NCBI GenBank assembly: GCA_965195345.1
Contig: OZ239628.1
Location: 960,001-1,024,000 of the forward strand
Source: an uncultured Thiomicrospira sp.
Lineage (GTDB): Bacteria > Pseudomonadota > Gammaproteobacteria > CAKMZV01
Direction of reading: 5' to 3'
DNA: 64,000 nucleotides
Shown: in pieces, positions 1 through 64,000 of the stretch
Layout: the number at the start of each line of letters is the position of its first letter
How positions within the stretch are numbered: position 1 is the first letter of the stretch
Made by a program: the position numbers and the translations under genes
The notes under the pieces: generated by a model
The model's input: the letters and a program-made list of their open reading frames with translations, nothing else
Database searches by the model: none
Told to the model about the DNA's origin: nothing

Positions 1-823
1 GGGTCTTTGCATTTTCTTCTGCACCAAGAGGAGCACCATGCACACCTTCACTTCCTTGTTTATTAGGAGAACCTTTACCAATGATTGTGCGGGTGCAAAT
101 CAAAACAGGTTTATCAACGATGCTTTTGGCTTCGTTGATGGCGTTTTCAATGGATTCTGTATTATGACCATCGACATTGCGAATAACATGCCAACCATAT
201 GCTTCAAACCGTTTTGGCGTGTCTTCAGAAAACCAGCCAGCGACAGATCCATCAATTGAGATACCATTATCATCCCAAATAACTTTAAGTTTTCCCAGCC
301 CGAGAGTACCTGCCAAAGAACAAACTTCGTGCGAAATTCCTTCCATTAAGCAGCCATCACCAACGATTGTCCATGTGTTGTGATTTATAACCTCGATATC
401 TGGACGATTAAATTGAGCAGCTAATGAACGTTCAGCAATTGCCATTCCTACAGCATTGCTTAGTCCTTGTCCAAGCGGTCCAGTAGTCGTTTCAACGCCT
501 TCAGTATATCCATACTCTGGATGCCCAGGCGTTTTAGAATGCAACTGACGGAATTGTTTTAAATCATCTATAGATAATTTGTATCCACTCAAATGTAAAA
601 GAGAATAAATGAGCATTGAACCATGTCCGTTTGACAATATAAAACGATCTCTATTCGCCCAGTTTGGATTTTTTGGATTGTGTCTAAGATGTCTGCGCCA
701 TAATACTTCAGCTATATCAGCCATGCCCATTGGCGCTCCAGGATGCCCTGAATTTGCAGTGTCAATAGCATCAATACTTAAAGCTCTAATGGCATTGGCA
801 CAATGTAGATTAGTTGGTTTCAT
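1..823 (-). CDS. tkt: Transketolase, N-terminal part (runs off the window start)
   Basis: Not in the ORF track. Manual translation from ATG at 823 gives [42 protein letters not shown]...[12 protein letters not shown]...TPGHPEYG...[12 protein letters not shown], which are transketolase motifs. Confidence 0.95.
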
Positions 824-1063
824 TTATTTTATTAATTGAAATTTTAGAAGCATCTGTGCTCGCGTATATACTGGAATTAAATAAAAAAACTCGCAGTCTT
901 CACAGGATTTAAGTAACTCATCAAGTCTTTAATATTATCCCACTTTTAACAATCGAATGTAATTATAAATTACTCAATTTATTAGAGGCTTACCTCAGGT
1001 TGACTTGTCAATTTGATGATACACTTAATGCTTTGTTTTTGAAGAATCTAAATGTAAATTTTT

Positions 1064-1705
1064 ATGCACGAAGATGTAGAAAAATCTAAATTGACTGCAC
1101 GAACCAGTCGCAAATTATATCCTGTGAGCGATGCATCCCTTACGCCGTTTCAAAAAATAGCACAACGAGGCTCTCTGGAACGTGTAAAACTGTTAAACAC
1201 TCTCAGAGGAGGTTGTGACTTAATGCAGTATAGAGATAAGAGTAGTAATAAGAATAAACGGCTAAGAGAAGCAAGAATTCTTAAATCTTTGTGTCGACTA
1301 AGTAAAACAAAATTGATTATTAATGATGATTGGCGATTATGTCGAAGAATAGCAGCTGATGGAGTGCACCTTGGCAAAGATGATGCACGGATCAGGCAAG
1401 TTAGAAATGCATTATCTTCTAAGTGTGTATTAGGTGTCTCTTGCTACGATCAGTCAATTAGGGCTGCTGAAGCTCTTAGGCAAGGCGCTGATTATGTGGC
1501 TTTTGGAGCGCTTTATGATTCAGCTATTAAACCAAATGCAATAAAAGCGAACCTTAAGGTTCTAAGGATGGGTTCAAAACTGTGTAAAGGGAAAAAGTAC
1601 ACTGTTGGAATTGGCGGTATTAATCAAAAAAACTTGCCTAATGTGATACGTGCAGGTGCACGATATGCAGCAATGATCTCTGCTTTTTGGACTACTTTTG
1701 AATAA
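1064..1705 (+). CDS. thiE: Thiamine-phosphate synthase
   Basis: QYRDK, LIINDD, ADGVHLG, GADYVAFG, IGGI motifs. Confidence 0.9.
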   Translation: MHEDVEKSKLTARTSRKLYPVSDASLTPFQKIAQRGSLERVKLLNTLRGGCDLMQYRDKSSNKNKRLREARILKSLCRLSKTKLIINDDWRLCRRIAADGVHLGKDDARIRQVRNALSSKCVLGVSCYDQSIRAAEALRQGADYVAFGALYDSAIKPNAIKANLKVLRMGSKLCKGKKYTVGIGGINQKNLPNVIRAGARYAAMISAFWTTFE

Positions 1706-1916
1706 TGAAATGCCACTGACCATCAATTTCTTCAACGGATACTAAAGTATGATTATTTTGCCTACATAAGGTAGGTATATCGTACTTTGATCCTGGGTCT
1801 GTGCTGATTAATTTAAGAGTCTGCCCTTCAGAAATTTGCAGCATCCCTTGCTTAGCACGAAGCGTTGGCATAGGACACATTAAGCCTGCAGCGTCAACGG
1901 TTAGATCTGTTTTCAT
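1692..1916 (-). CDS. tusA: Sulfurtransferase TusA/SirA family
   Basis: DAAGLMCPMP and STDPGS motifs, 74 aa. Confidence 0.85.
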   Translation of the reverse strand: MKTDLTVDAAGLMCPMPTLRAKQGMLQISEGQTLKLISTDPGSKYDIPTLCRQNNHTLVSVEEIDGQWHFIIQK

Positions 1917-1925
1917 ATGTTAATT

Positions 1926-3188
1926 TTAGAGATGTTTGACTAGTTCGTCAGCAAATTCAGATGTGCTAACTTCAACAGCCCCTTCCATCAAACGGGCGAA
2001 GTCGTAAGTGACACGTTTTGCTTGGATTGCAGAAGACATAGCATTTACAACCAAATCAGCAGCTTCAACCCACTGCATATGACGAAGCATCATTTCTGCA
2101 GATAAAATTAATGACCCAGGGTTTACTTTGTTTAATCCCGCATATTTCGGTGCTGTTCCGTGAGTGGCTTCGAATAATCCGATTTGATCGGATAAATTAG
2201 CACCAGGGGCAATTCCTAATCCGCCAACTTGAGCGGCAAGCGCGTCTGAAATATAATCGCCATTTAAATTAAGCGTAGCAATAACGTCGTATTCTTGAGG
2301 TCTTAGAATAATTTGCTGTAAAAATGCGTCTGCTATAACATCTTTAATAATTATGGTTTTACCATTATTAGGGTTTTTCATCTCCATCCATGGACCGCCA
2401 TTTATAGGCGTTGCATTGAATTCATCTTTCGCAACAGCATACCCCCAGTCTTTGAATGCTCCTTCTGTGAATTTCATGATGTTGCCTTTATGAACTATAG
2501 TCATGGAAGGGCGATCATTGTCAATGGTATATTGAATCGCACGTCGAATAAAGCGTTTCGTTCCTTCTTCAGATACGGGTTTTATGCCGATGCTTGAAGA
2601 GTCGGGAAAACGAATTTGATTCACATTCATTTCATTTCGTAAAAAATCAATCACTTTTTTTACTTCAGGAGAATGCGCTTGCCACTCAATGCCAGCATAA
2701 ATATCTTCCGCATTTTCACGAAAGATGACCATGTCGGTATGTTCTGGATTTTTTAGATTCGACGGGGTTCCTTCAAAATATTGCACAGGGCGCACACAAA
2801 TGTATAGATCAAGAATCTGACGCATAGCAACATTCAGGGAACGAATTCCTCCGCCTACTGGTGTAGTTAAAGGTCCCTTTATTGTCACATGATACTGGCG
2901 CAGGGCTTCTATGGTTTCATCAGGCAACCAGACATCTTCTCCGTACACTTCGGTGGCTTTCTCGCCCGCATAAATTTCCATCCAATGAATTTTACGTTTG
3001 CCGTTGTAAGATTTTTGTACAGCAGCATCGATCACCTTTTTCATCGCTGGAGTAATGTCAACTCCAATGCCATCACCTTCAATAAAAGGAATTATTGGTT
3101 CATCAGGAATGTTTAAAGAATTATCTTTATTAAGAGTGATTTTTTCTCCTAATGCGGGTGGTTTTATTTTGTCAAACATGTTTTGCAT
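1926..3188 (-). CDS. icd: NADP-dependent isocitrate dehydrogenase
   Basis: [45 protein letters not shown]. Confidence 0.97.
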
Positions 3189-3377
3189 CGGTGGTATGTG
3201 TTATCTGTGCTCGAAGTGATAGAAATAATTCAAATAAATCTACGTAGTGAACGGTTATTTAAGGTGAAAATGTGAGCGAATTCTACCATATTACAGGTGG
3301 GTTTCATAATCAATTGCAATTTGCGTATGACAACAATTGAGCAGATTGATTCGGCGAATTCTTGCAAAGAAGATAAA

Positions 3378-3983
3378 TCATGAAACCTTTGAATCTAGTT
3401 TTTCTTCCTTGCTTAAAAGTCTTTGGATATTGCTTCGATGTTGCCAAATGATAATTATGCTAAGTATGCTGAGTAAGACAATAGTTTTTAAATTATTTCC
3501 AAATAACCACGCATAAAAGGGCGTTAAAAATATTGCAATAATTGCGGACAAAGAAGATATTTTAAAAAACTTGGCTATGATTAGCCATGTTAATGCGGAT
3601 GCAATTGCGGTTGCAGGGAAAAACAAATTCCAAGCAAATAATGCTCCGTAATAAGTTGCCACACCTTTCCCCCCCTTAAAATTGAAAAATATTGGATATA
3701 TGTGTCCTAATACGATTGCAATAGTAAGCACCAATAAATGATGAGGCGCGAAGTATCCGAAAAGATGAGCGATTAAAATAAATAAGAATCCTTTAAGTAA
3801 ATCTCCGATCAAAGTGAATAGCGCTGCTTTTTTATTACCCATGCGCAAAACATTAGTAGCCCCAGGATTTTTGGAGCCATTTTCACGAGGATCAGCTAAT
3901 CCCATACTTCTGCAGACGATGATAGCACTCGATAAAGAACCGATGAGATAGGCGAAAAAAGACCAAATGAGCAGTTCAATCAT
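3378..3983 (-). CDS. plsY: Glycerol-3-phosphate acyltransferase PlsY
   Basis: [23 protein letters not shown]. Confidence 0.95.
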
Positions 3984-4471
3984 GTTTTCCCTATGTGTTT
4001 GAAATGTCCTGATTTACCGCCACTTTTTTCGAGCAAAAAAATAGAGTCAATAATCATTCCACGATCCACAGCTTTACACATGTCGTATAGAGTAAGCGCA
4101 GCAACGGTAGCAGCCGTTAGAGCCTCCATTTCAACACCAGTTTGTCCATTAACTGTGCATGTTGCCTTAATGTCAACTCCACAGAAAGCATCTTCATGCA
4201 CTGTGTATAAATCAATTTTCACTGTAGATAGATTGAGTTGATGACACATAGGAATAAGTGAGTCCGTTCGTTTGGCTGCCATAATGCCTGCAATGCGAGC
4301 AGTTGAAAACACATCGCCTTTTTTATGAGATCCGTCCTTAATCATTGTTAGAGTCTCTGGACGCATTGAGATTCGAGCACCGGCCACAGCAATTCGAGTG
4401 GTTACTTCTTTGTCTCCAATGTCAACCATTCGTGCTATACCGCTTGAATCAAGGTGTGAGAGTTTGTTCAT
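3980..4471 (-). CDS. moaC: Cyclic pyranopterin monophosphate synthase MoaC
   Basis: [36 protein letters not shown]. Confidence 0.95.
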
Positions 4472-4791
4472 AGTATATTTATTGTACGCCTTATGCTTGG
4501 TTTGCTGGGTGGCGGCTAATTAAATTCATTCAAGTCAGCATTCTGTAAATGTTCTGTTAATATTATTATTTGCGAACTGCTCTTATTGAAACCAAGCAAA
4601 CTGTTATTATGTAAACTTTTATATTGTGAGAACTTTGTTCATTATAAAACAATTATGTTGTTTGACCGAAGGGACAAGACTTAGTTATTATAAAGAGCTC
4701 TAATACATGAGTAAAATATTGTACCTATTAGATAGTATTTCTGAATAAGCTATAATCTACACTCTAAAACACAATATAGAACCATCATCTC

Positions 4792-5439
4792 ATGTTGGAA
4801 AGTATCTCAAATTTTTTATTGTTGGCTCATATTGTTGCCGGATCTACTGCGCTTATTGCAGGTTTTGTGGCTGTAGGAGCACAGTTTTTTAAGGCACAAC
4901 ACAAGGTACATCAAGTCAGTGGTCAATTTTTTTTCTGGAGTATGGTTGTTATTTTTATAACGGCATTTTTTCTTTCCCTCCTTACTTCCAATTTATTTTT
5001 ATTTTTAATTGCTCTGTTTAGTTTCTACTTAGCATTGTCGGGATATTGTTTTGCTAAAAACAGAAAAGGTTTGCCAAAAAGAATGGACTGGATAAGAGTT
5101 GGCTCAATGCTATTAGTGGGGGTGGTGATGTTTATTTATGGTGTTTTTTTACTCATGCATCACGAAGAAAATGGCGTGACGATGCTTGCTTTTGCGTGTA
5201 TCAGTATTGGATTGGCGTCCACAGACTTACGTTATTTACTGTCTCAGAATGTTAACATGGCACAACGCATAAGTAGGCACTTAACAATGATGCTGGCAGC
5301 GTTTATAGCAACAATCACGGCTTTTGTAGTGGTGAATTTTAATTTTGAACCCGCATGGGTTTTATGGTTAGCGCCAACGGTTGTGGTTACTCCTGTTATT
5401 GTTTATTGGAATCGCAAAGTGCTAGGAAAGAAAGTGTGA
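4792..5439 (+). CDS. Multi-pass membrane protein (DUF2306-like)
   Basis: About 7 hydrophobic segments with His residues (AHIVAG, HQVSG, RHL) typical of this family. Confidence 0.55.
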   Translation: MLESISNFLLLAHIVAGSTALIAGFVAVGAQFFKAQHKVHQVSGQFFFWSMVVIFITAFFLSLLTSNLFLFLIALFSFYLALSGYCFAKNRKGLPKRMDWIRVGSMLLVGVVMFIYGVFLLMHHEENGVTMLAFACISIGLASTDLRYLLSQNVNMAQRISRHLTMMLAAFIATITAFVVVNFNFEPAWVLWLAPTVVVTPVIVYWNRKVLGKKV

Positions 5440-5710
5440 AACCCTATAGAGAGTAAAATTCTCTGTCGAAAGAACGATTATTTTTTCTGTAACTTCGCTC
5501 ACTTGCGCCGCAGTCTAAGAGAAGTATTTTCGTAGCAACTGAGTTGTAAAGGAATTGATATTTTAAGACGACAAAATACTTAAAATTGACAAGCTTGTTA
5601 TTGGAGAGGTTAAGGTTGAAGCGATTTTTTTAATCAGTTATCTATCGGATAAATCTGAATGCTTCCATCTTCAACGCTAGTACCCACTTAGCGCCTCGTA
5701 CCTTCGGTGA

Positions 5711-5802
5711 TTATATTAACATTTGCAACGTCAAGTCTCAATTGCCTCCTTTGCATCTGCTAAAGGCATAAACCAGTAAGAAAAGGATTCTGCAAATAAA
5801 TT
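5711..5802 (-). pseudogene. Degraded IS3-family transposase C-terminal relic
   Basis: Reads NLFAESF-SYWFMPLADAKEAIET*RCKC, resembling the IS3 integrase-core tail N.FIESF...WF.SL.DAR..IE.WR..YN. Confidence 0.45.
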
Positions 5803-6947
5803 TATCGTATGCTTCGATAAACTTGCATTGATTCAGGTTTAGTAAAAACTAACTGCCACAATTGTCCGTATCTGCTTCGAAAGAAACCAGCACTCAATAA
5901 AAGATAATAGCGCCACATCCGATAAAAAGGTTCACTGTAGTTGTCTTTAATGTCAGGCCAACTGTCTTCAAATTGTTGATGCCAAACCATTAGTGTTTTG
6001 TCGTAATCGGGGCCAAAATTATGCCAATCTTCTAATCGCAAAAGATGACGGCTGTGTGCGTTTATTACTCCTCTATCGGGTAGCCTGCCGTTAGGGAAAA
6101 TATATTTTTCAATAAAACGATCTGAAGATTTTGAGTCGTCCTCTATCCCTATAGTATGTAGTAAGAACAAACCATCCTCTTTTAATAATTGACTTGCTGT
6201 GGAAAAATAGGTCGGATAGTTTTTAATGCCCACGTGCTCAAACATACCTACAGAAACGACTCTATCGTATTGCCCTTTAAGATTGCGATAGTCTTCCAAC
6301 AAGATTTTTACAGGCAGACCTTGTGCACGTTTTTCAGCCAATAATTTTTGTTCTTTTGAGATGGTTATTCCGACGACATCAACGTTATAATTCTTTGCCA
6401 TAAAAGTAGCTAATCCACCCCAACCGCAACCGATATCAATAACACTCATGCCGCTTTCTAATTTTAGTTTACGACAAATCATGTCCATTTTGTCAATCTG
6501 TGCTTGCTCAAGGTTGTCTGCATTTTTCCAATATCCGCAACTGTAATTCATACTCGAATCAAGCATGCGCTCAAATAAATCATTACCTGTGTCATAATGA
6601 ATTTGACCAACTTTCCAGGCACGGCTTCGATTTTGTTTGTTAATCGCTTTGTCTAAAATGGCAGAATACGCTATTTTTAATTTGATTGATGGCGTCACGT
6701 ATTTATCAAGGCGAGCATGAAGAACGCGTGTAAAAAGTTGATCAAGACTTTCACAATCCCACCACCCATCTATATAGGCTTCGCCTAATCCTAACGACCC
6801 ATTAAGTGCTATTCGATTAAAAAGCCTGGTGTCATGGACTTGTATGTCCCAAGGATTAGAACCGTTAAAAGAAACATCTGCAAAAGCAAACAGTTCTTCG
6901 ATTTCTTTGAATCTTTTTTTTGTGGATTGGGTGTTTTCTAACGGCAT
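5802..6947 (-). CDS. cfa: Cyclopropane-fatty-acyl-phospholipid synthase
   Basis: LGEAYIDGWW, HYDTGNDLF, YSCGYW, DIGCGWGG, SVGMFEHVG. Confidence 0.95.
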   Translation of the reverse strand: MPLENTQSTKKRFKEIEELFAFADVSFNGSNPWDIQVHDTRLFNRIALNGSLGLGEAYIDGWWDCESLDQLFTRVLHARLDKYVTPSIKLKIAYSAILDKAINKQNRSRAWKVGQIHYDTGNDLFERMLDSSMNYSCGYWKNADNLEQAQIDKMDMICRKLKLESGMSVIDIGCGWGGLATFMAKNYNVDVVGITISKEQKLLAEKRAQGLPVKILLEDYRNLKGQYDRVVSVGMFEHVGIKNYPTYFSTASQLLKEDGLFLLHTIGIEDDSKSSDRFIEKYIFPNGRLPDRGVINAHSRHLLRLEDWHNFGPDYDKTLMVWHQQFEDSWPDIKDNYSEPFYRMWRYYLLLSAGFFRSRYGQLWQLVFTKPESMQVYRSIR

Positions 6948-7146
6948 AAAATAATTTCACTAATTTAATAAGCACTATGGTTTGGGGAATTCATTAAACT
7001 TTAACTACTACAGAATAAGAATCTGTATTGTATAAGGGGAAACGGGATTATAAATTTTTGTAACAGAATTATGCAATAATTTTTACGAAAACGGCAGGCT
7101 AATTGAATAGTGATACTTGAAGTGATTGGATGGCAGATGAGCGATA

Positions 7147-7932
7147 TCAGTTTTTCTCTAGTTTTGATATTTGCTCCCTTAGCTGTGTTAACTCTATGAG
7201 GATCTTTTTTTCAATTCCTTCGTGTACTTTGTTGTTTTCTTCTTCAAGAACTTTAATGATGATACCAATCATCATATTTAAAAACACGTACGCTGAAAAG
7301 AAAATGAAGGTAATGTAATAAATCCATGACAGTGGGTATACAGCCATAGTCTCATACATTATGTCGGTCCAGTCTTCAAAGGTCGAAACGCGGAATAAAG
7401 TCAATAAAGTTGAGCCAACATCATTCCATAAAAAGGGGTTGATTTCTGAAAATAATAAGCTGCCAATTACAGCATAGATATAGAAAATAACAAACATCAT
7501 TAGCGCTACATAAGACATACGAGGTATGGCTATCAACAATGCATCTACTAATACACGCAGTTGTGGAACAAAAGAGATTAAACGCATAACGCGGAAAAGC
7601 CTCAATAGTCGAGCTAAGAAAGCGAACTCGCTATTGTCCAGTGGCATCAAAGACGCGATGACAATTATCAAGTCAAACCAATTCCAACCTTTTTTGAAGA
7701 AATCAAGTATACGTTTTTCAGAAGCAATTCGGACGCTCAACTCGATAAGAAAAAAGATGGTTATTGACCAATCAAGTATTTCAATAACTCCCAGCCATGA
7801 TGGTTCTACTTCATAAGTGCGAGCGCCGACGGTAATTGAGCTGAGCAGAATAACTGAGATAACAGTCCATTCAAAAAGCTTGTTATCACGTAATTGAGTA
7901 AGTTTGTATCGCCAATCAGCAGCTTTAGTCAT
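7147..7932 (-). CDS. Voltage-gated ion channel (BacNav-like, 6TM)
   Basis: WNWFD, S4 segment RLLRLFRVMRL, pore filter TFEDWTD, C-terminal coiled coil. Confidence 0.9.
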   Translation of the reverse strand: MTKAADWRYKLTQLRDNKLFEWTVISVILLSSITVGARTYEVEPSWLGVIEILDWSITIFFLIELSVRIASEKRILDFFKKGWNWFDLIIVIASLMPLDNSEFAFLARLLRLFRVMRLISFVPQLRVLVDALLIAIPRMSYVALMMFVIFYIYAVIGSLLFSEINPFLWNDVGSTLLTLFRVSTFEDWTDIMYETMAVYPLSWIYYITFIFFSAYVFLNMMIGIIIKVLEEENNKVHEGIEKKILIELTQLREQISKLEKN

Positions 7933-8425
7933 TCAGAGTTATAGAATCAATGCTAATAGTTTCCTGAGGGACATCTTGGTGTCCGTTTTTTGAAGTTGTG
8001 GCGACTTCACCAATAGCCTCGACCACATCCAGTCCTGCAGTTACTTCACCAAAGACGCAGTATCCCCAACCTTGCATGTTTTCCCCCGAATGGTTTAGAA
8101 AATCGTTATCTGACAGATTTATAAAGAATTGAGAAGAGGCTGAATGTGGTTCCATTGTTCGAGCCATTGCGATGGTTCCTTTATTGTTCTTCAGTCCGTT
8201 ATTTGCTTCATTTTCAATGGACTCTTGCGTTGGAAGCTGTTTCATATCTGCATCCATCCCTCCACCTTGGATCATGAAGTTTTTGATCACTCTATGAAAA
8301 ATCGTACCATTGAAGTGTCCTTTTTCAAAGTAATTGATAAAATTAGCCACAGTTATAGGCGCTTTTTCTGCGTCAAGCTGAAGTGTAATGTCGCCTTTTG
8401 AAGTATGTAACGTTAAATTGGTCAT
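7925..8425 (-). CDS. ppiB: Cyclophilin-type peptidyl-prolyl isomerase (cytoplasmic)
   Basis: FHRVIKNFMIQGGG, AMART, SQFFIN. Confidence 0.9.
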   Translation of the reverse strand: MTNLTLHTSKGDITLQLDAEKAPITVANFINYFEKGHFNGTIFHRVIKNFMIQGGGMDADMKQLPTQESIENEANNGLKNNKGTIAMARTMEPHSASSQFFINLSDNDFLNHSGENMQGWGYCVFGEVTAGLDVVEAIGEVATTSKNGHQDVPQETISIDSITLND

Positions 8426-8433
8426 AGTTATCC

Positions 8434-9087
8434 TTATTGAGTTTTTATGTAAGCTTTTTTGATTACGATGTCGTCAACTGGAACATCACGGAAGAATTTA
8501 AAAATTCCAGTTTTTTCTTTTTGCATTGCGTTGACCACACTCATGCCATCAATAACTTTAGCAAATACAGCGTAGCCATAACCTGAGGTAGACTTGTCCT
8601 TGTGATCGAGAAAAGCATTGTCTGCTAGATTGATGAAAAATTGAGAGGAGGCTGAATTAGGATCTTCCGTTCGAGCCATAGATAATGTTGCAATTTCGTT
8701 TTTAAGTCCATTGCTTGCTTCATTTTTAATGGGAGGGGCGGTTTCTTTTTTTACCATGTTAGGTGCAAATCCACCTCCTTGAACTACAAAATTTGGAATG
8801 ACACGATGGAAAATGGTATTGTCATAAAATCCATTCTTAGTATATTCTAAGAAGTTTTTTACTGTGATAGGTGCTTTTTCAGGATATAGTTCTATAGTCA
8901 AGTCACCAAGAGAGGTTTCAAAAATAACCAAAGGTTTGCTTGGGACGTTTAAATCGCCAGAATTATTTGAGCAAGCATGGCTTGAAAAACCAAAAATCAT
9001 TATTATAAATAGTTTGTAGAATAAACGATTAAAATAACTTTTTGAAACAATTGAAACTTTCACAAGAACTCCTAAAAATAAGCACAT
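8434..9087 (-). CDS. ppiA: Cyclophilin-type peptidyl-prolyl isomerase with N-terminal signal segment (start uncertain)
   Basis: FHRVIPNFVVQGGG, SMART, SQFFIN; hydrophobic leader. Confidence 0.8.
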   Translation of the reverse strand: MCLFLGVLVKVSIVSKSYFNRLFYKLFIIMIFGFSSHACSNNSGDLNVPSKPLVIFETSLGDLTIELYPEKAPITVKNFLEYTKNGFYDNTIFHRVIPNFVVQGGGFAPNMVKKETAPPIKNEASNGLKNEIATLSMARTEDPNSASSQFFINLADNAFLDHKDKSTSGYGYAVFAKVIDGMSVVNAMQKEKTGIFKFFRDVPVDDIVIKKAYIKTQ

Positions 9088-9163
9088 TAAACGCGTATTA
9101 TAACTGTCGCAATCCAGTAATTTTGACAGACTTTACGTATTTTAAATACTTGTCTACATATTA

Positions 9164-10564
9164 ATGAAAACTCGATTTGCTCCTAGTCCTACTGGTGAAA
9201 TGCATACAGGCAATGCACGAACTGCATTGTTTAGTTCATTGCTTGCAGGTTCTCAAAAAGACGGAAAATTTGTATTGCGTATTGAAGATACCGATATCGA
9301 ACGCTCGGAGGATGTATATAGAGTTCAGTTGATGCAAGACTTGCATAAGCTTGAAATATACTGGCATGAAGGCGAAGAGATAGGTGGTGAAAATGGTCCT
9401 TATAGGCAATCCCAGCGTTCTCATATTTACAATCAATACTTGCAGGAATTGGTTTCTAAAAATCTTGCGTACCCTTGTTTTTGCTCACAAGAGGAATTAA
9501 AAGAAATGCGAATGGAGCAAAAATTAGCAGGAGTTCCCCCAAGGTATTCAGGAAAATGGGCAAACGCTGATCCCGAGCTTGTAAAGAAGAAAAAAGAACA
9601 AGGTGTATCTTATACTATGCGCTTTCGAGTTGCTCCTCATAAAAATTTACATTATGAAGATCTCGTGAAAGGCAATCAACGCTTTAGTACAGATGAAATA
9701 GGCGATTTTGTTATTGTTAAAGAAGACGGGACTGCTTCATTTTTTTATGCAAATGCTATTGATGATGCGTTGATGGGAATCACCCATGTGCTACGAGGAG
9801 ACGATCACCTTACGAATACACCGCGACAAATATTAATATTAGAAGGATTGGGCTTGCCGATACCTAAGTACGGGCATCTCAATACGATTTTGGGCGAGGA
9901 TGGTAAACCTCTATCTAAGCGCAATGGTAGTGTAAGTATTAAGCAGATGCTTGCACAAGGTTGGTTGCCGAGTGGCATTATTAATTATTTTGCAAGGTTG
10001 GGACACTATTATTCTGATAATGCGCTGCTTGGGATGGAACAATTGGCGATTCAATTTAGTATAAAATCTTTAGGAAAATCTGCCGCAAAATACGATCCCA
10101 TACAACTAAAGTACTGGCAAAAAATTGCTCTTGAAGCATGTTCCACACAAGAAGTATGGGATTGGATAAAACCAGAAGTTGGAGAAATAATTGATGAGAA
10201 GAATGCACTAAATTTTACTAAGGTCATTCGAGACAATATTTTGTTTCCCAAAGACGCACTCATTTATGCTAATATATTAACCAAGGTGTTACCAGATTAT
10301 TCGAATGAAATTACGCAGTGTATGGAGCAGGCGGGAAAAGCTTATTTTATAACTGCTCAGCAAGCGTGGGAAGAAGTGCCAGACGCAACCAATATGATTG
10401 CTCATTTACAGAAGATGTCATTAAAAGGGAAAGCATTGTTTATGCCTTTGAGGGCAGCTTTGACGGGAATGACACACGGTCCAGAAATGGGGTCATTAAT
10501 CGATTTGATTCCTAATGAATTTGTTCAACAACGCTTGCAGTATGCCTGCGAAATTAGTCAATAG
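9164..10564 (+). CDS. gltX: Glutamate--tRNA ligase
   Basis: RFAPSPTG.MHTG, LRIEDTD, THVLRGDDH, LSKR. Confidence 0.95.
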   Translation: MKTRFAPSPTGEMHTGNARTALFSSLLAGSQKDGKFVLRIEDTDIERSEDVYRVQLMQDLHKLEIYWHEGEEIGGENGPYRQSQRSHIYNQYLQELVSKNLAYPCFCSQEELKEMRMEQKLAGVPPRYSGKWANADPELVKKKKEQGVSYTMRFRVAPHKNLHYEDLVKGNQRFSTDEIGDFVIVKEDGTASFFYANAIDDALMGITHVLRGDDHLTNTPRQILILEGLGLPIPKYGHLNTILGEDGKPLSKRNGSVSIKQMLAQGWLPSGIINYFARLGHYYSDNALLGMEQLAIQFSIKSLGKSAAKYDPIQLKYWQKIALEACSTQEVWDWIKPEVGEIIDEKNALNFTKVIRDNILFPKDALIYANILTKVLPDYSNEITQCMEQAGKAYFITAQQAWEEVPDATNMIAHLQKMSLKGKALFMPLRAALTGMTHGPEMGSLIDLIPNEFVQQRLQYACEISQ

Positions 10565-10566
10565 CC

Positions 10567-11865
10567 ATGCACATTACAACTAAGAGGCTTGAAAAAATAC
10601 TTAATAACTCGAAAGAGGTAAAGATTAGCAATCAATCTCGTATTTTGATGATTGCTGTTGATGAGCAAGAATACCGTGTTCAGGCTAATAATCCCGAACA
10701 ACATGTTGAAGGCATCGCTGCAAATGTTTTAGGCGCTACTCCAACATTGATAGAGGATTTTGAGTTTTTGGTGATCTGGCTGTTGCGCAATTGTTGGTAT
10801 CAACGCTCCAAAGGTATTAACGTCAATGTGGCGGAGGTTGTTATTGAAGCAGTTGAACTGCCTTCAAACCTTCAAGTATACGACGAAGATGGCAGATTAA
10901 TAAGCATGGGCGATCTTGAGGCTTTTGTTAAACCTTACTTTGTCAATAATTACCAGCAGTGGAAAATGGAAGCTATGCTATTGCCTATAAATGCTCAACC
11001 TTCTCATTTTTCGAGAAAAACTTCTTGGGGTGTTAATGACATAGTTCCAGTGCAAGACATAAGAACGCGTGATTTGGCTTCATTAGTTAAAGATGAAGGA
11101 ATGCATCATCAAGGTTGTTATGTGCTCAGTGAGAAAATTAGCAAAGATACGGCGGTTATTCACGGATATGCCTCCTACCGCATTGGTTCGGAATTAAGTG
11201 CTGGACACTTGATGTTAAATTGGCTAATACGTATAGTAGCAGGAGAAGGGAAGTTAATGCGACCCGAGATAGCAATCATTGAAAGTGATAAGGTTCCAGG
11301 TTTGGTGCTCTCAGGCATGAACTTATGTGATAAAAATGGCAACCCGCTAAGTCCTAACCAAGAAACAGTACATTTGATGCGCCTATTGCAGGATTATCGC
11401 GAATGGACAGATGGATGCGTAAATATTTTCACGGATTTTGTTAGAATGCATTTTTCTGAAAACGATCAAGCTCAGGAATGGTTGACTGCTGTTGATGCTC
11501 AAAAAAACCTCGATAATGTTGAAAGTATTCAACTTGAATTATTCAGTACTCTTGAACCTCAAACAAAAACTTTTATTGTAGAGACAAACAATGAGCCTGA
11601 TCTTTCTTTTAAAGGGGTTCGTTTGGGTAGAGTAATTGACTCATCTAAGCAGGGTTTATCACGTATATTAGACCTCTATCAAACACAAGAGGGTTCGTGG
11701 GTTTGCGTAAAAAAATCAATGTTTGAAGGTCAAGAAGCAAGAGAAGAACTCGTTGTTAAGGTGCTCTCGTCAAAACAAGAAGTGATCAATTTTTTTGGTT
11801 CCGATCAATTTGCCAAGACGCTGTATAAGCAAGCCAACATTGACTACTTTCGCCGTATTGACTAA
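10567..11865 (+). CDS. Hypothetical protein, 432 aa
   Basis: Long ORF starting 2 nt after gltX; no confident family match. Confidence 0.7.
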   Translation: MHITTKRLEKILNNSKEVKISNQSRILMIAVDEQEYRVQANNPEQHVEGIAANVLGATPTLIEDFEFLVIWLLRNCWYQRSKGINVNVAEVVIEAVELPSNLQVYDEDGRLISMGDLEAFVKPYFVNNYQQWKMEAMLLPINAQPSHFSRKTSWGVNDIVPVQDIRTRDLASLVKDEGMHHQGCYVLSEKISKDTAVIHGYASYRIGSELSAGHLMLNWLIRIVAGEGKLMRPEIAIIESDKVPGLVLSGMNLCDKNGNPLSPNQETVHLMRLLQDYREWTDGCVNIFTDFVRMHFSENDQAQEWLTAVDAQKNLDNVESIQLELFSTLEPQTKTFIVETNNEPDLSFKGVRLGRVIDSSKQGLSRILDLYQTQEGSWVCVKKSMFEGQEAREELVVKVLSSKQEVINFFGSDQFAKTLYKQANIDYFRRID

Positions 11866-11970
11866 AAGAAATTCACTCGCAATAATTACTTGTTTAACGT
11901 ATATTTCATAAAATTCTTATTCATTGCTTTAATCGATAAAGTTACAACCACTTATTTTTATAAAAATTGA

Positions 11971-12630
11971 ATGACATTAGCTATATTTGATCTTGATGGA
12001 ACGTTGTTGGAGGGAGACAGTGCTACTCTTTGGGGAGAGCATATGGTTAAGCATAATTTAGTTGCTGATGCTGAATATTTCCGTAAGGAAAATGAGCGAT
12101 TTGACACGGATTATAAAAACGGATGTTTGGATACTCTTTCCTATTTTGCCTTTATTCTTAAGCCGATGTTAGCTATGCATCCTGACGATTTATTGGCGTT
12201 TAATCATCAGTTTGTTGAAGAAGTGATTCGCCCTTGCATTCGCCCCGTTGGACTTGAACGCATAGACTTTCATAAAGAACAGGGAGATACTGTCATGATT
12301 GCAACATCAACTATTGACGCATTAGCGATCCCTGTTGCTCATTTGTGCGGCGTTGAGCATGTGATAGCTACAAGGTTGGAATTAGTAGGAGGGCATCTCA
12401 CGGGAGATATCATAGGAGAGCCTGCATACGGAGAAGGAAAAGTGGCGCTTATAGAAGAATGGATACAGGAAAATAATGAATCTTGGAAGGATAGCTATGC
12501 TTATTCGGACTCTGATGTAGACATTCCTTTACTTAGTCGCGCAATGCATGCTGTAGCGGTTAACCCTAATAAAAATCTTGAGAAAAAAGCTAATGAGAAA
12601 GAATGGGAAATTGCCGACTTCAGTATCTAA
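11971..12630 (+). CDS. HAD-IB family hydrolase (SerB/histidinol-phosphatase-like)
   Basis: FDLDGTL, GEGK, AYSDSDVD, AVNP. Confidence 0.85.
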   Translation: MTLAIFDLDGTLLEGDSATLWGEHMVKHNLVADAEYFRKENERFDTDYKNGCLDTLSYFAFILKPMLAMHPDDLLAFNHQFVEEVIRPCIRPVGLERIDFHKEQGDTVMIATSTIDALAIPVAHLCGVEHVIATRLELVGGHLTGDIIGEPAYGEGKVALIEEWIQENNESWKDSYAYSDSDVDIPLLSRAMHAVAVNPNKNLEKKANEKEWEIADFSI

Positions 12631-12747
12631 TGAACACTCCAGATACAGGAGTTTTGTTATCTGGCAGGGAATGTTTAGTGATTTGTTATCAAATTGAAAA
12701 ATGATACGTCTGTCTGTGATAGTCCGTTAAAAATCAGAATAAAAGAT

Positions 12748-13434
12748 ATGCAGAATCAAGATAATTATAAACTTGCCAACTATCAACGTCCCTTGGAATT
12801 AAATTCACCATTGGACGAGAAAAAAATTTTATTGCATTCGTGCTGTGCTCCGTGCGCAGGAGAAGTAATGTTAGCATTATCTGCAGCAGGATTTGAGCAA
12901 ACTATATATTTTTATAATCCAAACATCCATCCAAAGGTGGAGTACGATATTCGAAAGCAAGAGAACATACGTTTTTGTGAAAAAATGAATATTCCTTTTA
13001 TTGATGCCGACTATGATCGGGAACAATGGTTTGAAAGAACAAAAGGACAAGAGTGGGAACCTGAGCGAGGAAAACGTTGTACATCATGTTTTGATATGCG
13101 TTTCGAGCAAACAGCTGGTTATGCCAAAGCAAATGGTTGGAGTCTGATCTCTTCAACATTGGGGATTTCTCGATGGAAAGATATGGAGCAAATAAATGCC
13201 TGTGGTGAGCGTGCCGCAAACCGAGTCGGAGATATTACTTATTGGACTTATAACTGGCGCAGAGCAGGAGGCTCATCAAGAATGGTTGAGCTGGCAAAGG
13301 AAGAGAATTTTTATCAACAAGAATATTGTGGCTGTGTGTACAGTCTGAGAGATACAAATCGGTGGCGCGAGGAGCGCGGAAGAGAACGAGTAATTCGGGG
13401 TATTAAGTTTTATGGTAAAGATGGTTTTGACTGA
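12748..13434 (+). CDS. queH: Epoxyqueuosine reductase QueH
   Basis: [26 protein letters not shown]; ATG at 12748 preferred over TTG at 12694. Confidence 0.9.
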
Positions 13435-13553
13435 TTAAAACGTGCCGCTTATTTTTTTAGGATGCTTTTAAAAATAGGACTATTGAAAACGAATTAGATT
13501 ATCTGATTTCTGTGAGAGGCATTGTTTATTAAGGTAAAATACCACTATTCTAT

Positions 13554-13630
13554 GGCGGGCGTAGCTCAGTTGGTAGAGCACAGGTTTGTGGCACCTGTGG
13601 TCGCGGGTTCAATCCCCGTCGCTCGCCCCA
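13554..13630 (+). tRNA. tRNA-His (GTG)
   Basis: G-1 plus acceptor stem GCGGGCG/CGCTCGC, D-arm AGCTCAGTTGGTAGAGC, anticodon arm CAGGT-TTGTGGC-ACCTG, T-loop GGTTCAATCC, C73-CCA end. Confidence 0.97.
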
Positions 13631-13651
13631 TTTCTTTCATTATTTTTCAAA

Positions 13652-15589
13652 ATGCTTTCAAAAAATCAACTTGCAGATGATATACGTCATTGGTTAGGAA
13701 ATGAAAGCCCTCTAAAAAGTGGATTTAACAGTTTTTCCAAGCGTGATGCTCAACTAGACATGGCATTGCATATCGGAGATGTGCTTTTAGAAAAATCAAA
13801 CATTATAGTGGAGGCTCCGACTGGTATCGGCAAAACACTAGCCTATTTAATACCTGCATTGCTTGCAGGAAAAAAAACTGTAGTTGCTTCACGTACTAAA
13901 GTCCTGCAAGAACAGCTGATGCAACACGACATACCTAAATTGCTCAATCTTTTTCCTGAAGGTAAGCGTGTTGTGATGTTAAAAGGGAAAGAGAATTATC
14001 TTTCCAAAGAACGAATGGCGTTAACACGAGATACGCTTTTAGGTTTGGATGATCAGGAGCGAACAGATTTCCATAATATTGAGTTATGGGCAAAAATTAC
14101 TAAAAGTGGCGACAAAGCAGAATGCTTACAAGTTTCCCCCAGCGCTTCTATATGGCGAATGGTAACCAATAGAGCACAGGATGAACTAGAGCCCGATGGG
14201 TTTTGTGCGAATGCTCGCAAAAAAGCATATCATTCAGATATTTTAGTTGTAAATCAGCATTTATTGTGTGCAGATTTACAAATGCGTAATGAAGCAGATG
14301 TGAAGCTGCTTCCATCATTTGATGCATTTGTTATTGATGAATCTCATGCTTTTCCAGAGACTGCTGCCATGATGTTCAGCGAACAAACGAGTTTTAGACA
14401 CATTTCAGATCTATCTCAAGATGGGTTAACTTTGTTGACTGAAGAGTCAAACAATGACATAGATATTAATGAAAAACTGAAAATGTTAAGCTCATGCGCA
14501 GAAAGGGCAAGGTTATTGTTAAGCCCCATTCAAGGGCGTTTTGAATGGCATGATACTTTGAAAAACACAATCGGATTGGAAAAATGGGTTCATGATGTAT
14601 TGGAATTAATTCTTTTTTTAGAAAAGAGTTTCCAAGACCAATCAGAGAGGGGATACAAGTATGGAAAAATGGCAGCGCGCTTTGCAGATTGCAGTTCAAT
14701 CTTTAATACGCTGTTGAGTGGAATGAATCAAGACACTCTTGATTATATTCTTTGGTTGGAAGTTTCCAATAACGGTTATTTTCGCATCTATGTTACCCCG
14801 ATCAAAGTAGCATCTAAATTTCGAGAAATGATGCGAACAACCGATTCTTCTTGGGTTTTTACATCGGCTACGTTGGCAATTAATGGCGATTTCACTTCTT
14901 TTAGGCAACGCTTAGGACTTGATAAAGACCAGTGCGTTACTTTGAATCTACCATCTCCTTTTGATTACAAAAAACAAGGCGCTTTTTATAAGTTAGAAAA
15001 TGTTTTTGATCCTAATTTTATGGAACATACCATTGATTTTTTATCTAAAATATTACCAGTTTTAAACCTTTTGAAAGGGCGTACGTTTATATTGTTTACT
15101 AGTTATGCCGCCATGAATCGCGCGCGCGCATGGTTAGAGGTTAACACGTCATTCCATTTGCTTGTGCAAGGAGATCAGGCAAGTCAACAGTTGATTGATG
15201 TATTCAAAAAAAGTGAAAATAGCGTGCTGCTTGCAACACACAGTTTTTGGGAAGGAGTCGACGTAAAGGGTGATGCGTTATCATGCGTGGTTATTGACAA
15301 GCTGCCATTTGCATCTCCTGAAGACCCTTTGGTTAAAGCACGTAGACGGTGGTATGAAAAGACAGGGCGAAACCATTTTATTCAGGATGCTTTGCCGAGA
15401 GCTATTTTGCAATTACGCCAAGGTGTGGGACGTTTAATTAGAGGGATCGACGATAAGGGAATATTAATAATTGCAGATAACAGATTACACAGCAAACAAT
15501 ATGGGCGGTTGGTTTTGCAGAGTTTGCCAGAATTTAAAACCATAGATTCATTTCAAGAATTAGAAGCGTTTTGGTATGGAAAAAACTGA
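13652..15589 (+). CDS. yoaA: DinG/YoaA-family ATP-dependent DNA helicase
   Basis: EAPTGIGKT, VIDESH, FTSATL, SFWEGVD, QGVGRLIR; start moved to ATG 13652, downstream of the tRNA; sits upstream of tsaB. Confidence 0.85.
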   Translation: MLSKNQLADDIRHWLGNESPLKSGFNSFSKRDAQLDMALHIGDVLLEKSNIIVEAPTGIGKTLAYLIPALLAGKKTVVASRTKVLQEQLMQHDIPKLLNLFPEGKRVVMLKGKENYLSKERMALTRDTLLGLDDQERTDFHNIELWAKITKSGDKAECLQVSPSASIWRMVTNRAQDELEPDGFCANARKKAYHSDILVVNQHLLCADLQMRNEADVKLLPSFDAFVIDESHAFPETAAMMFSEQTSFRHISDLSQDGLTLLTEESNNDIDINEKLKMLSSCAERARLLLSPIQGRFEWHDTLKNTIGLEKWVHDVLELILFLEKSFQDQSERGYKYGKMAARFADCSSIFNTLLSGMNQDTLDYILWLEVSNNGYFRIYVTPIKVASKFREMMRTTDSSWVFTSATLAINGDFTSFRQRLGLDKDQCVTLNLPSPFDYKKQGAFYKLENVFDPNFMEHTIDFLSKILPVLNLLKGRTFILFTSYAAMNRARAWLEVNTSFHLLVQGDQASQQLIDVFKKSENSVLLATHSFWEGVDVKGDALSCVVIDKLPFASPEDPLVKARRRWYEKTGRNHFIQDALPRAILQLRQGVGRLIRGIDDKGILIIADNRLHSKQYGRLVLQSLPEFKTIDSFQELEAFWYGKN

Positions 15590-16229
15590 TTGTATTTTAG
15601 GAATAAGTCTCTCTCAGGCAAATGGCTTCGTGGCTATTTCAGTGAATCAAAGTATATTTGAATATCGGTTTACCTCTCCTCAAGAGCATTCGAGATTGTT
15701 TTTTGATAAATTGGATTTGTTATTGAAGAATGCTCGACTAAAAACCAAACAGTTTCAAGGCGTTGTATTAGACATAGGTCCTGGGAGTTTTATGGGGGTT
15801 CGTAGTGGGTTATCTATAGCACAAGGCATTGCTTTTTCTATGCAAATTCCAATTTTACCGGTGGCAAGCCTTGAAATCATGGCTCTACAGGCAATGCACA
15901 TTGATGGTAATGCAAAGAGTGATTGGGTCTTTACAGCTCAAGATGCACGTATGGGAGAATGTTATTATGCGCTGTGGAGCTGTAAAGGAAATATGTTAGA
16001 AAGTGTTTTTGAGCCAAATGTCGCAACACTGGAACATGCCGAAGAGCACATTCAAAAGTTGTCAACGACACCAATTACTATAGGTAATGCCTTTGATCAA
16101 ACATTTGCTATTTCAGCGGATGCAATGTTCAAGTTAGCGCATCAAAAAGATGATTGGCAAGATAGCAGCTTGGTAAAACCGCTTTATATAAGAACTCAAG
16201 TTGCTAAAGTACCACCATTGGTAAATTAA
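15576..16229 (+). CDS. tsaB: tRNA threonylcarbamoyladenosine biosynthesis protein TsaB
   Basis: GPGSFMGVR, DARMGE, PLYIR. Confidence 0.9.
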   Translation: MEKTDCILGISLSQANGFVAISVNQSIFEYRFTSPQEHSRLFFDKLDLLLKNARLKTKQFQGVVLDIGPGSFMGVRSGLSIAQGIAFSMQIPILPVASLEIMALQAMHIDGNAKSDWVFTAQDARMGECYYALWSCKGNMLESVFEPNVATLEHAEEHIQKLSTTPITIGNAFDQTFAISADAMFKLAHQKDDWQDSSLVKPLYIRTQVAKVPPLVN

Positions 16230-17404
16230 GACTTACAAAAAACTTCAAATTTATCTAACGCTTTTTCAAGTTTCTCCATTGAAGTGGCAAAAGACATTCT
16301 GAGATGTCCTTGCGAGCCAAATCCACTACCTGGTACGGCTGCTACACCGTGTTTTTCTAATAAATCGGCAGTAAATGCAACATCACTCTTATAACCTTTC
16401 TTGAGCATAACAGCTGATATCTCAGGAAAAGTATAGAAAGAACCAGCTGAAGGTAATACGTTTATTTTGTCAATACTTGATAAGCGCTCGTAAACATATT
16501 TGTGGCGTATGCTAAATTGTTCAAGCATTTGTGCGACATTCTCTTGACTTCCTTTGATCGCCTCTAAGGCAGCATATTGCGCTATAGAAGTAGGGTTTGA
16601 GGTGCTTTGCCCTTGAATGGTTTTAACTGCTTTGATAATGCGTGAATCCCCTGCCATATAGCCGATACGCCATCCTGTCATTGCATAAGTTTTAGACACT
16701 CCGTTGACAACAATAGTTCGATCCTTTAGCGCAGGTTCAACGTTGAGAATGTTAGCAAATTCAAGGTTATTAAAAATGATTTTTTCGTAAATATCATCGC
16801 TTATGATCAACACATTAGGATGATCCAGTAATACTTCAGCAAGGCTCTTTAACTCTTCTTTAGAATAGAGCGCACCAGACGGATTGCTTGGGCTGTTAAG
16901 GAAAATCAAACGAGTGCGGTCAGTAATGGATGATTTGAGTAACTCGGCTGTCAATTTAAATTCTGATTCAATAGGGCACTCAACAATAATTGGAGTCGCA
17001 CCTGCCAGAAGGACAATGTCAGGATAAGATACCCAATATGGTGTTGGAATAATAACTTCATCTCCTGCATTAAGTATCGCCTGACACAGATTGTAGCAAC
17101 CTTGTTTGGCGCCTACGTTAACACAAATTTGATTTAAGTCGTAATGTAACCCGTTATCGGTGATAAATTTAGACTGGATAGCTTCTTTCAAAGGTTTTAC
17201 ACCATCCACCGAGGTGTATTTAGTTATGCCTTTATTGATGGCATCAATAGCAGCTTGTTTGATATGTTCGGGTGTGTCAAAATCGGGTTCGCCAGAGCTT
17301 AATGAAATAACATCACGCCCTTGAGCGCGCATTTGTTCAGCTAAAGCCGATATTTCAAGTGTTGGGGACGGTTTTACAAGATCAAGTGTTTTTGATAGTT
17401 TCAT
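16226..17404 (-). CDS. PLP-dependent aminotransferase class I/II (aspartate aminotransferase-like)
   Basis: GEPDFDTP, NSPSNPSG, SDDIY, SKTYAMTGWRIG. Confidence 0.9.
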   Translation of the reverse strand: MKLSKTLDLVKPSPTLEISALAEQMRAQGRDVISLSSGEPDFDTPEHIKQAAIDAINKGITKYTSVDGVKPLKEAIQSKFITDNGLHYDLNQICVNVGAKQGCYNLCQAILNAGDEVIIPTPYWVSYPDIVLLAGATPIIVECPIESEFKLTAELLKSSITDRTRLIFLNSPSNPSGALYSKEELKSLAEVLLDHPNVLIISDDIYEKIIFNNLEFANILNVEPALKDRTIVVNGVSKTYAMTGWRIGYMAGDSRIIKAVKTIQGQSTSNPTSIAQYAALEAIKGSQENVAQMLEQFSIRHKYVYERLSSIDKINVLPSAGSFYTFPEISAVMLKKGYKSDVAFTADLLEKHGVAAVPGSGFGSQGHLRMSFATSMEKLEKALDKFEVFCKS

Positions 17405-18144
17405 ATGCTAGGTTTCCAATTTTCGAATTTAAACGGGGTATCGGGGGTTGATGGATCCAGTACTATTATAACGGCACCATCGGAATGCCAATCTCCTACG
17501 ACCGCTGCAGAATGGCTATTATATAAGGATAAGCCTGGCTGATGTATATGTCCATGTATTAATTGATGGTCTGGCCATTCCTGCATCATTTCTTCTATTG
17601 TTTCAGCGCAAGGGTGTTGCAACTCCAGCGCTTTAGTATTATTTATTTCGCCACTTCGAACACGCAATTCATTGGCCAATTTTAAACGTTCGTTGAGCGG
17701 TTTTGAAAGCATTTCTTTTTGCCATGCTTCAGAGCGAGTTAATGAACGAAATTGCTGATAGTCTTTATCCAGAGTGCAGGCGCTATCGCCATGTATCAGT
17801 AGATATTTATTTTTTGTATGATTGAGTATACAAGGGTCATTTATTCCAGTCGTATTAGTATAGCTAAAAAAATCTTCCCCAAGCAGAAAGTCACGATTTC
17901 CATGCTGGATATAAATTGGCAGAGGGCAAGCCCTCAATGCTTCAATTTCATTTTGATAAATAGACATCCCATCGTCGCCTATCCAAAAGTCAAATAAATC
18001 GCCAATGATTATTAACGCATTGTAATTATGTGTACTGTGTTGTAAAAATTCGAAAAAAGCTTTACTGATTTCTGGTTTTTTAATATGCAAATGCAAGTCA
18101 CCTAAAATAGCAATTTTTTCTGAAGAATTAATGAAGTTGATCAT
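17401..18144 (-). CDS. lpxH: UDP-2,3-diacylglucosamine diphosphatase
   Basis: GDLHL, GDLFDFWIGDD, GNRDF, HGD, HGHIH, GDW. Confidence 0.9.
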   Translation of the reverse strand: MINFINSSEKIAILGDLHLHIKKPEISKAFFEFLQHSTHNYNALIIIGDLFDFWIGDDGMSIYQNEIEALRACPLPIYIQHGNRDFLLGEDFFSYTNTTGINDPCILNHTKNKYLLIHGDSACTLDKDYQQFRSLTRSEAWQKEMLSKPLNERLKLANELRVRSGEINNTKALELQHPCAETIEEMMQEWPDHQLIHGHIHQPGLSLYNSHSAAVVGDWHSDGAVIIVLDPSTPDTPFKFENWKPSI

Positions 18145-18587
18145 TAATGATTTGCCGTAGGAAGAATAGATAACTCTGCTATTCGATTGAAGTACTGTTC
18201 TATATTAAAAGCATCTTGCTGACTTTGCGAATACATTATATCTGCTAAAGCTTCCATCAAAATATGCTCAGATCTGTGCCAATCGCCGCCTAAATTTGAC
18301 AGTATATCAGCATAGATTGGTTGGATTCCTGGGGGGTGATTGCTAAAATGCTGTTCACGAACAGCAAGATGAAAACTCATGTGTAGAAATGGGTTTTGCA
18401 AGTCGCTGCCTGCTGGCACCTCTAATATTTTATCCAGTGATTCAAAAAAATTATGATATTCGGGATGCTCTTTGATAATTTCAACTATCATTTTTTCAAC
18501 GTTTTCAAGCGGCGCGTTTGCTAGGCTTTTTTGCCAACTATCAAAGTAGAAAGCCCGATATTTTTCAAGAGAGTCAGTATAAATCAT
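18144..18587 (-). CDS. DUF1841-family protein
   Basis: HPEYH and NPFLHMSFHLAVREQ motifs; family commonly found next to nth. Confidence 0.75.
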   Translation of the reverse strand: MIYTDSLEKYRAFYFDSWQKSLANAPLENVEKMIVEIIKEHPEYHNFFESLDKILEVPAGSDLQNPFLHMSFHLAVREQHFSNHPPGIQPIYADILSNLGGDWHRSEHILMEALADIMYSQSQQDAFNIEQYFNRIAELSILPTANH

Positions 18588-19216
18588 ATGCCTTTTTCTT
18601 TATATTCACAAAATGGTCTCGCAACGCATTGGGTGCATTTTGGTGAGCGGGCAGTGCATGTATAACGCCCGTGAAGGATAAGTAAATGATGTATGTCAAT
18701 TAAGTATTTTTTTGGCACCACTTTATACAAACGCTCTTCTACTTCACGAGGCGTTTTCCCTGGTGCTAATTTTGTACGATTGCTTACTCTAAAAATATGC
18801 GTATCTACAGCAATGACTGGTTCAGAAAAAAAGGTATTTAGGACAACATTGGCCGTTTTTCTCCCAACACCAGGTAAAGCTTCAAGTGCCTTACGGTTTT
18901 GAGGTAGTTCTCCCAAATATTCATCGACGAGTATCTTGCATGTGGCTAGGATATTTTTTGCTTTGGTGTTGAATAAACCGATTGATTTTATATGTTTTTT
19001 AATGCCTTCTTGGCCAAGTGAAATCATTTTTTTAGGAGTGTCTGCCTGCGCAAAAAGTCCTGAGGTTGCTTTATTAACGCTGACGTCTGTTGCTTGTGCT
19101 GAGAGTACTACTGCAATTAACAACTCAAACGATGAAGAAAAATTTAACTCAGTGGTGGGCTCGGGAATATGCTGTGCGAGCGCATCAATAAATGCTTCTC
19201 GTTTACCTTGATTCAT
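18584..19216 (-). CDS. nth: Endonuclease III
   Basis: [23 protein letters not shown]-x6-C-x2-C-x5-C; likely start MNQGK at 19216. Confidence 0.95.
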
Positions 19217-19842
19217 CGTTTGATAAAATTGAAAAGGGCAATCATTAATCCGAGCAAAATGAATGCACCTGGCGGAAATGACGCTAAAAGCAAAAGATTC
19301 TGATTCTGTAAGCCTACATGCCAATCGACTCCTGAACCGAAAAGCAAATGCATGTCTGCAAATATTCCTCCCGTCGCTATGAGTTCACGCAAACACCCCA
19401 AAATGGTTAGTACAATGAAAAAGCCACTGCCCATAGAAAAACCATCAAGTATGCTTGGTAGTATTCTATTTTTGCTTGCAAAAGCTTCAGCGCGACCAAG
19501 AATAGCACAGTTAGTAACGATCAAAGGAACAAAAACCCCGAGACTTAAATATATTTCATACCACCATGCGTTTAATATCAATTCGATAATCGTAACAAGA
19601 CTTGCTATGAGTGCAACAAACGCAGGTATACGAACCTCTTTGGAAATCAAAGGGCGAAATAATGATACTAGAAAGTTAGAGGCAGTTATCACAAATAATG
19701 TTGCAAGTCCAAGTGCCATAGCATTTACTGCACTATTACTCACGGCAAGAAGAGGGCAAAGTCCCAGTAAAGCAACGAGAGCTTGGTTACTATGCCAGAG
19801 ACCTTCAGTGAATTGTGCTTTTGCTTGAGTTAAAGAAATCAT
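19213..19842 (-). CDS. rnfE: Rnf complex subunit E
   Basis: [29 protein letters not shown]; likely start MISLT at 19842. Confidence 0.9.
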
Positions 19843-19882
19843 GGATGCTATGGAGTAGCCGTTTGCGTAGTAATTATGTCCA

Positions 19883-20445
19883 TTATTTATTACAATTTGG
19901 AGCAATTGTACGGTTGTTTAAAGCGATTAAGTGTTTTTTAAGAGCATCAATAACCGCTTTAGAGGTTACTGATGCTGCGGATAATTGTTGGAAATCACCT
20001 TTGTGTTTGCGTATTGCCCACTTGTCAATAGCTGGGTTTTTAATGATTTTAGACTAAATTGATCAATCCATGTACTTTTGCGATTTTCAATACGATCACC
20101 TAATCCAGGTGTTTCGGAGTGGCTAATCACTCGTACTGCTTTAATTTGACCGTCTTTTGTTCCGACCAGTAAACTAATTTTATCGGCATAGGCTCTATCA
20201 GAGACTACTTTATGAATTTCACCTTGCACTTTTTTATTTTCACAAACAAGCCATATAGAGTCACTTATTTGTTGCATTTTTTGCGCGCTTGCTAGAGGAT
20301 ATATTTCAGCTAAAAGGGCGTCTTTGTGTTTTTGTTGAGCCTCTAAAATAGGTTCTTTTGTTTGATTAATCGTAAATGTCAGTAACAAAGCGCAGATGGC
20401 AAAAATAATAACTAAAAAAAATGCTGCATTTTTCATTTTAAACAT
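19883..20445 (-). pseudogene. rnfG: Rnf complex subunit G, frameshifted as sequenced
   Basis: HSETPGLG motif; the conserved C-terminus (WAIRK..GDFQQLSAASVTSKAVIDAL) continues in another frame after the 5-nt homopolymer at 20037-20041. Confidence 0.8.
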
Positions 20446-20455
20446 ATCATCTTTT

Positions 20456-21409
20456 TCACGTACCGTATATACGTGGAATGGTGTAGCGATCAATAAGTGG
20501 TGTTGATAAGTTGGCAATAAGAATAGCAAAAGCAACTGCATCTGGGTAATTGCCCCAAGTGCGGAGTATAAATATTAGTGCTCCAATTATAAAGCCAAAA
20601 ATCAGTTTGCCAATTTTTGATGTTGCGCAACTCACAGGATCAGTTGCAATAATAAAGGCACAGATCATAGTAGCTCCAAAGAAAAGATGGTCCAATGGAT
20701 TAGTGTTCGATCCAAATAAAAGCGTAAAAATTAATAGTGTTGCTATTACAGAAAATGGGATATGCCAACTAATGACTCGTAATGCAATAAGGAGCATACC
20801 GCCAGCAATAAATAAGAGGTTTAATAAATACCAGAAATTAAGAAAGAATGCCTTCGATACACCCCCATTTCCAATATTATTTCGGAGTATATCCAAAGGC
20901 GTTGCTGCGCTCATACTTATACTCTGTTGGGATGTAATAAAAGCATTTAATGCCTGCATCCACGTTTGTTGACTAAGCAGTGCAGGGTCGGGCCACAAAC
21001 TGAGTTCTAAAGGAAAGGAGACTAGAATAATAGCGTAACCGACCATGGCAGGATTAAAGGGGTTATAACCAATGCCGCCAAATAAATGTTTGCCAATCGT
21101 TAGTGAGGAGATAACAGCGATGATACCAATCCACCAAGGCGCATTAGGCGGTAAGGAAAAAACAATAATGAGTGCAGTGATTAGAAAGCTCAAATCTTTC
21201 AAATAGTATTTTGTTGATTTATTTCTAACGCGTAACATAACGGCTTCTGTAAGCGCGGCTGTTGCAATAATTAGCACTGTTTGATACAGCACAAACCAAC
21301 CAAAGCTAAATAGCCAAAAAAACCAAGCAGGCAACATAGCACAGACAACTAAAAACATTGTTTTGGTTACAGAGCTTTGATTATGAATAAAAGGAGCGCT
21401 ATTTTGCAT
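20456..21409 (-). CDS. rnfD: Rnf complex subunit D
   Basis: KHLFGGIGYNPFNPAM, ATPL, ATDPVS, YPDAVAF. Confidence 0.9.
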   Translation of the reverse strand: MQNSAPFIHNQSSVTKTMFLVVCAMLPAWFFWLFSFGWFVLYQTVLIIATAALTEAVMLRVRNKSTKYYLKDLSFLITALIIVFSLPPNAPWWIGIIAVISSLTIGKHLFGGIGYNPFNPAMVGYAIILVSFPLELSLWPDPALLSQQTWMQALNAFITSQQSISMSAATPLDILRNNIGNGGVSKAFFLNFWYLLNLLFIAGGMLLIALRVISWHIPFSVIATLLIFTLLFGSNTNPLDHLFFGATMICAFIIATDPVSCATSKIGKLIFGFIIGALIFILRTWGNYPDAVAFAILIANLSTPLIDRYTIPRIYGT

Positions 21410-22925
21410 TTTTTTGAGCCTTTTCTTTTTGTTTGCGAGCGGCTTCCTTTGCTCTTTCTATTGCTGACTGATTGGGCTTTGTAATGCCTTTGCTTTGCAA
21501 TAATGACCGAGCAATTTTTTTCTTTTCTTCGATTTTTTTTAGTCGCTCAGTTTCAATTTTAGCCAGCCGATCTTCACGCGTATCAAATCGTGCTTTTGCA
21601 TGTTCAACACGCTCCTTCACTAAGCGATTTTGGTGAATTCTTTGTTTGGCTATTTGGTAAGTTTCGACTAATGAAATGTGACTGGGACAAACATATTCAC
21701 AACATCCGCATTCGATGCAATCGAATAATCCATGTTGAACCAGTTTCTCTTCGATTTCTGCCTCACGAAAATAAAATAATTGTTGCGGCAATAATCCTAC
21801 TGGACATACTTGATCGCATGCGCCACAACGAATGCAGGGGCGAGAGTCTATCTCGGAATCGTTGTTTAACTTAAAAATAGCGTGTGTGGTATGCTCTATA
21901 GGCATCAATGCATTAGCTATTTTACGCCCCATCATTAATCCACCAAAAAGAATATCGTTTGGATTAAATGATTGATCAATTGATGCTAAAAATTCTTTTA
22001 AAGGAGTGCCTAAAGGAACTCGACAATTTAAAACGTGCTGCGTAGTCATATCAACAAAACTTAACATACGCCATTGAATGGGAGCGCTGTTTGCAAACAA
22101 GTTATATACTGAAAAACATGTGGAAACGTTAAAGGTAACGCGATTTAAATCAGAAATATGTTTGCCTTTAGGAATCTCATCATTAAAAATAACTTTGTTG
22201 ATGGACTTTTCACTACCTAAGGGGTAAATGTTTGAAAAGAAAGTGAGGATCGTTTGTTTTATTAGAGGAGTAGATGCCACTTTAATAGACTCTTGCAATG
22301 CTTTTCTTGCTTCACTTGCATCCTCTTCTAAAGCTATATGCAATTGATTGGCATCAACTGCTAATGCTAGTATGTTTAAACCAACCAAACACTCGTATGG
22401 GTAGAGTCTCAATAACACATCATCGCAACCCACTAAAGGTTCACATTCAATCGCATTCATGATGACAGAGTCAACTTTTTTAGACAATTTTAAGTGCGTG
22501 GGGTAACCCGCTCCGCCCATCCCCACTAATCCAGACTCATAAATACGGTTTTTGATGGTGTCTTTATCAATAGTATTAATATTTAATTTTGTATTGACGT
22601 TTTGAGTTAGTTGTTGCTTTTCTGCCAAATGAAATACAACAAAACGATCGTTATTGATTTCAAATACTTTTCCGATTATTCCTGCAAAAGGAGCAACTAC
22701 GGGAGCCATTTTTTGCAATGGGTCAAATTGTATTAATTGACCAGATTCAGCAGGCTGACCTTCATCAAGGCAACGAATGGAAGCAATATTATTATGTAAG
22801 CGTAAGTGGATAAATTTTGGTGGAGGTATGTTTTTAACTTTTCCTTCAAAATACGCATCCAATTCAAAAGACAAACCTTGACTAATTGAATTTTTCCATT
22901 GGTTAAAGTGGCGAAAAAAGCGCAT
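21399..22925 (-). CDS. rnfC: Rnf complex subunit C
   Basis: GMGGAGYPT, NAIECEP, two CxxCxxCxxxCP clusters. Confidence 0.9.
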   Translation of the reverse strand: MRFFRHFNQWKNSISQGLSFELDAYFEGKVKNIPPPKFIHLRLHNNIASIRCLDEGQPAESGQLIQFDPLQKMAPVVAPFAGIIGKVFEINNDRFVVFHLAEKQQLTQNVNTKLNINTIDKDTIKNRIYESGLVGMGGAGYPTHLKLSKKVDSVIMNAIECEPLVGCDDVLLRLYPYECLVGLNILALAVDANQLHIALEEDASEARKALQESIKVASTPLIKQTILTFFSNIYPLGSEKSINKVIFNDEIPKGKHISDLNRVTFNVSTCFSVYNLFANSAPIQWRMLSFVDMTTQHVLNCRVPLGTPLKEFLASIDQSFNPNDILFGGLMMGRKIANALMPIEHTTHAIFKLNNDSEIDSRPCIRCGACDQVCPVGLLPQQLFYFREAEIEEKLVQHGLFDCIECGCCEYVCPSHISLVETYQIAKQRIHQNRLVKERVEHAKARFDTREDRLAKIETERLKKIEEKKKIARSLLQSKGITKPNQSAIERAKEAARKQKEKAQKNAK

Positions 22926-22930
22926 AGATA

Positions 22931-23431
22931 TTAATTTTTTTTCAATCGTTCAACTAAAGGAATCATATCAATACAGTCAACTGGACAGACAGGAATGCAG
23001 AGTTCACAGCCTGTACACTCTTGCTTGATTACGGTGTGCATTTGTTTTGTTGCTCCCAGTATTGCATCAACTGGACACGCTTTAATACATAGTACGCAAC
23101 CAATGCATCTGGCTTCGTCAATAATTGCTACTTGCTCCGGTTTTTTTTCTGTAGCTAGAGGAATAGGTTCACGACCGAGCAATTCTGCTAATGCAATAAC
23201 AGTTTTCCCCCCACCGGGAGGGCATAAGTTAATGTCTGCCTCTCCTTCACTAATCGCTTTAGCGTAAGGGCGGCATCCTGGATAGTTGCATTGACCACAT
23301 TGCGTTTGTGGCAATAAAGCATCTATTTGATCAATTAATGGGTCATCGTCGCGATAAAATCGTTTAGAAATTAAATAAAGTGCCAATGCTAGAAAAAATC
23401 CTAATAACACTAAAAATATAAAAGTTGTCAT
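22931..23431 (-). CDS. rnfB: Rnf complex subunit B
   Basis: [19 protein letters not shown], two ferredoxin motifs; likely start MTTF at 23431. Confidence 0.9.
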
Positions 23432-23453
23432 TTGGTATAAATTTATATGAGAA

Positions 23454-24038
23454 TCATGCAATTCCTGCAAAGCCCATAAAAGCAATTGACATTATTCCTG
23501 CGATAATAAAAGCGATTGGTGCTCCTCTAAAAGATTGCGGTATATCTGCTAACTCTACGCGCTCTCGTATCCCTGAAAAAAGCATTAAAACAATAGAAAA
23601 ACCTAATGCAGCGCCAAGCCCATATATAGCTGCTTCTAAAAGTGTTTCGGTGGATGCAGTATTGAGCAATGCTACACCAAGAACAGCACAATTTGTTGTT
23701 ATAAGCGGTAGATAAATACCTAACATTTGATACAAGGCGGGTTGCAATCGATACATGATTATTTCAGTACTCGCAACCATTGATGCAATGATTACAATAA
23801 AACTGATAGTTTTCAAATATTCAATCTCTAATGGGACGAGTAGGTATTTGAAAACGAGATAGCTTGCGCATGAGGAAAGTGTTAATACAAAGCCAGTAGC
23901 AAGACTCATACCCAATGCCATCTCAGGTTTGCGTGATGCGCCCATGAATGGACACAAGCCAAGAAACTGAGTTAATACGTAATTATTAACAAAAACAGTA
24001 CTAATGAGAATTAATGCAAATTGGTTAAATGGTTCCAT
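23454..24038 (-). CDS. rnfA: Rnf complex subunit A
   Basis: [21 protein letters not shown]. Confidence 0.93.
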
Positions 24039-24044
24039 GAGTAA

Positions 24045-26093
24045 TCAACTTATTTTTAGACCAGCATATGCATCGTCTTTATCTGGTTTTAATAACCATA
24101 GGCTTTTTTTATCCGCAGCTGTCAAAACCATTCCTTCTGAAGTGCCAAAGCGCATTTTTCGCGGCTGTAGATTGGCAACATAGACGGTATAAGTACCAAG
24201 TATAGACTCGGGATCGTACCATTTCTTTATTCCAGAAAAGACGGTTTTTTGACCTAATTCGCCAACGTCAAGGGTAAGTTGGAGTAGCTTATCTGAATCT
24301 TCAACGGCTTTTGCTTGAATTATTTTAGCCAATCTCAAGTCTAGCTTAGAGAAATCTTCAATCCCGATAAGCTTTTTGTCATCCATTTTTTTATCAAGAT
24401 GTGAATTGTAACTAGTATTGACTGGTTTAACGCTCTGCTTACTATCATTGATAATACGCTGTATAGATATTTCTTCAATCCTTGAAAGAAGAGGGGTGAA
24501 TTCATTTATTTTGTGATTTTCTTCTAAATGATTTTCAATATTCGAAAAAGTAAGATTTTTAACATTCAAAAATGATTCAGCTCTGGATGTAAGGCAGGGC
24601 AATATGGGTTTTAAATAGATCATTAGGAAATAAAATAGATGAATACCCATGCTGCAACTTTCATGCAGTTTTCCCACATTTTCGGGTGATTTGGCTAGTT
24701 CCCACGGTTTGTGTGTGTCAATATATTGATTGGTTTTATCGGCAAGGAGCATGATGGTTTTTATGGCACTGGCAGTATCATTTCTTTCATAACACTGTTC
24801 GATGGTATCACGCGATTTTTGGAATGCCGAAATCAACTCTAAATCTATTGCATTGGTCAGCTTTCCTTCAAAGCGTTTATTAATGAATCCAGCACAACGG
24901 CTAGCGATATTAACCACTTTGCCTATTAAATCAGCATTAACTTTGGTAATCAGGTCTTCCAAATTTAAGTCAATATCCTCAACCTTCCCATTGAGTTTGG
25001 ATGCAAAATAGTATCGTAAATATTCGGGGTCAAGGTGCTTCAAATAGGTTTTTGCCTGTATAAATGTTCCTCTCGACTTTGACATTTTTTTGCCATTGAT
25101 GGTTAAAAATCCATGCGCATGTATTTTAGTAGGGAGGCGGTAGCCTGCGCCATGCAACATAGCAGGCCAAAATAACGCGTGGAAATAGACAATATCTTTG
25201 CCAATAAAATGATGAAGCTCGGTTGTGCTTTTTTCGCCCCACCAGTGTGAGAAGTCAAGCCCTTTTTCATCACATAACTTTTTAAAACTTGCCATATACC
25301 CAATAGGAGCATCTAACCAAACATAAAAGAATTTTTGTCCATTCGTCTCAGGTATTGCAAATCCAAAGTAGGGGGCGTCGCGTGTTATATCCCAAGGACG
25401 CAATCCAGAATTAAACCATTCATTCAATTTATTCGAAATTTCACGTTGTAGATGATCGTTAGACGTGGTCCAATTTTGCAAGAATTTACTAAATTTGGGC
25501 AAATCAAAGAAATAATGCGAAGATGGACGCATGATTGGTTTTTCTCCTGACACGGCTGACACGGGATCAATCAATTCACTGGAGTCGTAAGTTGAAGAGC
25601 AAACTTCGCAATTATCACCGTATTGATTTTGAGCCTTGCATTTAGGGCAAGTTCCTTTTATATAACGATCTGGGAGGAATAAATTTTCTTTTTCATCATA
25701 AGCCTGATCTATGTCACGCTGATCAATGTAACCTGCCTTCTTCAGAGTAAGAAAAATCGATTCTGAAAAAGTTTGATTTTCTTTTGAGTGTGTACTGTGA
25801 TAGCAGTCGAAATCGATATTAAAAGCAGCAAAGTCTTGTTGATGATCTAAGGATACTTCCTTGATCAATTCTTCTGGTGAAACATTAAGATCCTTCGCTT
25901 TGAGCATAATGGCAGTGCCATGTGCATCATCGGCACAAACATAATAGCAAGAATTATTGTTAAGTTTTTGAAATCGCACCCAAATATCTGTTTGTATATA
26001 TTCGACCAAGTGCCCCAAATGAATTTGACCGTTAGCGTAAGGCAATGCGCTTGTTACTAGAATTTCTCTTTTTTTCTTAGCCATAATATACAC
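24045..26093 (-). CDS. metG: Methionine--tRNA ligase
   Basis: ALPYANGQIHLGH, YVWLDAPIGY, KMSKS, C-terminal tRNA-binding domain. Confidence 0.97.
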   Translation of the reverse strand: MYIMAKKKREILVTSALPYANGQIHLGHLVEYIQTDIWVRFQKLNNNSCYYVCADDAHGTAIMLKAKDLNVSPEELIKEVSLDHQQDFAAFNIDFDCYHSTHSKENQTFSESIFLTLKKAGYIDQRDIDQAYDEKENLFLPDRYIKGTCPKCKAQNQYGDNCEVCSSTYDSSELIDPVSAVSGEKPIMRPSSHYFFDLPKFSKFLQNWTTSNDHLQREISNKLNEWFNSGLRPWDITRDAPYFGFAIPETNGQKFFYVWLDAPIGYMASFKKLCDEKGLDFSHWWGEKSTTELHHFIGKDIVYFHALFWPAMLHGAGYRLPTKIHAHGFLTINGKKMSKSRGTFIQAKTYLKHLDPEYLRYYFASKLNGKVEDIDLNLEDLITKVNADLIGKVVNIASRCAGFINKRFEGKLTNAIDLELISAFQKSRDTIEQCYERNDTASAIKTIMLLADKTNQYIDTHKPWELAKSPENVGKLHESCSMGIHLFYFLMIYLKPILPCLTSRAESFLNVKNLTFSNIENHLEENHKINEFTPLLSRIEEISIQRIINDSKQSVKPVNTSYNSHLDKKMDDKKLIGIEDFSKLDLRLAKIIQAKAVEDSDKLLQLTLDVGELGQKTVFSGIKKWYDPESILGTYTVYVANLQPRKMRFGTSEGMVLTAADKKSLWLLKPDKDDAYAGLKIS

Positions 26094-26348
26094 TTAGATG
26101 ATATTTATTTCGTTGTTGAATGCCTGATTAGATATTTTCTTTTGCATTAAAATGCTTGGATATTTAACACTACGACTTTCACTCTAATTATAGTCTATTA
26201 AAGGATTACAATGCCCTTACTATCTGTATTGTTTGTTAATATGCCCCTGTTATTATTTAAGGCATGAGAAAACTTGAATTGTGAGAGTTTCTATCATTTT
26301 CTAGGAATGCGTTTTGCGTAATGCTGTTGTTAGTATCTTGTAAAAGCT

Positions 26349-26690
26349 TTGCTGGAAATACAGACAACGAATCTTGCTAGAGATGGAGTGAGTTCTTTAG
26401 ATTACACACTACTCAATGCAGAATTCGTTACCGATGCAGGTTTCTTGATAGGTTTTGGATATGGCATTGGAGGAGTAGCCTCAAGAGGATTATATAATGT
26501 GGCAGGAAGGCAAGCTGCAGGTTTTAGTATAGGATATGCACAACTTGGCAAAGGAGTTCAGTATGCATTCCTCTATACTCATAGAAGATTAAGGACAAGG
26601 TTAGACGAACAATATTTCATGGCGGATACAAACGCTACGTTCGAGATTGATACTTCTGGGTATGAATTTGAGATTGGTTACGGTTTCTAA
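26349..26690 (+). pseudogene. 5'-truncated paralog of the downstream outer-membrane beta-barrel gene
   Basis: No ATG start or signal peptide; DYTLLNAEF..AGFLIG and EFEIGYGF align with 26847-27422. Confidence 0.55.
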
Positions 26691-26846
26691 CGTTCAATAA
26701 ATTAAACAGTGTTAGGTATTGGCTACATTCAATTACTTTAGAGTTGATAAAACGTTTCAAGCGAAGCGCTCTTAACAAATATTAACTTTCTAATGTTCTT
26801 GGTATGATAGAATATTTTTTTAATTATTTATTAATAGGAATATTTA

Positions 26847-27422
26847 ATGTCTAATGGAAAAATAATAAAAAATCTCTTTTTAAGGGGGGTGTCATTAATG
26901 TTGCTGATTTCTCCTTTTGGGGCTTATGCTGGGAACGACAATTATTCAGGATTTACTGTTGCCATAGCACCATTGTTATTAGGCAATGTTAACAGAACAA
27001 TTGAAGGAAATGGTGACTCAGAACGTCAGATAGCATCTACAGAGTCAACACCATTTTCTATTAAAGCGGGTTATAAATTTAAATATTGGCGCCTATATGC
27101 TTCGCATTCAACAAATATTTCTTCAGGGGTTGTAACAGATGTTAATTACACACTAATTAACGCTGATTATGTATCTAATGGAGGGTTTGTGGTTGGTCTT
27201 GGAGTAGGGACAGGGAATTATTCCGCCAGTGATTCAACTGGGAGTCAATCAGGTACGGCTACTTCTTTTCAGATTGGATATGGGGTTTTTGAACAGCAGA
27301 ATGCCTTTCAATGGGCTGTTTTACTTGTTGGCAGAACTTTGAGTTCAGATGTAGATAATATAAATGCTAAGCTGGAATTTGGCTTAACAGGTTTGGACTT
27401 TGAGTTAGGTTATGGGTTCTAA
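26847..27422 (+). CDS. Putative small outer-membrane beta-barrel protein
   Basis: Signal peptide ending AYA, alternating beta-strand pattern, C-terminal ELGYGF (BAM-type terminal Phe). Confidence 0.7.
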   Translation: MSNGKIIKNLFLRGVSLMLLISPFGAYAGNDNYSGFTVAIAPLLLGNVNRTIEGNGDSERQIASTESTPFSIKAGYKFKYWRLYASHSTNISSGVVTDVNYTLINADYVSNGGFVVGLGVGTGNYSASDSTGSQSGTATSFQIGYGVFEQQNAFQWAVLLVGRTLSSDVDNINAKLEFGLTGLDFELGYGF

Positions 27423-27448
27423 CGGTCAATAAATTAAACATTGTTGTT

Positions 27449-27565
27449 TATGTGCTTCACATTCAACTGATATTTCTTCAGGGGTTTGGACAGGTTTGAG
27501 TGTACGCTAACTGAATACCGATTTATGTGTTGTATGAAGGATTTTTGAAGGTTTAGGGTAGGGAT
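27449..27565 (+). pseudogene. Degenerate third copy of the beta-barrel gene (internal fragment)
   Basis: cattcaactgatatttcttcaggggtt closely matches cattcaacaaatatttcttcaggggtt at about 27105-27131; weaker similarity continues to agtaggga/ggtaggga. Confidence 0.6.
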
Positions 27566-27761
27566 ATCCTCTATCCAACCAAAGGTCAGTCGCTTGTGGC
27601 TTTTAATTTTTAAGAAAATAACTCTAAACTCTTAAAGTTGAAGAGTCCAATGTGTGGAGTTACAGCAAAAAAGTTAATTCCGTCCTACGAGATTTCCAAT
27701 ACGCATATTGGGGATATAATGCATAGAAATAACACAACATGCCTTTGCGCAATAGTTAACA

Positions 27762-28472
27762 ATGATTGGTTCTGCTTTTTTTTACTTTTTTTGGTTTCTA
27801 CTTACACTCATATTCGGCACGCTTTCGTTATTTCTTTGGCCATTGTCTAGGCGAAATCGCTATGGCATCGTTAAATACTGGGCACAATCGGTTACTTTAT
27901 TGCTACGTTTTTGTTGTGGCTTATCCTATCAAATTACTGGTCAAGAGAATATGCCAAAGAATCAAGGGTATATTGTTATATCAAATCATCAGTCAGTGTG
28001 GGAAACGCTGGTTTTTCAGAAAATATTTCAATGGCCTGTTTTTCTACTAAAGCGTGAATTGTTGTGGATTCCTTTTTTTGGCTATGGTCTTGCCATGACT
28101 TGGCCAATTAAAATAGATCGCTCAAAAAGAGGAAATGCGCTAAAGACACTTTTGTTTGAAGGAAAAAAGAGATTAGAAAATGGTGCAAATGTTATCATTT
28201 TTCCTGAAGGCACTCGTATCAAGCCTGAAGAAATAGGGGAGTTCAAGTCAGGTGGAGTTCTTTTGGCGAAAAAATGCAATGTGACGATTGTTCCAGTATT
28301 TCATAATGCCGGCACTTTTTGGGGAAAGAATAGTTTTTTAAAAAAAAATGGTTGCGTATCAGTTGTTATAGGAAAACCAATTGATAGTAGTGATATTCCT
28401 GTTAGAGACTTGACAAGTCAACTACAAGACTGGATGCATGAACAACAAGACAAATTAATGAGGCAGAAATGA
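27762..28472 (+). CDS. plsC: 1-acyl-sn-glycerol-3-phosphate acyltransferase
   Basis: NHQS and FPEGTR motifs. Confidence 0.85.
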   Translation: MIGSAFFYFFWFLLTLIFGTLSLFLWPLSRRNRYGIVKYWAQSVTLLLRFCCGLSYQITGQENMPKNQGYIVISNHQSVWETLVFQKIFQWPVFLLKRELLWIPFFGYGLAMTWPIKIDRSKRGNALKTLLFEGKKRLENGANVIIFPEGTRIKPEEIGEFKSGGVLLAKKCNVTIVPVFHNAGTFWGKNSFLKKNGCVSVVIGKPIDSSDIPVRDLTSQLQDWMHEQQDKLMRQK

Positions 28473-29710
28473 TTTTTTTGAATTTCTTTATAGCGGCATT
28501 TATTATTAAAACTTTGGTTTTGATTTATTTGTCTTTCCGACAGCAAAAAGCAGTTCTACGCCACTCAAACTTTGTTCCAAAAGCTTTTGCAGATGCAGTA
28601 AGCATTGAAGAACATTGTAAGGCGGCTGAATATACAGTAGCAAAGCAAAAAATATCCAGAGTTTCCATACTACTTGATGCAGGTATATTGTCTATTTGGT
28701 TGTTATTAGGCGGCTTATCTGCATTGGAACAGTTTCTCCTCACAATGGGTCTTACGAGCAACTCGGTTTTAACGGGACTCGTTGTCATCGGATTATTCAG
28801 TCTAATTAACGTTATTATTGATATGCCTTTAACACTGTACAGTACTTTTGTTTTGGAAGAGCGGTTTGGTTTTAATCGAACTTCAGCACGAACATTTATT
28901 ACTGATATGATTAAAACCTCTTTATTGGGGATTGTTTTAGGAGGAGGTGTTCTTTTCGCAATTCTATATTTGATGGATTGGCTTAAGAACGATTTATGGT
29001 GGCTGTGGGTTTGGTCGCTTCTCGTTGGGTTGAATTTATTTATGATGATTGTTTTTCCCCGTTACATTGCCCCTTTATTTAATAAATTCACATCTATTGA
29101 AGATGGTGAGATGAAGCAAAGAATAGAGGGATTGTTGAAAAAATGCGGCTTTCAAACTGAAGCGGTTTATATTATGGATGGCTCTAAACGCTCGGCTCAC
29201 GGAAACGCTTATTTCACAGGAATAGGGAAAACCAAAAGAGTCGTTTTTTACGACACACTCATTGAAAAATTAACACCCTCACAAATTGAAGCAGTGCTTG
29301 CGCATGAGTTGGGGCATTACGCACTAAAGCATATTCCTCGTCTTATGTTTTTTGCTCTTTTAAAAGTTTTTTTAGGGCTTTGGCTGCTTGACACTCTTTT
29401 GAAGGCTGATTGGTTTTACAGTGCATTTGAGTTGACGCAGACGAACTACAATGCGTTGTTGTTGTTTGTTTTGGTATTGCCCGCGTTTACTTTTTTCATT
29501 CAACCCATTTCAAACTTATTAAATAGAAAGTTTGAATTTGAAGCCGATGCCTATGCAGTTGAACGAACCAATGGTGAAGATTTGCGTAGTTCTTTACTCA
29601 AACTATATGCTGATAATGCCGCCACCTTAACACCCGATGTACTCTATACAATGTGGCACGATTCTCACCCACCTGCATCGCAACGTATTCCTCGTTTGCT
29701 TGATAGGTGA
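28469..29710 (+). CDS. M48 (Ste24/CAAX prenyl protease-like) zinc metalloprotease
   Basis: EERFGFN, NAYFTG, HELGH, EFEAD, SHP. Confidence 0.93.
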   Translation: MIFLNFFIAAFIIKTLVLIYLSFRQQKAVLRHSNFVPKAFADAVSIEEHCKAAEYTVAKQKISRVSILLDAGILSIWLLLGGLSALEQFLLTMGLTSNSVLTGLVVIGLFSLINVIIDMPLTLYSTFVLEERFGFNRTSARTFITDMIKTSLLGIVLGGGVLFAILYLMDWLKNDLWWLWVWSLLVGLNLFMMIVFPRYIAPLFNKFTSIEDGEMKQRIEGLLKKCGFQTEAVYIMDGSKRSAHGNAYFTGIGKTKRVVFYDTLIEKLTPSQIEAVLAHELGHYALKHIPRLMFFALLKVFLGLWLLDTLLKADWFYSAFELTQTNYNALLLFVLVLPAFTFFIQPISNLLNRKFEFEADAYAVERTNGEDLRSSLLKLYADNAATLTPDVLYTMWHDSHPPASQRIPRLLDR

Positions 29711-31191
29711 GACTAGAAATGAATACGGTTTTTTGGTATGATTTAGAGACTTTTGGTAATGTTCCTCATAATGCTAGAATTGCCCAAGTTGCAGGCGTTA
29801 GAACCAATTTGGAATTGGAGGAAATTGAGCCTCCTCTGAACTTTTTAGTGAAATTAAGTGATGATTGGTTGGCAGATCCTATCTCCAGTGCTATTACTGG
29901 AATTACACCTCAAAGATGTTTCGAACAAGGTCTTTATGAAGCGGAAGGGCTACAGAAATTGCTTCATGAAATCACACAGAAAGGAACTATTTTAGCGGGT
30001 TATAACAGCAGTCGATTTGATGATGTAATTGTTAGTTTTAGCAATTATCGTAATGGATTAGAACCGTATCCTGTTTCGGTTAAATACCAAAATTCTCGGT
30101 GGGATTTAATTGATGCTTTGCGTTTGGCGTATGGCATTAGACCCCAAGGTATTGAATGGCCACTTAATCAAGAAAATAACGTTAGTTTTCGACTTGAAGA
30201 CCTTGCGCGTGCCAATGGGATTTCACAAGACAAGGCGCATGATGCTTTATGGGATGTAAAGGCAACTATTGGTTTAGCTAAGAAATTAAAACAAGCACAA
30301 CCTAAATTATTTGAATACTTGATTCAAGGTGCAACGTCCGAAAGCATGCTAGCTAAACGTTTGGATTATGATCTATTTGAAGGCGATTTTCACCAAAATT
30401 CACAGCCGGTCGTATGGGGTTCAGGCAGTGCTAGTGCTGAAAATAAGCGGTGTTTTGTTGTTTTGCCTTTGGCAAAACAACATCAAATGAAAAAGCACAT
30501 TGTTACTTGGGATTTACGCAATGATCCAAGCGTGCTTGATGACATAGGCGTTGAGGAGATATATGAGCGAATGTTTTCTACTAATGCTGAGTTGAAGCAA
30601 AAGAACTTAACTCGATTGAATGTACCTGTTTTGAAATTAAATAAGGCACCTGCCTTTGCGTTAGCAATGCCTGTTTTGGAACAGCAGGGTGTGTGTGATT
30701 GGTTAAACATTTCATTAGATATGGCGTACGAAAATATGGAGCTATGGAATGAAAATATGCACAGATGGTTGCCGAAGTTACTTGCAACATTTAGTTTAGG
30801 CAATATGCACGAAAGTGATGACGTGGATTTGCAATTGTATTCAGGTTTTATTGGCGACGTAGATAGGAATGAATTAAGCAGAGGGCATGCTCTTGGTTGG
30901 GATAATTCCGAAGTGCAACAATTAAATTTCAGTGATTTGCGGCTCAAGAAAATATGGGCACGCACCCGAGCACGCAATGGGTATCAATTCTTACGTGATA
31001 ATGAAAAGGCGTATTGGAAGCTTTTTGTAAAAAAACAACTTTTACGGGAAGACAGAGGACGTACGTCGGTCAAACATTACCACGCGTTATGTGAATCTGT
31101 ATTGCAAAGTTACCCCAATGCAAGCAATTCGATGTCAGATTTAATTAAATATTTCAAAATGTTAACTGAAAAATATGAAGTTAATATATAG
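29707..31191 (+). CDS. sbcB: Exodeoxyribonuclease I
   Basis: YDLETFG, GYNSSRFDD, SRWDL, AHDALWDV, QLYSGF. Confidence 0.9.
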   Translation: MRLEMNTVFWYDLETFGNVPHNARIAQVAGVRTNLELEEIEPPLNFLVKLSDDWLADPISSAITGITPQRCFEQGLYEAEGLQKLLHEITQKGTILAGYNSSRFDDVIVSFSNYRNGLEPYPVSVKYQNSRWDLIDALRLAYGIRPQGIEWPLNQENNVSFRLEDLARANGISQDKAHDALWDVKATIGLAKKLKQAQPKLFEYLIQGATSESMLAKRLDYDLFEGDFHQNSQPVVWGSGSASAENKRCFVVLPLAKQHQMKKHIVTWDLRNDPSVLDDIGVEEIYERMFSTNAELKQKNLTRLNVPVLKLNKAPAFALAMPVLEQQGVCDWLNISLDMAYENMELWNENMHRWLPKLLATFSLGNMHESDDVDLQLYSGFIGDVDRNELSRGHALGWDNSEVQQLNFSDLRLKKIWARTRARNGYQFLRDNEKAYWKLFVKKQLLREDRGRTSVKHYHALCESVLQSYPNASNSMSDLIKYFKMLTEKYEVNI

Positions 31192-31339
31192 ACTTCACAG
31201 GGAATATTTTTATAAAATGCGATAATCATATCATCTAATTTGTTCCTCAAAAGTTGCTAGAATTAGAGCTTTAGTGTAAAGTGTCCGTTCTAATTTTAAT
31301 TAATAAATGTAACTTAACTGGTTTTTAACAGGAGGAACT

Positions 31340-32437
31340 ATGAATAAGTTTTTAAAAATTGTACTACTTGGTTTTGCCGCGATCTCATTCGCAGCACAAG
31401 CTAAGAATGTTACTATAAAAGTACAGTCAGTATTGCCGACTAAAGCTGACGAAGTGGTTATGTTGAAGGACTTTGCTAGCAATGTCTTTGAACTGACAAA
31501 TGGTAGTGTCAAGATTGAAGTGCTGCCAGCAGGTGCTGTTGTAGGTGTAAAAGAAACACTTGAGGCAGTGAATAAAGGTTTGGTTGATGGCGGATTCGCA
31601 TGGACGCATTATTGGTCAGGTTACCATCCTGCTGCTGCGTTATTTGGGTCTCCGGTTGCTGGTGCAGGTGTTGGTATTGATAACATCGCTTTCATTTCTT
31701 GGTATATGTTTGGTGGTGGTAAGCCGTTATATAGCCAGCTTTGGACAGAGATGGGAATGGACATCAAAGGCTTAATGTTACAACCCGTTGGACCTGAAGC
31801 ACTTGGTTGGTTTAAAGAGCCTATCAATAGTATGGCGGATTTTCGTAAATATCGCTTCCGTACTCCTCCAGGTATTCCAGGACAAACTTATAAAGATATC
31901 GGTATTGCTGCAGTAGCTATGGGCGGTGGAGACATATTGCCTGCTCTACAAAAAGGTACTATTGATGCGGCTGAATGGTGCTGTCCAAAACCAGATAGTG
32001 TGTTCGGTTTTCAAAAAGTTCTAAAGCATTACTATTTACAAGGTTTGCATCAAGTTGTAGTGAATGCTGACATGTACATCAATGGTAAGGTATGGCGCAG
32101 TCTAACTGATCATCAACGAGCTGCGATGGAAGTAGCTGCTGATGCTTCTCTTATGCGCTCTTTAGCGTATAGGATTTATGAGAATGGAAAAGCTTTGAAA
32201 GATCTTACTGAAAATCATGGCGTTATTTTGCATGACACACCAGCAGATTATTTTCCTTTGTATATGAACGCTGCTAAAGCTTCTCTTCAGAAAAATGCTA
32301 ACAAAAATCCTTTCTTCAAGAAAGTATGGGACTCGCAAAGAAGCTTTGCTGAGATTGCTGTACCTTTTTGGGCAGGGGCTCAAACATCAAATGCTAAACT
32401 TGGTCAAGCGTTTGCTGATGAAATAAAAAATAGATAA
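31340..32437 (+). CDS. TRAP transporter substrate-binding protein (DctP family; probable DHPS-binding HpsK-like)
   Basis: Signal peptide, IEVLPAGAVV, ALQKGTIDAAEW; substrate inferred from operon context. Confidence 0.85.
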   Translation: MNKFLKIVLLGFAAISFAAQAKNVTIKVQSVLPTKADEVVMLKDFASNVFELTNGSVKIEVLPAGAVVGVKETLEAVNKGLVDGGFAWTHYWSGYHPAAALFGSPVAGAGVGIDNIAFISWYMFGGGKPLYSQLWTEMGMDIKGLMLQPVGPEALGWFKEPINSMADFRKYRFRTPPGIPGQTYKDIGIAAVAMGGGDILPALQKGTIDAAEWCCPKPDSVFGFQKVLKHYYLQGLHQVVVNADMYINGKVWRSLTDHQRAAMEVAADASLMRSLAYRIYENGKALKDLTENHGVILHDTPADYFPLYMNAAKASLQKNANKNPFFKKVWDSQRSFAEIAVPFWAGAQTSNAKLGQAFADEIKNR

Positions 32438-32447
32438 GTCAATTCTG

Positions 32448-32486
32448 AAACGGGGATCACCTTGATAGGTGGTTCCCGTTTTTTTT
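32448..32486 (+). terminator. Stem-loop with U-tract after the SBP gene
   Basis: aaacggggatcacct-tgat-aggtggttcccgttt followed by a T run. Confidence 0.75.
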
Positions 32487-32520
32487 AACAACAAATTTTG
32501 AAATATCATGTGGAATATTT

Positions 32521-33141
32521 ATGAACGGTAAAGACGGTAAAGTAGATATAGAAAAATTAGAAATTGCTGATGAATTGATTGCTGAGGCAAAGTCAGTTTA
32601 TGTAATGCCGGATGATATGACTCCTTGGATGGCTAAGACGATTGTGGGGATAAATCGGTTTAGTTATGCAACTGGTAACGTCGTATGTTGGTTAACGCTT
32701 CCTATTTGCTTGGCAATGACTTACGAGATAATTGCTAGATATTTCTTCCTTGCACCGACTGTTTGGGCTTACGATATTAGTCGCATGTTCTATGGTGCTT
32801 TATTTATGCTCGGTGCTGGTTATGCGCTTATGCGAGGTGTGCACATTCGAGCGGACTTTATTTATCGAAATTGGAGACCAAGAGTACAAGCGACTGTTGA
32901 CGCCATTTTGTATATATTCTTTTATTTCCCTGGAATGATAGTGTTTTTCTTTACTGGCTTTGACTTTGCTTATGACTCATGGGATCGTGGTGAATTAGGC
33001 ATGGATACTGCATGGATGCCTCATATGGGACCTATTAAATCGGCCATTCCTATAGGAACGGCTTTCTTGATAATTCAAGGGGTCTCTGAACTATTACAAT
33101 GTTTTTATGCTATTAAGCATAATCGTTGGGCTGGATCTTAA
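32521..33141 (+). CDS. TRAP small permease (DctQ)
   Basis: 4 TM segments, ARYFF..PT.W, HIRAD. Confidence 0.88.
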   Translation: MNGKDGKVDIEKLEIADELIAEAKSVYVMPDDMTPWMAKTIVGINRFSYATGNVVCWLTLPICLAMTYEIIARYFFLAPTVWAYDISRMFYGALFMLGAGYALMRGVHIRADFIYRNWRPRVQATVDAILYIFFYFPGMIVFFFTGFDFAYDSWDRGELGMDTAWMPHMGPIKSAIPIGTAFLIIQGVSELLQCFYAIKHNRWAGS

Positions 33142-33160
33142 TCATATTAAAGGATAATTT

Positions 33161-34477
33161 ATGTCTCCTGAAATACTTGGGTTGATTTTAATTGGGGTGA
33201 TGCTTTTTGCTATTTTTGTAGGTTTTCCTATTTCGTTTACTCTTATTTTTCTTGGGTTAGTGTTTGGTTACCTGGGGTTTGGTGATTTGGTTTTCTACCT
33301 GATGACCTTCCAATTTTCAGGAGTTATGCTTGAACAGACACTCTCAGCCGTTCCCTTATTTATTTTTATGGGAATATTGATGGAAAAAGCAGATTTGATG
33401 GAACGATTATTTATATCCGTACAAAAACTGCTTTCGAGAGTGAACGGCGCATTATTTATAGCGGTACTATTTGTGTCGACTATATTTGCTGCAGCTACTG
33501 GAATAGTTGGAGCTTCTGTTACCATTTTGGGGATCATGTCTGCAAAAACGATGAATCGGTCAAAATATGACGTTAGACTTGCTGCTGGAACAATTACTGC
33601 TGGTGGTACATTGGGGATTCTTATTCCGCCAAGCATTATGTTGGTTGTTATGGGTCCAATCATTGAAGTTCCTGTAACCGACTTATTTGCAGCAGCGATC
33701 ATTCCTGGGATGATGCTCGCTTTTCTCTATACGGGTTATACTCTGATTCGTTGTTATATTAATCCTTCTTTAGGGCCTAAATTAGGAGATTCCTTAAAAG
33801 ACGAGTCTTCTCTCGAGGTCTTTAAGGATTTTTTAATTGGTTTGGTTCCTCCAACAGCACTTGTTGGTTTTGCTTTAGGAAGTATTTTATTTGGACTGGC
33901 AACACCAACTGAAGGCGCAGCGATGGGTGCTTTTGGGGCTATTTTGCTTACAATGGCTTATGGGAAGATGTCTTGGATCAATCTAAAAGATTCTTTAGTT
34001 AAAACATTAGAAATATCCGCTCTTATTCTTATTCTGGTTGCTGCTTCAAACTTTTTCGGTTCTGTGTTTTCGCGCCTCGGGACGCCTACGATGCTAACCG
34101 AATTATTACTTAATATCGATTTGCCACCAATGGTAGTTTTGTTACTTATCATGGCAGTGATATTTTTGTTGGGTTGGCCGCTTGAGTGGGTTCCTATTGT
34201 ATTGATTATTGTTCCAATACTGTTGCCTCTTGTGGAGCAGCTTGGGTTCAATTTGACTTGGTTTGGTATTCTTGTTGCAGTAAATCTGCAGACAGCATGG
34301 CTGTCACCACCTGTGGCCTTGTCGGCTTATTTCTTAAAGGGAGTAGTTCCCGAATGGGATTTGAAAGATATTTATGCGGGGATGATTCAGTTTATGGGTT
34401 TGCAGCTGATAGGGTTAACTTTATTAATATTGTTCCCACAAATCGTACTTTGGTTGCCAGAGTATCTTAATAAATAA
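33161..34477 (+). CDS. TRAP large permease (DctM)
   Basis: AVPLFIFMG, GTLGILIPPS, ATPTEGA, LSPP. Confidence 0.92.
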   Translation: MSPEILGLILIGVMLFAIFVGFPISFTLIFLGLVFGYLGFGDLVFYLMTFQFSGVMLEQTLSAVPLFIFMGILMEKADLMERLFISVQKLLSRVNGALFIAVLFVSTIFAAATGIVGASVTILGIMSAKTMNRSKYDVRLAAGTITAGGTLGILIPPSIMLVVMGPIIEVPVTDLFAAAIIPGMMLAFLYTGYTLIRCYINPSLGPKLGDSLKDESSLEVFKDFLIGLVPPTALVGFALGSILFGLATPTEGAAMGAFGAILLTMAYGKMSWINLKDSLVKTLEISALILILVAASNFFGSVFSRLGTPTMLTELLLNIDLPPMVVLLLIMAVIFLLGWPLEWVPIVLIIVPILLPLVEQLGFNLTWFGILVAVNLQTAWLSPPVALSAYFLKGVVPEWDLKDIYAGMIQFMGLQLIGLTLLILFPQIVLWLPEYLNK

Positions 34478-34489
34478 AATTTTAAAACA

Positions 34490-34789
34490 ATGGAGGGAAG
34501 AATGTCATTTCCACAACTTTTAGTTCATGATATTGAAGACAACGTTGGTGTTGTCGTGGTTGAAGAATTATCAGCAGGCACACATATGTTTTGCGTAATT
34601 ACTGCAGATAATTCTGATTTTCAACTTATGTTGAATCACGATGTGCCAATCGGACATAAAGTGGCTTTAGCTGACTTGAAAGAAGGAGATACCGTGATTA
34701 AATACGGTGAAGATATTGGTAAAGTTGTTCAAGCAATAAAAAAAGGTGATCATGTGCACACGCATAATCTAAAAACAAAACGCTGGTAG
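34490..34789 (+). CDS. suyA: SAF-domain subunit of (R)-sulfolactate sulfo-lyase
   Basis: [29 protein letters not shown]; standalone SAF gene directly before a UxaA C-domain gene. Confidence 0.8.
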
Positions 34790-34800
34790 GAGAATATATT

Positions 34801-35967
34801 ATGAATCAAACATGTTGGGGATATCGTCGTGAAAATGGGCGAGTTGGAGTAAGAAATTACGTGGCAATTTTGCCAGTGGATGATATTTCTAATGCCGCTT
34901 GTGAGGCTGTTGCAAACAATATACAAGGCACCATTGCATTGCCTCATGCATATGGTCGATTACAATTTGGTGAAGATCTTGAATTGCATTTTCGGACAAT
35001 GATAGGAACAGGTTCTAACCCAAATTTGGCTGCCGTAGTTGTTATTGGCATTGAACCAGGTTGGACAAAAATCATTGTTGACGGAATTAAAAAAACAGGT
35101 AAACCAGTTGTTGGTTTTTCAATTGAACAAAATGGTGACATTGCAACTATTGCTTCAGCTTCACGTGTTGCAAAAGAATTTGTTCACATGACTTCAGGTC
35201 TTTTGAGAGAAAAGTGTGATTTAAGTGAGATCTGGGTTTCTACAAAATGTGGTGAGTCAGACACAACAACGGGTTTGACTTCTTGCCCTGCAGTAGGCAA
35301 TATGTACGATAAAATGGTCCCTAAAGGAATGTATGGTGTGTTTGGAGAAACATCTGAATTGACTGGTGCCGAGCACTTGTGCCGAGCACGTGCTGCAGAT
35401 GAAAAAGCTGCTCAAAAATTTATGAATACTTGGCAAGCGTATCAAGACGATGTAATTGAGCAATTCAAAACTTCTGATCTATCCGACTCACAGCCAACGA
35501 AAGGAAATATTGAAGGTGGCTTAACAACTATTGAAGAAAAAGCATTAGGGAATCTTGAGAAAATAGGTCGGAAAGTAAAATATATTGATGTATTGAAACC
35601 CGCTGAAGCACCTGAAAAAGGAGCCGGATTGTATTTTATGGATACTTCTTCTGCGGCTGCTGAATGTGTTACGTTGATGGCTGCTGCCGGTTATGTTATC
35701 CATACTTTCCCGACGGGGCAGGGCAATGTGATTGGTAACCCAATTGTTCCTGTTGTGAAAATTACTGGCAATCCACGCACAGTTCGCACTATGTCAGAGC
35801 ACGTTGATGTGGATGTTTCTGGGGTGTTACGTCGAGAAATGACGATAGAAGATGCTGGAGATTCATTGATTGATTGCTTGGTGCAGACAGCGAATGGTCG
35901 ATTCACCGCAGCCGAAGCATTAGGGCACAAAGAATTTGTAATGACTAAATTATATAGGAGTGCCTAA
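34801..35967 (+). CDS. suyB: (R)-sulfolactate sulfo-lyase large subunit (UxaA family)
   Basis: [45 protein letters not shown]. Confidence 0.85.
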
Positions 35968-37269
35968 ATGGCTGTACATTTTATAAAAAAATCTTTGAAA
36001 GTGCCAACATCTACGGATGTCGAAACTGAAGAAATTGTTAAAGCTATGCTAAAAAAAATTGAGCAAGAAGGGGATTCTGCTGCTCTTGAGTATAGTAAAA
36101 AACTGGATAATTGGGACGGAAATGTTCTTGTTAGTGAAGAAGAAATTGAGAAAATAAGCGCAACAGTCCCACAAACTGTAAAAGACGATATAGCTTTTGC
36201 ACACGAAAATGTTACTCGCTTTGCTGAAAAACAGCTTGAGAGTATGTTGGACTTTGACGTGCAATTGCAGGACGGGTTATATACTGGACAAACCATTAGA
36301 CCAGTACAGTCGGCTGGCTGCTACGTGCCTGGTGGGCGTTATGCACATATTGCATCTGCTATTATGACTATTGCTACCGCTAAAGTTGCTGGTGTTAAAA
36401 ACATTACTGCCTGTTCACCACCTAAACCCGGCCAAGGAGTTAATCCACACATTCTTTATGCAATGAATTATTGTGGTGCTAACAATATTCTTGCCATGGG
36501 CGGTGTTCAAGCTATAGCTGCTATGACTTATGGTCTTTTCGGTTTGAAACCCGCTGATATATTAGCAGGACCTGGAAATAGATTTGTTGCAGAGGCAAAG
36601 CGATTGTTATTTGGTAAAGTTGGAATTGATGTTTTTGCAGGACCAACAGAAATAGCTATCATTGCCGACGATACAGCGGATTCAGATATTGTTGCGATAG
36701 ATTTAGTTGGACAAGCAGAGCATGGATTAGATTCACCTGCTTGGTTGATTACTGATAGTAAAAAATTAGCGGATGAAGTTGTGCAAAAAGTGCCAGAGTA
36801 CATTGCAAAATTACCCGAAGACGCACGCTTAGCAGCTAACCATTCTTGGGAAAATTATGGCGAAGTTCAGCTGTGCGAAACCCGCGATGAAATGGTTACA
36901 GTTAGTGATGATTATGCAGCAGAACATTTGCAGGTGCATGCTCGTGATTTAGATTGGTGGTTGAAAAATTTAAATAACTACGGTTCACTATTTTTAGGTG
37001 AAGAAACAACTGTTGCATTTGGAGACAAATGCTCGGGTACTAATCACGTTTTACCAACGAAGGAAGTTGCTCGTTATACAGGCGGATTATCGGTTGCAAA
37101 ATTTGTTAAAGTGCTTACATGGCAACGTATGGATAAAGAAGCTTTACCTTCAATTGCTGCTTGTTGTGCACGGATTTCACGTCTTGAAGGGATGGAGGCA
37201 CACGCTCGTACAGCCGATGCTCGACTATCTAAATACTTTCCTGACAGAGTTTTTCAGTTACAAGTCTAA
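35968..37269 (+). CDS. hpsN: Sulfopropanediol 3-dehydrogenase (HisD paralog)
   Basis: HisD fold (YVPGG, GPGN, AGPTE, QAEH) with YAHIASA, GDKCSGTNHVLPT and MEAHA; flanked by suyAB, SDR and Zn-ADH, not by his genes. Confidence 0.85.
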   Translation: MAVHFIKKSLKVPTSTDVETEEIVKAMLKKIEQEGDSAALEYSKKLDNWDGNVLVSEEEIEKISATVPQTVKDDIAFAHENVTRFAEKQLESMLDFDVQLQDGLYTGQTIRPVQSAGCYVPGGRYAHIASAIMTIATAKVAGVKNITACSPPKPGQGVNPHILYAMNYCGANNILAMGGVQAIAAMTYGLFGLKPADILAGPGNRFVAEAKRLLFGKVGIDVFAGPTEIAIIADDTADSDIVAIDLVGQAEHGLDSPAWLITDSKKLADEVVQKVPEYIAKLPEDARLAANHSWENYGEVQLCETRDEMVTVSDDYAAEHLQVHARDLDWWLKNLNNYGSLFLGEETTVAFGDKCSGTNHVLPTKEVARYTGGLSVAKFVKVLTWQRMDKEALPSIAACCARISRLEGMEAHARTADARLSKYFPDRVFQLQV

Positions 37270-38012
37270 TGAATTTATTTTCATTAGAGGGCAAAACAGC
37301 GTTAGTTACAGGAGCAGGTTCGGGTATTGGTCAACAGTTGAGCATTGCTTTAGCTGAAGCGGGCGCAAAACTGATTTTACAAGGACGTCAGGGAAATACT
37401 TTAAAAGACACTGAGAAAAAAATAAAAAAAAAGGTCAGACTGGTTTGTAACGACCTCTTGTTAATCGAAAAATGGGAAGAATTTGCTCAAGATAATGATT
37501 TGCATGAAGTCGATATCTTAATCAACGCAGCAGGTATAAATCTACGTCAACCATGGGATGAAGTTGACAATGCCAGCTGGAATGAGACACTTGATATTAA
37601 TCTAAAAGTTCCGTTTTTTCTAAGCAGAACATTATTTCCAACTATGAAAAAACGCAATTGGGGTAGAGTGATAAATATTGCATCACTCCAATCGCAACGT
37701 GCTTTTTCTAACAGTATGCCTTACGGGGCCTCAAAAGGCGGCATAGCTCAATTAACTCGTGCTATGGCTGAGGGTTGGTCCGAGAGTGGTGTTAATTGCA
37801 ATGCCATTGCTCCTGGTTTTTTTCCAACGAAAATGACTGCACCTGTATTGGGAGACATGAAAAAATCTTCTTCTTTAGCCGAACAAACTGCCATTAAACG
37901 CAACGGGGAACTTAGCGATTTAAATGGAACGTGTATATTTCTTGCATCACATGCTAGCGATTACGTCACAGGACAAGTCATATTTGTTGATGGAGGGTTT
38001 ACTGCTAAATGA
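37269..38012 (+). CDS. hpsO: Short-chain dehydrogenase (probable HpsO)
   Basis: TGAGSGIG, NAAG, YGASK; located directly after hpsN. Confidence 0.72.
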   Translation: MNLFSLEGKTALVTGAGSGIGQQLSIALAEAGAKLILQGRQGNTLKDTEKKIKKKVRLVCNDLLLIEKWEEFAQDNDLHEVDILINAAGINLRQPWDEVDNASWNETLDINLKVPFFLSRTLFPTMKKRNWGRVINIASLQSQRAFSNSMPYGASKGGIAQLTRAMAEGWSESGVNCNAIAPGFFPTKMTAPVLGDMKKSSSLAEQTAIKRNGELSDLNGTCIFLASHASDYVTGQVIFVDGGFTAK

Positions 38013-38998
38013 AAGCTTTGGTTTTTGTAGATGATATGTTCTTTGAATTGCGGGAAGTGGAAAGGCCACAGTGTCAAACAAAAGAGGCACTCATTAAAGT
38101 TGAATATTCTGGTATCTGCGGTTCTGACATGCATGCGTGGCATGGACATGATGAGCGTCGACGCCCTCCATTAATACTTGGTCACGAAGTATCAGGAGTA
38201 GTCGTTGAAGGTGCTTTGGAAGGAAGGCGTGTTGCTTTAAACCCTATGATTACTTGTGGAGTTTGTCGCTATTGCAGGGAAAGTAGAGAGAATTTATGTG
38301 CTGATAGGAGTATGATAGGCATGTATAGACCAGGTGGTTTTTCTGAGTACTTAACCATCCCTGAGCAGTGCGTTTTACCTTTTCACGATAGTCTTAAAAC
38401 AGAAAATGCAGCATTAGCAGAGCCTACCGCTGTTTGTTTGCATGCGGTAAAAATGATCGAGCAGCTCAGTTATAGAAAGTTAGAAGAGCAGAATGTGTTA
38501 ATAATCGGAGGAGGGGCTATAGGTATTCTTTGCGCCCTAATACTTAAACATTTCAGTGCTAGTTCTGTGACTATTAGTGAAATCAATCCAGAACGCCTAA
38601 AAAATTGCATCAATATTGGTGGTGTAATGATTAATAATCCATTAGAAGAAGAAATAAACTCAACGAGTTATGATTGTGTTATTGATGCGGTTGGAACGCA
38701 AAAAACGCGTACAGTTGCTATTAATTCAGTTGTGAATGGAGGATGTATAATTCATTTGGGACTGCAGGAGGCTGGTGGAGAAATGGACGCACGCAGTATG
38801 ACACTTAGAGAAATTGCATTTGCTGGAGCATTTACATATACAAAGCAAGAAGTAAAAGATGCATTAGAGTTGCTTGCTTTTGCAGATCTTGGTGATTTTA
38901 ACTGGGTCGAAAAAGCGCCGCTTGCTCAAGGACAGGAAGCTTTTGAAAGCATTCACAGAGCAGAAACACCCTCAGCAAAAATATTGCTTACTCCTTAA
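38009..38998 (+). CDS. hpsP: Zn-dependent alcohol dehydrogenase (probable HpsP)
   Basis: GICGSD, GHE, CGVCRYC..C, GGGAIG; located after hpsO. Confidence 0.72.
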   Translation: MKALVFVDDMFFELREVERPQCQTKEALIKVEYSGICGSDMHAWHGHDERRRPPLILGHEVSGVVVEGALEGRRVALNPMITCGVCRYCRESRENLCADRSMIGMYRPGGFSEYLTIPEQCVLPFHDSLKTENAALAEPTAVCLHAVKMIEQLSYRKLEEQNVLIIGGGAIGILCALILKHFSASSVTISEINPERLKNCINIGGVMINNPLEEEINSTSYDCVIDAVGTQKTRTVAINSVVNGGCIIHLGLQEAGGEMDARSMTLREIAFAGAFTYTKQEVKDALELLAFADLGDFNWVEKAPLAQGQEAFESIHRAETPSAKILLTP

Positions 38999-39028
38999 AT
39001 ATAAACAATAAAACCTTTTAGAATAAAC

Positions 39029-40621
39029 ATGCTTGATACCTATGACTATATTATTGTTGGGGCTGGATCGGCAGGTTGCGTTTTAGCCAATCGATTGTCT
39101 GCTGATGGATCGCATGTTTTACTTTTAGAAGCGGGCAGCAGTGACAAACATTTCTGGGTGCATGTTCCCATTGGTTATTTCAAAACAATGCACAATCCAA
39201 AATTTGATTGGTGTTATAAAACCAATCCAGATGATGGTATTGCCGGTCGAAGTTTGCAATGGCCACGTGGAAAGCTGCTTGGAGGATCAAGCTCGATAAA
39301 TGGGCTTCTTTATGTTCGAGGGCAAGCTGAAGACTACGATTATTGGTCTGAATTGGGAAATGAAGGATGGTCTTTTGATGAAGTTTTGCCTTACTTTATA
39401 AAATCAGAAAGTCAACAAAGAGGCGGAGATAAGTTCCATGGGAAAAATGGTCTGCTAAAAGTTTCTGATTTGCGTTTACGTCGTCCAATTGCCGATCGAT
39501 TTATTCAAGCATGCAATCAAGTAGGAATACCCTCTAACCCTGACTATAATGGGGAGTGTCAAGAGGGTGTTGGTTATTTTCAACAAACATCGCATAATGG
39601 GTTACGCTGGAGTACTGCGAAAGCTTTTTTAAAACCTGCTCTTGGAAGAAAAAATCTAACAGTTTTAACACACGCTCACTGCACCAAAATTATTTTTGAT
39701 AATAATAAAGCCGTTGCAGTTGAATTTAAAAAAGACGGTAAAGTGCAAGTAGTTTCCGCTTCAAAAGAGATTATTCTTAGTGCAGGTGCTATAAACTCTC
39801 CAACTTTATTACAATTATCAGGTATTGGCGATAAACAATTACTAGACAAGCATACTATCCCAATCATTTATCATTTGCCTGGAGTAGGGAAGAATTTGCA
39901 AGATCATTTACAAATTCGATTAGTTTTCAAAACAAAGCTAAATACACTAAATGATGAAGTAAACAATGCCTTTAAGCAATTTATGGTTGGAATGCAATAC
40001 TTTATGACCCGTACAGGGCCATTAACACTTGCAGCGAGTCAGGTTACTGTATTTACAAAGTCATCCAAAGAAGTTGATCGTCCAGATATACAATTTCATA
40101 TGCAACCTCTAAGCGCTGATAAACCGGGAGAAGGGGTGCATCCTTTTTCAGCATTTACTTCCTCAGTTTGTCAATTACGCCCTTGGAGTCGTGGAGATAT
40201 TGCCATAAAGTCAAAAGATCCATTCGTATATCCTGATATTAATCCTAATTACTTGAGTGATGAGCGTGATCAAAAAGTTAGTGTAAATGCAATTAAAGTA
40301 GCGAGGAAGATAGCGCAGGCGCCTGCATTAAAGGATGTGATCGTTGATGAATATGTTCCAGGGGCACATTATCAAAGCGATGTTGAGTTATTACAGGCGT
40401 CGAGAGAGCACAGTCAAACCATTTATCATCCAGTAGGTACTTGTAAAATGGGTCATGATAGTATGGCAGTGGTGGATGAAAATCTTTGTGTATATGGAGT
40501 AAAAGGGCTAAGAGTAGTAGACGCTTCCATTATGCCGAATATTGTTTCAGGAAACACGAATGCTCCAACAATTATGATAGCCGAGAAAGCAAGCGATCTT
40601 ATCATTTCTCATAACAAATAA
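39029..40621 (+). CDS. GMC-family FAD oxidoreductase (choline dehydrogenase-like)
   Basis: GAGSAG, GGSSSING, NLQDH, YHPVGTC, GNTNAP. Confidence 0.9.
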   Translation: MLDTYDYIIVGAGSAGCVLANRLSADGSHVLLLEAGSSDKHFWVHVPIGYFKTMHNPKFDWCYKTNPDDGIAGRSLQWPRGKLLGGSSSINGLLYVRGQAEDYDYWSELGNEGWSFDEVLPYFIKSESQQRGGDKFHGKNGLLKVSDLRLRRPIADRFIQACNQVGIPSNPDYNGECQEGVGYFQQTSHNGLRWSTAKAFLKPALGRKNLTVLTHAHCTKIIFDNNKAVAVEFKKDGKVQVVSASKEIILSAGAINSPTLLQLSGIGDKQLLDKHTIPIIYHLPGVGKNLQDHLQIRLVFKTKLNTLNDEVNNAFKQFMVGMQYFMTRTGPLTLAASQVTVFTKSSKEVDRPDIQFHMQPLSADKPGEGVHPFSAFTSSVCQLRPWSRGDIAIKSKDPFVYPDINPNYLSDERDQKVSVNAIKVARKIAQAPALKDVIVDEYVPGAHYQSDVELLQASREHSQTIYHPVGTCKMGHDSMAVVDENLCVYGVKGLRVVDASIMPNIVSGNTNAPTIMIAEKASDLIISHNK

Positions 40622-40752
40622 AAAATCAGAAAAACGTTTTTCTTCATGATTTATTTTCCTTGCATGACTTAGGGAAGATTTTATTTGACGAAAATGATTA
40701 AAAAATCAAGAAGTCACAGTTTATAGACGTCTTATGTCAAATATCTTAATAT

Positions 40753-40782
40753 AAAAAAAGGGGCTTTATCAGCCCCTTTTTT
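40753..40782. terminator. Bidirectional intrinsic terminator
   Basis: aaaaaaaggggct-ttatc-agcccctttttt between convergent genes. Confidence 0.85.
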
Positions 40783-40804
40783 GTTATAGGAATATTTGTA
40801 TACG

Positions 40805-43800
40805 TTATGCCCTTCTTCTGGAACGTAGAATCATAAACAATGCAAACAATGACAGTAACCATAATATTCCGTCTGTATTAGCATTAGTATTTAAGCTACA
40901 ACCGCCACTGCCACCATCGCTACTAGCAGGAGGAGGTGCTATAGCTGCAACAACCGTTCCTGTACTTACATGCAATAAAGGTATTCTAAGGTTGTTGCGC
41001 GTTATTGGCTCATCAATCGTTAGTGTAACCATTAGCGCTGCATCTGATAGTGGTGTCACTACAAGTATTGTGCCAGTCGTTTGAACAGATGTGCTAGCAA
41101 TTCCAGCTCCACTGATATCCCAAATGAACGTTGAAGAAGTCAATATCACACGTGATAATGTTGAAGCATTAATTGTAATCGCAACATTAGTGTTAACAGA
41201 CTGAGCCGTTCCATTTACATCACTAAACGCTAACGTATTCGTTACAGCTAATGCAGTTTGGGTTGTATAGGTACCCGAGCTCAGTCCTATGAATACTTCC
41301 TCTGTATCCAATATCCCGTCCCTATCCGTGTCCGCAGTTGTTGTACTGTGCACAGGTATGCTTGCTGCACTAAATGGATTCGTTGCCAAGCGAAGTTCTT
41401 GTATATCGTAAAATCCATCATTATCGCGGTCACTTACAGCAGTAATGGTTACGCTACTCGTCTGACTACTTAAATACATTTCAACTTCGTCAGGAATACC
41501 ATCAGCATCAGCATCTGATGAGATAACAGAAGTTATAGAAGTATTCAATAACAATTCAACAACATCGGGCCATGTATCACCATCACTATCCGATACTAAA
41601 CTCGCTGTTGTTAAACCAATCGTTTGCAATGCGAGGAATTGATGAGATGAAATAGTTGCAGTTCCTATTAATGTAATAGAACCCGATGATGTGGTTGGGT
41701 TTAAGTCTAAAACATTACCGATACCGTCTCCATCTAAATCATTAGGGATAGAGAAGCGAATGGTAACTAGTGCAGTAGATGTCAATTGGCTATCAGTAAC
41801 CGTATAAACAGCAGTACTATAAACGGCTCCGCTTCTTCTGAATAACGCATCACTCGCAGTAAATAAAACCATACTACTGCTGTTTGTGTAGATTCCTAAA
41901 TTGCTTGCACTTACTACTGATGCTACACTTAATGTATCACCATCAACATCCGTATCATTTGCTAGTACATCAATATTAAGAGTAGAGAATGCTACAGAAA
42001 CACTTTGATCAATGACATCATCATTAGCAACTGGCGCATCATTCACATTAAGTACTGGTACTGTTAATGTTGTCGTTGCTGTTAGGCTACCATCCGATGC
42101 TACGACATCAACCGTTAAAGGACTATTATTCACATCCGCTTGTACTAAAGTACGCGCAAGCGTTACTTGTCCATTCGTGCTGCTGATTGTGAAATCATTT
42201 GTTGTAGCAAGTGAATACGTTAATGTATCGCCATCAACATCAGTGAAGTAGCTCTGTACTCGTGCTGAACTACGCACTTCAGTACCCGCCATTTCATTTT
42301 GTGTACGACTTGAAGCAGTTACTGCTAATGGATTTGCAATTGGTGCATCATTCACATTAAGCACTGGTACTGTTAATGTTGTCGTTGCTGTTAGTCTACC
42401 ATCCGATGCTACGACATCAACCGTCAAGGGACTATTATTCACGTCTGCTTGTACTAAAGTACGCATAAGCGTTACTTGTCCATTTGTGCTATTGATTGTG
42501 AAAGCATTTGTGCTTGTATTGTCAAGTGAATACGTCAATGTATCGCCATCGGCATCTGTGAAATAGCTTGTTACTTGCGCTGAACCACGCACTTCCGTAC
42601 CCGCCACTTCATTTTGTGTGCGACTTGAGGCGGTTACTGCTATTGGATTTGCAACTGGTGCTATATCCACATCAAGCACTGGTACTGTTAATGTTGTCGT
42701 TGCTGTTAGGCTACCATCCGATGCTACTACATCAACCGTCAAAGGACTATTGCTCACATCCATTTGTACTAAAGTACGCATAAGTGTTACTTGTCCATTT
42801 GTGCTACTGATTGTGAAAGCATCTGTGCTTGCATTAGCAAGTGAATACGTCAATGTATCGCCATCGGCATCTGTGAAATAGCTTGTTACTTGCGCTGAAC
42901 CACGCACTTCCGTACCCGCAACTTCATTCTGTGTACGGCTTGAGGCGGTTACTGCTATTGGATTTGCAACTGGTGCATCATTCACATTAAGCACTGGTAC
43001 TGTTAATGTTGTCGTTGCTGTTAGGCTACCATCCGATGCTACGACATCAACCGTTAAAGGACTACTATTCACGTCTGCTTGTACTAAAGTACGCATAAGC
43101 GTTACTTGTCCATTTGTGCTACTGATTGTGAAAGCATTTGTGCTTGGATTAGCAAGTGAATACGTCAATGTATCGCCATCAACATCTGTGAAAAATCTTC
43201 TTGTTTGTGATGAAAAATGCACTAGAGTACCCGCCACTTCATTTTGTGTACGACTTGAAGCAGTTACTGCCGTTTGGCTCGCAACTGGTGCTTCATTCAC
43301 ATTAAGTACTGGTACTGTTAATGTTGTCGTTGCTGTGAGGCTACCATCCGATGCTACGACATCAACTGTTAAAGGACTAAAATTCACATCTGTTTGTTCT
43401 AAAGTACGCATAAGCGTTACTTGTCCATTCGTGCTGCTGATTGTGAAAGCATTTGCATTAGCAAGTGAATACGTTAATGTATCGCCATCAACATCAGTGA
43501 AGTAACTCTGCACTTGTGTTGAACTACGCACTAGAGTACCTGCTGAATCATTTTGTGTACGACTTGAAGCAGTTACTGCTACTGGATTTGCAATTGGTGC
43601 ATCATTCACATTAAGTACTGGTACTGTTAACGTTGTCGTTGCTGTTAGTCTGCCATCCGATGCTACGACATCAACCGTCAAAGGACTATTATTCACATCC
43701 GCTTGTACTAAAGTACGCATAAGCGTTACTTGTCCATTTGTGCTACTGATTGTGAAAGCATTTGTGCTTTCATTAGCAAGAGAGTACGTCAATGTATCGC

Positions 43801-46800
43801 CATCAGCATCTGTGAAATAGCTTATTACTTGCGCTGAACCACGCACTTCCGTACCTGGCACTTGATTTTGTGTACGACTTGAAGCGGTTACTGCCACTGG
43901 GTTCGCAACTGGTGCTTCATTCACATTAAGTACTGGTACTGTTAATGTTGTCGTTGCTGTTAGGGTACCATCCGATGCTACGACAGCAACCGTCAACGGA
44001 CTATTATTCACGTCTGCTTGTACTAAAGTACGCATAAGTGTTACTTGTCCATTTGTGCTATTTATTGTGAAGGCATTTGTGCTTGGATTGGCAAGTGTAT
44101 ACGTTAATGTATCGCCATCAGCATCTGTGAAATAGCTCGTTACTTGTGCTGAACCACGCACTTCAGTACCTGGCACTTGATCTTGTGTACGACTTGAAGC
44201 GGTTACTGCTATTGGATTTGCAACTGGCGCATCATTCACGTTAAGTACTCGTACTGCTAATGTTGTTGTTGCTGTTAGGCTACCATCCGATGCTACGACA
44301 TCAACCGTCAAAATACTACTATTCACATCCGCTTGCACTAAAGTACGCATAAGCGTTACTTGTCCATTCGTGCTACTGATTGTGAAAGCATTTGTGCTTT
44401 CATTAGCAAGAGAGTACGTCAATGTATCGCCATCAGCATCTGTGAAATAGCTCTGCACTTGTGCTGAACCACGCACCACCGTACCCGCCACTTCATTTTG
44501 TGTACGATCTGCAGCGGTTACTGCCACTGGGTTTGCAACTGGTCCATCATTTACATTAAGTACTGGTACTGTTAATGTTGTCGTTGCTGTTAGGCTACCA
44601 TCCGATGCTGCGACATCAACCGTCAACGGACTACTACTCACATCCGCTTGTACTAAAGTACGCATAAGTGTTACTTGTCCATTTGTGCTACTGATTGTGA
44701 AAGCATTTGTGCTTTCATTAGCAAGTGAATACGTCAATGTATCGCCATCAGCATCTGTGAAATAGCTTTGCACTTGCGCTGAACCACGTACTTCAGTACC
44801 TGCCACTTCATTCTGTGTACGACTTGAAGCGGTTACTGCCACTGGGTTTGCAACTGGTGGATTATCAACGTTAAGCACTGGTACTGTTAATGTTGTTGTT
44901 GCTGTTAGGCTACCATCCGATGCTACGACATCAACTGTTAAAGGACTACTATTCACGTCTGCTTGTACTAAAGTACGCATAAGCGTTACTTGTCCATTCG
45001 TACTATTGATTGCAAAAGCATTTGTGCTTGGATTAGCAAGTGAATACGTCAATGTATCGCCATCAATATCTGTGAAGTAGCTTATTACTTGTGCTGAACC
45101 ACGCACTTCCGTACCCGCCACTTGATTTTCTGTACGACTTGAAGCAGTTACTGCAACTGGATTTGCAACTGGTGCATCATTTACATTAAGCACTGGTACT
45201 GTTAACGTTGTCGTTGCTGTTAGGCTACCATCCGATGCTACGACATCAACCGTCAAAGGACTACTATTCACGTCTGCTTGTACTAAAGTACGCATAAGCG
45301 TTACTTGTCCATTCGTGCTACTGATTGTGAAAGCATTTGTGCTTGGATTGGCAAGTGAATAGGTCAATGTATCGCCATCAGCATCTGTGAAGTAGCTCTG
45401 CACTTGCGCTGAACCACGCACTTCCGTACCTGTCACTTGATTTTGTGTACGACTTGAAGCGGTTACTGCTATAGGGCTTGCAACTGGTGCATTATCAACG
45501 TTAAGCACTGGTACTGTTAATGTTGTTGTTGCTGTTAGGCTACCATCCGATGCCACGACATCAACCGTTAAAGGACTACTATTCACGTCTGCTTGTACTA
45601 AAGTACGCATAAGCGTTACTTGTCCATTTGTGCTACTGATTGTGAAAGCATTTGTGCTTGGATTAGCAAGTGAATACGTCAATGTATCGCCATCGACATC
45701 TGTGAAGTAGCTTATTACTTGTGCTGAACCACGCACCTCAGTACCCGCCACTTGATTTTCTGTGCGACTTGAAGCAGTTACTGCTACTGGATTTGCAACT
45801 GGTGCATCATTTACATTAAGCACTGGTACTGTTAATGTTGTCGTTGCTGTTAGGCTACCATCCGATGCTACGACATCAACCGTCAACGGACTACTACTCA
45901 CATCCGCTTGTACTAAAGTACGCATAAGCGTTACTTGTCCATTTGTGCTACTGATTGCAAAAGCATTTGTGCTTGGATTAGCAAGTGAATACGTCAATGT
46001 ATCGCCATCTGCATCTGTGAAATAGCTTTGCACTCGCGTTGAATCACGCACTAAAGTACCTGTTGAATCATTTTGTGTACGGCTTGAAGCAGTTACTGCT
46101 ATTGGGTTTGCAACTGGAGCATCATTTACATTAAGCACTGGTACTGTTAATGTTGTCGTTGCTGTTAGGCTACCATCCGATGCTACGACATCAACCGTCA
46201 ACGGACTACTACTCACATCCGCTTGTACTAAAGTACGCATAAGCGTTACTTGTCCATTTGTACTATTGATTGCAAAAGCATTTGTACTTGCATTAGCAAG
46301 TGAATACGTTAATGTGTCGCCATCTGCATCTGTGAAATAGCTTTGCACTCGCGTTGAATCACGCACTAAAGTACCTGTTGAATCATTTTGTGTACGACTT
46401 GAAGCAGTTACTGCTATTGGGTTCGCAACTGGTGCTTCATTCACATTAAGCACTGGTACTGTTAATGTTGTCGTTGCTGTTAAGCTACCATCCGATGCTA
46501 CGACATCAACCGTTAAAGGACTATTGCTCACATCCGCTTGTACTAAAGTACGCATAAGCGTTACTTGTCCATTTGTGCTACTGATTGTGAAAGCATCTGT
46601 GCTTGCATTGGCAAGTGAATACGTTAATGTATCGCCATCAGCATCTGTGAAATAGCTTTGCACTCGCGTTGAATCACGCACTAAAGTACCTGTTGAATCA
46701 TTTTGTGTGCGGCTTGAAGCAGTTACTGCTATTGGGTTTGCAACTGGAGCATCATTTACATTAAGCACTGGTACTGTTAATGTTGTCGTTGCTGTGAGGC

Positions 46801-49351
46801 TACCATCCGATGCTACGACATCAACCGTCAACGGACTACTACTCACATCCGCTTGTACTAAAGTACGCATAAGCGTTACTTGTCCATTTGTGCTACTGAT
46901 TGTGAAAGCATCTGTGCTTGCATTGGCAAGTGAATACGTTAATGTATCGCCATCTGCATCTGTGAAATAGCTTTGCACTCGCGTTGAATCACGCACTAAA
47001 GTACCTGTTGAATCATTTTGTGTACGACTTGAAGCAGTTACTGCTATTGGGTTTGCAACTGGAGCATCATTTACATTAAGCACTGGTACTGTTAATGTTG
47101 TCGTTGCTGTTAAGCTACCATCCGATGCTACGACATCAACCGTCAACGGACTACTACTCACATCCGCTTGTACTAAAGTACGCATAAGCGTTACTTGTCC
47201 ATTTGTGCTACTGATTGCAAAAGCATTTGTGCTTGCATTGGCAAGTGAATACGTTAATGTATCGCCATCTGCATCTGTGAAATAGCTTTGCACTCGCGTT
47301 GAATCACGCACTAAAGTACCTCTTGAATCATTTTGTGTACGACTTGAAGCAGTTACTGCTATTGGGTTTGCAACTGGAGCATCATTTACATTAAGCACTG
47401 GTACTGTTAATGTTGTCGTTGCTGTTAAGCTACCATCCGATGCTACGACATCAACCGTCAACGGACTACTACTCACATCCGCTTGTACTAAAGTACGCAT
47501 AAGCGTTACTTGTCCATTTGTGCTACTGATTGCAAAAGCATTTGTGCTTGCATTGGCAAGTGAATACGTTAATGTATCGCCATCTGCATCTGTGAAATAG
47601 CTTTGCACTCGCGTTGAATCACGCACTAAAGTACCTGTTGAATCATTTTGTGTACGACTTGAAGCAGTTACTGCTATTGGGTTCGCAACTGGTGCTTCAT
47701 TCACATTAAGCACTGGTACTGTTAATGTTGTCGTTGCTGTTAAGCTACCATCCGATGCTACGACATCAACCGTTAAAGGACTATTGCTCACATCCGCTTG
47801 TACTAAAGTACGCATAAGCGTTACTTGTCCATTTGTGCTACTGATTGTGAAAGCATCTGTGCTTGCATTGGCAAGTGAATACGTTAATGTATCGCCATCT
47901 GCATCTGTGAAATAGCTTTGTACTCGCGTTGCATCACGTACTAAAGTACCTGTTGAATCATTTTGTGTGCGGCTTGAAGCAGTTACTGCTATTGGGTTTG
48001 CAACTGGAGCATCATTTACATTAAGCACTGGTACTGTTAATGTTGTCGTTGCTGTTAGGCTACCATCCGATGCTAAGACATCAACCGTCAACGGACTACT
48101 ACTCACATCCGCTTGTCCTAAAGTACGCGCAAGTGTTACTTGTCCATTTGTGCTGCTAATTGTGAAGGCACTCGTGCTGGTAGCAAGTGAATACGTTAAT
48201 GTATCGCCATCTGCATCTGTGAAATAGCTTTGCACTCGCGTTGAATCACGCACTAAAGTACCTGTTGAATCATTTTGTGTACGACTTGAAGCAGTTACCG
48301 CCGTTGGGCTCGCAACTGGTGCATCATTCACATTAAGTACTGGTACTGTTAATGTTACCACTGCTATTTCGGCATCATCATCCGTTGCTACGACATCAAC
48401 CGTCAAAGGACTATTGTTCACATCCGCTTGTACTAAAGTACGCGCAAGTGTTATTTGTCCATTTGTGCTGCTGATTGTGAAATCAGTTGTTATAGAAAGT
48501 GAATACGTTAATGTATCGCCATCAACATCTGTGAAATAGCTTTGCACTCGCGTTGAATCACGCACTAAAGTACCTGTTGAATCATTTTGTGTACGACTTG
48601 AAGCAGTTACCGCCGTTGGGCTCGCAACTGGTGCATCATTCACATTAAGCACTGGTACTGTTAATGTTGTCGTTGCTGTTAGGCTACCATCCGATGCTAC
48701 GACATCAACCGTTAAAGGACTATCATTCACATCCGCTTGTCCTAAAGTACGCGCAAGTGTTACTTGTCCATTTGTGCTGCTAATTGTGAAGGCACTCGTG
48801 CTGGTAGCAAGTGAATACGTTAATGTATCGCCATCAATATCTGTGAAATAGCTTTGCACTCGCGTTGAATCACGCACTACAGTACCTGTTGAATCATTTT
48901 GTGTACGACTTGAAGCAGTTACCGCCGTTGGGCTCGCAACTGGTGTATCATTCACATTAAGCACGATAACTACAAAACTCACAGTGCTGGCTCTAGTTTG
49001 ATCAGTCACTGGTGCCGCCTCGTCAGTAGCAACAACCTGACCTGTTAAAGGACTGTTATTCACATCCGTTTGGACTAGAGTACGCGTAAGGGTTATTCGT
49101 CCATTTGTGCTACTGATTGTGAAGGGACTCGTGCTAGTAGCAAGTGAATACGTTAATGGATCGCCATCGGCATCTGTGAAAGCTGCTCGTACAGTTGCAC
49201 TGCTGATTACTTCAGTGTCTGTGGTGTCATTTTGCGTAAGAGTGCTCGTATCAAACGATACTATGTTAGTTGATACTCCTCCTGCCATTGCCGTCAACGG
49301 AATTGTAAAGAAAGAAAGAAAGAACATCACCAAAAAAATCACTCTATTCAT
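40805..49351 (-). CDS. Giant surface adhesin-like protein: about 23 cadherin-like repeats, a further Ig-like domain, DxDxDG repeats and a GGC-type CTERM anchor
   Basis: Sec signal; repeat motifs FTD.DGDTLTYSL...ASDG...NVNDAP; C-terminus GGSGGCS...hydrophobic helix...RSRRRA. Confidence 0.88.
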   Translation of the reverse strand: MNRVIFLVMFFLSFFTIPLTAMAGGVSTNIVSFDTSTLTQNDTTDTEVISSATVRAAFTDADGDPLTYSLATSTSPFTISSTNGRITLTRTLVQTDVNNSPLTGQVVATDEAAPVTDQTRASTVSFVVIVLNVNDTPVASPTAVTASSRTQNDSTGTVVRDSTRVQSYFTDIDGDTLTYSLATSTSAFTISSTNGQVTLARTLGQADVNDSPLTVDVVASDGSLTATTTLTVPVLNVNDAPVASPTAVTASSRTQNDSTGTLVRDSTRVQSYFTDVDGDTLTYSLSITTDFTISSTNGQITLARTLVQADVNNSPLTVDVVATDDDAEIAVVTLTVPVLNVNDAPVASPTAVTASSRTQNDSTGTLVRDSTRVQSYFTDADGDTLTYSLATSTSAFTISSTNGQVTLARTLGQADVSSSPLTVDVLASDGSLTATTTLTVPVLNVNDAPVANPIAVTASSRTQNDSTGTLVRDATRVQSYFTDADGDTLTYSLANASTDAFTISSTNGQVTLMRTLVQADVSNSPLTVDVVASDGSLTATTTLTVPVLNVNEAPVANPIAVTASSRTQNDSTGTLVRDSTRVQSYFTDADGDTLTYSLANASTNAFAISSTNGQVTLMRTLVQADVSSSPLTVDVVASDGSLTATTTLTVPVLNVNDAPVANPIAVTASSRTQNDSRGTLVRDSTRVQSYFTDADGDTLTYSLANASTNAFAISSTNGQVTLMRTLVQADVSSSPLTVDVVASDGSLTATTTLTVPVLNVNDAPVANPIAVTASSRTQNDSTGTLVRDSTRVQSYFTDADGDTLTYSLANASTDAFTISSTNGQVTLMRTLVQADVSSSPLTVDVVASDGSLTATTTLTVPVLNVNDAPVANPIAVTASSRTQNDSTGTLVRDSTRVQSYFTDADGDTLTYSLANASTDAFTISSTNGQVTLMRTLVQADVSNSPLTVDVVASDGSLTATTTLTVPVLNVNEAPVANPIAVTASSRTQNDSTGTLVRDSTRVQSYFTDADGDTLTYSLANASTNAFAINSTNGQVTLMRTLVQADVSSSPLTVDVVASDGSLTATTTLTVPVLNVNDAPVANPIAVTASSRTQNDSTGTLVRDSTRVQSYFTDADGDTLTYSLANPSTNAFAISSTNGQVTLMRTLVQADVSSSPLTVDVVASDGSLTATTTLTVPVLNVNDAPVANPVAVTASSRTENQVAGTEVRGSAQVISYFTDVDGDTLTYSLANPSTNAFTISSTNGQVTLMRTLVQADVNSSPLTVDVVASDGSLTATTTLTVPVLNVDNAPVASPIAVTASSRTQNQVTGTEVRGSAQVQSYFTDADGDTLTYSLANPSTNAFTISSTNGQVTLMRTLVQADVNSSPLTVDVVASDGSLTATTTLTVPVLNVNDAPVANPVAVTASSRTENQVAGTEVRGSAQVISYFTDIDGDTLTYSLANPSTNAFAINSTNGQVTLMRTLVQADVNSSPLTVDVVASDGSLTATTTLTVPVLNVDNPPVANPVAVTASSRTQNEVAGTEVRGSAQVQSYFTDADGDTLTYSLANESTNAFTISSTNGQVTLMRTLVQADVSSSPLTVDVAASDGSLTATTTLTVPVLNVNDGPVANPVAVTAADRTQNEVAGTVVRGSAQVQSYFTDADGDTLTYSLANESTNAFTISSTNGQVTLMRTLVQADVNSSILTVDVVASDGSLTATTTLAVRVLNVNDAPVANPIAVTASSRTQDQVPGTEVRGSAQVTSYFTDADGDTLTYTLANPSTNAFTINSTNGQVTLMRTLVQADVNNSPLTVAVVASDGTLTATTTLTVPVLNVNEAPVANPVAVTASSRTQNQVPGTEVRGSAQVISYFTDADGDTLTYSLANESTNAFTISSTNGQVTLMRTLVQADVNNSPLTVDVVASDGRLTATTTLTVPVLNVNDAPIANPVAVTASSRTQNDSAGTLVRSSTQVQSYFTDVDGDTLTYSLANANAFTISSTNGQVTLMRTLEQTDVNFSPLTVDVVASDGSLTATTTLTVPVLNVNEAPVASQTAVTASSRTQNEVAGTLVHFSSQTRRFFTDVDGDTLTYSLANPSTNAFTISSTNGQVTLMRTLVQADVNSSPLTVDVVASDGSLTATTTLTVPVLNVNDAPVANPIAVTASSRTQNEVAGTEVRGSAQVTSYFTDADGDTLTYSLANASTDAFTISSTNGQVTLMRTLVQMDVSNSPLTVDVVASDGSLTATTTLTVPVLDVDIAPVANPIAVTASSRTQNEVAGTEVRGSAQVTSYFTDADGDTLTYSLDNTSTNAFTINSTNGQVTLMRTLVQADVNNSPLTVDVVASDGRLTATTTLTVPVLNVNDAPIANPLAVTASSRTQNEMAGTEVRSSARVQSYFTDVDGDTLTYSLATTNDFTISSTNGQVTLARTLVQADVNNSPLTVDVVASDGSLTATTTLTVPVLNVNDAPVANDDVIDQSVSVAFSTLNIDVLANDTDVDGDTLSVASVVSASNLGIYTNSSSMVLFTASDALFRRSGAVYSTAVYTVTDSQLTSTALVTIRFSIPNDLDGDGIGNVLDLNPTTSSGSITLIGTATISSHQFLALQTIGLTTASLVSDSDGDTWPDVVELLLNTSITSVISSDADADGIPDEVEMYLSSQTSSVTITAVSDRDNDGFYDIQELRLATNPFSAASIPVHSTTTADTDRDGILDTEEVFIGLSSGTYTTQTALAVTNTLAFSDVNGTAQSVNTNVAITINASTLSRVILTSSTFIWDISGAGIASTSVQTTGTILVVTPLSDAALMVTLTIDEPITRNNLRIPLLHVSTGTVVAAIAPPPASSDGGSGGCSLNTNANTDGILWLLSLFALFMILRSRRRA
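42030..49260 (-). repeat. Intragenic tandem repeat, about 23 units of about 309-315 bp
   Basis: Near-identical units, e.g. gtactgttaatgttgtcgttgctgtta recurring about every 315 bp. Confidence 0.95.
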
Positions 49352-49728
49352 GCTACCAACCTCAATTTTAAAATGTTTTATATTCGTACTCGCATAAGAA
49401 ATTCTTAATGCTCATTTAACGAAAGTACCTATCGGAATGTAGATTCCAAAAATATTACGCTCGGGCTGTATAGTACCACACTTTTTCAGCTCATGTTTTA
49501 TTTCATCTTATTTTTCGGTGCATGAGGCGAGTGCGTACAGGCATTAGCAATCGCCTATTCGACGTAATCATTTCAAGTTTAATGTTTAAACTAAGAGCAT
49601 TCTCCCACTTTTTAGTGCAACGCTTGAATTTGCCCATTTACTTTTAGTGAGTGCTTTCAAAGTTGAAAAAGGACAGTGCTTTATTGTTGGACTATGCTCT
49701 TTTTTGAATTCAGTAAACGCGTACAGAC

Positions 49729-50934
49729 TCATTTGTTTTGAGGTCCAATGAGTACTGCCATGTACTTTTGAACTAAATCTTTTTGTTTTTCTATATGTTT
49801 TAATGCTTGTTCTTGCATTTTTTTACGCAATGCATCATTTTTTAACAAATGCAAGACTTTCTCTATTGCTTCGCAATAATCTGCACATTGAATGAGAGCA
49901 TTCTCTTCTACTAATGACCGAGCCTCGTCTATAAAATTGCTCATATGATTGCCACTGATGATAGCAGCTCCGCATGATGCGGGTTCTAATACATTATGCC
50001 CTCCCTTAGCAACAAATGAACCGCCCATGATAACAACCTCTGCATTTTGGAATAGAGGGGGTAAGAGACCTAATTTATTAATAATGTGCACGTTCGTATG
50101 TGAATCAACATGTACTCCCTGACTGATAGAGCAAGTCAGATTTAGCGCCTGCAAGTCTTTAATAATGGCTGCAGTACGTTCTGGATGACGTGGCGCAATA
50201 ATTAATTGCTCAGCGCGATTGCTACATAGCCATTTTTTGGCAAACTGGACTTCTTCATCCGCGTGGCTTGACGCAAGTAAAATAAAAGGACGATTTGAAG
50301 AGATTGAGTGCTTTTTCTGTTGAATATTTGAGTATTTTAAGTTGCCTAAAGCCTGACATTTATGTGCTTCTACTCCTAATTTTTGAAATTCAGTTAGATT
50401 GTTAAAATCTTTTGTCAACACTTTCTCTACCAATTTTAGACTTTGCCGATAATAGTCTTTTATCCAGTTAGGTGCTAACAATATCTTATTAGTAATTCGT
50501 GCATTGATGATCGTAATTGGAATTTTCTGATTCGCACATTGTTTAAAAAGCTGTGGCCAAATCTCTGTTTCAACGACCCATAAAAGGGAAGGGTTAGCTG
50601 CTTTGAGAAACCGCTTTATTGAACTAACCCAGTCAAAGGGCAAAGCACACACGGTAACATTGTTTGGTAAATTTTGAGCTACCTGATAACCAGAGGTCGT
50701 TCCTACAGTCAATATTACAGGCTTTTGTAAAAGTTTAATCAATCCTGTTACAGCATTGACCTCTCCAACAGAGGCGCAGTGAATCCAATATGTATTTTGA
50801 GGAAATAGGGGATAGCTGTAGCCCAGCCTTTGTAAAATGAACTTTAGCGATAGTCCACGCTTCCAATTTTCTTTAATGATTAAGATAACGAGAATAGGGC
50901 TGACAATGATTAGTAAAAGGCGATAAATTCCCAT
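49729..50934 (-). CDS. waaA: Kdo transferase
   Basis: WIHCASVGE, ETEIWP, APRHPER, GGHNVLEPA; likely start MGIY at 50934. Confidence 0.9.
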   Translation of the reverse strand: MGIYRLLLIIVSPILVILIIKENWKRGLSLKFILQRLGYSYPLFPQNTYWIHCASVGEVNAVTGLIKLLQKPVILTVGTTSGYQVAQNLPNNVTVCALPFDWVSSIKRFLKAANPSLLWVVETEIWPQLFKQCANQKIPITIINARITNKILLAPNWIKDYYRQSLKLVEKVLTKDFNNLTEFQKLGVEAHKCQALGNLKYSNIQQKKHSISSNRPFILLASSHADEEVQFAKKWLCSNRAEQLIIAPRHPERTAAIIKDLQALNLTCSISQGVHVDSHTNVHIINKLGLLPPLFQNAEVVIMGGSFVAKGGHNVLEPASCGAAIISGNHMSNFIDEARSLVEENALIQCADYCEAIEKVLHLLKNDALRKKMQEQALKHIEKQKDLVQKYMAVLIGPQNK

Positions 50935-50938
50935 TAAT

Positions 50939-51688
50939 TTATAATAAGGCTGGGCTTCTATTGAAGCAGTGATGAGCGATGTCCTCTGGGATGTTGATTT
51001 CTGGAGAATCATACAAACTTTCTATAACTTTTATTTTTCCACCGTACTCTAGTATTCGCAATTGTTCTGATTTTTCAGATAATTCAAGAGTTTTGGGTGC
51101 TCGATTAGCAAGACTTAATGCGAACCACTTACGAGAGGCATGAATACCAAGCTGTTTGAAATAAGTTGAGTTTGTTTTTTTATCACGATTGTATGGAATA
51201 ACGTTCCGCGAAAAATACATGGCATATCCATTTTTATCGCTAACCACTTTGTAGGTGTTTGAATTGTTAATTTCTTTTAAATCATTTATTCGATATGAGA
51301 GTGTGGCAGCTGCAAAATCCTCAGATGCATCGTTTTTGAAACAAGCAATAATTTGTTCGATACTTTGTGAATTAACAAAAGGTTGATTACCCGGTATGCT
51401 AACCAAAATACAATTATCTGGCAAAGCTGTTGCATTGGCAGCGTGAGCTACTTGATTAATTCCAGAAGTCAAGCTCATTGGAGTTAGGATGACTTTTCCG
51501 CCAAATCCTTCAATTCCTTCTGCTATCTGCGCATCATCGGTAGCCACATAAACTTCTTTGATGCCTTTTGCTTTTACACAACGAGAATAAAGTTGTTTAA
51601 TAATTTTTTTTTTATCTGTCAATGCTAAAGACTCGTTAGGAACGCACGATGATCTATAACGAGCAAGAATGATAGCAACAGCGGTCAT
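50939..51688 (-). CDS. kdsB: CMP-Kdo synthetase-like protein, divergent
   Basis: VATDD, KVV.D..G.A.YFSR..IP, EQLR.LE.G; several active-site residues altered. Confidence 0.7.
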   Translation of the reverse strand: MTAVAIILARYRSSCVPNESLALTDKKKIIKQLYSRCVKAKGIKEVYVATDDAQIAEGIEGFGGKVILTPMSLTSGINQVAHAANATALPDNCILVSIPGNQPFVNSQSIEQIIACFKNDASEDFAAATLSYRINDLKEINNSNTYKVVSDKNGYAMYFSRNVIPYNRDKKTNSTYFKQLGIHASRKWFALSLANRAPKTLELSEKSEQLRILEYGGKIKVIESLYDSPEINIPEDIAHHCFNRSPALL

Positions 51689-51964
51689 TACATGCGAAGG
51701 TATAGAGACGATAATAGCAGAGTGCTTGATTCACTCTGCCAAGAATTTTCAAAACCACCTTTGCAGAGGCACGTTAATTCTTTCGAAAATTCAATCATAT
51801 TATTTCAATTGTAAGTTGTTCAATTTTTACAAATTCCTCGTGGCATGTAATATACCATGCTCATTAAATGTGTACTCGTCTTCAGTTAGCCACGTTTGCA
51901 ACAACTTGCGGAAGTTACCACTTGGCTTCTTTCTACTGTTAAACCACTCACTCACCGCTTCAGC

Positions 51965-54280
51965 CTATACAGCTTCCTTGTATAAATGTTCCTGAAACTC
52001 TATGAACGTACGCCGTATATCTTGAAAGTTGCCCAGCTGCTGCTCTGCTGCGTGCGTGCTTCCATACTTTGCTATAAGCACGGTGCTTAGTTTTGTGTCA
52101 TCTAATTCGTCAACGCCAACCTCAACATAATTACGCAGCACATAACTGACAAACGCACGTTGCTGATCATTCAGCAGCGTGTATATATTATCTTCGTTTG
52201 TTTTCACACGTGCAGCACGTTTGACTGTTTCTTTGGCGTATGCAACGTATTGCAGCACATCGAATAAATCGCTGTCTTCCGCGTTTATGAGTTCCTGCAA
52301 CTTGAGCAAATCATCTTTATGGCAACCTTCTTTTTCCAAGTTATTCATTAAGTCTCTGCGAGTGAGTGGATTTGCCCAAATTTCTCGTAGTTTTTCTTCA
52401 CTACCAAATAAGCTTGGCAACTGCAGCGTATCAAACAGTTTTTGTAAAAACTCTTCAGCGCTTATGGGTTTTCCATCAACATAAAAGTAAGTGGAAGTCA
52501 TACTTTGCAGTTCGCGCACTTTGCCGTCGGCAAGACGTATTTTTAGCTTCTCAGGTTTGTCGCCATCGCCTCCGCCTTTACCTCCGTCCCCGCCATCTTC
52601 ACCAGCACCAGTGCCGCCAGTACTACCACGACCAGTGTCTATCGGCTCTTGGGGTTCGCCATCCCACTCGTCGTCAAGGAACAAGTGATAAGCATTAACA
52701 AAATCTACGATTGTGAAATAATGTTTGCCTTCAAACAGCCGCGTACCGCGTCCAATAATCTGCTTAAACTCAATCATGCTGTTTACAGGACGCAGTAGGA
52801 CAATGTTGCGCACATTGCGTGCATCAACGCCTGTAGTGAGTTTTTGGCTGGTAGTCAGGATTGTTGGGATAGCTTTTTCGTTGTCTTGAAACTGCTTTAG
52901 ATAGGCTTCCCCAATCTTGCCGTCATCAGCCGTGACACGCACACAGTAGTCCACAGATGTGTTGCGTGCTTCCTGATTAATTAAATCTCGTATCATTGCA
53001 GCATGTGCTTGGTTAGCACAGAACACGATGGTTTTTTCGTTTTGATTTATTGCTGCAAGCATATCCTGCACTCGCTTGCGTTCTCGCGCTTTAATCTCAA
53101 TCTTCTTGTTGAAGTCTTTCTCTTCGTAGACATACCCTTCACGCACTTGACCTTCAATGACTTCGTCATCTGAGGTGTACACATATTCATCGATTGAGGT
53201 TTGAATACGCTTTACTTTGAATGGGGTTAAAAAACCGTCTTGAATGCCTTCTTTGAGGCTGTAGATATAAACAGGTTCGCCAAAATAGTCATACGTGTCC
53301 ACGTTGTCATCACGCTTTGGCGTAGCAGTTAAGCCGAGATGCACAGCACTGTCGAAGTGATTAAGTATATCTCTCCAACTGCTTTCGTCATTAGCGCCAC
53401 CTCTGTGGCACTCATCAATAATTACAAAGTCAAAAAAGTCTTTTTCGTATTCGCCAAAGTAAGGTTTGCCATCCGCGCCACTCATGAATGTTTGAAAGAT
53501 TGTGAAGAACACACTGCCGTTTTTTGGCACTTCGCCTTTTTTGCTTATCTCGCTGGGGTTTATTCGTATCAGTGCATCATCGCTAAATGCGCCAAAGTCC
53601 AAAAAGGCTTGATTGGCTAAGATATTTCTATCGGCGAGAAACAGTATTCTTGGCGTACGCTTGCCGTCACGCTGCTTGTTCCAGCGACTTTTAAACAGCT
53701 TCCATGCAATCTGAAACGCAATAAACGTTTTGCCTGTACCTGTTGCCAGTGTCAGTAGGGTACGTTTTTCGTCATTGGCAATGGCTGTCATTACGTTATT
53801 AACAGCCAGTTCCTGATAATAGCGTGCCTGCTTCGTTCCGTTTAAGTTTTCAAATGGAACAGCATTAAATTTCTCAAGCCATTCATTAGGCTCAGCAAAG
53901 GTTTTATTCCATAGTTCTTCAGGCGTTGGAAAAGCAGTTACTAATCCCTCTGTGCCTGTTTTGTGGCAGATTTGATAAATTTCATTGCCGTTGGCAGCGT
54001 AGCTGGTTTCGAGATGCAGTTTTTGTGCATACAGCTTTGCTTGTGCTACGCCTTCGCTAACTTCTAACTCGTTGTTCTTTGCTTCAACTACAGCCAGCTT
54101 GCGGTTTTTATAACTCAGTACATAGTCAGCACTCAGTATGCCTTGGCGAATACCGCCCGCTTTTATCTCGCCTGCATTGATCTTGTATTCACGCTGAACA
54201 CGTACGTCACCGCCAGTAATCCAGCCAGCGGCTTCAAGCTGTTTGTCGATAAATTCAGCACGTGTATCAGCTTCGTTCAT
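51965..54280 (-). CDS. hsdR: Type I restriction enzyme R subunit (EcoAI-like)
   Basis: NEADTR, ADY...VEAK, ATGTGKT, DECH, LTATP, QIIGRGTR. Confidence 0.93.
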   Translation of the reverse strand: MNEADTRAEFIDKQLEAAGWITGGDVRVQREYKINAGEIKAGGIRQGILSADYVLSYKNRKLAVVEAKNNELEVSEGVAQAKLYAQKLHLETSYAANGNEIYQICHKTGTEGLVTAFPTPEELWNKTFAEPNEWLEKFNAVPFENLNGTKQARYYQELAVNNVMTAIANDEKRTLLTLATGTGKTFIAFQIAWKLFKSRWNKQRDGKRTPRILFLADRNILANQAFLDFGAFSDDALIRINPSEISKKGEVPKNGSVFFTIFQTFMSGADGKPYFGEYEKDFFDFVIIDECHRGGANDESSWRDILNHFDSAVHLGLTATPKRDDNVDTYDYFGEPVYIYSLKEGIQDGFLTPFKVKRIQTSIDEYVYTSDDEVIEGQVREGYVYEEKDFNKKIEIKARERKRVQDMLAAINQNEKTIVFCANQAHAAMIRDLINQEARNTSVDYCVRVTADDGKIGEAYLKQFQDNEKAIPTILTTSQKLTTGVDARNVRNIVLLRPVNSMIEFKQIIGRGTRLFEGKHYFTIVDFVNAYHLFLDDEWDGEPQEPIDTGRGSTGGTGAGEDGGDGGKGGGDGDKPEKLKIRLADGKVRELQSMTSTYFYVDGKPISAEEFLQKLFDTLQLPSLFGSEEKLREIWANPLTRRDLMNNLEKEGCHKDDLLKLQELINAEDSDLFDVLQYVAYAKETVKRAARVKTNEDNIYTLLNDQQRAFVSYVLRNYVEVGVDELDDTKLSTVLIAKYGSTHAAEQQLGNFQDIRRTFIEFQEHLYKEAV

Positions 54281-55440
54281 ACAGCCTCCCTTTGCAGTTC
54301 TTGTGCGAGGATGGCGGATTTCAACTTCTTTAATTCGTTTGTTTTTTTTACTTCTACTAGCAAGGTTTTTTCAACGTGTATTTTTGCACTCACCACCATA
54401 TTAAGCAGTCTCTCAAGCATTTCTCCATCTGGGCACGGAATGGGTATTTCATTGAGCTTTTTTTGGTTAAGTTTTGGTTGTGCCATACCTGAGATATACT
54501 GCGATAGATTTGTAGCATTCAGATATAGCTCAACCCATTTTTGTAATTTGGAATTTTCAAATTTCAGCACATGAGCATGATTGTTTACCCAACATTTTCC
54601 GCTTACAGAAAAAGCTATCGGATACGCCCTCATAAGCAGGTTTGCACCATCTTCAGAAATAAGCAGTAAATCATCGTCAAAGATGTACTCCTCAACATAA
54701 TCTACAATTCCGCTAGCGCCATAATACGGCACGTTACCAACTACTCGTTTAGATTTTGTAATTGGAATTCGCTTTGCATCTAGATTTTCAGAGAGATGCG
54801 ATAGATTTTTGATTTCCCACCGATACAAATCATTATTTAGAATTTCACGCATTATGCCCGACGACAAATTAGTATAGTTTGAGATTTTATCGTCTGTAAT
54901 TTTTATCGTTTCATCAATCTCAGCAAACGCAGCATCCAGTTTGGCTACGATGCGTTGTTGTTCTGCGAGAGGGGGGAGTGGAACGACAATCTCTTTGTAC
55001 TGGGCAAGCTGAAGGTTTCGTATGCCTGTTGAGTGACGCTGCATAGGTTCTGTCTTTCCACTAAGATAAAGGAAGTGTAGAAAACGATGAAGAAACTGTG
55101 CATCAAGCTCACTTTCGTCAAATACCCTTAGTCGCGCTGTGAAGTTGCTTAGTGAGTATGGAATATCTGCCGATGCATTATGAATACAAACTCTCCCAAC
55201 TGGCGTTTTATCACCACCACCAGACTTTTCTAAGATGATGTCATGCTTTTTAACTTCTCTCTTTTCTAGTTGCTTTGCTTCAACATCAAGTTCAACAACC
55301 TCTGAGTAGTCAAGTTGTCCAGAAGAAGTAAAGTTAGTATTACGTAATACTAACGCTTTAACGAATGGTTCCTTCTTTCCTTTCCATAGTCCGCTTTGAA
55401 TGCCACATAACTCCGATAGCTTTTTTATCTTCCACATCAC
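54277..55440 (-). CDS. hsdS: Type I R-M specificity subunit
   Basis: Two TRDs separated by PLPPLAEQQRIVAKLD; C-terminal LKSAIL. Confidence 0.92.
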   Translation of the reverse strand: MMWKIKKLSELCGIQSGLWKGKKEPFVKALVLRNTNFTSSGQLDYSEVVELDVEAKQLEKREVKKHDIILEKSGGGDKTPVGRVCIHNASADIPYSLSNFTARLRVFDESELDAQFLHRFLHFLYLSGKTEPMQRHSTGIRNLQLAQYKEIVVPLPPLAEQQRIVAKLDAAFAEIDETIKITDDKISNYTNLSSGIMREILNNDLYRWEIKNLSHLSENLDAKRIPITKSKRVVGNVPYYGASGIVDYVEEYIFDDDLLLISEDGANLLMRAYPIAFSVSGKCWVNNHAHVLKFENSKLQKWVELYLNATNLSQYISGMAQPKLNQKKLNEIPIPCPDGEMLERLLNMVVSAKIHVEKTLLVEVKKTNELKKLKSAILAQELQREAV

Positions 55441-56888
55441 AGCAACTCCTTGATTGCCTGCAATGCTTGTGCTGCTTGCACATCTAACTGTTCAATCTCT
55501 GCGATGATTTCTTGCGGTGTACGATTATCTACTTCTTCAACGGTGTTTGGATTGTTAACAGTTAAATCCCATGTATCTTTGTTTACCGTTGCTCCATCGA
55601 CCAACCAGCTGTTGTCACTCAGCTGTTGCGTTTTAGCCATCTCAACAAATTCAGCTAAATCCTTTTCATTGAGCGGGTTTGTCTTACCCATATTTCTGCC
55701 AACATTGAGTTGGTAGTACCAAATGTTCTCAGTGGGTTTGCCCTTTTCGAAAAACAAGACAACCGTTTTAACGCCTGTGCCAATAAATGCTCCACTGGGT
55801 AAGTCCAGCACAGCAAACAGATTGCATTCTTCGAGCAACTGCCTACGCAGTGCAACGCTGGCATTGTCTGTATTGCTGAGAAAGGTGTTTTTAATCACAA
55901 TGCCACAGCGTCCGTTTACTTTGAGCATCTTTATAAAATGCTGCAGGAACAGATACGCTGTTTCGCTGGTGGCTACTGGGAAGTTTTGCTGTACTTCTGC
56001 ACGCTCTTTTCCGCCGAACGGGGGATTAGCGAGCACAACATCCACTCTATCTTTTTGCTGTATGTCAGCAATGTTTTCGCCAAGCGTATTTGTGTGCACA
56101 ATGTTGGGCGCTTCAATGCCATGCAGTATCATGTTCATTATGCCAATCACGTAGGCTAATGACTTTTTCTCTTTGCCATACAAGGTATGTGATTGCAGCT
56201 GCTCATACTTGCGAGCACTAAGTTCCTTGCTGCGCATGTGAGAGTACGCTTCACATAAAAATCCTGCACTACCCACAGCACCGTCATAAACAGTTTCACC
56301 GATAACTGGATTAATAACTTTGACAATGCTTTTGATGAGTGGACGAGGCGTGTAATATTCGCCGCCATTCCTGCCAGCATTCCCCATGTTCTTGATTTTG
56401 TCTTCGTACAAGCTGCTAAGCTCATGCTTGTCGTCATTGCTGAGAAAGCTGAGTTCGTCTATTTTGTTGATTACTTCACGCAGGGCATAGCCACTTTGCA
56501 ACTTGTTGCTTATCTCGCTGAAGATTTCGCCGATTTTGTATTCCAGCGTATTGGCACTGTCTGCGGATATTTTGAATTGCTTGAGATAGGGAAACAATTT
56601 GAAGTTAACAAACTCGCGTAAATCATCGCCTGTGAGTGCTGCGTTGTGATCCAGCTTGCCATCGCTGGATTTGGGTGTTGCCCAAGTTTTCCAGCTAAAT
56701 TCATCACTCAGTATCGAGTTGTAAACTTCACCATTGAGCGATGCGGAGTTGGCTTTTTCAGTCTCGTAGTCATCCAAGTACTTTAGAAACAGTATCCAGC
56801 TTGTCTGCTCGATGTAGTCAAGCTCACTGCTGCAACCAGCGTCTTTCCATAAAGTATCATCAATATTCTTAAACGCTGCTTCGTACAT
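55437..56888 (-). CDS. hsdM: Type I R-M N6-adenine methyltransferase
   Basis: GEYYTPR, YDGAVGSAGFL, NPPF. Confidence 0.95.
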   Translation of the reverse strand: MYEAAFKNIDDTLWKDAGCSSELDYIEQTSWILFLKYLDDYETEKANSASLNGEVYNSILSDEFSWKTWATPKSSDGKLDHNAALTGDDLREFVNFKLFPYLKQFKISADSANTLEYKIGEIFSEISNKLQSGYALREVINKIDELSFLSNDDKHELSSLYEDKIKNMGNAGRNGGEYYTPRPLIKSIVKVINPVIGETVYDGAVGSAGFLCEAYSHMRSKELSARKYEQLQSHTLYGKEKKSLAYVIGIMNMILHGIEAPNIVHTNTLGENIADIQQKDRVDVVLANPPFGGKERAEVQQNFPVATSETAYLFLQHFIKMLKVNGRCGIVIKNTFLSNTDNASVALRRQLLEECNLFAVLDLPSGAFIGTGVKTVVLFFEKGKPTENIWYYQLNVGRNMGKTNPLNEKDLAEFVEMAKTQQLSDNSWLVDGATVNKDTWDLTVNNPNTVEEVDNRTPQEIIAEIEQLDVQAAQALQAIKELL

Positions 56889-56906
56889 TGAGTGCTTATC
56901 CTTAAA

Positions 56907-57053
56907 TTACTTTGGTTTTCTGCCTTCGGCAATTGAGCCTTTTAGCATCCCAGCAGTAAAGCCGAACTCTTTACAAAGTCGTTTCACTTCTTTCAATGCA
57001 TTAGCACGTTTGTTTTTCTGTGCTTTAACCATCTGCTGCTGAATTGCTTTCAT
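56907..57053 (-). CDS. Small protein resembling an H-NS N-terminal oligomerisation domain
   Basis: Below the ORF-track cutoff: MKAIQQQMVKAQKNKRANALKEVKRLCKEFGFTAGMLKGSIAEGRKPK, ending 18 nt upstream of hsdM. Confidence 0.55.
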   Translation of the reverse strand: MKAIQQQMVKAQKNKRANALKEVKRLCKEFGFTAGMLKGSIAEGRKPK

Positions 57054-57508
57054 TTCAGCTTTCAACTTGTCATGTGATTTTATCAGACACTTACTTTGAA
57101 TAAGTGTCTGTGACAGCGTATAGGTTTGTTATTAGGTTGAAAAGCACGTTTTCTACGTCTAATGTTATGTGTTGTAATTAGGCAAAAGTATTTCAGCGTC
57201 TCACTATGCCAGTCCGTTTACTTGTCAATCACATAGCCATACGGCTACAAACCGTACAGTTTTGACGGTTTTAACTATACAGTAACTTACTGGTTTTTTG
57301 ATTCGGTAACGGTGGTTGTGGACGGATAGGTGTAAAGTCAGTTCGTTCTGTGTCTTTTTTTAAGTGCCAAGTTTGCTCGCAGAGTTACTATGATTTCCAG
57401 TAGTCACACGTTTGTGCAACATTCTGTGTAACTGCATGAGAAAACCTCAATTAAAGCAACGATTGATTTTTTTATGTAAAAGTAATGTGCAAGTTAAATA
57501 TAGTTTAA

Positions 57509-57700
57509 AATCAATGACTTAAAATATAAAAGCTATTCCCACTCAATGAGTAATACTCTCTGAAACCCTTTATTTAAAGGGGTTTTAAAAAAGTTTGTAT
57601 TAACTTTGTATAAGAGAGGTTTCATTTTCTACCCATTGTTGTATGACTATACCTATAACCTAGGTGTTTCATACAAAGTTTGTATCAGAAAATTATACAT
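57509..57700. repeat. att-like site copy 1: IHF box, duplicated guaA 3' end, palindrome, arm repeats
   Basis: AATCAATGACTTA (57509-57521, matches WATCAANNNNTTR); CTATTCCCACTCAAT = I-E-W-E-stop of guaA; aaagtttgtattaactttgtat; tttcatacaaagtt. Confidence 0.85.
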
Positions 57701-57834
57701 GTTTTGTTCACTGACTCACTGTGTCAGAAGATAAAATACTGCCCTGGTCTAACTGGTTTTTCTTGGTTGATTCAATGAAGATTAAAGTGAAAAAGGAGAC
57801 TCAATCCTACCTTATCAATTGCGAACCGATTGTT

Positions 57835-58035
57835 TCAGCAACAAGCATCTCCCTCTTGAATAGGCGGACAAACAACATCTCCAAAAGAACAAAAAATACA
57901 GCAATCACCCTTATTAGGTTTTAAAAGTGCTTTACAATTTGCACATTCATAAAAAAATTGACAACTATTAGTCGGCATTGTTTCAGTTTTTTTATATCCA
58001 CAATTAGGGCAAGTTATAGTTGAGTTTAATTCCAT
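57835..58035 (-). CDS. GDCCVxC-domain small Cys-rich metal-binding protein
   Basis: ITCPNCG...MPT.SC..FYEC..C...LKP..GDCCIFCS.G...CPP. Confidence 0.85.
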   Translation of the reverse strand: MELNSTITCPNCGYKKTETMPTNSCQFFYECANCKALLKPNKGDCCIFCSFGDVVCPPIQEGDACC

Positions 58036-58038
58036 TTA

Positions 58039-58419
58039 TCAACACCTTTTAGATATGGGTTTTATCACATCAATTATTGCCACAAAAGACATCAACAAAA
58101 GTGCCACATAAAAAATCGTCCTACTAAATGCAAATTCCCAAAAGACATAGAGAACTAAAAAAATCACAAACGGACTTGTAGTATTTAAAAAACCACGCAG
58201 ATGGTTTTTATGATTAAACCACGAATATAAATTTGAAACCAAGACTACTAAAGTAAAAAAAGGTAGCAGGTAGTTAATTGCAATACTCTCAAAAACAGAC
58301 AGAAATCCCAACCCCATAACAGAAGCAAGTGAAATGAATGCAGGAAAACATGCGGGACAACTTAAAGCAGCAATCCAAATACCAACAGTTCCTATTTTAT
58401 CTGTATGAAATCTTTTCAT
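58039..58419 (-). CDS. merC: MerC-family mercury transporter-like protein
   Basis: DKIG..G.....CPACFPA......GLGFL with 4 TM segments. Confidence 0.75.
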   Translation of the reverse strand: MKRFHTDKIGTVGIWIAALSCPACFPAFISLASVMGLGFLSVFESIAINYLLPFFTLVVLVSNLYSWFNHKNHLRGFLNTTSPFVIFLVLYVFWEFAFSRTIFYVALLLMSFVAIIDVIKPISKRC

Positions 58420-58427
58420 TATTGCAC

Positions 58428-58590
58428 TCCCACTTAATGAGTTACCCTCTGAAACCCTTTATCTAAAGGGGTTTTAAAAAAGTTTGTATTAACTTTGTAT
58501 GAAACCATGTCCTTGAAACAGTTGTTATTACTGCATTTGTGCGATTTTAGTGTGTTTTCATACAAAGTTTGCATGACAGAATTATAACAT
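58428..58590. repeat. att-like site copy 2
   Basis: TCCCACTTAATGAG...ctctgaaaccctttatctaaaggggttttaaaaaagtttgtattaactttgtat is near-identical to about 57537-57611; perfect 14-bp inverted repeat at 58491-58504 / 58556-58569. Confidence 0.88.
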
Positions 58591-58695
58591 ACAATTATTT
58601 CCAAAAACCCCCTTATCAAAATCCAAACTCAATGAGATACTGAAAGAGTAGTTTCAAAAATCATTACATTTGTAGTGTCTTAAAAACTTAATTTT

Positions 58696-58703
58696 TATAA
58701 ATA
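58696..58703 (+). promoter_or_regulatory. TATAAATA, matches the T4-type late promoter consensus
   Basis: Exact octamer 5 nt before the ATG at 58709; could be chance in AT-rich DNA. Confidence 0.4.
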
Positions 58704-58708
58704 CTTTT

Positions 58709-59293
58709 ATGAACTTTTTAAAAGAGAATTTTCAGTCTTCTAATGAACTTGTTAAACAAGTCATGATGCAAGATATACAACGAAGAAGTTATCAAAGATT
58801 TCTAAAGACATTCAAAACTGACAATATGTTATTCCTCGTATTGCACTTGAATAATTACCTGTCTAAAGAACAAAATCCATTTGAGATACAGAAGTCGTTG
58901 AAGAGATTTTTCAGAAGAGTTGATAACAAAGTGTTCAGTAGTAAATCAAACAAACGACTTCAAAGATATGTTGTTATTGAGAACTTAAAGAAACAGAAAC
59001 ATCAGAAAAGACTTCACTCTTCTAGAGTATCTAACAGAACTCATGTTCAGATTGCGATTGATGTTCCTAGACATCTCACAAAGAGTAAGTTGAGAGATAT
59101 CATTCGTAGTTCTTTAGATAATCAGATATGCAATCTATCTCATGTTGATGTTGTTGATAGATACGATGAACTGATTGATTACAACACGAAAGATATGTAT
59201 TCAATCAAACCAACAGATACAGATATAACATTTGATGAAGTGAACTCATACAGAGTAAAGAAGAGAGTTCATGAACATCGTGAAGTGCATTAA
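58709..59293 (+). CDS. Putative HUH-superfamily rolling-circle initiator-like protein
   Basis: Motif order FLVLHL (I), THVQIAI (II, HUQ variant), YNTK (III, YxxK); no Gly or Trp. Confidence 0.55.
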   Translation: MNFLKENFQSSNELVKQVMMQDIQRRSYQRFLKTFKTDNMLFLVLHLNNYLSKEQNPFEIQKSLKRFFRRVDNKVFSSKSNKRLQRYVVIENLKKQKHQKRLHSSRVSNRTHVQIAIDVPRHLTKSKLRDIIRSSLDNQICNLSHVDVVDRYDELIDYNTKDMYSIKPTDTDITFDEVNSYRVKKRVHEHREVH

Positions 59294-59340
59294 CTTGCCG
59301 AGAATCAGTCTTTACTGACTCTCAAAATGTTTATTTCGTT

Positions 59341-59577
59341 ATGAAGTGCATTGAGTTGCATTGTGATTTTTATTGTCTGAATAATGAGAAAAGAGATATG
59401 ACAATTGCAAAGAGTAATAGATGCAGAGAACTGTTAAAAGAACTAGAACAGATTCAATACGACTATCTAGAAACCAACATGATTAGACTGACAGAAACAG
59501 AGAAACGATTCTACAAACATCGTAAGAAGATTATTCTCAAATATGTGTCAGATTATCTAGATACACAAAACGCATAA
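59341..59577 (+). CDS. Hypothetical protein (start may be ATG 59398)
   Basis: ORF in the element's + strand gene block. Confidence 0.55.
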   Translation: MKCIELHCDFYCLNNEKRDMTIAKSNRCRELLKELEQIQYDYLETNMIRLTETEKRFYKHRKKIILKYVSDYLDTQNA

Positions 59578-59600
59578 ATAGTAGTTAGAGATTAAATTAA

Positions 59601-59993
59601 ATGAAGACTTCATCAAAAATCATTCTAGAGAACATTAGAATTGATAAACAATTAAGAATAAATGTTGCACTCGTTAACGATAAACAATTAAACACATTAT
59701 TTAATGATATAAATCATCACATTGATGAATTAAATAATACCAAGATGAATGAACACGAGAAAATATTCACTCTTGAAACATTGATAAAAGATTTAATTGA
59801 ATTTAATAACAAAACTTTCTTCAAACTTTATACAACTACTAATGAAAAAGTGCGAGAAACAGAACGAGTAAAGAGATTAAAGTCATTTTTAGACATCAGA
59901 AAAGATGTTGAAGATGAATTACCTGTTCCTGATGATGATGAAGATGATGTTCCTTCAATTCCACCTGCATTAAAGAGAAAATTAAACCTATGA
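59601..59993 (+). CDS. Hypothetical helical protein with an acidic C-terminal tail
   Basis: 130 aa, ending DDDEDDVPSIPPALKRKLNL; stop overlaps the next ATG (ATGA). Confidence 0.65.
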   Translation: MKTSSKIILENIRIDKQLRINVALVNDKQLNTLFNDINHHIDELNNTKMNEHEKIFTLETLIKDLIEFNNKTFFKLYTTTNEKVRETERVKRLKSFLDIRKDVEDELPVPDDDEDDVPSIPPALKRKLNL

Positions 59994-60193
59994 AACCAAA
60001 AAGATATTCACAAAATCCTATTCAAGTCAGAATACACAATGTTCAAGAAGACACTTTGAATAAAATAATGAACGATACTGAATATTGCACTAGAAAGAAT
60101 ATTATTTCTAAAAGTGATGCAGTTCGTTCTGCATTATTTTCATTATGTAAAGACTACGAACAAGAGAAATATAATCAGTTAATACAGTCATAA
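59990..60193 (+). CDS. Putative ribbon-helix-helix DNA-binding protein
   Basis: IQVRI strand...L..I...SKSDAVRSAL helix pattern (CopG/Arc-like). Confidence 0.5.
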   Translation: MKPKRYSQNPIQVRIHNVQEDTLNKIMNDTEYCTRKNIISKSDAVRSALFSLCKDYEQEKYNQLIQS

Positions 60194-60275
60194 CTCATTA
60201 CATTAAAACCACTTAATATAGTCGTGTGCGTTCGGGGAAAAGTCAGTCTTAAACAGTTAATACATTGAGAGTCAA

Positions 60276-60404
60276 ATGAACGAAAAAGTCATTCAGAAAC
60301 AACTAGAGTCGTTTGAGAAACAGTTTGATAAGACTGTTCAAGAGTTCAAAAGTCTTCTAAAAGTATTCAAACAAGAATTAAAGAACTCACAAAAGAACAG
60401 ATAG
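60276..60404 (+). CDS. Small coiled-coil-like ORF, 42 aa
   Basis: Manual translation MNEKVIQKQLESFEKQFDKTVQEFKSLLKVFKQELKNSQKNR. Confidence 0.45.
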   Translation: MNEKVIQKQLESFEKQFDKTVQEFKSLLKVFKQELKNSQKNR

Positions 60405-60496
60405 AGTTGTAAATCAAACTAAAGTCTAATTTACACTTTTTCTAGAAAGTGAAATGTTGATTTTAATAGTGTTTCAGAGTGTCTATTTGCAGAAAA

Positions 60497-61084
60497 TTAG
60501 ATAGACATTGATTTACATTGTTGTGCGACTCTCGTATGACTGATTCCTACTCTATCTGCAATCTTTCTATAAGATTTACCTTTCTTTCTTAACTCCATGA
60601 TTTGATATTCAATATCTTCATCAACAACATCTTTTCTTCCAAATTTAACACCATCTTTCAATGCTCTTTTGATTCCGATTATCTGTCTTTCTCTTCTCAT
60701 GTTGTTTTCTAACTCTGCAAAGATTCCAACCATATAGAAGAAACTACTTCCCATAGTTGTAGATGTATCAATTCCTTGTTTGTAAGAATAGATATCAATG
60801 TCTAAATCTTTGAGTTGTGATAGAACAGACACAAGATGTTTCATGTTTCTTCCTAATCTATCTATTGACCAAACGACTAACTTATCAAATTTTTTTCTAG
60901 ATGCATCTTTCAACATTCTCTTTAATTCATCTCGTTCATTAACACCTTTAGTTCCACTTATCGTTTCATCATATTCTTCTACTACAATCCAATCATTTCG
61001 TTCACAGATTTCGTAGAGTTCTAGTCTTTGATTTTCAGTAGTCTGATGACTTGTTGAACATCTCATTAAAATTGCAACTCTCAT
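60497..61084 (-). CDS. Small serine recombinase (resolvase/invertase) with C-terminal HTH
   Basis: MRCST..Q....Q, SG, DRLGR, FAELE, ERQ..G, GKSYRKIA..VG. Confidence 0.92.
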   Translation of the reverse strand: MRVAILMRCSTSHQTTENQRLELYEICERNDWIVVEEYDETISGTKGVNERDELKRMLKDASRKKFDKLVVWSIDRLGRNMKHLVSVLSQLKDLDIDIYSYKQGIDTSTTMGSSFFYMVGIFAELENNMRRERQIIGIKRALKDGVKFGRKDVVDEDIEYQIMELRKKGKSYRKIADRVGISHTRVAQQCKSMSI

Positions 61085-62376
61085 ATATCTTCTCCTTTCT
61101 CTTCAACTGTTCCTTCTCTTGTGATTGAAAACGATTTCAATGCCTGTGTTCTCATAGACTCTTCTTTGTATTTCAGATAAGTGTCTTCAATGTGTTTGAT
61201 ACTTGTTCCTGCAAGTTTTGAAATATCAATGATATTCACACCACTCATAACACGCATTGTTATTCCAAAGTGTCTTAACGAATACCAAGTCAGATTTCTT
61301 TCCTCTTTCCACTCTTTAAGACTGATACCAATTCCAGTCATTAAATTTCTCCAATGTTTTGCATACTTCTGTGCAGAAATTGTTGCAGTTCCATTTACAG
61401 ATGCAAAAACTAAATCATCTTTACCTGTGAACTTCTGTCGTTTCTTCAATCTTTCAAAATACTCACCACCTCTACAGATGATTTTTCTATTTGATTTAAC
61501 TTTTGATGTTTCTGCACGAACATTGATATGTGCAAGAAGATGTTGTTTCTCATTTTCATCAAAGACTCGTTCAATCTTTTGCACATCTTTCCATTTCAAC
61601 TGTCTTAATTCCCCTACTCTCATGCATGAGTTAGATGAGATGAGAACATAATCTCTGATTATCATTCGTTCTAATTGTTCTGATTCATCAGTATTGTTCT
61701 TATCTGCAACATAACTTCTCATGAAACGAATCAGATTGTCGTATTCTTCAAGAGTGAATGTATCTCTTTTTCCAACATCATCTTTTCTGATACTGATTTT
61801 CTTAAAATCAAATTCATCAAAATGAGATATGTTCAAACGATAAAGAAACTTCATCATGTGATTGATTGTTGATTGTTCATTTCTGATTGTGATGTCAGTT
61901 GCATCTTTGAGTTTTTTTCTCAATCGTTGATATTCAAAGATTGAACTTCTATCAAGTTCTGCAACTTTCGTATTCTTACCAACGATTTTCATGAAGTGTT
62001 TTAACTGTGTGCGAATCGTAGTCCAACGACCTTGAACGATTGTATTTCCGATGTCTTTCTCTCTGTCTTCTAGATACAAATCAATTGCAGTTTCAACAGT
62101 CATTCCAAAGACTTTCTTTCCTTGTTTTACATTCGTAGATAACTCCATTCCTAACTCTCTTCCACGAATGAGTGCAGTTTCTAAATCTTTTGTTCTTAAT
62201 GACTTACGATAGTGTTTCTGTTCTTCCTTGATATACATTCTGAACTGAAAAACATCACCACTCTGTTTGACTCTAAACACTTGTGCGAGTCCATCTAGAA
62301 TGTCGTGTTGACTATGAAGATTATTACCTTTTGATACTCTTTTTTTTCTCATTTTTACAATGTTTCGTAATAACAA
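61081..62376 (-). CDS. Tyrosine recombinase/integrase (start may be ATG 62352)
   Basis: CMRVGE (R), SK (K), YSLRH, AGTS, DTY (Y); N-terminal RKSLRTKD arm-binding-like region; adjacent to the guaA 3' end. Confidence 0.9.
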   Translation of the reverse strand: MLLRNIVKMRKKRVSKGNNLHSQHDILDGLAQVFRVKQSGDVFQFRMYIKEEQKHYRKSLRTKDLETALIRGRELGMELSTNVKQGKKVFGMTVETAIDLYLEDREKDIGNTIVQGRWTTIRTQLKHFMKIVGKNTKVAELDRSSIFEYQRLRKKLKDATDITIRNEQSTINHMMKFLYRLNISHFDEFDFKKISIRKDDVGKRDTFTLEEYDNLIRFMRSYVADKNNTDESEQLERMIIRDYVLISSNSCMRVGELRQLKWKDVQKIERVFDENEKQHLLAHINVRAETSKVKSNRKIICRGGEYFERLKKRQKFTGKDDLVFASVNGTATISAQKYAKHWRNLMTGIGISLKEWKEERNLTWYSLRHFGITMRVMSGVNIIDISKLAGTSIKHIEDTYLKYKEESMRTQALKSFSITREGTVEEKGEDI

Positions 62377-62412
62377 CAGAAAGTTTGCACTTATCTTTGT
62401 ATCTACAGAATC

Positions 62413-62442
62413 ATTATACTATGAAAATACAGTCAAAATCAA
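62413..62442 (-). promoter_or_regulatory. Putative sigma70 promoter of the integrase, overlapped by an IHF-consensus site
   Basis: TTGATT-N18-TATAAT on the - strand; AATCAAAAGTTTG at 62437-62449 on the + strand. Confidence 0.5.
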
Positions 62443-62518
62443 AAGTTTGTATGAAGTTTGTATGAAAGAAATCCCTTAAAATCAACACTTTCAGATGATT
62501 TTGTTATTCCCACTCTAT
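62443..62518. repeat. guaA-proximal att site: tandem 11-bp arm repeats, IHF-like box and core
   Basis: AAGTTTGTATG x2 (62443-62464), AATCAACACTTTC (62480-62492), TATTCCCACTC (62505-62515). Confidence 0.8.
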
Positions 62519-64000
62519 TGTTGCTGGAGGCTTGCCTGAAATGTCGTAAACTACTCGTGCCACTTCGGGGACTTCATTGATAATCCTATTTGATACGTAT
62601 CCAAGTAAGTCATATGGTAAGTGCGCCCAAACAGCGGTCATAAAGTCAACAGTCGTAACTGCTCTCAAGGCAACAACGTAGCCAAAACGTCGAGCATCTC
62701 CAACAACACCTACGGATTTAATCGGCATGAAAACGGTAAATGCTTGTGATGTTTTTTCGTAATAATTTTTTTTATGTAATTCTTCAATAAAAATTGCGTC
62801 GCATCGTCTAAGAATGTCAGTATACTCTGCTGTTACTTCACCAATAATGCGCACGGCTAATCCCGGACCAGGGAAAGGATGGCGGTGCAATAAGTCTTTA
62901 TCTAGCCCTAAATGTGCGCCTATCTTGCGGATTTCATCTTTAAATAATTGGCGCAAAGGTTCGAGTAATTTCAAATTTAATTTATCGGGTAATCCGCCTA
63001 CGTTATGATGCGATTTGATGGTTTTTGCATTAGCGTTTGTATTGCCAGCAGATTCAATAACATCAGGATAAATAGTACCCTGAGCAAGGTAACTTATTTG
63101 TTTTTTTTCTTTTGCGTAGTCTTCAAAAACTTCGATGAAACTGCGTCCGATGATTTTACGTTTTTTTTCAGGATCTTCGACTCCTTTAAGCGCGCTGATG
63201 AATTTTTCTTCAGCATTGATGAAGTCCACTTTGATTCCTAGGAGATTGGCAAATAGTGCTTTAACTTGTTCTTCTTCGAACAAGCGGAGCAAACCATTGT
63301 TCACAAAGACACATTGCAGTCGATCACCGATGGCTTTGTGTAAAAGTAGCGCTGCAACTGAAGAATCTACGCCTCCAGATAACGCTAAGAGTACGTGTTC
63401 ATCAGCTTTAATTGTTTGTTGTAGATTGTTGATGATGTCCGCAGTAATATCGCTCGTTTTCCAATGGTTATCACAGCGGCAGATTTGCAGGGCAAAGCGT
63501 TCAAGAATGTTTTGCCCTTGAATAGTATGTGTAACCTCAGGATGAAACTGGATGGCGTACAGGTTTTTCTCTATATTGGCCATTCCTGCAAGAGGGCAGG
63601 AATCGGTCGAAGCCATGCAAACAAATCCAGGTGGCAATTTGGTTACTTGATCTCCGTGGCTCATCCAAACATCTAATAAGCCATGCCCGTGCTCATTGTG
63701 TCTATCTTCTATGTCTTTCAATAATGGAGTGTGTCCGCGCGCTCGAACTTCAGCGTGTCCGTATTCATGTTTAGCTGAGGATTTTACAGCGCCCCCAAGT
63801 GTTTGAGCCATTAACTGCATGCCGTAACAAATACCAAGTATAGGAATATTCAGTAGGAATAATCCTTGAGGAGCAGATAGTGATTGATCTCCATAAACCG
63901 ATTCGGGTCCTCCAGATAAAATAATCCCAGCAGGGTTGAAATCTTTTATTGAATCAATGGTGCAGTTGTGCGAATACACTTCGCAATAAACACCAATTTC
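62504..64000 (-). CDS. guaA: GMP synthase (start lies beyond the window end)
   Basis: [42 protein letters not shown]. Confidence 0.97.

Follow-up and report, generated by a model that had tools for sequence, protein, structure and literature searches.

A 4-kb element with an HUH-type Rep at the 3' end of guaA: a probable minimal gene shuttle of a type little known so far

Streptomyces AICEs such as pSAM2 combine a site-specific integrase with a rolling-circle Rep and replicate after excision; they carry an FtsK-like transfer protein and have sizes of 9-24 kb. GIsul2 and SGI1-type islands (15-43 kb) possess a tyrosine integrase, a resolvase and a replication gene, replicate in a theta-type, RepA-like manner, are mobilised by conjugative plasmids and bear resistance cargo. 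GIsul2 inserts at the 3' end of guaA, and in SGI1 the resolvase reportedly removes multimers. Rolling-circle plasmids of the pMV158 type encode an HUH Rep without helicase (RepB) and a small RHH regulator (CopG). Closest to the locus described here are the tycheposons and the VEIME marine satellites. Tycheposons are described as small marine elements without conjugation genes, with related elements reported in Gammaproteobacteria (Hackl et al., bioRxiv 10.1101/2020.12.28.424599). Many genes of VEIMEs (virion-encapsidated integrative mobile elements) lack homologues, and rolling-circle replication was regarded as compatible with their concatemers (Eppley et al. 2022, PMC9618062). Subgroups with both a tyrosine integrase and a serine recombinase were packaged as concatemers of monomers under 5 kb. 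The main text of that study presents no HUH Rep, and the terms guaA, GMP synthase and resolvase have no occurrence in it (PMC9618062).

Gene content and family

In the window, the whole analysed stretch of 64,000 nucleotides, seven ORFs lie within 58428-62518, five on the plus strand against a resolvase and an integrase on the minus strand. The plus-strand block starts with the gene of a 194-aa HUH-type Rep without helicase domain (58709-59293), followed by a small ORF listed with 78 aa (59341-59577), a 130-aa protein with an acidic C-terminal tail and no assigned function (59601-59993), a 67-aa RHH-like protein recognised by a pattern read by eye (59990-60193) and a 42-aa ORF with no assigned function (60276-60404). 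On the minus strand, a small serine recombinase of the resolvase/invertase type with a C-terminal HTH (60497-61084) overlaps the inward-facing, 431-aa tyrosine integrase (61081-62376) by 4 nt (61081-61084), the resolvase start lying over the integrase stop. Convergent layout and overlap had both been stated in the initial annotation and agree with the ORF list. guaA (62504-63979, minus strand) adjoins the right end. Across the element the GC content is 0.27-0.35, down from about 0.43. Family searches of the element ORFs and of 10 extra ORFs of larger relatives revealed no recognisable structural, packaging or transfer gene, in line with the earlier claim that structural and transfer genes are absent.

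Homologous elements, anticipated in the initial annotation, do exist: the family comprises 35 or more loci from marine metagenomes. Shared within it are Rep, the small resolvase, three small proteins and a motif of 23 nt that lies downstream of rep. The elements reside at guaA or glmS and use three unrelated integrases, the replication module being linked to the integrase type of the window, to another tyrosine integrase (29 % identical) or, beside glmS, to large serine recombinases. The taxon-labelled loci are SAR86 and Porticoccaceae records. L005, a SAR86 relative, shares the integrase, resolvase, RHH, 133-aa and 59-aa genes but lacks both rep and the motif; it resides at guaA, thus Rep is dispensable for residence at this site.

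Judged by conserved residues and predicted fold, the ORF 58709-59293 is a divergent, previously unannotated HUH (HUQ) endonuclease-type Rep, and the HUH identity first suspected for it is upheld. Conserved are E91, H112-x-Q114 and Y158-x-x-K161; F42, E91, H112, P120, H122, Y158 and K161 are invariant in an alignment of 23 Rep sequences. Position 114 is Q, but H in a sister subfamily (HVQ vs HVH/HCH). Relatives are rare, only 10 among 1.84 billion representative proteins, and Rep was absent from 60 relatives and 400 other genomes of the class that were searched. The profiles of the two Rep subfamilies match at 97.9 % (E 4.7e-13, hhalign), and all 10 sister-subfamily members matched PF23343 REP_ORF2-G2P with E<=0.01, among them P0009 with 28.4 bits at a cut-off of 27.8. 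The Rep of the window had no Pfam, NCBIfam or PHROG match of its own and no PDB match by sequence; the link to PF23343, as drawn from profiles, is transitive through the sister subfamily. AF2 models of mid confidence (pLDDT 64) present a beta-alpha-beta-beta-alpha-beta-alpha order that places H112 in a strand and Y158 in a helix. In a fold comparison with 48,161 PDB chains the sole match with Z>=8 was an archaeal virus protein (2x3g_A, Z 8.7, rmsd 3.3, 108 aligned). AAV5 Rep, MVM NS1, RepB, bocavirus NS1 and one RAYT scored Z 6.2-7.1, and many unrelated ferredoxin-like folds also reach Z 6-7 against this model; a Foldseek check gave E-values of 0.014 or worse.

The motif TGCATTGAGTTGCATTGTGAT (59347..59369, plus strand), detected by conservation across the family loci, contains two TGCATT 10 nt apart and lies inside a conserved block of roughly 45 nt, 55-60 nt past the rep stop. 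Exactly one copy on the rep strand was present in 30 of the 35 family loci, its 10-nt core in two further loci, while the other three contigs stop at rep; none of the four rep-less loci (L004-L007) has it. The motif is kept although the flanking genes show dS values of 0.4-1.5. Rep and motif have to be seen as conserved core rather than leftover, because they strictly co-occur across integrase swaps. The motif is a candidate double-strand origin, with the Rep binding and nick region, or a candidate operator; the latter may apply because no hairpin in its region was better than in shuffled sequences (z from -1.2 to +1.5).

The integrase matched phrog_1 integrase (E 8e-32) and PF00589 (E 9e-6, 26.0 bits, slightly below the cut-off of 27.1); the translation, inspected by eye, contains the motifs R (MRVGE), HxxR-like (LRHFGITMR) and Y (TYLKY), and relatives of 76 % and 68 % identity occur in Porticoccaceae and SAR86 records. 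The resolvase (PF00239, E 2.2e-38; phrog_125 DNA invertase, E 2.5e-49) has homologues in 15 of 35 family loci, the remaining loci being mainly short contigs, and its gene is translationally coupled to the integrase, whichever type is present. Homologues of the RHH-like protein, a candidate repressor with a CopG-like role, occur in 28 of 35 loci and in L005 (dN/dS 0.22-0.46); its family matches were all sub-threshold (aCcr1, E 0.065; phrog_876 repressor, E 0.03). The 130-aa protein is syntenic across the family (dN/dS 0.18-0.39) and had neither a family match nor a usable match in the Atlas. The 78-aa ORF from 59341 probably begins at the internal ATG 59398, giving a protein of about 59 aa (59398..59577, plus strand); other subfamilies begin this ORF at the equivalent Met (MT[IL].K.N), and dN/dS counted from this ATG is 0.04-0.08. 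Family-profile searches gave no match for the 42-aa ORF, which is kept at 60-100 % on the amino acid level in L008-L010, L012, L013 and L014, with a partial 52 % match in L036 (query residues 4-38).

Insertion at guaA and recent movement

The element is inserted site-specifically at the 3' end of guaA and recently moved between hosts. Its att core TATTCCCACTC consists of the last guaA codons and part of the stop; the reverse strand reads GAG TGG GAA TA, i.e. ...E W E and 2 nt of the stop. One exact copy forms the right boundary at the guaA stop (62505-62515), the other (57534-57544) lies in a guaA remnant (...I E W E stop) and is the left boundary of a composite of 57534-62515. The border between the 4-kb element and an adjoining MerC unit is a degenerate core, CACTCCCACTTAAT (58425..58438, 3 mismatches in 14). 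Of the two edges, first proposed at 58428 and 62518, the right one is exact and lies at 62515, the end of the core, beyond which other copies diverge; the left one coincides with the degenerate core only, the perfect second core being at 57534. Contig L010 begins 4 nt ahead of this outer core, and variable loose ends were present at 57533-57535 in all four metagenome runs. The recently moving unit is 57534-62515, MerC cassette included. The integrase-less 0.9-kb unit (cargo 57835..58419, minus strand) encodes a MerC-family transporter (58039-58419; NF033784 merC, E 3.6e-38, 130.7 bits vs a cut-off of 140) and a GDCCVxC protein (57835-58035; NF041374, E 5.6e-30). In each of the three further copies (L008, L009, L010) it travels with the element, and runs X3, X11 and X8 covered it at 6-15 times the depth of the 4-kb element; deeper contigs depart from the window sequence directly after 58438 (three runs). 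The guaA 3' site carries tandem arrays.

Copies of the arm-type repeat AAGTTTGTATG(A) were located by a repeat search. The integrase-proximal arm (62443..62465, plus strand) is a pair of exact tandem copies of AAGTTTGTATGA, candidate arm-type sites of the integrase; the integrase-distal arm (58443..58576, plus strand) comprises the hairpin-like GAAACCCTTTATCTAAAGGGGTTT, a tandem pair at 58480-58502 and an inverted pair at 58558-58576. An 11-bp arm repeat at both ends, as noticed initially, is hence present. Further copies are found at 57591-57613 and 57669-57687, and a 97 % identical, 58-nt duplicate of the distal arm at 57554-57611. The window contains 21 matches with up to 2 mismatches, which is not above shuffles (mean 13.6); 12 of the 21 sit in three patches adjoining cores. 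The repeat also flanks L005, where a tandem copy adjoins the integrase and the distal arm layout lies ahead of every distal core. L013 and L039, whose integrase is a different one, lack the proximal tandem repeat. A promoter-like site (62442-62413, minus strand) abuts the proximal arm; such sites are no commoner than in shuffles.

Copies of 98-100 % identity adjoin two other right-hand flanks, and identity halts exactly at the core, yielding three right flanks in total: the guaA of this host, another guaA gene and a guaA 3' remnant. Between the window and L008, L009 and L010, identity was 93-100 % for the 60 nt on the inner side of the core vs 41-67 % for the 75 nt beyond it. L009 was 99-100 % identical across 58297-62496, then 0.5-0.7 within guaA; per 100 nt, identity at 62497 fell from 0.99 over 0.74 to about 0.6. 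Runs X3, X11 and X8 had a flat element depth of 13.3, 34.4 and 3.0 and a depth of 0 on the host guaA flank. The end of identity at the core and the missing host guaA where the element is present support the insertion at the guaA 3' end that had been proposed. Between 59 and 100 % of the element's words were present in 20 runs from 11 studies. Because near-identical copies adjoin different guaA genes in the sea, the element looks like a 4-kb minimal gene shuttle of a little-known kind. The attP junction, suggested as a check for excision, was not recovered: no circle, tandem or empty-site joint was detected in three contig runs and about 3 % of one raw-read run, and contig runs drop rare forms, which limits this search. 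Plasmid and phage collections had no DNA similarity to the element, no virion copy was found, and the family was absent from IMG/VR by three probes.

Proposed propagation and alternatives

With a probability of roughly 60 %, we consider the locus a minimal mobile element that integrates and replicates itself in marine Gammaproteobacteria. The tyrosine integrase would recombine the 11-bp core, and since this core duplicates the last guaA codons, guaA would remain intact; the arm-type 11-mers on either side are likely integrase binding sites. After excision, the HUH/HUQ Rep may nick the DNA within or close to the 23-nt motif that closely follows its gene and thereby prime rolling-circle replication by the host polymerase and helicase, the host helicase being needed because Rep lacks such a domain. 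The RHH protein may exert a CopG-like control. The serine resolvase would cut multimers or concatemers to monomer circles, the substrates for insertion by the integrase. Spread would be passive or helper-borne, because a capsid, packaging or conjugation gene is absent: concatemers may be packaged by an infecting phage into its capsids, a route described for VEIMEs, or vesicles may serve, a vehicle proposed for tycheposons. Repeated insertion at one core could create tandem arrays in which integrase-less cargo such as the MerC/GDCCVxC unit persists. A search of the 99.7%-complete host genome for a resident helper recovered neither Zot nor a T4SS coupling protein, an HK97 capsid or Terminase_6N.

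The missing coupling protein speaks against the reading as an integrative mobilizable element, with the HUH protein as Rep-like relaxase, the motif as oriT and a borrowed conjugative mating pore. HUH enzymes include relaxases, Rep-type relaxases are reportedly known in IMEs, and the single conserved cis site next to rep as well as an integrase and small size without transfer genes suit such elements. No ORF matches a relaxase or mobilisation family, however, the nearest Pfam family, PF23343, is a replication family, and the labelled loci belong to SAR86 and Porticoccaceae, in the like of which conjugation is rare; we regard this origin as unlikely.

The same low probability is given to a non-replicating genomic island, moved by its integrase, in which the HUH protein is a leftover or has another role and the motif is an operator of the small-gene operon. 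The rep-less L005, which occupies guaA with an otherwise matching gene set, the motif without hairpin and the lack of a circular form in four runs agree with such an island. Against it stand the purifying selection on Rep (dN/dS 0.20-0.26), the catalytic-type residues invariant in 23 Rep sequences and the strict co-occurrence of Rep and motif across integrase-swapped elements. Other roles conceivable for the HUH protein of an island are regulation or strand transfer in recombination.

In Vibrio, circles of RS1 and TLC are packaged by helper filamentous phages, and known filamentous-phage satellites use XerCD/dif. A satellite, or else a stripped-down remnant, of an inovirus-like filamentous phage, with ssDNA circles made by Rep and packaged by a helper, is the least probable reading: the element is small, integrated and has a Rep without helicase, and the PF23343 description covers ORF2/G2P replication proteins, G2P being the inovirus initiator, but Zot is missing from the host genome, the element ORFs and the 10 extra ORFs of larger relatives gave no coat or assembly match, translations judged by eye included no small hydrophobic coat-like ORF, and an own integrase and resolvase are unlike the XerCD/dif satellites.

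Comparison with known systems

As a probable self-replicating integrative element, the locus resembles AICEs in the combination of integrase and Rep, but has no FtsK-like gene among its ORFs. It is like GIsul2 in the guaA 3' target and like both GIsul2 and SGI1-type islands in the set of integrase, resolvase and replication gene. The pairing of a helicase-less HUH Rep with an RHH protein is shared with pMV158-type plasmids (RepB fold match, Z 6.7), whereas these are free, lack an integrase and use another Rep family; their RHH gene precedes rep, while it ends the rep operon here.

Tycheposons, as described in the preprint, have an inward-facing site-specific integrase at one end and a small replication module at the other, as does the element, and a small serine recombinase is among their hallmark genes (bioRxiv 10.1101/2020.12.28.424599). 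In both, islands grow by repeated insertion at the same site and partial target repeats remain. Tycheposons target tRNA genes, the element the guaA 3' end and its relatives glmS; compared by description, their replication genes are of primase/helicase/polymerase type in contrast to the HUH rolling-circle-type Rep, and they are likened to PICIs of 10-20 kb, the element measuring 4.1 kb. VEIMEs are defined by concatemers inside virions; no virion copy of the element was found. Like the element, they are described as marine, integrative and without capsid genes, with monomers from under 5 kb, and six of their subgroups (48 elements) carry a tyrosine integrase together with a serine recombinase (PMC9618062). 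The initial annotation saw no fit to PICI, P4, PLE or inovirus layouts; the layouts of tycheposons and VEIMEs, as presented in this marine literature, do fit.

Gene content and attachment sites at guaA

The genome of the host is complete (1.92 Mb, 99.7% completeness). The element is located directly downstream of the stop codon of guaA (62504-63979, minus strand), and the GC content drops from about 0.43 to 0.27-0.35 across it. ORF calls together with Pfam and PHROGs searches confirmed the gene layout of the initial annotation, seven ORFs in two convergent blocks. An inward-facing tyrosine integrase (61081-62376, minus strand; phrog_1 E 8e-32, PF00589 26.0 bits at a cut-off of 27.1) is followed by a small serine recombinase (60497-61084, minus strand); the start of the recombinase gene and the stop of the integrase gene share 4 nt. 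The recombinase has an N-terminal catalytic domain with the serine nucleophile (PF00239 E 2.2e-38, residues 4-146) and a C-terminal HTH (HTH_23/HTH_7 at 149-187); it is a member of the resolvase/invertase class with a predicted role as resolvase. Five plus-strand ORFs of 194, 78, 130, 67 and 42 aa converge on this gene pair. The four shorter ones and their relatives had no match above threshold in Pfam, NCBIfam, PHROGs or PADLOC. We regarded a PADLOC match of the 130-aa ORF to CARF_HEPN (E 2.6e-4, 18 bits) as too weak to count, and the Atlas contained no usable match for this ORF. Rfam had no match to 57000-62700 at E<=0.1, a promoter/terminator scan found promoter-like sites rarer than in shuffled sequences and no terminator, and blastn in distant mode revealed no DNA match of the whole element to the plasmids of PLSDB or the phages of INPHARED.

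The last codons of guaA, GAG TGG GAA TA (plus strand TATTCCCACTC), form an 11-bp core that was present as exact copies at 62505-62515 and 57534-57544 and as a degenerate copy at 58425-58438. An 11-bp arm repeat, AAGTTTGTATG, stands as a tandem pair beside the integrase (62443-62465). The far-end arm (58480-58576) consists of the same repeat twice in tandem and an inverted pair, and this entire arm is duplicated at 57554-57687. With the duplicated arm and the repeated cores, the region is thus a tandem of two units: the 4.1-kb element (58428-62518) and an integrase-less unit of 0.9 kb (57534-58438) coding for a MerC-family transporter and a GDCCVxC protein. Features of a tyrosine recombinase are present in the catalytic domain of the integrase and in the duplicated core at the insert ends within the guaA 3' end. 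An exact arm 12-mer at 51009 (minus strand) lies inside the overlapping minus-strand ORFs 49729-51012 and 50939-51688 and was taken as a chance occurrence.

Similar arrangements were observed at other guaA loci. In a SAR86 locus (L005), the same arm repeats and core flank both sides of a 5.5-kb element, followed by three more small units, each ending in arm repeats and core. A stand-alone relative of 3.9 kb with two perfect cores is inserted at guaA in another locus (L013); there, the distal core is followed by sequence (L013 1-180) like the integrase-proximal end of a window-type element, which implies that two full elements would stand in tandem. In L010 (4988-5112), the composite of both units adjoins what is left of a guaA 3' end, in which a stop codon occurs 16 codons upstream; this implies a putative second place within an array. 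At the guaA 3' end, small units without an integrase form arrays both in the window (57534-58438) and in L005 (12667-16429). Each unit closes with a pair of 11-bp arm-type repeats, some 50 nt of spacer, in many cases a GAAACCC...GGGTTTC hairpin, and finally the core ATTGAGTGGGAATA; the five cores of L005 have a single orientation, and the arm repeats vary between units. Such arrays may represent a cassette system of the integron kind or may have arisen by decay of tandem insertions.

Two further features were observed in the neighbourhood. Between an upstream ORF of 249 aa (50939-51688) and the guaA-linked units, a block on the minus strand (51965-57065) looks like a type I restriction-modification operon, with names given from translations read by eye: hsdR-like (51965-54280), hsdS-like (54277-55440) and hsdM-like (55437-56888) ORFs, adjoined by a lysine-rich ORF of 52 aa (56907-57065). 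Its GC content of 0.38-0.47 is host-like. The ORF of 2848 aa at 40805-49351 (minus strand) is made up of numerous repeats, each about 100 aa long and almost identical to the others (…VLNVNDAPVA…FTDADGDTLTYSL…). With a signal-like N-terminus and a hydrophobic C-terminal stretch, it resembles a giant surface protein of the cadherin/RTX-like type.

The Rep protein and the motif downstream of its gene

The 194-aa ORF (58709-59293, plus strand) had been named a Rep-like HUH protein. Direct matches were absent in Pfam, NCBIfam, PHROGs and the PDB sequences; a PDB search with the family profile retrieved only the RNase P protein, which we attribute to chance in view of E values of 0.3-0.4. An exhaustive HMMER search of 1.84 billion representative proteins detected only ten relatives. 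An alignment of 23 Rep sequences contained the invariant residues E91, H112, P120, H122, Y158 and K161. Motif II reads H112-V-Q114 in all 21 sequences of the type present in the window, and HVH or HCH in the two sister-type sequences and in the ten members of the sister subfamily; it is located on strand 112-118 of the Rep model. Motif III, D-Y-N-T-K-D, lies on helix 152-160 with Y158 and K161 conserved in 23/23 sequences. By analogy, the invariant E91 (strand 86-91) may be the third metal ligand and the strand 40-47 with F42 and L/V-H-L-N may represent motif I.

The connection to a known family was obtained by the sister subfamily. One of its members (P0009), related to the window Rep at a phmmer E of 1.5e-7, matched PF23343 (REP_ORF2-G2P) with 28.4 bits against a gathering cut-off of 27.8, and all ten members matched this family at E<=0.01. 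Profile-profile comparison of the two Rep subfamilies yielded a probability of 97.9% (E 4.7e-13), and the alignment matched His motif to His motif and Tyr motif to Tyr motif.

Two AlphaFold models (pLDDT 64) have the order beta-alpha-beta-beta-alpha-beta-alpha; the His motif falls within a strand, the Tyr within a helix. For the second model, based on a deeper alignment, the top of 48,161 PDB chains was 2x3g_A (SIRV1 ORF119, which we take to be a Rep) with a Z of 8.7, the sole chain with Z>=8. Seven HUH nucleases were among the first 24 rows, and the AAV5 Rep nuclease domain, MVM NS1, bocavirus NS1, RepB of pMV158 and a RAYT had Z values of 6.2-7.1. The first model, superseded by the second, had Cascade/TniQ chains as best rows (Z 7.0-7.5) and 2x3g_A in sixth place (Z 6.3). 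Foldseek expectation values were 0.014 or worse and never reached 0.001. Many unrelated ferredoxin-like folds scored close to the HUH matches; with these neighbours and Foldseek values above 0.01, the fold comparison by itself is no more than suggestive of HUH. The initial HUH proposal is carried by motif and profile evidence, namely motifs II and III and the indirect link to PF23343 through the sister subfamily, and catalysis is predicted. The gene is under purifying selection (dN/dS 0.20-0.26), and the protein has no helicase domain.

A 23-nt motif, TG[CT]ATT[AG]AGTTGCA[TC]TGT[GA]AT, was found 55-60 nt past the rep stop (window 59347-59369) within a conserved block of about 45 nt. Thirty of the 35 metagenome loci of the family carry it as one copy on the rep strand, two more have kept a 10-nt core of it and the contigs of the remaining three end at rep; it is absent from four rep-less loci. 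The motif is nearly invariant while the neighbouring genes have a dS of 0.4-1.5. Its position overlaps with the start that was annotated for the 78-aa ORF. Since other subfamilies begin at an internal Met, the motif is probably intergenic and the real protein probably one of about 59 aa (59398-59577) rather than 78 aa; its dN/dS is 0.04-0.08. Upstream of rep, conservation was observed only between window and L013, and nothing was family-wide. We consider the 23-nt motif a candidate for the origin recognised by Rep. No hairpin beyond shuffled sequences was predicted for the motif region (three members, ssDNA, both strands; z -1.24 to +1.45), so the motif may possibly be an operator and not an origin.

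Members of the family and their distribution

A metagenome scan for Rep led to 35 loci, and thus to the homologous elements on which the initial proposal depended. Rep, motif and the proteins of about 59 aa, about 130 aa and of RHH type form a module that is syntenic across these loci, with an RHH homologue in 28 of them. The small resolvase is encoded in 15/35, wherever contigs are long enough, and its translation is always coupled to that of the integration gene. This gene is a tyrosine integrase of the window type in L008-L010, a tyrosine integrase 29% identical to it in L013 and L039, and a large serine recombinase of 500-577 aa in L012, L016-L019, L025, L030, L035 and L037. The type represented by L022, L025, L026 and L035 adjoins glmS. 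Beside glmS in L026 (3438-6411), two modules of Rep, small ORF and RHH protein are placed back to back, one with a Rep of the HUQ subfamily (4941-5441, plus strand), the other with one of the canonical HUH subfamily (4223-4696, minus strand). Ten further ORFs from larger relatives had no Pfam family match, and accessory searches gave nothing above threshold. The strongest caveat to the mechanism proposed below is the SAR86 locus: L005 (7313-12097) has the genes for integrase, resolvase, RHH protein, 133-aa and 59-aa proteins, together with four cargo ORFs, but where rep would stand it has some 500 nt of non-coding DNA, and it lacks the motif linked to rep.

The element is carried at 98-100% identity by three near-identical metagenome copies (L008, L009 and L010). 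Against L009, identity per 100 nt is 0.99-1.00 over 58297-62496, then drops to 0.74 and to about 0.5-0.7 inside guaA. Between the window, L008/L009 and L010, identity is 93-100% over the 60 nt inside the core and 41-67% over the 75 nt outside it; the right flank of L010 consists of the guaA 3' remnant only. Public sequencing runs (20 runs, 11 studies) contained 59-100% of the sampled words of the element. In three runs its depth was flat (13.3 in X3, 34.4 in X11, 3.0 in X8) and the depth of the host guaA flank was 0, so that in these samples other hosts carry the element. Depths of the MerC unit (here 57588-58438) were 198, 426 and 18.7, 6-15x those of the 4-kb element; its neighbours vary on both sides, with loose ends at 57533-57535 and 58438, and in the raw reads of a further run (X21) it was covered, the 4-kb element hardly. 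As the MerC unit stands beside the element in all three other copies, the unit moved most recently was probably 57534-62515. A MerC and GDCCVxC pair of about 80% amino acid identity is present 2.2 kb upstream of rep in a locus of another subfamily (L032). The only joint reported, a skip of 153 nt (59193->59347) in one X3 contig with a 23-nt side at 90% likeness, was taken to reflect a relative whose Rep ends earlier at the C-terminus and not a genuine deletion.

The excised form proposed in the initial annotation left no trace in the data sets searched. Joints across attP, or other joints of a circular form or an empty site, were seen in none of the four bulk metagenome runs (contigs of X3, X11 and X8, raw reads of X21). 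The family was not found in IMG/VR by integrase peptides, Rep alignment patterns or a 20-nt motif; IMG/VR picks contigs by viral hallmark genes, so this result says little on packaging. Rep was not found among 60 relatives or 400 other genomes of the class (species representatives), which does not indicate absence, since islands are often missing from MAGs. Two species of the same genus (L043-L048) have a guaA 65-66% identical to that of the window and no synteny downstream; their downstream genes map elsewhere in this genome with 50-73% amino acid identity. The genus is thus deep and offers no attB comparison with relatives.

Proposed life cycle and comparison with known systems

While the att structure is evident, the further mechanism is proposed as follows. 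The integrase would bind the arm 11-mers and exchange strands in the 11-bp core, which would restore the guaA reading frame upon insertion. After excision, the HUH Rep may nick near the conserved motif, and rolling-circle synthesis would proceed with host enzymes. CopG limits the expression of RepB; by analogy, the RHH protein may limit expression here. The resolvase, co-produced with the integrase, would cut multimers to unit circles. In searches of the host genome, at 99.7% completeness, Zot, the T4SS coupling protein, the HK97-type capsid and Terminase_6N were each not found. With no resident helper found, the vehicle would come from outside or be non-viral; with transfer genes lacking as well, the element would spread in the capsids of infecting phages as VEIME-type concatemers, or in vesicles. 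The element could in principle be an integrative mobilizable element whose HUH Rep serves as relaxase, but a relaxase family match was absent in any ORF (Pfam, PHROGs, NCBIfam) and a T4CP was not found in the genome.

We assign a probability of about 0.6 to the overall reading of an integrative, rolling-circle-replicating element that is served by a resolvase and spread by capsids or vesicles. The narrower claim, that the element is integrative and active and encodes an HUH Rep, is very probable. A more far-reaching version appears rather unlikely at present: these minimal integrative rolling-circle replicons would have paired recombinases as an adaptation to travel as concatemers, multimers of the element made by Rep would fill a foreign capsid or vesicle, and on arrival the co-translated resolvase would free unit circles of which the integrase inserts one at guaA, while the same integrases may service integrase-less cargo units that have kept only distal arm and core. 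If true, streamlined marine bacteria would have at the guaA 3' end an array of cassettes comparable to an integron.

Streamlined marine bacteria are mostly devoid of plasmids, prophages and conjugation, yet exchange genes freely. Tycheposons and VEIMEs have been proposed as gene shuttles, and many of their replication genes are unannotated. For one such family, an HUH Rep belonging to the ORF2/G2P superfamily can now be named as the predicted initiator, together with a candidate origin and a resolvase as conserved partner. At guaA or glmS, the family has exchanged its modules for integration, which comprise two lineages of tyrosine integrases as well as large serine recombinases, and one 5-kb unit was seen directly in sequence beside different guaA flanks. 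The proposal provides a testable mechanism for how element concatemers could arise and be resolved, and the Rep profile is available for finding the family in virome and vesicle data.

The initial annotation had recognised that the layout does not fit PICI, P4, PLE or inoviruses, and the family searches agree. The seven ORFs within 4.1 kb had no match in Pfam, PHROGs or NCBIfam to terS, capsid, Sid/Psu-like, primase-helicase or AlpA/Stl-type proteins of PICI, P4-like elements and PLE. Unlike in inovirus prophages, neither a Zot-type ATPase nor a coat protein was matched in the element, and Zot was not found in the genome. A published description of this Rep family or element was not found; published element lists may already hold members, and the main texts on tycheposons and VEIMEs, as far as accessible, do not name the HUH Rep family. 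Tycheposons, for which spread by vesicles was proposed, share the inward integrase at one end, here the guaA core side, and the rep gene at the far end (bioRxiv 10.1101/2020.12.28.424599). As described there, primase, helicase and polymerase are their hallmarks; no such family match was obtained for any ORF of the element (Pfam, PHROGs, NCBIfam), which has an HUH Rep as replication gene instead, a comparison made at the level of gene families. VEIMEs are defined by head-to-tail concatemers in virus particles, whereas the element is known here from its genes and from bulk runs. Subgroups of VEIMEs possess both recombinases and monomers under 5 kb (PMC9618062), and the element resembles them in its tyrosine integrase, its serine recombinase and a monomer of <5 kb. 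It differs from the compared systems by its very small size and, as far as the targets of tycheposons and VEIMEs are covered in these texts, by insertion into the 3' end of a protein gene, guaA or glmS.

Follow-up and report, generated by a model that had tools for sequence, protein, structure and literature searches.

APOBEC3G-type footprints are known in retroviruses and small DNA viruses. They resemble the locus described here in being dinucleotide-specific, confined to one ssDNA strand and strand-asymmetric in the loss of the target, with CC disappearing from one strand and GG from the other. However, the hosts of the present element are bacterial with no deaminase known, and its depletion is nearly absolute and old, carries no C>T/G>A signature and has remodelled proteins that do without whole amino acids. 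ACA-less mRNAs resist MazF and likewise evade a nuclease through the loss of a short word, by synonymous as well as non-synonymous choices in the coding sequence, but that rule acts on RNA and follows gene direction, whereas in the element the DNA strand sets the rule, in spacers and in genes of either direction alike. Type III sites, as in the T7/EcoP15I case, also show a strand-specific bias. Restriction-site avoidance, in which a target is lost to escape sequence-specific attack (surveyed in PMC6286503), concerns motifs of 4-8 bp in the known cases; the element, in contrast, avoids a two-base word at the cost of Pro or of Gly plus Trp.

At the level of architecture, similar systems include integrative rolling-circle elements and filamentous-phage satellites such as TLC, RS1 and phiRSM, the last with a resolvase-like integrase. 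These share with the element a size of 4-7 kb, an HUH-type initiator and small ORFs on one strand with a recombinase on the other, and insertion at a specific site beside a conserved gene. Unlike them, the element lacks coat, Zot-like and packaging genes and has no known helper, and its Rep assignment is weak. To our knowledge, no compositional void has been reported for TLC, RS1 or phiRSM. The core gene set of SEs comprises two integrases plus other genes, whereas the element pairs a single tyrosine integrase with a single serine recombinase. SEs are also gammaproteobacterial integrative elements, and a single-stranded circular intermediate made by tyrosine recombinases has been proposed for them; the abstract describing them mentions no dinucleotide void. 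Size class and habitat are shared with the small (about 5 kb) integrative elements described as abundant in marine bacterioplankton, an account whose main text contains no guaA, resolvase or proline, and the word dinucleotide only within 'nicotinamide adenine dinucleotide'. A literature search turned up no account of any element with this one-strand dinucleotide void, in line with the initial annotation, which knew of no described element of this kind.

The void is extreme and without equal in the genome. On the + strand of positions 58472-62525 (4054 nt) of the 64-kb window, the whole stretch of DNA that was analysed, GG occurs 3 times where base composition predicts 78.5 (ratio 0.04), all within a single GGGG at 60234-60237, and CC occurs 79 times (118.8 expected); the loss of GG first noticed in the initial annotation is thus real. 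It forms two GG-free gaps of 2290 and 1764 nt, the third-longest GG gap of the window being 250 nt. When all 16 dinucleotides were considered over the genome (1,920,693 nt), these were the two longest gaps, followed by a GG gap of 680 nt. The nearest GGs lie at 58470 on the left and 62526 on the right, the edges being sharp at the element ends, and the void spans spacers and genes of either direction. The GGGG at 58468-58471 had been placed outside, at a 'left att palindrome'; it actually belongs to the element, as part of a conserved hairpin (58449-58476) beside the att core, and is CCCC when the integrase-sense strand is read. The + strand of the element thus holds two GGGG runs, not one. 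No counterpart of the internal run was seen in relatives. Close to it, the stretch that lacks both GG and CC runs across ORF5 and the convergent intergenic spacer into the 3' end of the recombinase gene, with an estimated significance that is marginal.

The five + strand ORFs (194+78+130+67+42 = 511 aa) contain zero GG and hence no Gly or Trp codons, and the integrase and serine recombinase genes on the other strand contain zero CC (CC = 0 and GG = 34 in the integrase gene) and hence no Pro codons. ORF counts bear out both absences as originally claimed. In agreement with the replacement of family-typical resolvase prolines that had also been proposed, alignment with the Gin invertase (4m6f, 3uj3) pairs tDRPgL, IDTSSPMG and GGRPP of Gin with nERDeL, IDTSTTMG and FGRKD of the element recombinase. 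The rule acts on DNA, beyond the choice of amino acids: when the actual proteins were held fixed and their codons resampled 1000 times according to host codon usage, the offending dinucleotides at synonymous and codon-junction sites numbered 46.7 on average and 26 at minimum, and 0 were observed. The Pro-free and Gly-free genes thus do not keep synonymous or inter-codon GG, an outcome that the initial annotation had named as refuting a strand-specific elimination.

The ~4.06-kb stretch at 58442-62518 is an integrative element at the 3' end of guaA, is a member of a large marine element family and is probably self-replicating (Table 1). guaA lies directly upstream of the integrase in 28 ORF matches among related loci; in the present locus it runs past the end of the window. 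The ~15-nt att core is repeated at 58425-58441 (degenerate) and 57533-57547, and loose ends of metagenome reads show it adjoining the 58443-58500 segment. This segment reaches 3-18x the depth of the element in metagenome contigs, also occurs with other flanks, and has a 92-93% copy of the distal segment as counterpart at 57537-57611. In the metagenome contigs and reads examined, no circular junction of the element was present. The integrase-proximal arm holds two tandem copies of an arm-type 12-nt repeat (62446-62470), kept in loci L002, L005 and L010, and a promoter-like site for the integrase at 62442-62413 (- strand; 10/12 positions match). The inverted copies at the distal arm form a stem of 14-17 bp with a 45-nt loop (DNA fold z -2.7 and -3.1). 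Host DNA begins again to the left of the outer att core (57533..57547). Between this core and the degenerate one lies an integrase-less unit, module B, which encodes a MerC-like protein (126 aa) and a Cys-rich protein (66 aa), has its own distal arm and hairpin and is bounded by the same att sites; L007 holds it along with the element at 98.4% identity. Module B is undepleted (GG = 24, CC = 35 in 872 nt), and its normal composition in the same place ties the trait to the autonomous element and not to residence at guaA.

Table 1. Features of the guaA-associated element and adjoining module B (positions in the 64-kb window; a dot marks features without strand)
Feature	Position	Strand	Basis or remark
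guaA 3' part (GMP synthase), integration target	62504..64000	-	ORF ends ...PPATIEWE
attL core, last guaA codons (I E W E stop)	62504..62518	-	recurs at other junctions
Integrase-proximal arm	62377..62503	.	repeat families D1 and D17
Tyrosine integrase, 431 aa, no Pro	61081..62376	-	PF00589, E 9.2e-6
Small serine recombinase (resolvase/invertase type), 195 aa, no Pro	60497..61084	-	PF00239, E 2.2e-38
Void of both GG and CC, either strand	60238..60546 (309 nt)	.	CC gap 60209-60546 and GG positions
Internal GGGG	60234..60237	+	folding z +1.15 and +0.56: no stable hairpin
Four small ORFs (78, 130, 67, 42 aa), no Gly/Trp	59341..60404	+	ORF list
ORF1, 194 aa, putative HUH rolling-circle initiator, no Gly/Trp	58709..59293	+	motifs and weak fold matches
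Inverted arm-type repeat copies, distal arm, upstream of ORF1	58491..58569	.	inverted repeat I17
Distal element end	58442..58476	.	conserved hairpin 58449-58476
Degenerate att core, element/module B junction	58425..58441	-	compared with cores 62504-62518 and 57533-57547
Module B, second, integrase-less tandem unit	57549..58420	-	PF03203 MerC, E 4.7e-13
Outer att core, original guaA end and stop codon	57533..57547	-	compared with empty sites of two same-genus genomes

All ORFs of the element are intact and catalytic residues are retained. The integrase has 626 homologues and scores 26.0 bits against PF00589, below the cut-off of 27.1; R253, K292, R368, H369 and Y400 are invariant in alignment A1 and H395 nearly so. 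The best solved relatives of the serine recombinase are Gin invertases (E 2.4e-21). Family searches with the four small ORFs gave no significant match; homologues of ORF3 and ORF4 occur in L009, L010, L002, L017 and L036 and, in the opposite orientation, in L013-16, L020 and L032. ORF1 had no Pfam or PHROG match, and a search of 1.84 billion representatives gave 10 homologues at E <= 1e-3, with H46, V89-I90-E91, H112, Y158 and K161 invariant and H112 within H-V-Q (H-V-H in one homologue). Its Atlas neighbours include clusters in which 14% of members carry PF23343 REP_ORF2-G2P, and its best Foldseek matches are HUH proteins, weakly so (E 0.015-0.06; model pLDDT 60.8), which makes its identity as an HUH-type Rep putative. 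Putative HUH initiators with HUH/HUQ and YxxK motifs are encoded on the antisense strand of the element and of several CC-free relatives, among them one with a weak PF23343 match (E 0.0068). For two unrelated Rep-like families (model pLDDT 60.8 and 64.7) the best fold matches are HUH nucleases, again weak (E >= 0.015, or Z <= 7 among generic folds), and homology between the Rep-like families was not demonstrable by hhalign (probability 0.4% and 0.1%). Among homologues of one Rep-like protein, 24/41 are without Gly or Trp. CC-free L062 has a primase/helicase-like protein (BT4734-like_N plus ResIII) in place of the HUH-like gene. A rolling-circle ssDNA intermediate, as the initial annotation proposed, is made plausible by the HUH-like and YxxK motifs of ORF1 and its positional counterparts in relatives and by folds that match HUH proteins best, if weakly; no ssDNA form, nick site or origin of the element was seen.

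The void recurs across many lineages and hosts, the latter ranging from 30% to >60% G+C. Counted over 3.5-6 kb of the integrase-sense strand, CC/GG in relatives from SAR86, Porticoccaceae, Rhodobacteraceae and marine metagenomes is 1/191, 0/92, 7/317 and 4/219. Three CC or fewer are found in the integrase gene of 29/83 integrase-bearing loci, and in all 29 depleted loci the purged strand is the integrase-sense one. Proline is absent from 42 of the best 120 integrase homologues, from 112 of the best 120 recombinase homologues and from a 1002-aa protein of L062. That the rule follows the strand and not gene direction, as had been stated, holds in relatives too, with Pro = 0 in integrase-sense genes and Gly = Trp = 0 in antisense genes. 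The avoidance is specific to bare CC on one strand: in a pool of 60,221 nt from 17 segments, picked as CC-poor and so informative on specificity but not on depletion, CC = 74 versus GG = 2577, every trinucleotide with CC in it is 23- to 64-fold depleted, and no other di- or trinucleotide exceeds an asymmetry of about 1.7-fold. Residual CCs are few, polymorphic, roughly 0-2 per kb and without common context, a pattern compatible with a cost per site. The depleted state is scattered on the tree with ~9 changes, which indicates from sequence comparison that the trait has been repeatedly gained and lost.

We consider it most probable, at roughly 0.45, that one strand passes through an unrepairable single-stranded stage in which adjacent C's, or the adjacent G's of the complement, are attacked, and that the target is avoided by selection. 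At some point in the life cycle, most probably during rolling-circle replication and/or transfer, one strand would be left alone as ssDNA, where repair from a partner would be impossible. An agent acting on two adjacent identical bases of ssDNA would then make every CC site slightly costly, and sites would be purged singly despite the price of Pro-less proteins on one strand and Gly/Trp-less proteins on the other. We infer the ssDNA stage, the strand it exposes and what the agent is. In most rolling-circle replicons the displaced strand is the Rep-sense strand; by analogy, the displaced strand would here be the GG-free one. The run in the stem of the conserved hairpin would stay paired even when the element is single-stranded; the internal run at 60234, outside any stable hairpin, is a counter-example. 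The agent might be a dinucleotide-specific ssDNA nuclease, a deaminase with uracil excision, an enzyme that modifies bases or a chemical lesion, for example a GpG intrastrand crosslink. Of the candidates first put forward, a T4 DenB-type nuclease that attacks dC in general is not supported: on the CC-free strand, unconstrained fourfold sites carry C more often than any other base (224/754), so single C's are not avoided. GpG-specific intrastrand crosslinks are documented in single- and double-stranded DNA (bioRxiv 10.1101/2022.03.22.485364), the G-modifying ssDNA enzyme DarT1 is described as having no known consensus motif (PMC11543638) and SsdA is reported as context-independent (PMC12494967). 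The element and its Rep were not found in IMG/VR viral contigs or in phage and plasmid collections, which leaves a packaging or plasmid stage without support.

Repeated one-strand hypermutation by an APOBEC3G-like CC deaminase, with no selection against CC, could also produce such a void, since dinucleotide and strand specificity are typical of ssDNA deaminases, and GA (1.56x) and AG (1.20x) exceed expectation on the + strand of 58472-62525. However, the C>T signature is absent. Proline columns mainly carry K (312), D (183), E (165), S (157) and A (91) instead, with no predominance of S and L; CCN of outgroups became GCN, a transversion, in the young L062 clade; A (19,465) exceeds T (17,629) on the integrase-sense strand, where CT and TC are rarer than AG and GA; and neither the fourfold sites nor the intact ORFs with their catalytic residues are as expected from mutation alone, which makes it very unlikely. 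Of the selective or mutational force on one strand first envisaged, the data favour selection as what maintains the void, and not a recent mutational burst. Still more improbable is that the element depends on a single GG/CC signal, as an origin, nick or packaging site, with every other copy removed. The GGs of the element are confined to its two GGGG runs, one beside the att core, but neither a position nor a motif is common to the residual CCs of 20 depleted segments, CC is missing altogether from five segments (two of L002, plus L017, L027 and L070), and HUH and recombinase signals exceed two bases, so a purge of the dinucleotide would be needless.

It had been stated that dsDNA mechanisms cannot explain the pattern, which is too strong. 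A very frequent strand-specific CC nickase, or a one-strand or hemi-modification read by a restriction system, would also confine sites to one strand, since nicks would never face each other and no double-strand break would arise; alternatively, the transferred strand would carry no marks. Strand confinement, edges at the element ends, and a purge per site with few sites tolerated are equally expected here, and the logic resembles that of phage T7, whose EcoP15I sites all have one orientation. We know of no CC nickase or CC-directed system in these hosts. Either strand could be purged in this way, yet all depleted loci lost CC from the same one, an argument weakened by shared ancestry. DNA enzymes with dinucleotide motifs do exist, such as phage DpdA with its strict GA motif (PMC10484667). 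Module B shares the place and orientation of the element but is unpurged, which argues that the pressure is not felt by resident dsDNA, and we regard this explanation as unlikely. A structural or functional need of a single-stranded nucleic acid, either ssDNA or a full-length guaA read-through RNA, would require no attack at all: CC would be absent to avoid G-quadruplexes, i-motifs or strong folds, or to escape RNase or Rho. The void does follow guaA transcription from attL to near the distal hairpin, and a 3534-nt contig from a metatranscriptome library spans 59001-62533 with genes of both directions at 7.7x flank depth, although it may be DNA carry-over and, as a contig, does not show the strand of the RNA. 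Quadruplexes, however, form from four G-tracts close together, so that GGs standing alone would do no harm, and the observed 0-2 per kb is far below the density that such a model would call for; the second Rho-type dimer, TC/UC, shows no avoidance (TC = 3935), and the integrase has its own promoter-like site. These points make such a need distinctly unlikely. For this family of elements, the near-total purge of CC from one strand points to a force acting on that one strand.

The + strand of 58472-62525 (4054 nt) carries 3 GG dinucleotides against the 78.5 predicted by its base composition, together with 79 CC, and all three belong to one GGGG run at 60234-60237. The void is bounded by GG at 58470 and 62526 and consists of two gaps of 2290 and 1764 nt; the next GG gap in the window is 250 nt long, the runner-up in the whole 1.92 Mb genome is 680 nt, and gaps for other dinucleotides reach at most 546 nt across that genome. 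The near elimination of GG proposed in the initial annotation is thus borne out by the counts, and the two gaps are the longest genome-wide for any dinucleotide. Because GG is absent from the + strand, the five + strand ORFs (511 aa in total) have no Gly or Trp codon and the two - strand recombinases (431 and 195 aa) no Pro codon, exactly as that annotation had read them. When codons were redrawn 1000 times from host usage with the real proteins held fixed, the draws averaged 46.7 offending dinucleotides and never gave fewer than 26; the actual genes have 0. The genes are therefore not Pro- or Gly-free while keeping silent and junctional GG, the pattern named beforehand as contrary to the claim, and the rule acts on DNA, including silent and codon-junction positions. 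The void also covers the spacers, whose 608 nt hold 3 GG in the single run, so that codon usage and amino-acid economy are ruled out as causes by the resampling and by the spacers alike. GG on the + strand accordingly behaves as an avoided target, a word far under expectation with silent sites included.

The internal GGGG had been taken as the only one in the element. The run is real, but a second, at 58468-58471, lies in the conserved hairpin formed by the terminal ~30 nt, so that the element has two. Protection of the internal run by a hairpin was ruled out, as folding gives no stable structure there, and so was its origin as a guaA-derived or att-like site, since its 25-nt similarity to guaA (72%) is no better than chance repeat families. 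Next to this run, 309 nt (60238-60546) adjoining the Gin-like invertase gene lack both GG and CC, whichever strand is read. An invertible segment would have to be free of the word in both orientations; inverted repeats flanking this stretch, or variants with it inverted, were not seen.

Features of the guaA island (window positions)
Feature	Position	Strand	Remarks
Tyrosine integrase	61081-62376	-	PF00589 just below cut-off; invariant catalytic pattern across 27 homologues
Gin-like serine recombinase	60497-61084	-	PF00239, E 2.2e-38
ORF1	58709-59293	+	Putative HUH Rep
Four small ORFs	downstream of ORF1	+	Without family assignment
att core, ~15 nt	62504-62518		Last guaA codons
att core, degenerate copy	58425-58441		
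att core, intact copy	57533-57547		Host DNA resumes here
Module B	57549-58420		MerC-like and Cys-rich genes, 0.87 kb, no integrase; own distal-arm copy

A common core at a conserved target, here the end of guaA, is what a tyrosine recombinase is expected to leave, and the ends of the element are fixed by metagenome contigs and reads and by the contig of a near-identical locus (L007, 98.4% identity). A 12-nt repeat occurs twice beside guaA and three times at the far end (two direct copies, one inverted). Their conservation in relatives with related integrases but different cargo makes them probable integrase arm sites. The integrase is present in 0 of 2 genomes of the same genus, both of which have an empty guaA site, and in 0 of 40 other genomes searched. 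As read from the sequence, two units follow guaA in tandem, first the GG-free element (~58442-62518) and then the integrase-less module B. The counts of the latter are ordinary (24 GG and 35 CC in 872 nt) in the same place and orientation and between the same att cores, which indicates that the pressure falls on the autonomous element and not on DNA that is merely resident at guaA.

Several further observations concern this locus. Module B (57533-58441 with its bounding att core, arm and hairpin copies) encodes a MerC-like protein of 126 aa and a Cys-rich protein of 66 aa, and accompanies the element in L007 (98.4% identity over 4993 nt); the end of guaA looks like a hotspot of unit accretion. 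The last seven guaA codons lack CC in 7 of 7 occupied sites (window 62504-62524, L002, L005, L010, L036, L055 and L070), the same tail has two CC in the two empty same-genus sites, and the element may supply this tail. About 0.6 kb past the island, 55437-56888 holds a 483-aa ORF resembling a Type I restriction-modification methylase, with an NPPF motif recognised by eye, and further defence-type genes may sit upstream in the window. The metatranscriptome library X15 yields a 3534-nt contig over 59001-62533 that covers genes of both directions at 7.7x the flanking host depth, reflecting either expression or DNA carry-over. No circular junction or excision joint was found in 4 runs, with the raw-read run X21 giving hardly any coverage of the element; the two candidate joints obtained are short-sided and come from other contigs.

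The integrase matches PF00589 at E 9.2e-6 with 26.0 bits, slightly under the curated cut-off of 27.1, and many of its homologues carry a precomputed PF00589 assignment. Tyrosine recombinases share the catalytic pattern Arg...Lys...Arg-His...His...Tyr, and in 27 aligned homologues R253, K292, R368, H369 and Y400 are invariant and H395 nearly so. The serine recombinase adds C-terminal HTH families (1.7e-4) to its PF00239 match, as its family requires. Alignment with the Gin invertase places its 'rcSTshQ' over 'rvSTndQ', with the DRLGR motif retained, and confirms the Pro replacements previously listed for this protein. Among the best 120 of 626 integrase homologues at E <= 1e-5, 42 have no Pro and none has more than 12; for the serine recombinase the corresponding figures, again in the best 120, are 112 without Pro and 8 with a single one.

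The trait is widely spread among related integrase-bearing loci, which were retrieved so that the integrase lies on the + strand (4 from named marine MAGs, 80 from marine metagenomes), so that the void is seen there as missing CC. In 29 of the 83 loci with a complete gene, the window included, the integrase gene has at most 3 CC yet 34-142 GG; the loci are partly redundant, the depleted sets were picked by the feature itself, and L005-L007, near-identical to the window element, are not independent of it. The void spans entire elements of differing gene content, in all of which the integrase-sense genes lack Pro and the opposite-sense genes lack Gly and Trp.

Dinucleotide counts on the integrase-sense strand of whole related elements
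Locus	Length (nt)	CC	GG
L062	6074	1	191
L017	3538	0	92
L023	4612	4	219
L052	4152	3	185
L003 (Rhodobacteraceae MAG, flanks >60% G+C)	5359	7	317
L075	7485	33	565

Several studies contributed the marine metagenome DNA runs, at least 14 in number, in which the window element itself was found, and two metatranscriptome libraries also contain it. Searches of the phage, plasmid and IMG/VR collections did not recover it, relatives of the integrase or ORF1 were not detected in 2.9 million IMG/VR contigs or 50,697 phage records, and profile searches recognised no packaging genes in the element. Viromes of ssDNA are poorly represented in viral and phage collections. Clustering of the ORFs downstream of 83 integrases revealed no accessory gene common to all CC-free elements that could be a self-encoded agent. 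Non-depleted relatives carry, among other cargo, an AAA ATPase, a glycosyltransferase-like protein and a DruA-like protein. The latter (Druantia), with a ParB-like N-terminus, lies at L040:4421-6190, and elements of this family can carry defence genes. Two contigs with a family integrase and identical ends, L034 (6984 nt, ends of 123 nt) and L083 (8936 nt, 99 nt), neither strongly CC-depleted, may be circular extrachromosomal forms; L034 also holds a homologue of the Rep-like protein of L054. In L013-L016, L020 and L032, integrases 65% and 55% identical accompany ORF3 and ORF4 homologues in the opposite orientation and ordinary CC and GG counts, with the exception of the serine recombinase gene, in which CC is still missing (458 nt, 0 CC, 26 GG); these loci look like mosaics or lineages in relaxation. 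The L042 integrase has no Pro while its gene has 20 CC: silent CCs are back and Pro is still missing, as expected once the constraint is lifted.

At the replication level, ORF1 has just 10 homologues in 1.84 billion representatives and no Pfam or PHROG match. H112, within an H-V-Q motif (H-V-H in one homologue), is invariant, as are Y158 and K161 in the alignment of ORF1 with its homologues and Y171 across 18 sequences in an alignment of Rep-like proteins from relatives, in keeping with a downstream YxxK-type motif. Its Atlas neighbours include clusters partly carrying PF23343 (Rep ORF2/G2P). In the low-confidence AlphaFold model of ORF1 (pLDDT 60.8) the top Foldseek rows are HUH proteins with weak scores (E 0.015-0.06), and HUH nucleases are again the top, weak fold matches for the Rep-like model of a relative (pLDDT 64.7); over both models these rows comprise IS200-type TnpA, RepB of pMV158 and parvovirus NS1/Rep (E 0.015-0.3). 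For ORF1, VIA-align returned generic folds only (Z <= 7). Positional analogues in further depleted elements (L009, L010, L036; L054, L068, L075) display clearer motifs (F-T-H-H-I-T, H-F-H-I-L-L, Y-A-T-K), the HUH triplet of such analogues reading H-F-H and H-I-H, and one analogue has a weak PF23343 match. Profile comparison gives no proof of homology among the three Rep-like families, a PDB sequence search with one of their alignments returned nothing relevant, and repeat and fold scans of the element recognised no conserved nick motif in a hairpin loop that could mark an origin. Neither Gly nor Trp occurs in 24 of 41 homologues of a Rep-like protein. In place of an HUH-like Rep, L062 has a primase/helicase-like protein (L062:1861-4869), which is Pro-free over 1002 aa and combines a BT4734-like N-terminal domain with a ResIII/AAA helicase region. 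A rolling-circle stage, as initially proposed with an ssDNA intermediate, is therefore plausible from these motifs and models for many members, though not universal.

The nature of the constraint was addressed on a pool of 17 depleted segments (60,221 nt), which were picked as CC-poor and hence test specificity only: CC numbers 74 against 2577 GG, each CC-containing trinucleotide is down 23- to 64-fold, and asymmetry otherwise stays within ~1.7-fold. At fourfold sites without neighbour effects on the CC-free strand, in a set likewise selected for CC poverty, C is the commonest base (224 of 754). Single C's are therefore not avoided, which rules out general C avoidance, spontaneous deamination and the T4 DenB-like dC nuclease that had been among the first candidates. 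Residual CCs, again from a set chosen for CC poverty, are few, polymorphic among near-identical copies and without common position or context, and five segments have none. A need for one unique GG/CC signal, also suggested at the outset, would tolerate the word at a conserved site; with no such site among the residual CCs or GGs it is highly improbable. Pure mutation pressure is very unlikely. The integrase Pro columns are occupied by K, D, E, S and A in Pro-free members, the young clade L062/L070/L072 has GCN where sister and outgroup codons are CCN, and the CC-free strand of the pooled segments has no excess of T, CT or TC. The deaminase footprint of C>T change, Pro to Ser/Leu replacement and T excess is thus not seen, and recent C>T hypermutation is ruled out by replacement spectra and base composition. 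Private CCs in the sisters L060 and L066 resemble T>C gains. Mapped onto 69 integrases in a quick maximum-likelihood tree, depletion changes state ~9 times, a count that may be one too high since L050 is labelled normal with an integrase CC of 0; L080 is a long-branch, probably chimeric ORF. Specificity, retention of silent C, replacement spectra, the scattered state on the tree and the residual CCs, taken together, point in these sequences to site-by-site purifying selection against bare CC on one strand. The same comparisons indicate that the purge has been repeatedly switched on and relaxed in different lineages and hosts, close relatives differing in the trait by gain and loss.

The probability that the element passes through an ssDNA stage in which adjacent identical bases are attacked is put at about 0.45, because the rule tracks one strand over both gene directions, spares resident DNA and costs per site. 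A frequently cutting nickase, or marks on one strand of dsDNA, would likewise follow a strand; set beside the ordinary counts of module B, this is unlikely. A structural or RNA-level requirement is quite unlikely, and G-quadruplex avoidance is judged insufficient by argument from residual CC density. An Rfam scan of 57000-63000 gave no family at E <= 0.1, and a terminator scan gave no hit. Under an ssDNA stage, one strand of the element would exist alone for a time, beyond repair from its partner, and something would act on two adjacent identical bases of the exposed strand at a cost for each site. The CCCC/GGGG tolerated in the conserved hairpin stem fits protection by pairing, and the other run does not. 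In most rolling-circle replicons the displaced strand is the Rep-sense strand. If so here, the GG-free strand would be exposed and the hazard would be GpG-specific, an enzyme or a chemical lesion; if the integrase-sense strand were exposed, the attack would fall on CC, through a nuclease or through deamination and subsequent uracil excision. Intrastrand crosslinks between adjacent Gs that arise from aldehydes have been documented (bioRxiv 10.1101/2022.03.22.485364). DarT1 was set aside as a GG-specific agent, the discussion in PMC11543638 stating that no consensus motif was identified.

The element is otherwise of an ordinary kind, a small replicon that integrates at the end of a conserved gene and encodes a tyrosine integrase, as do many islands and integrative filamentous-phage satellites. 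Its compositional rule recalls restriction-site avoidance, the one-orientation EcoP15I sites of T7, APOBEC3G footprints and ACA-less mRNAs; unlike these, it at once concerns a word of two bases, holds strictly to one strand, is nearly complete and deprives proteins of whole amino acids. We know of no bacterial defence or DNA chemistry that accounts for the CC purge. Full-text searches, covering main texts, turned up no description of such a bias (related elements might be listed in the supplements of PMC9618062), and the main text of the VEIME paper mentions no guaA, resolvase or such bias. The phenomenon is real, reproducible and apparently unreported. It can be classed as a new, extreme form of target avoidance, and the marine integrative elements that carry it make up a new family. 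Tentatively, the void may be the footprint of an undescribed activity on adjacent cytosines (or guanines) in ssDNA, widespread in marine bacterioplankton or their phages. Such an activity would amount to APOBEC3G-type restriction in prokaryotes, or else to a nuclease or base modifier of a new kind that acts on a dinucleotide in ssDNA. By purging the exposed strand and remaking its enzymes without Pro or Gly, a whole guild of small integrative replicons would escape it.

Naturally occurring, functional tyrosine and serine recombinases without Pro, a Pro-free helicase-like protein of 1002 aa and replication proteins without Gly or Trp are useful cases for protein evolution and design. A one-strand dinucleotide void is also a computable signature, applicable to any genome or metagenome, for elements with a single-stranded stage and for which strand is exposed. 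Gain and loss among close relatives make the question directly testable by comparing pairs and their hosts. Mobile DNA of bacteria that abound in the ocean (SAR86, Porticoccaceae, Rhodobacteraceae) is under strong strand- and dinucleotide-specific selection, and the agent of this selection, if found, could reveal a new ssDNA-directed immune or damage mechanism.
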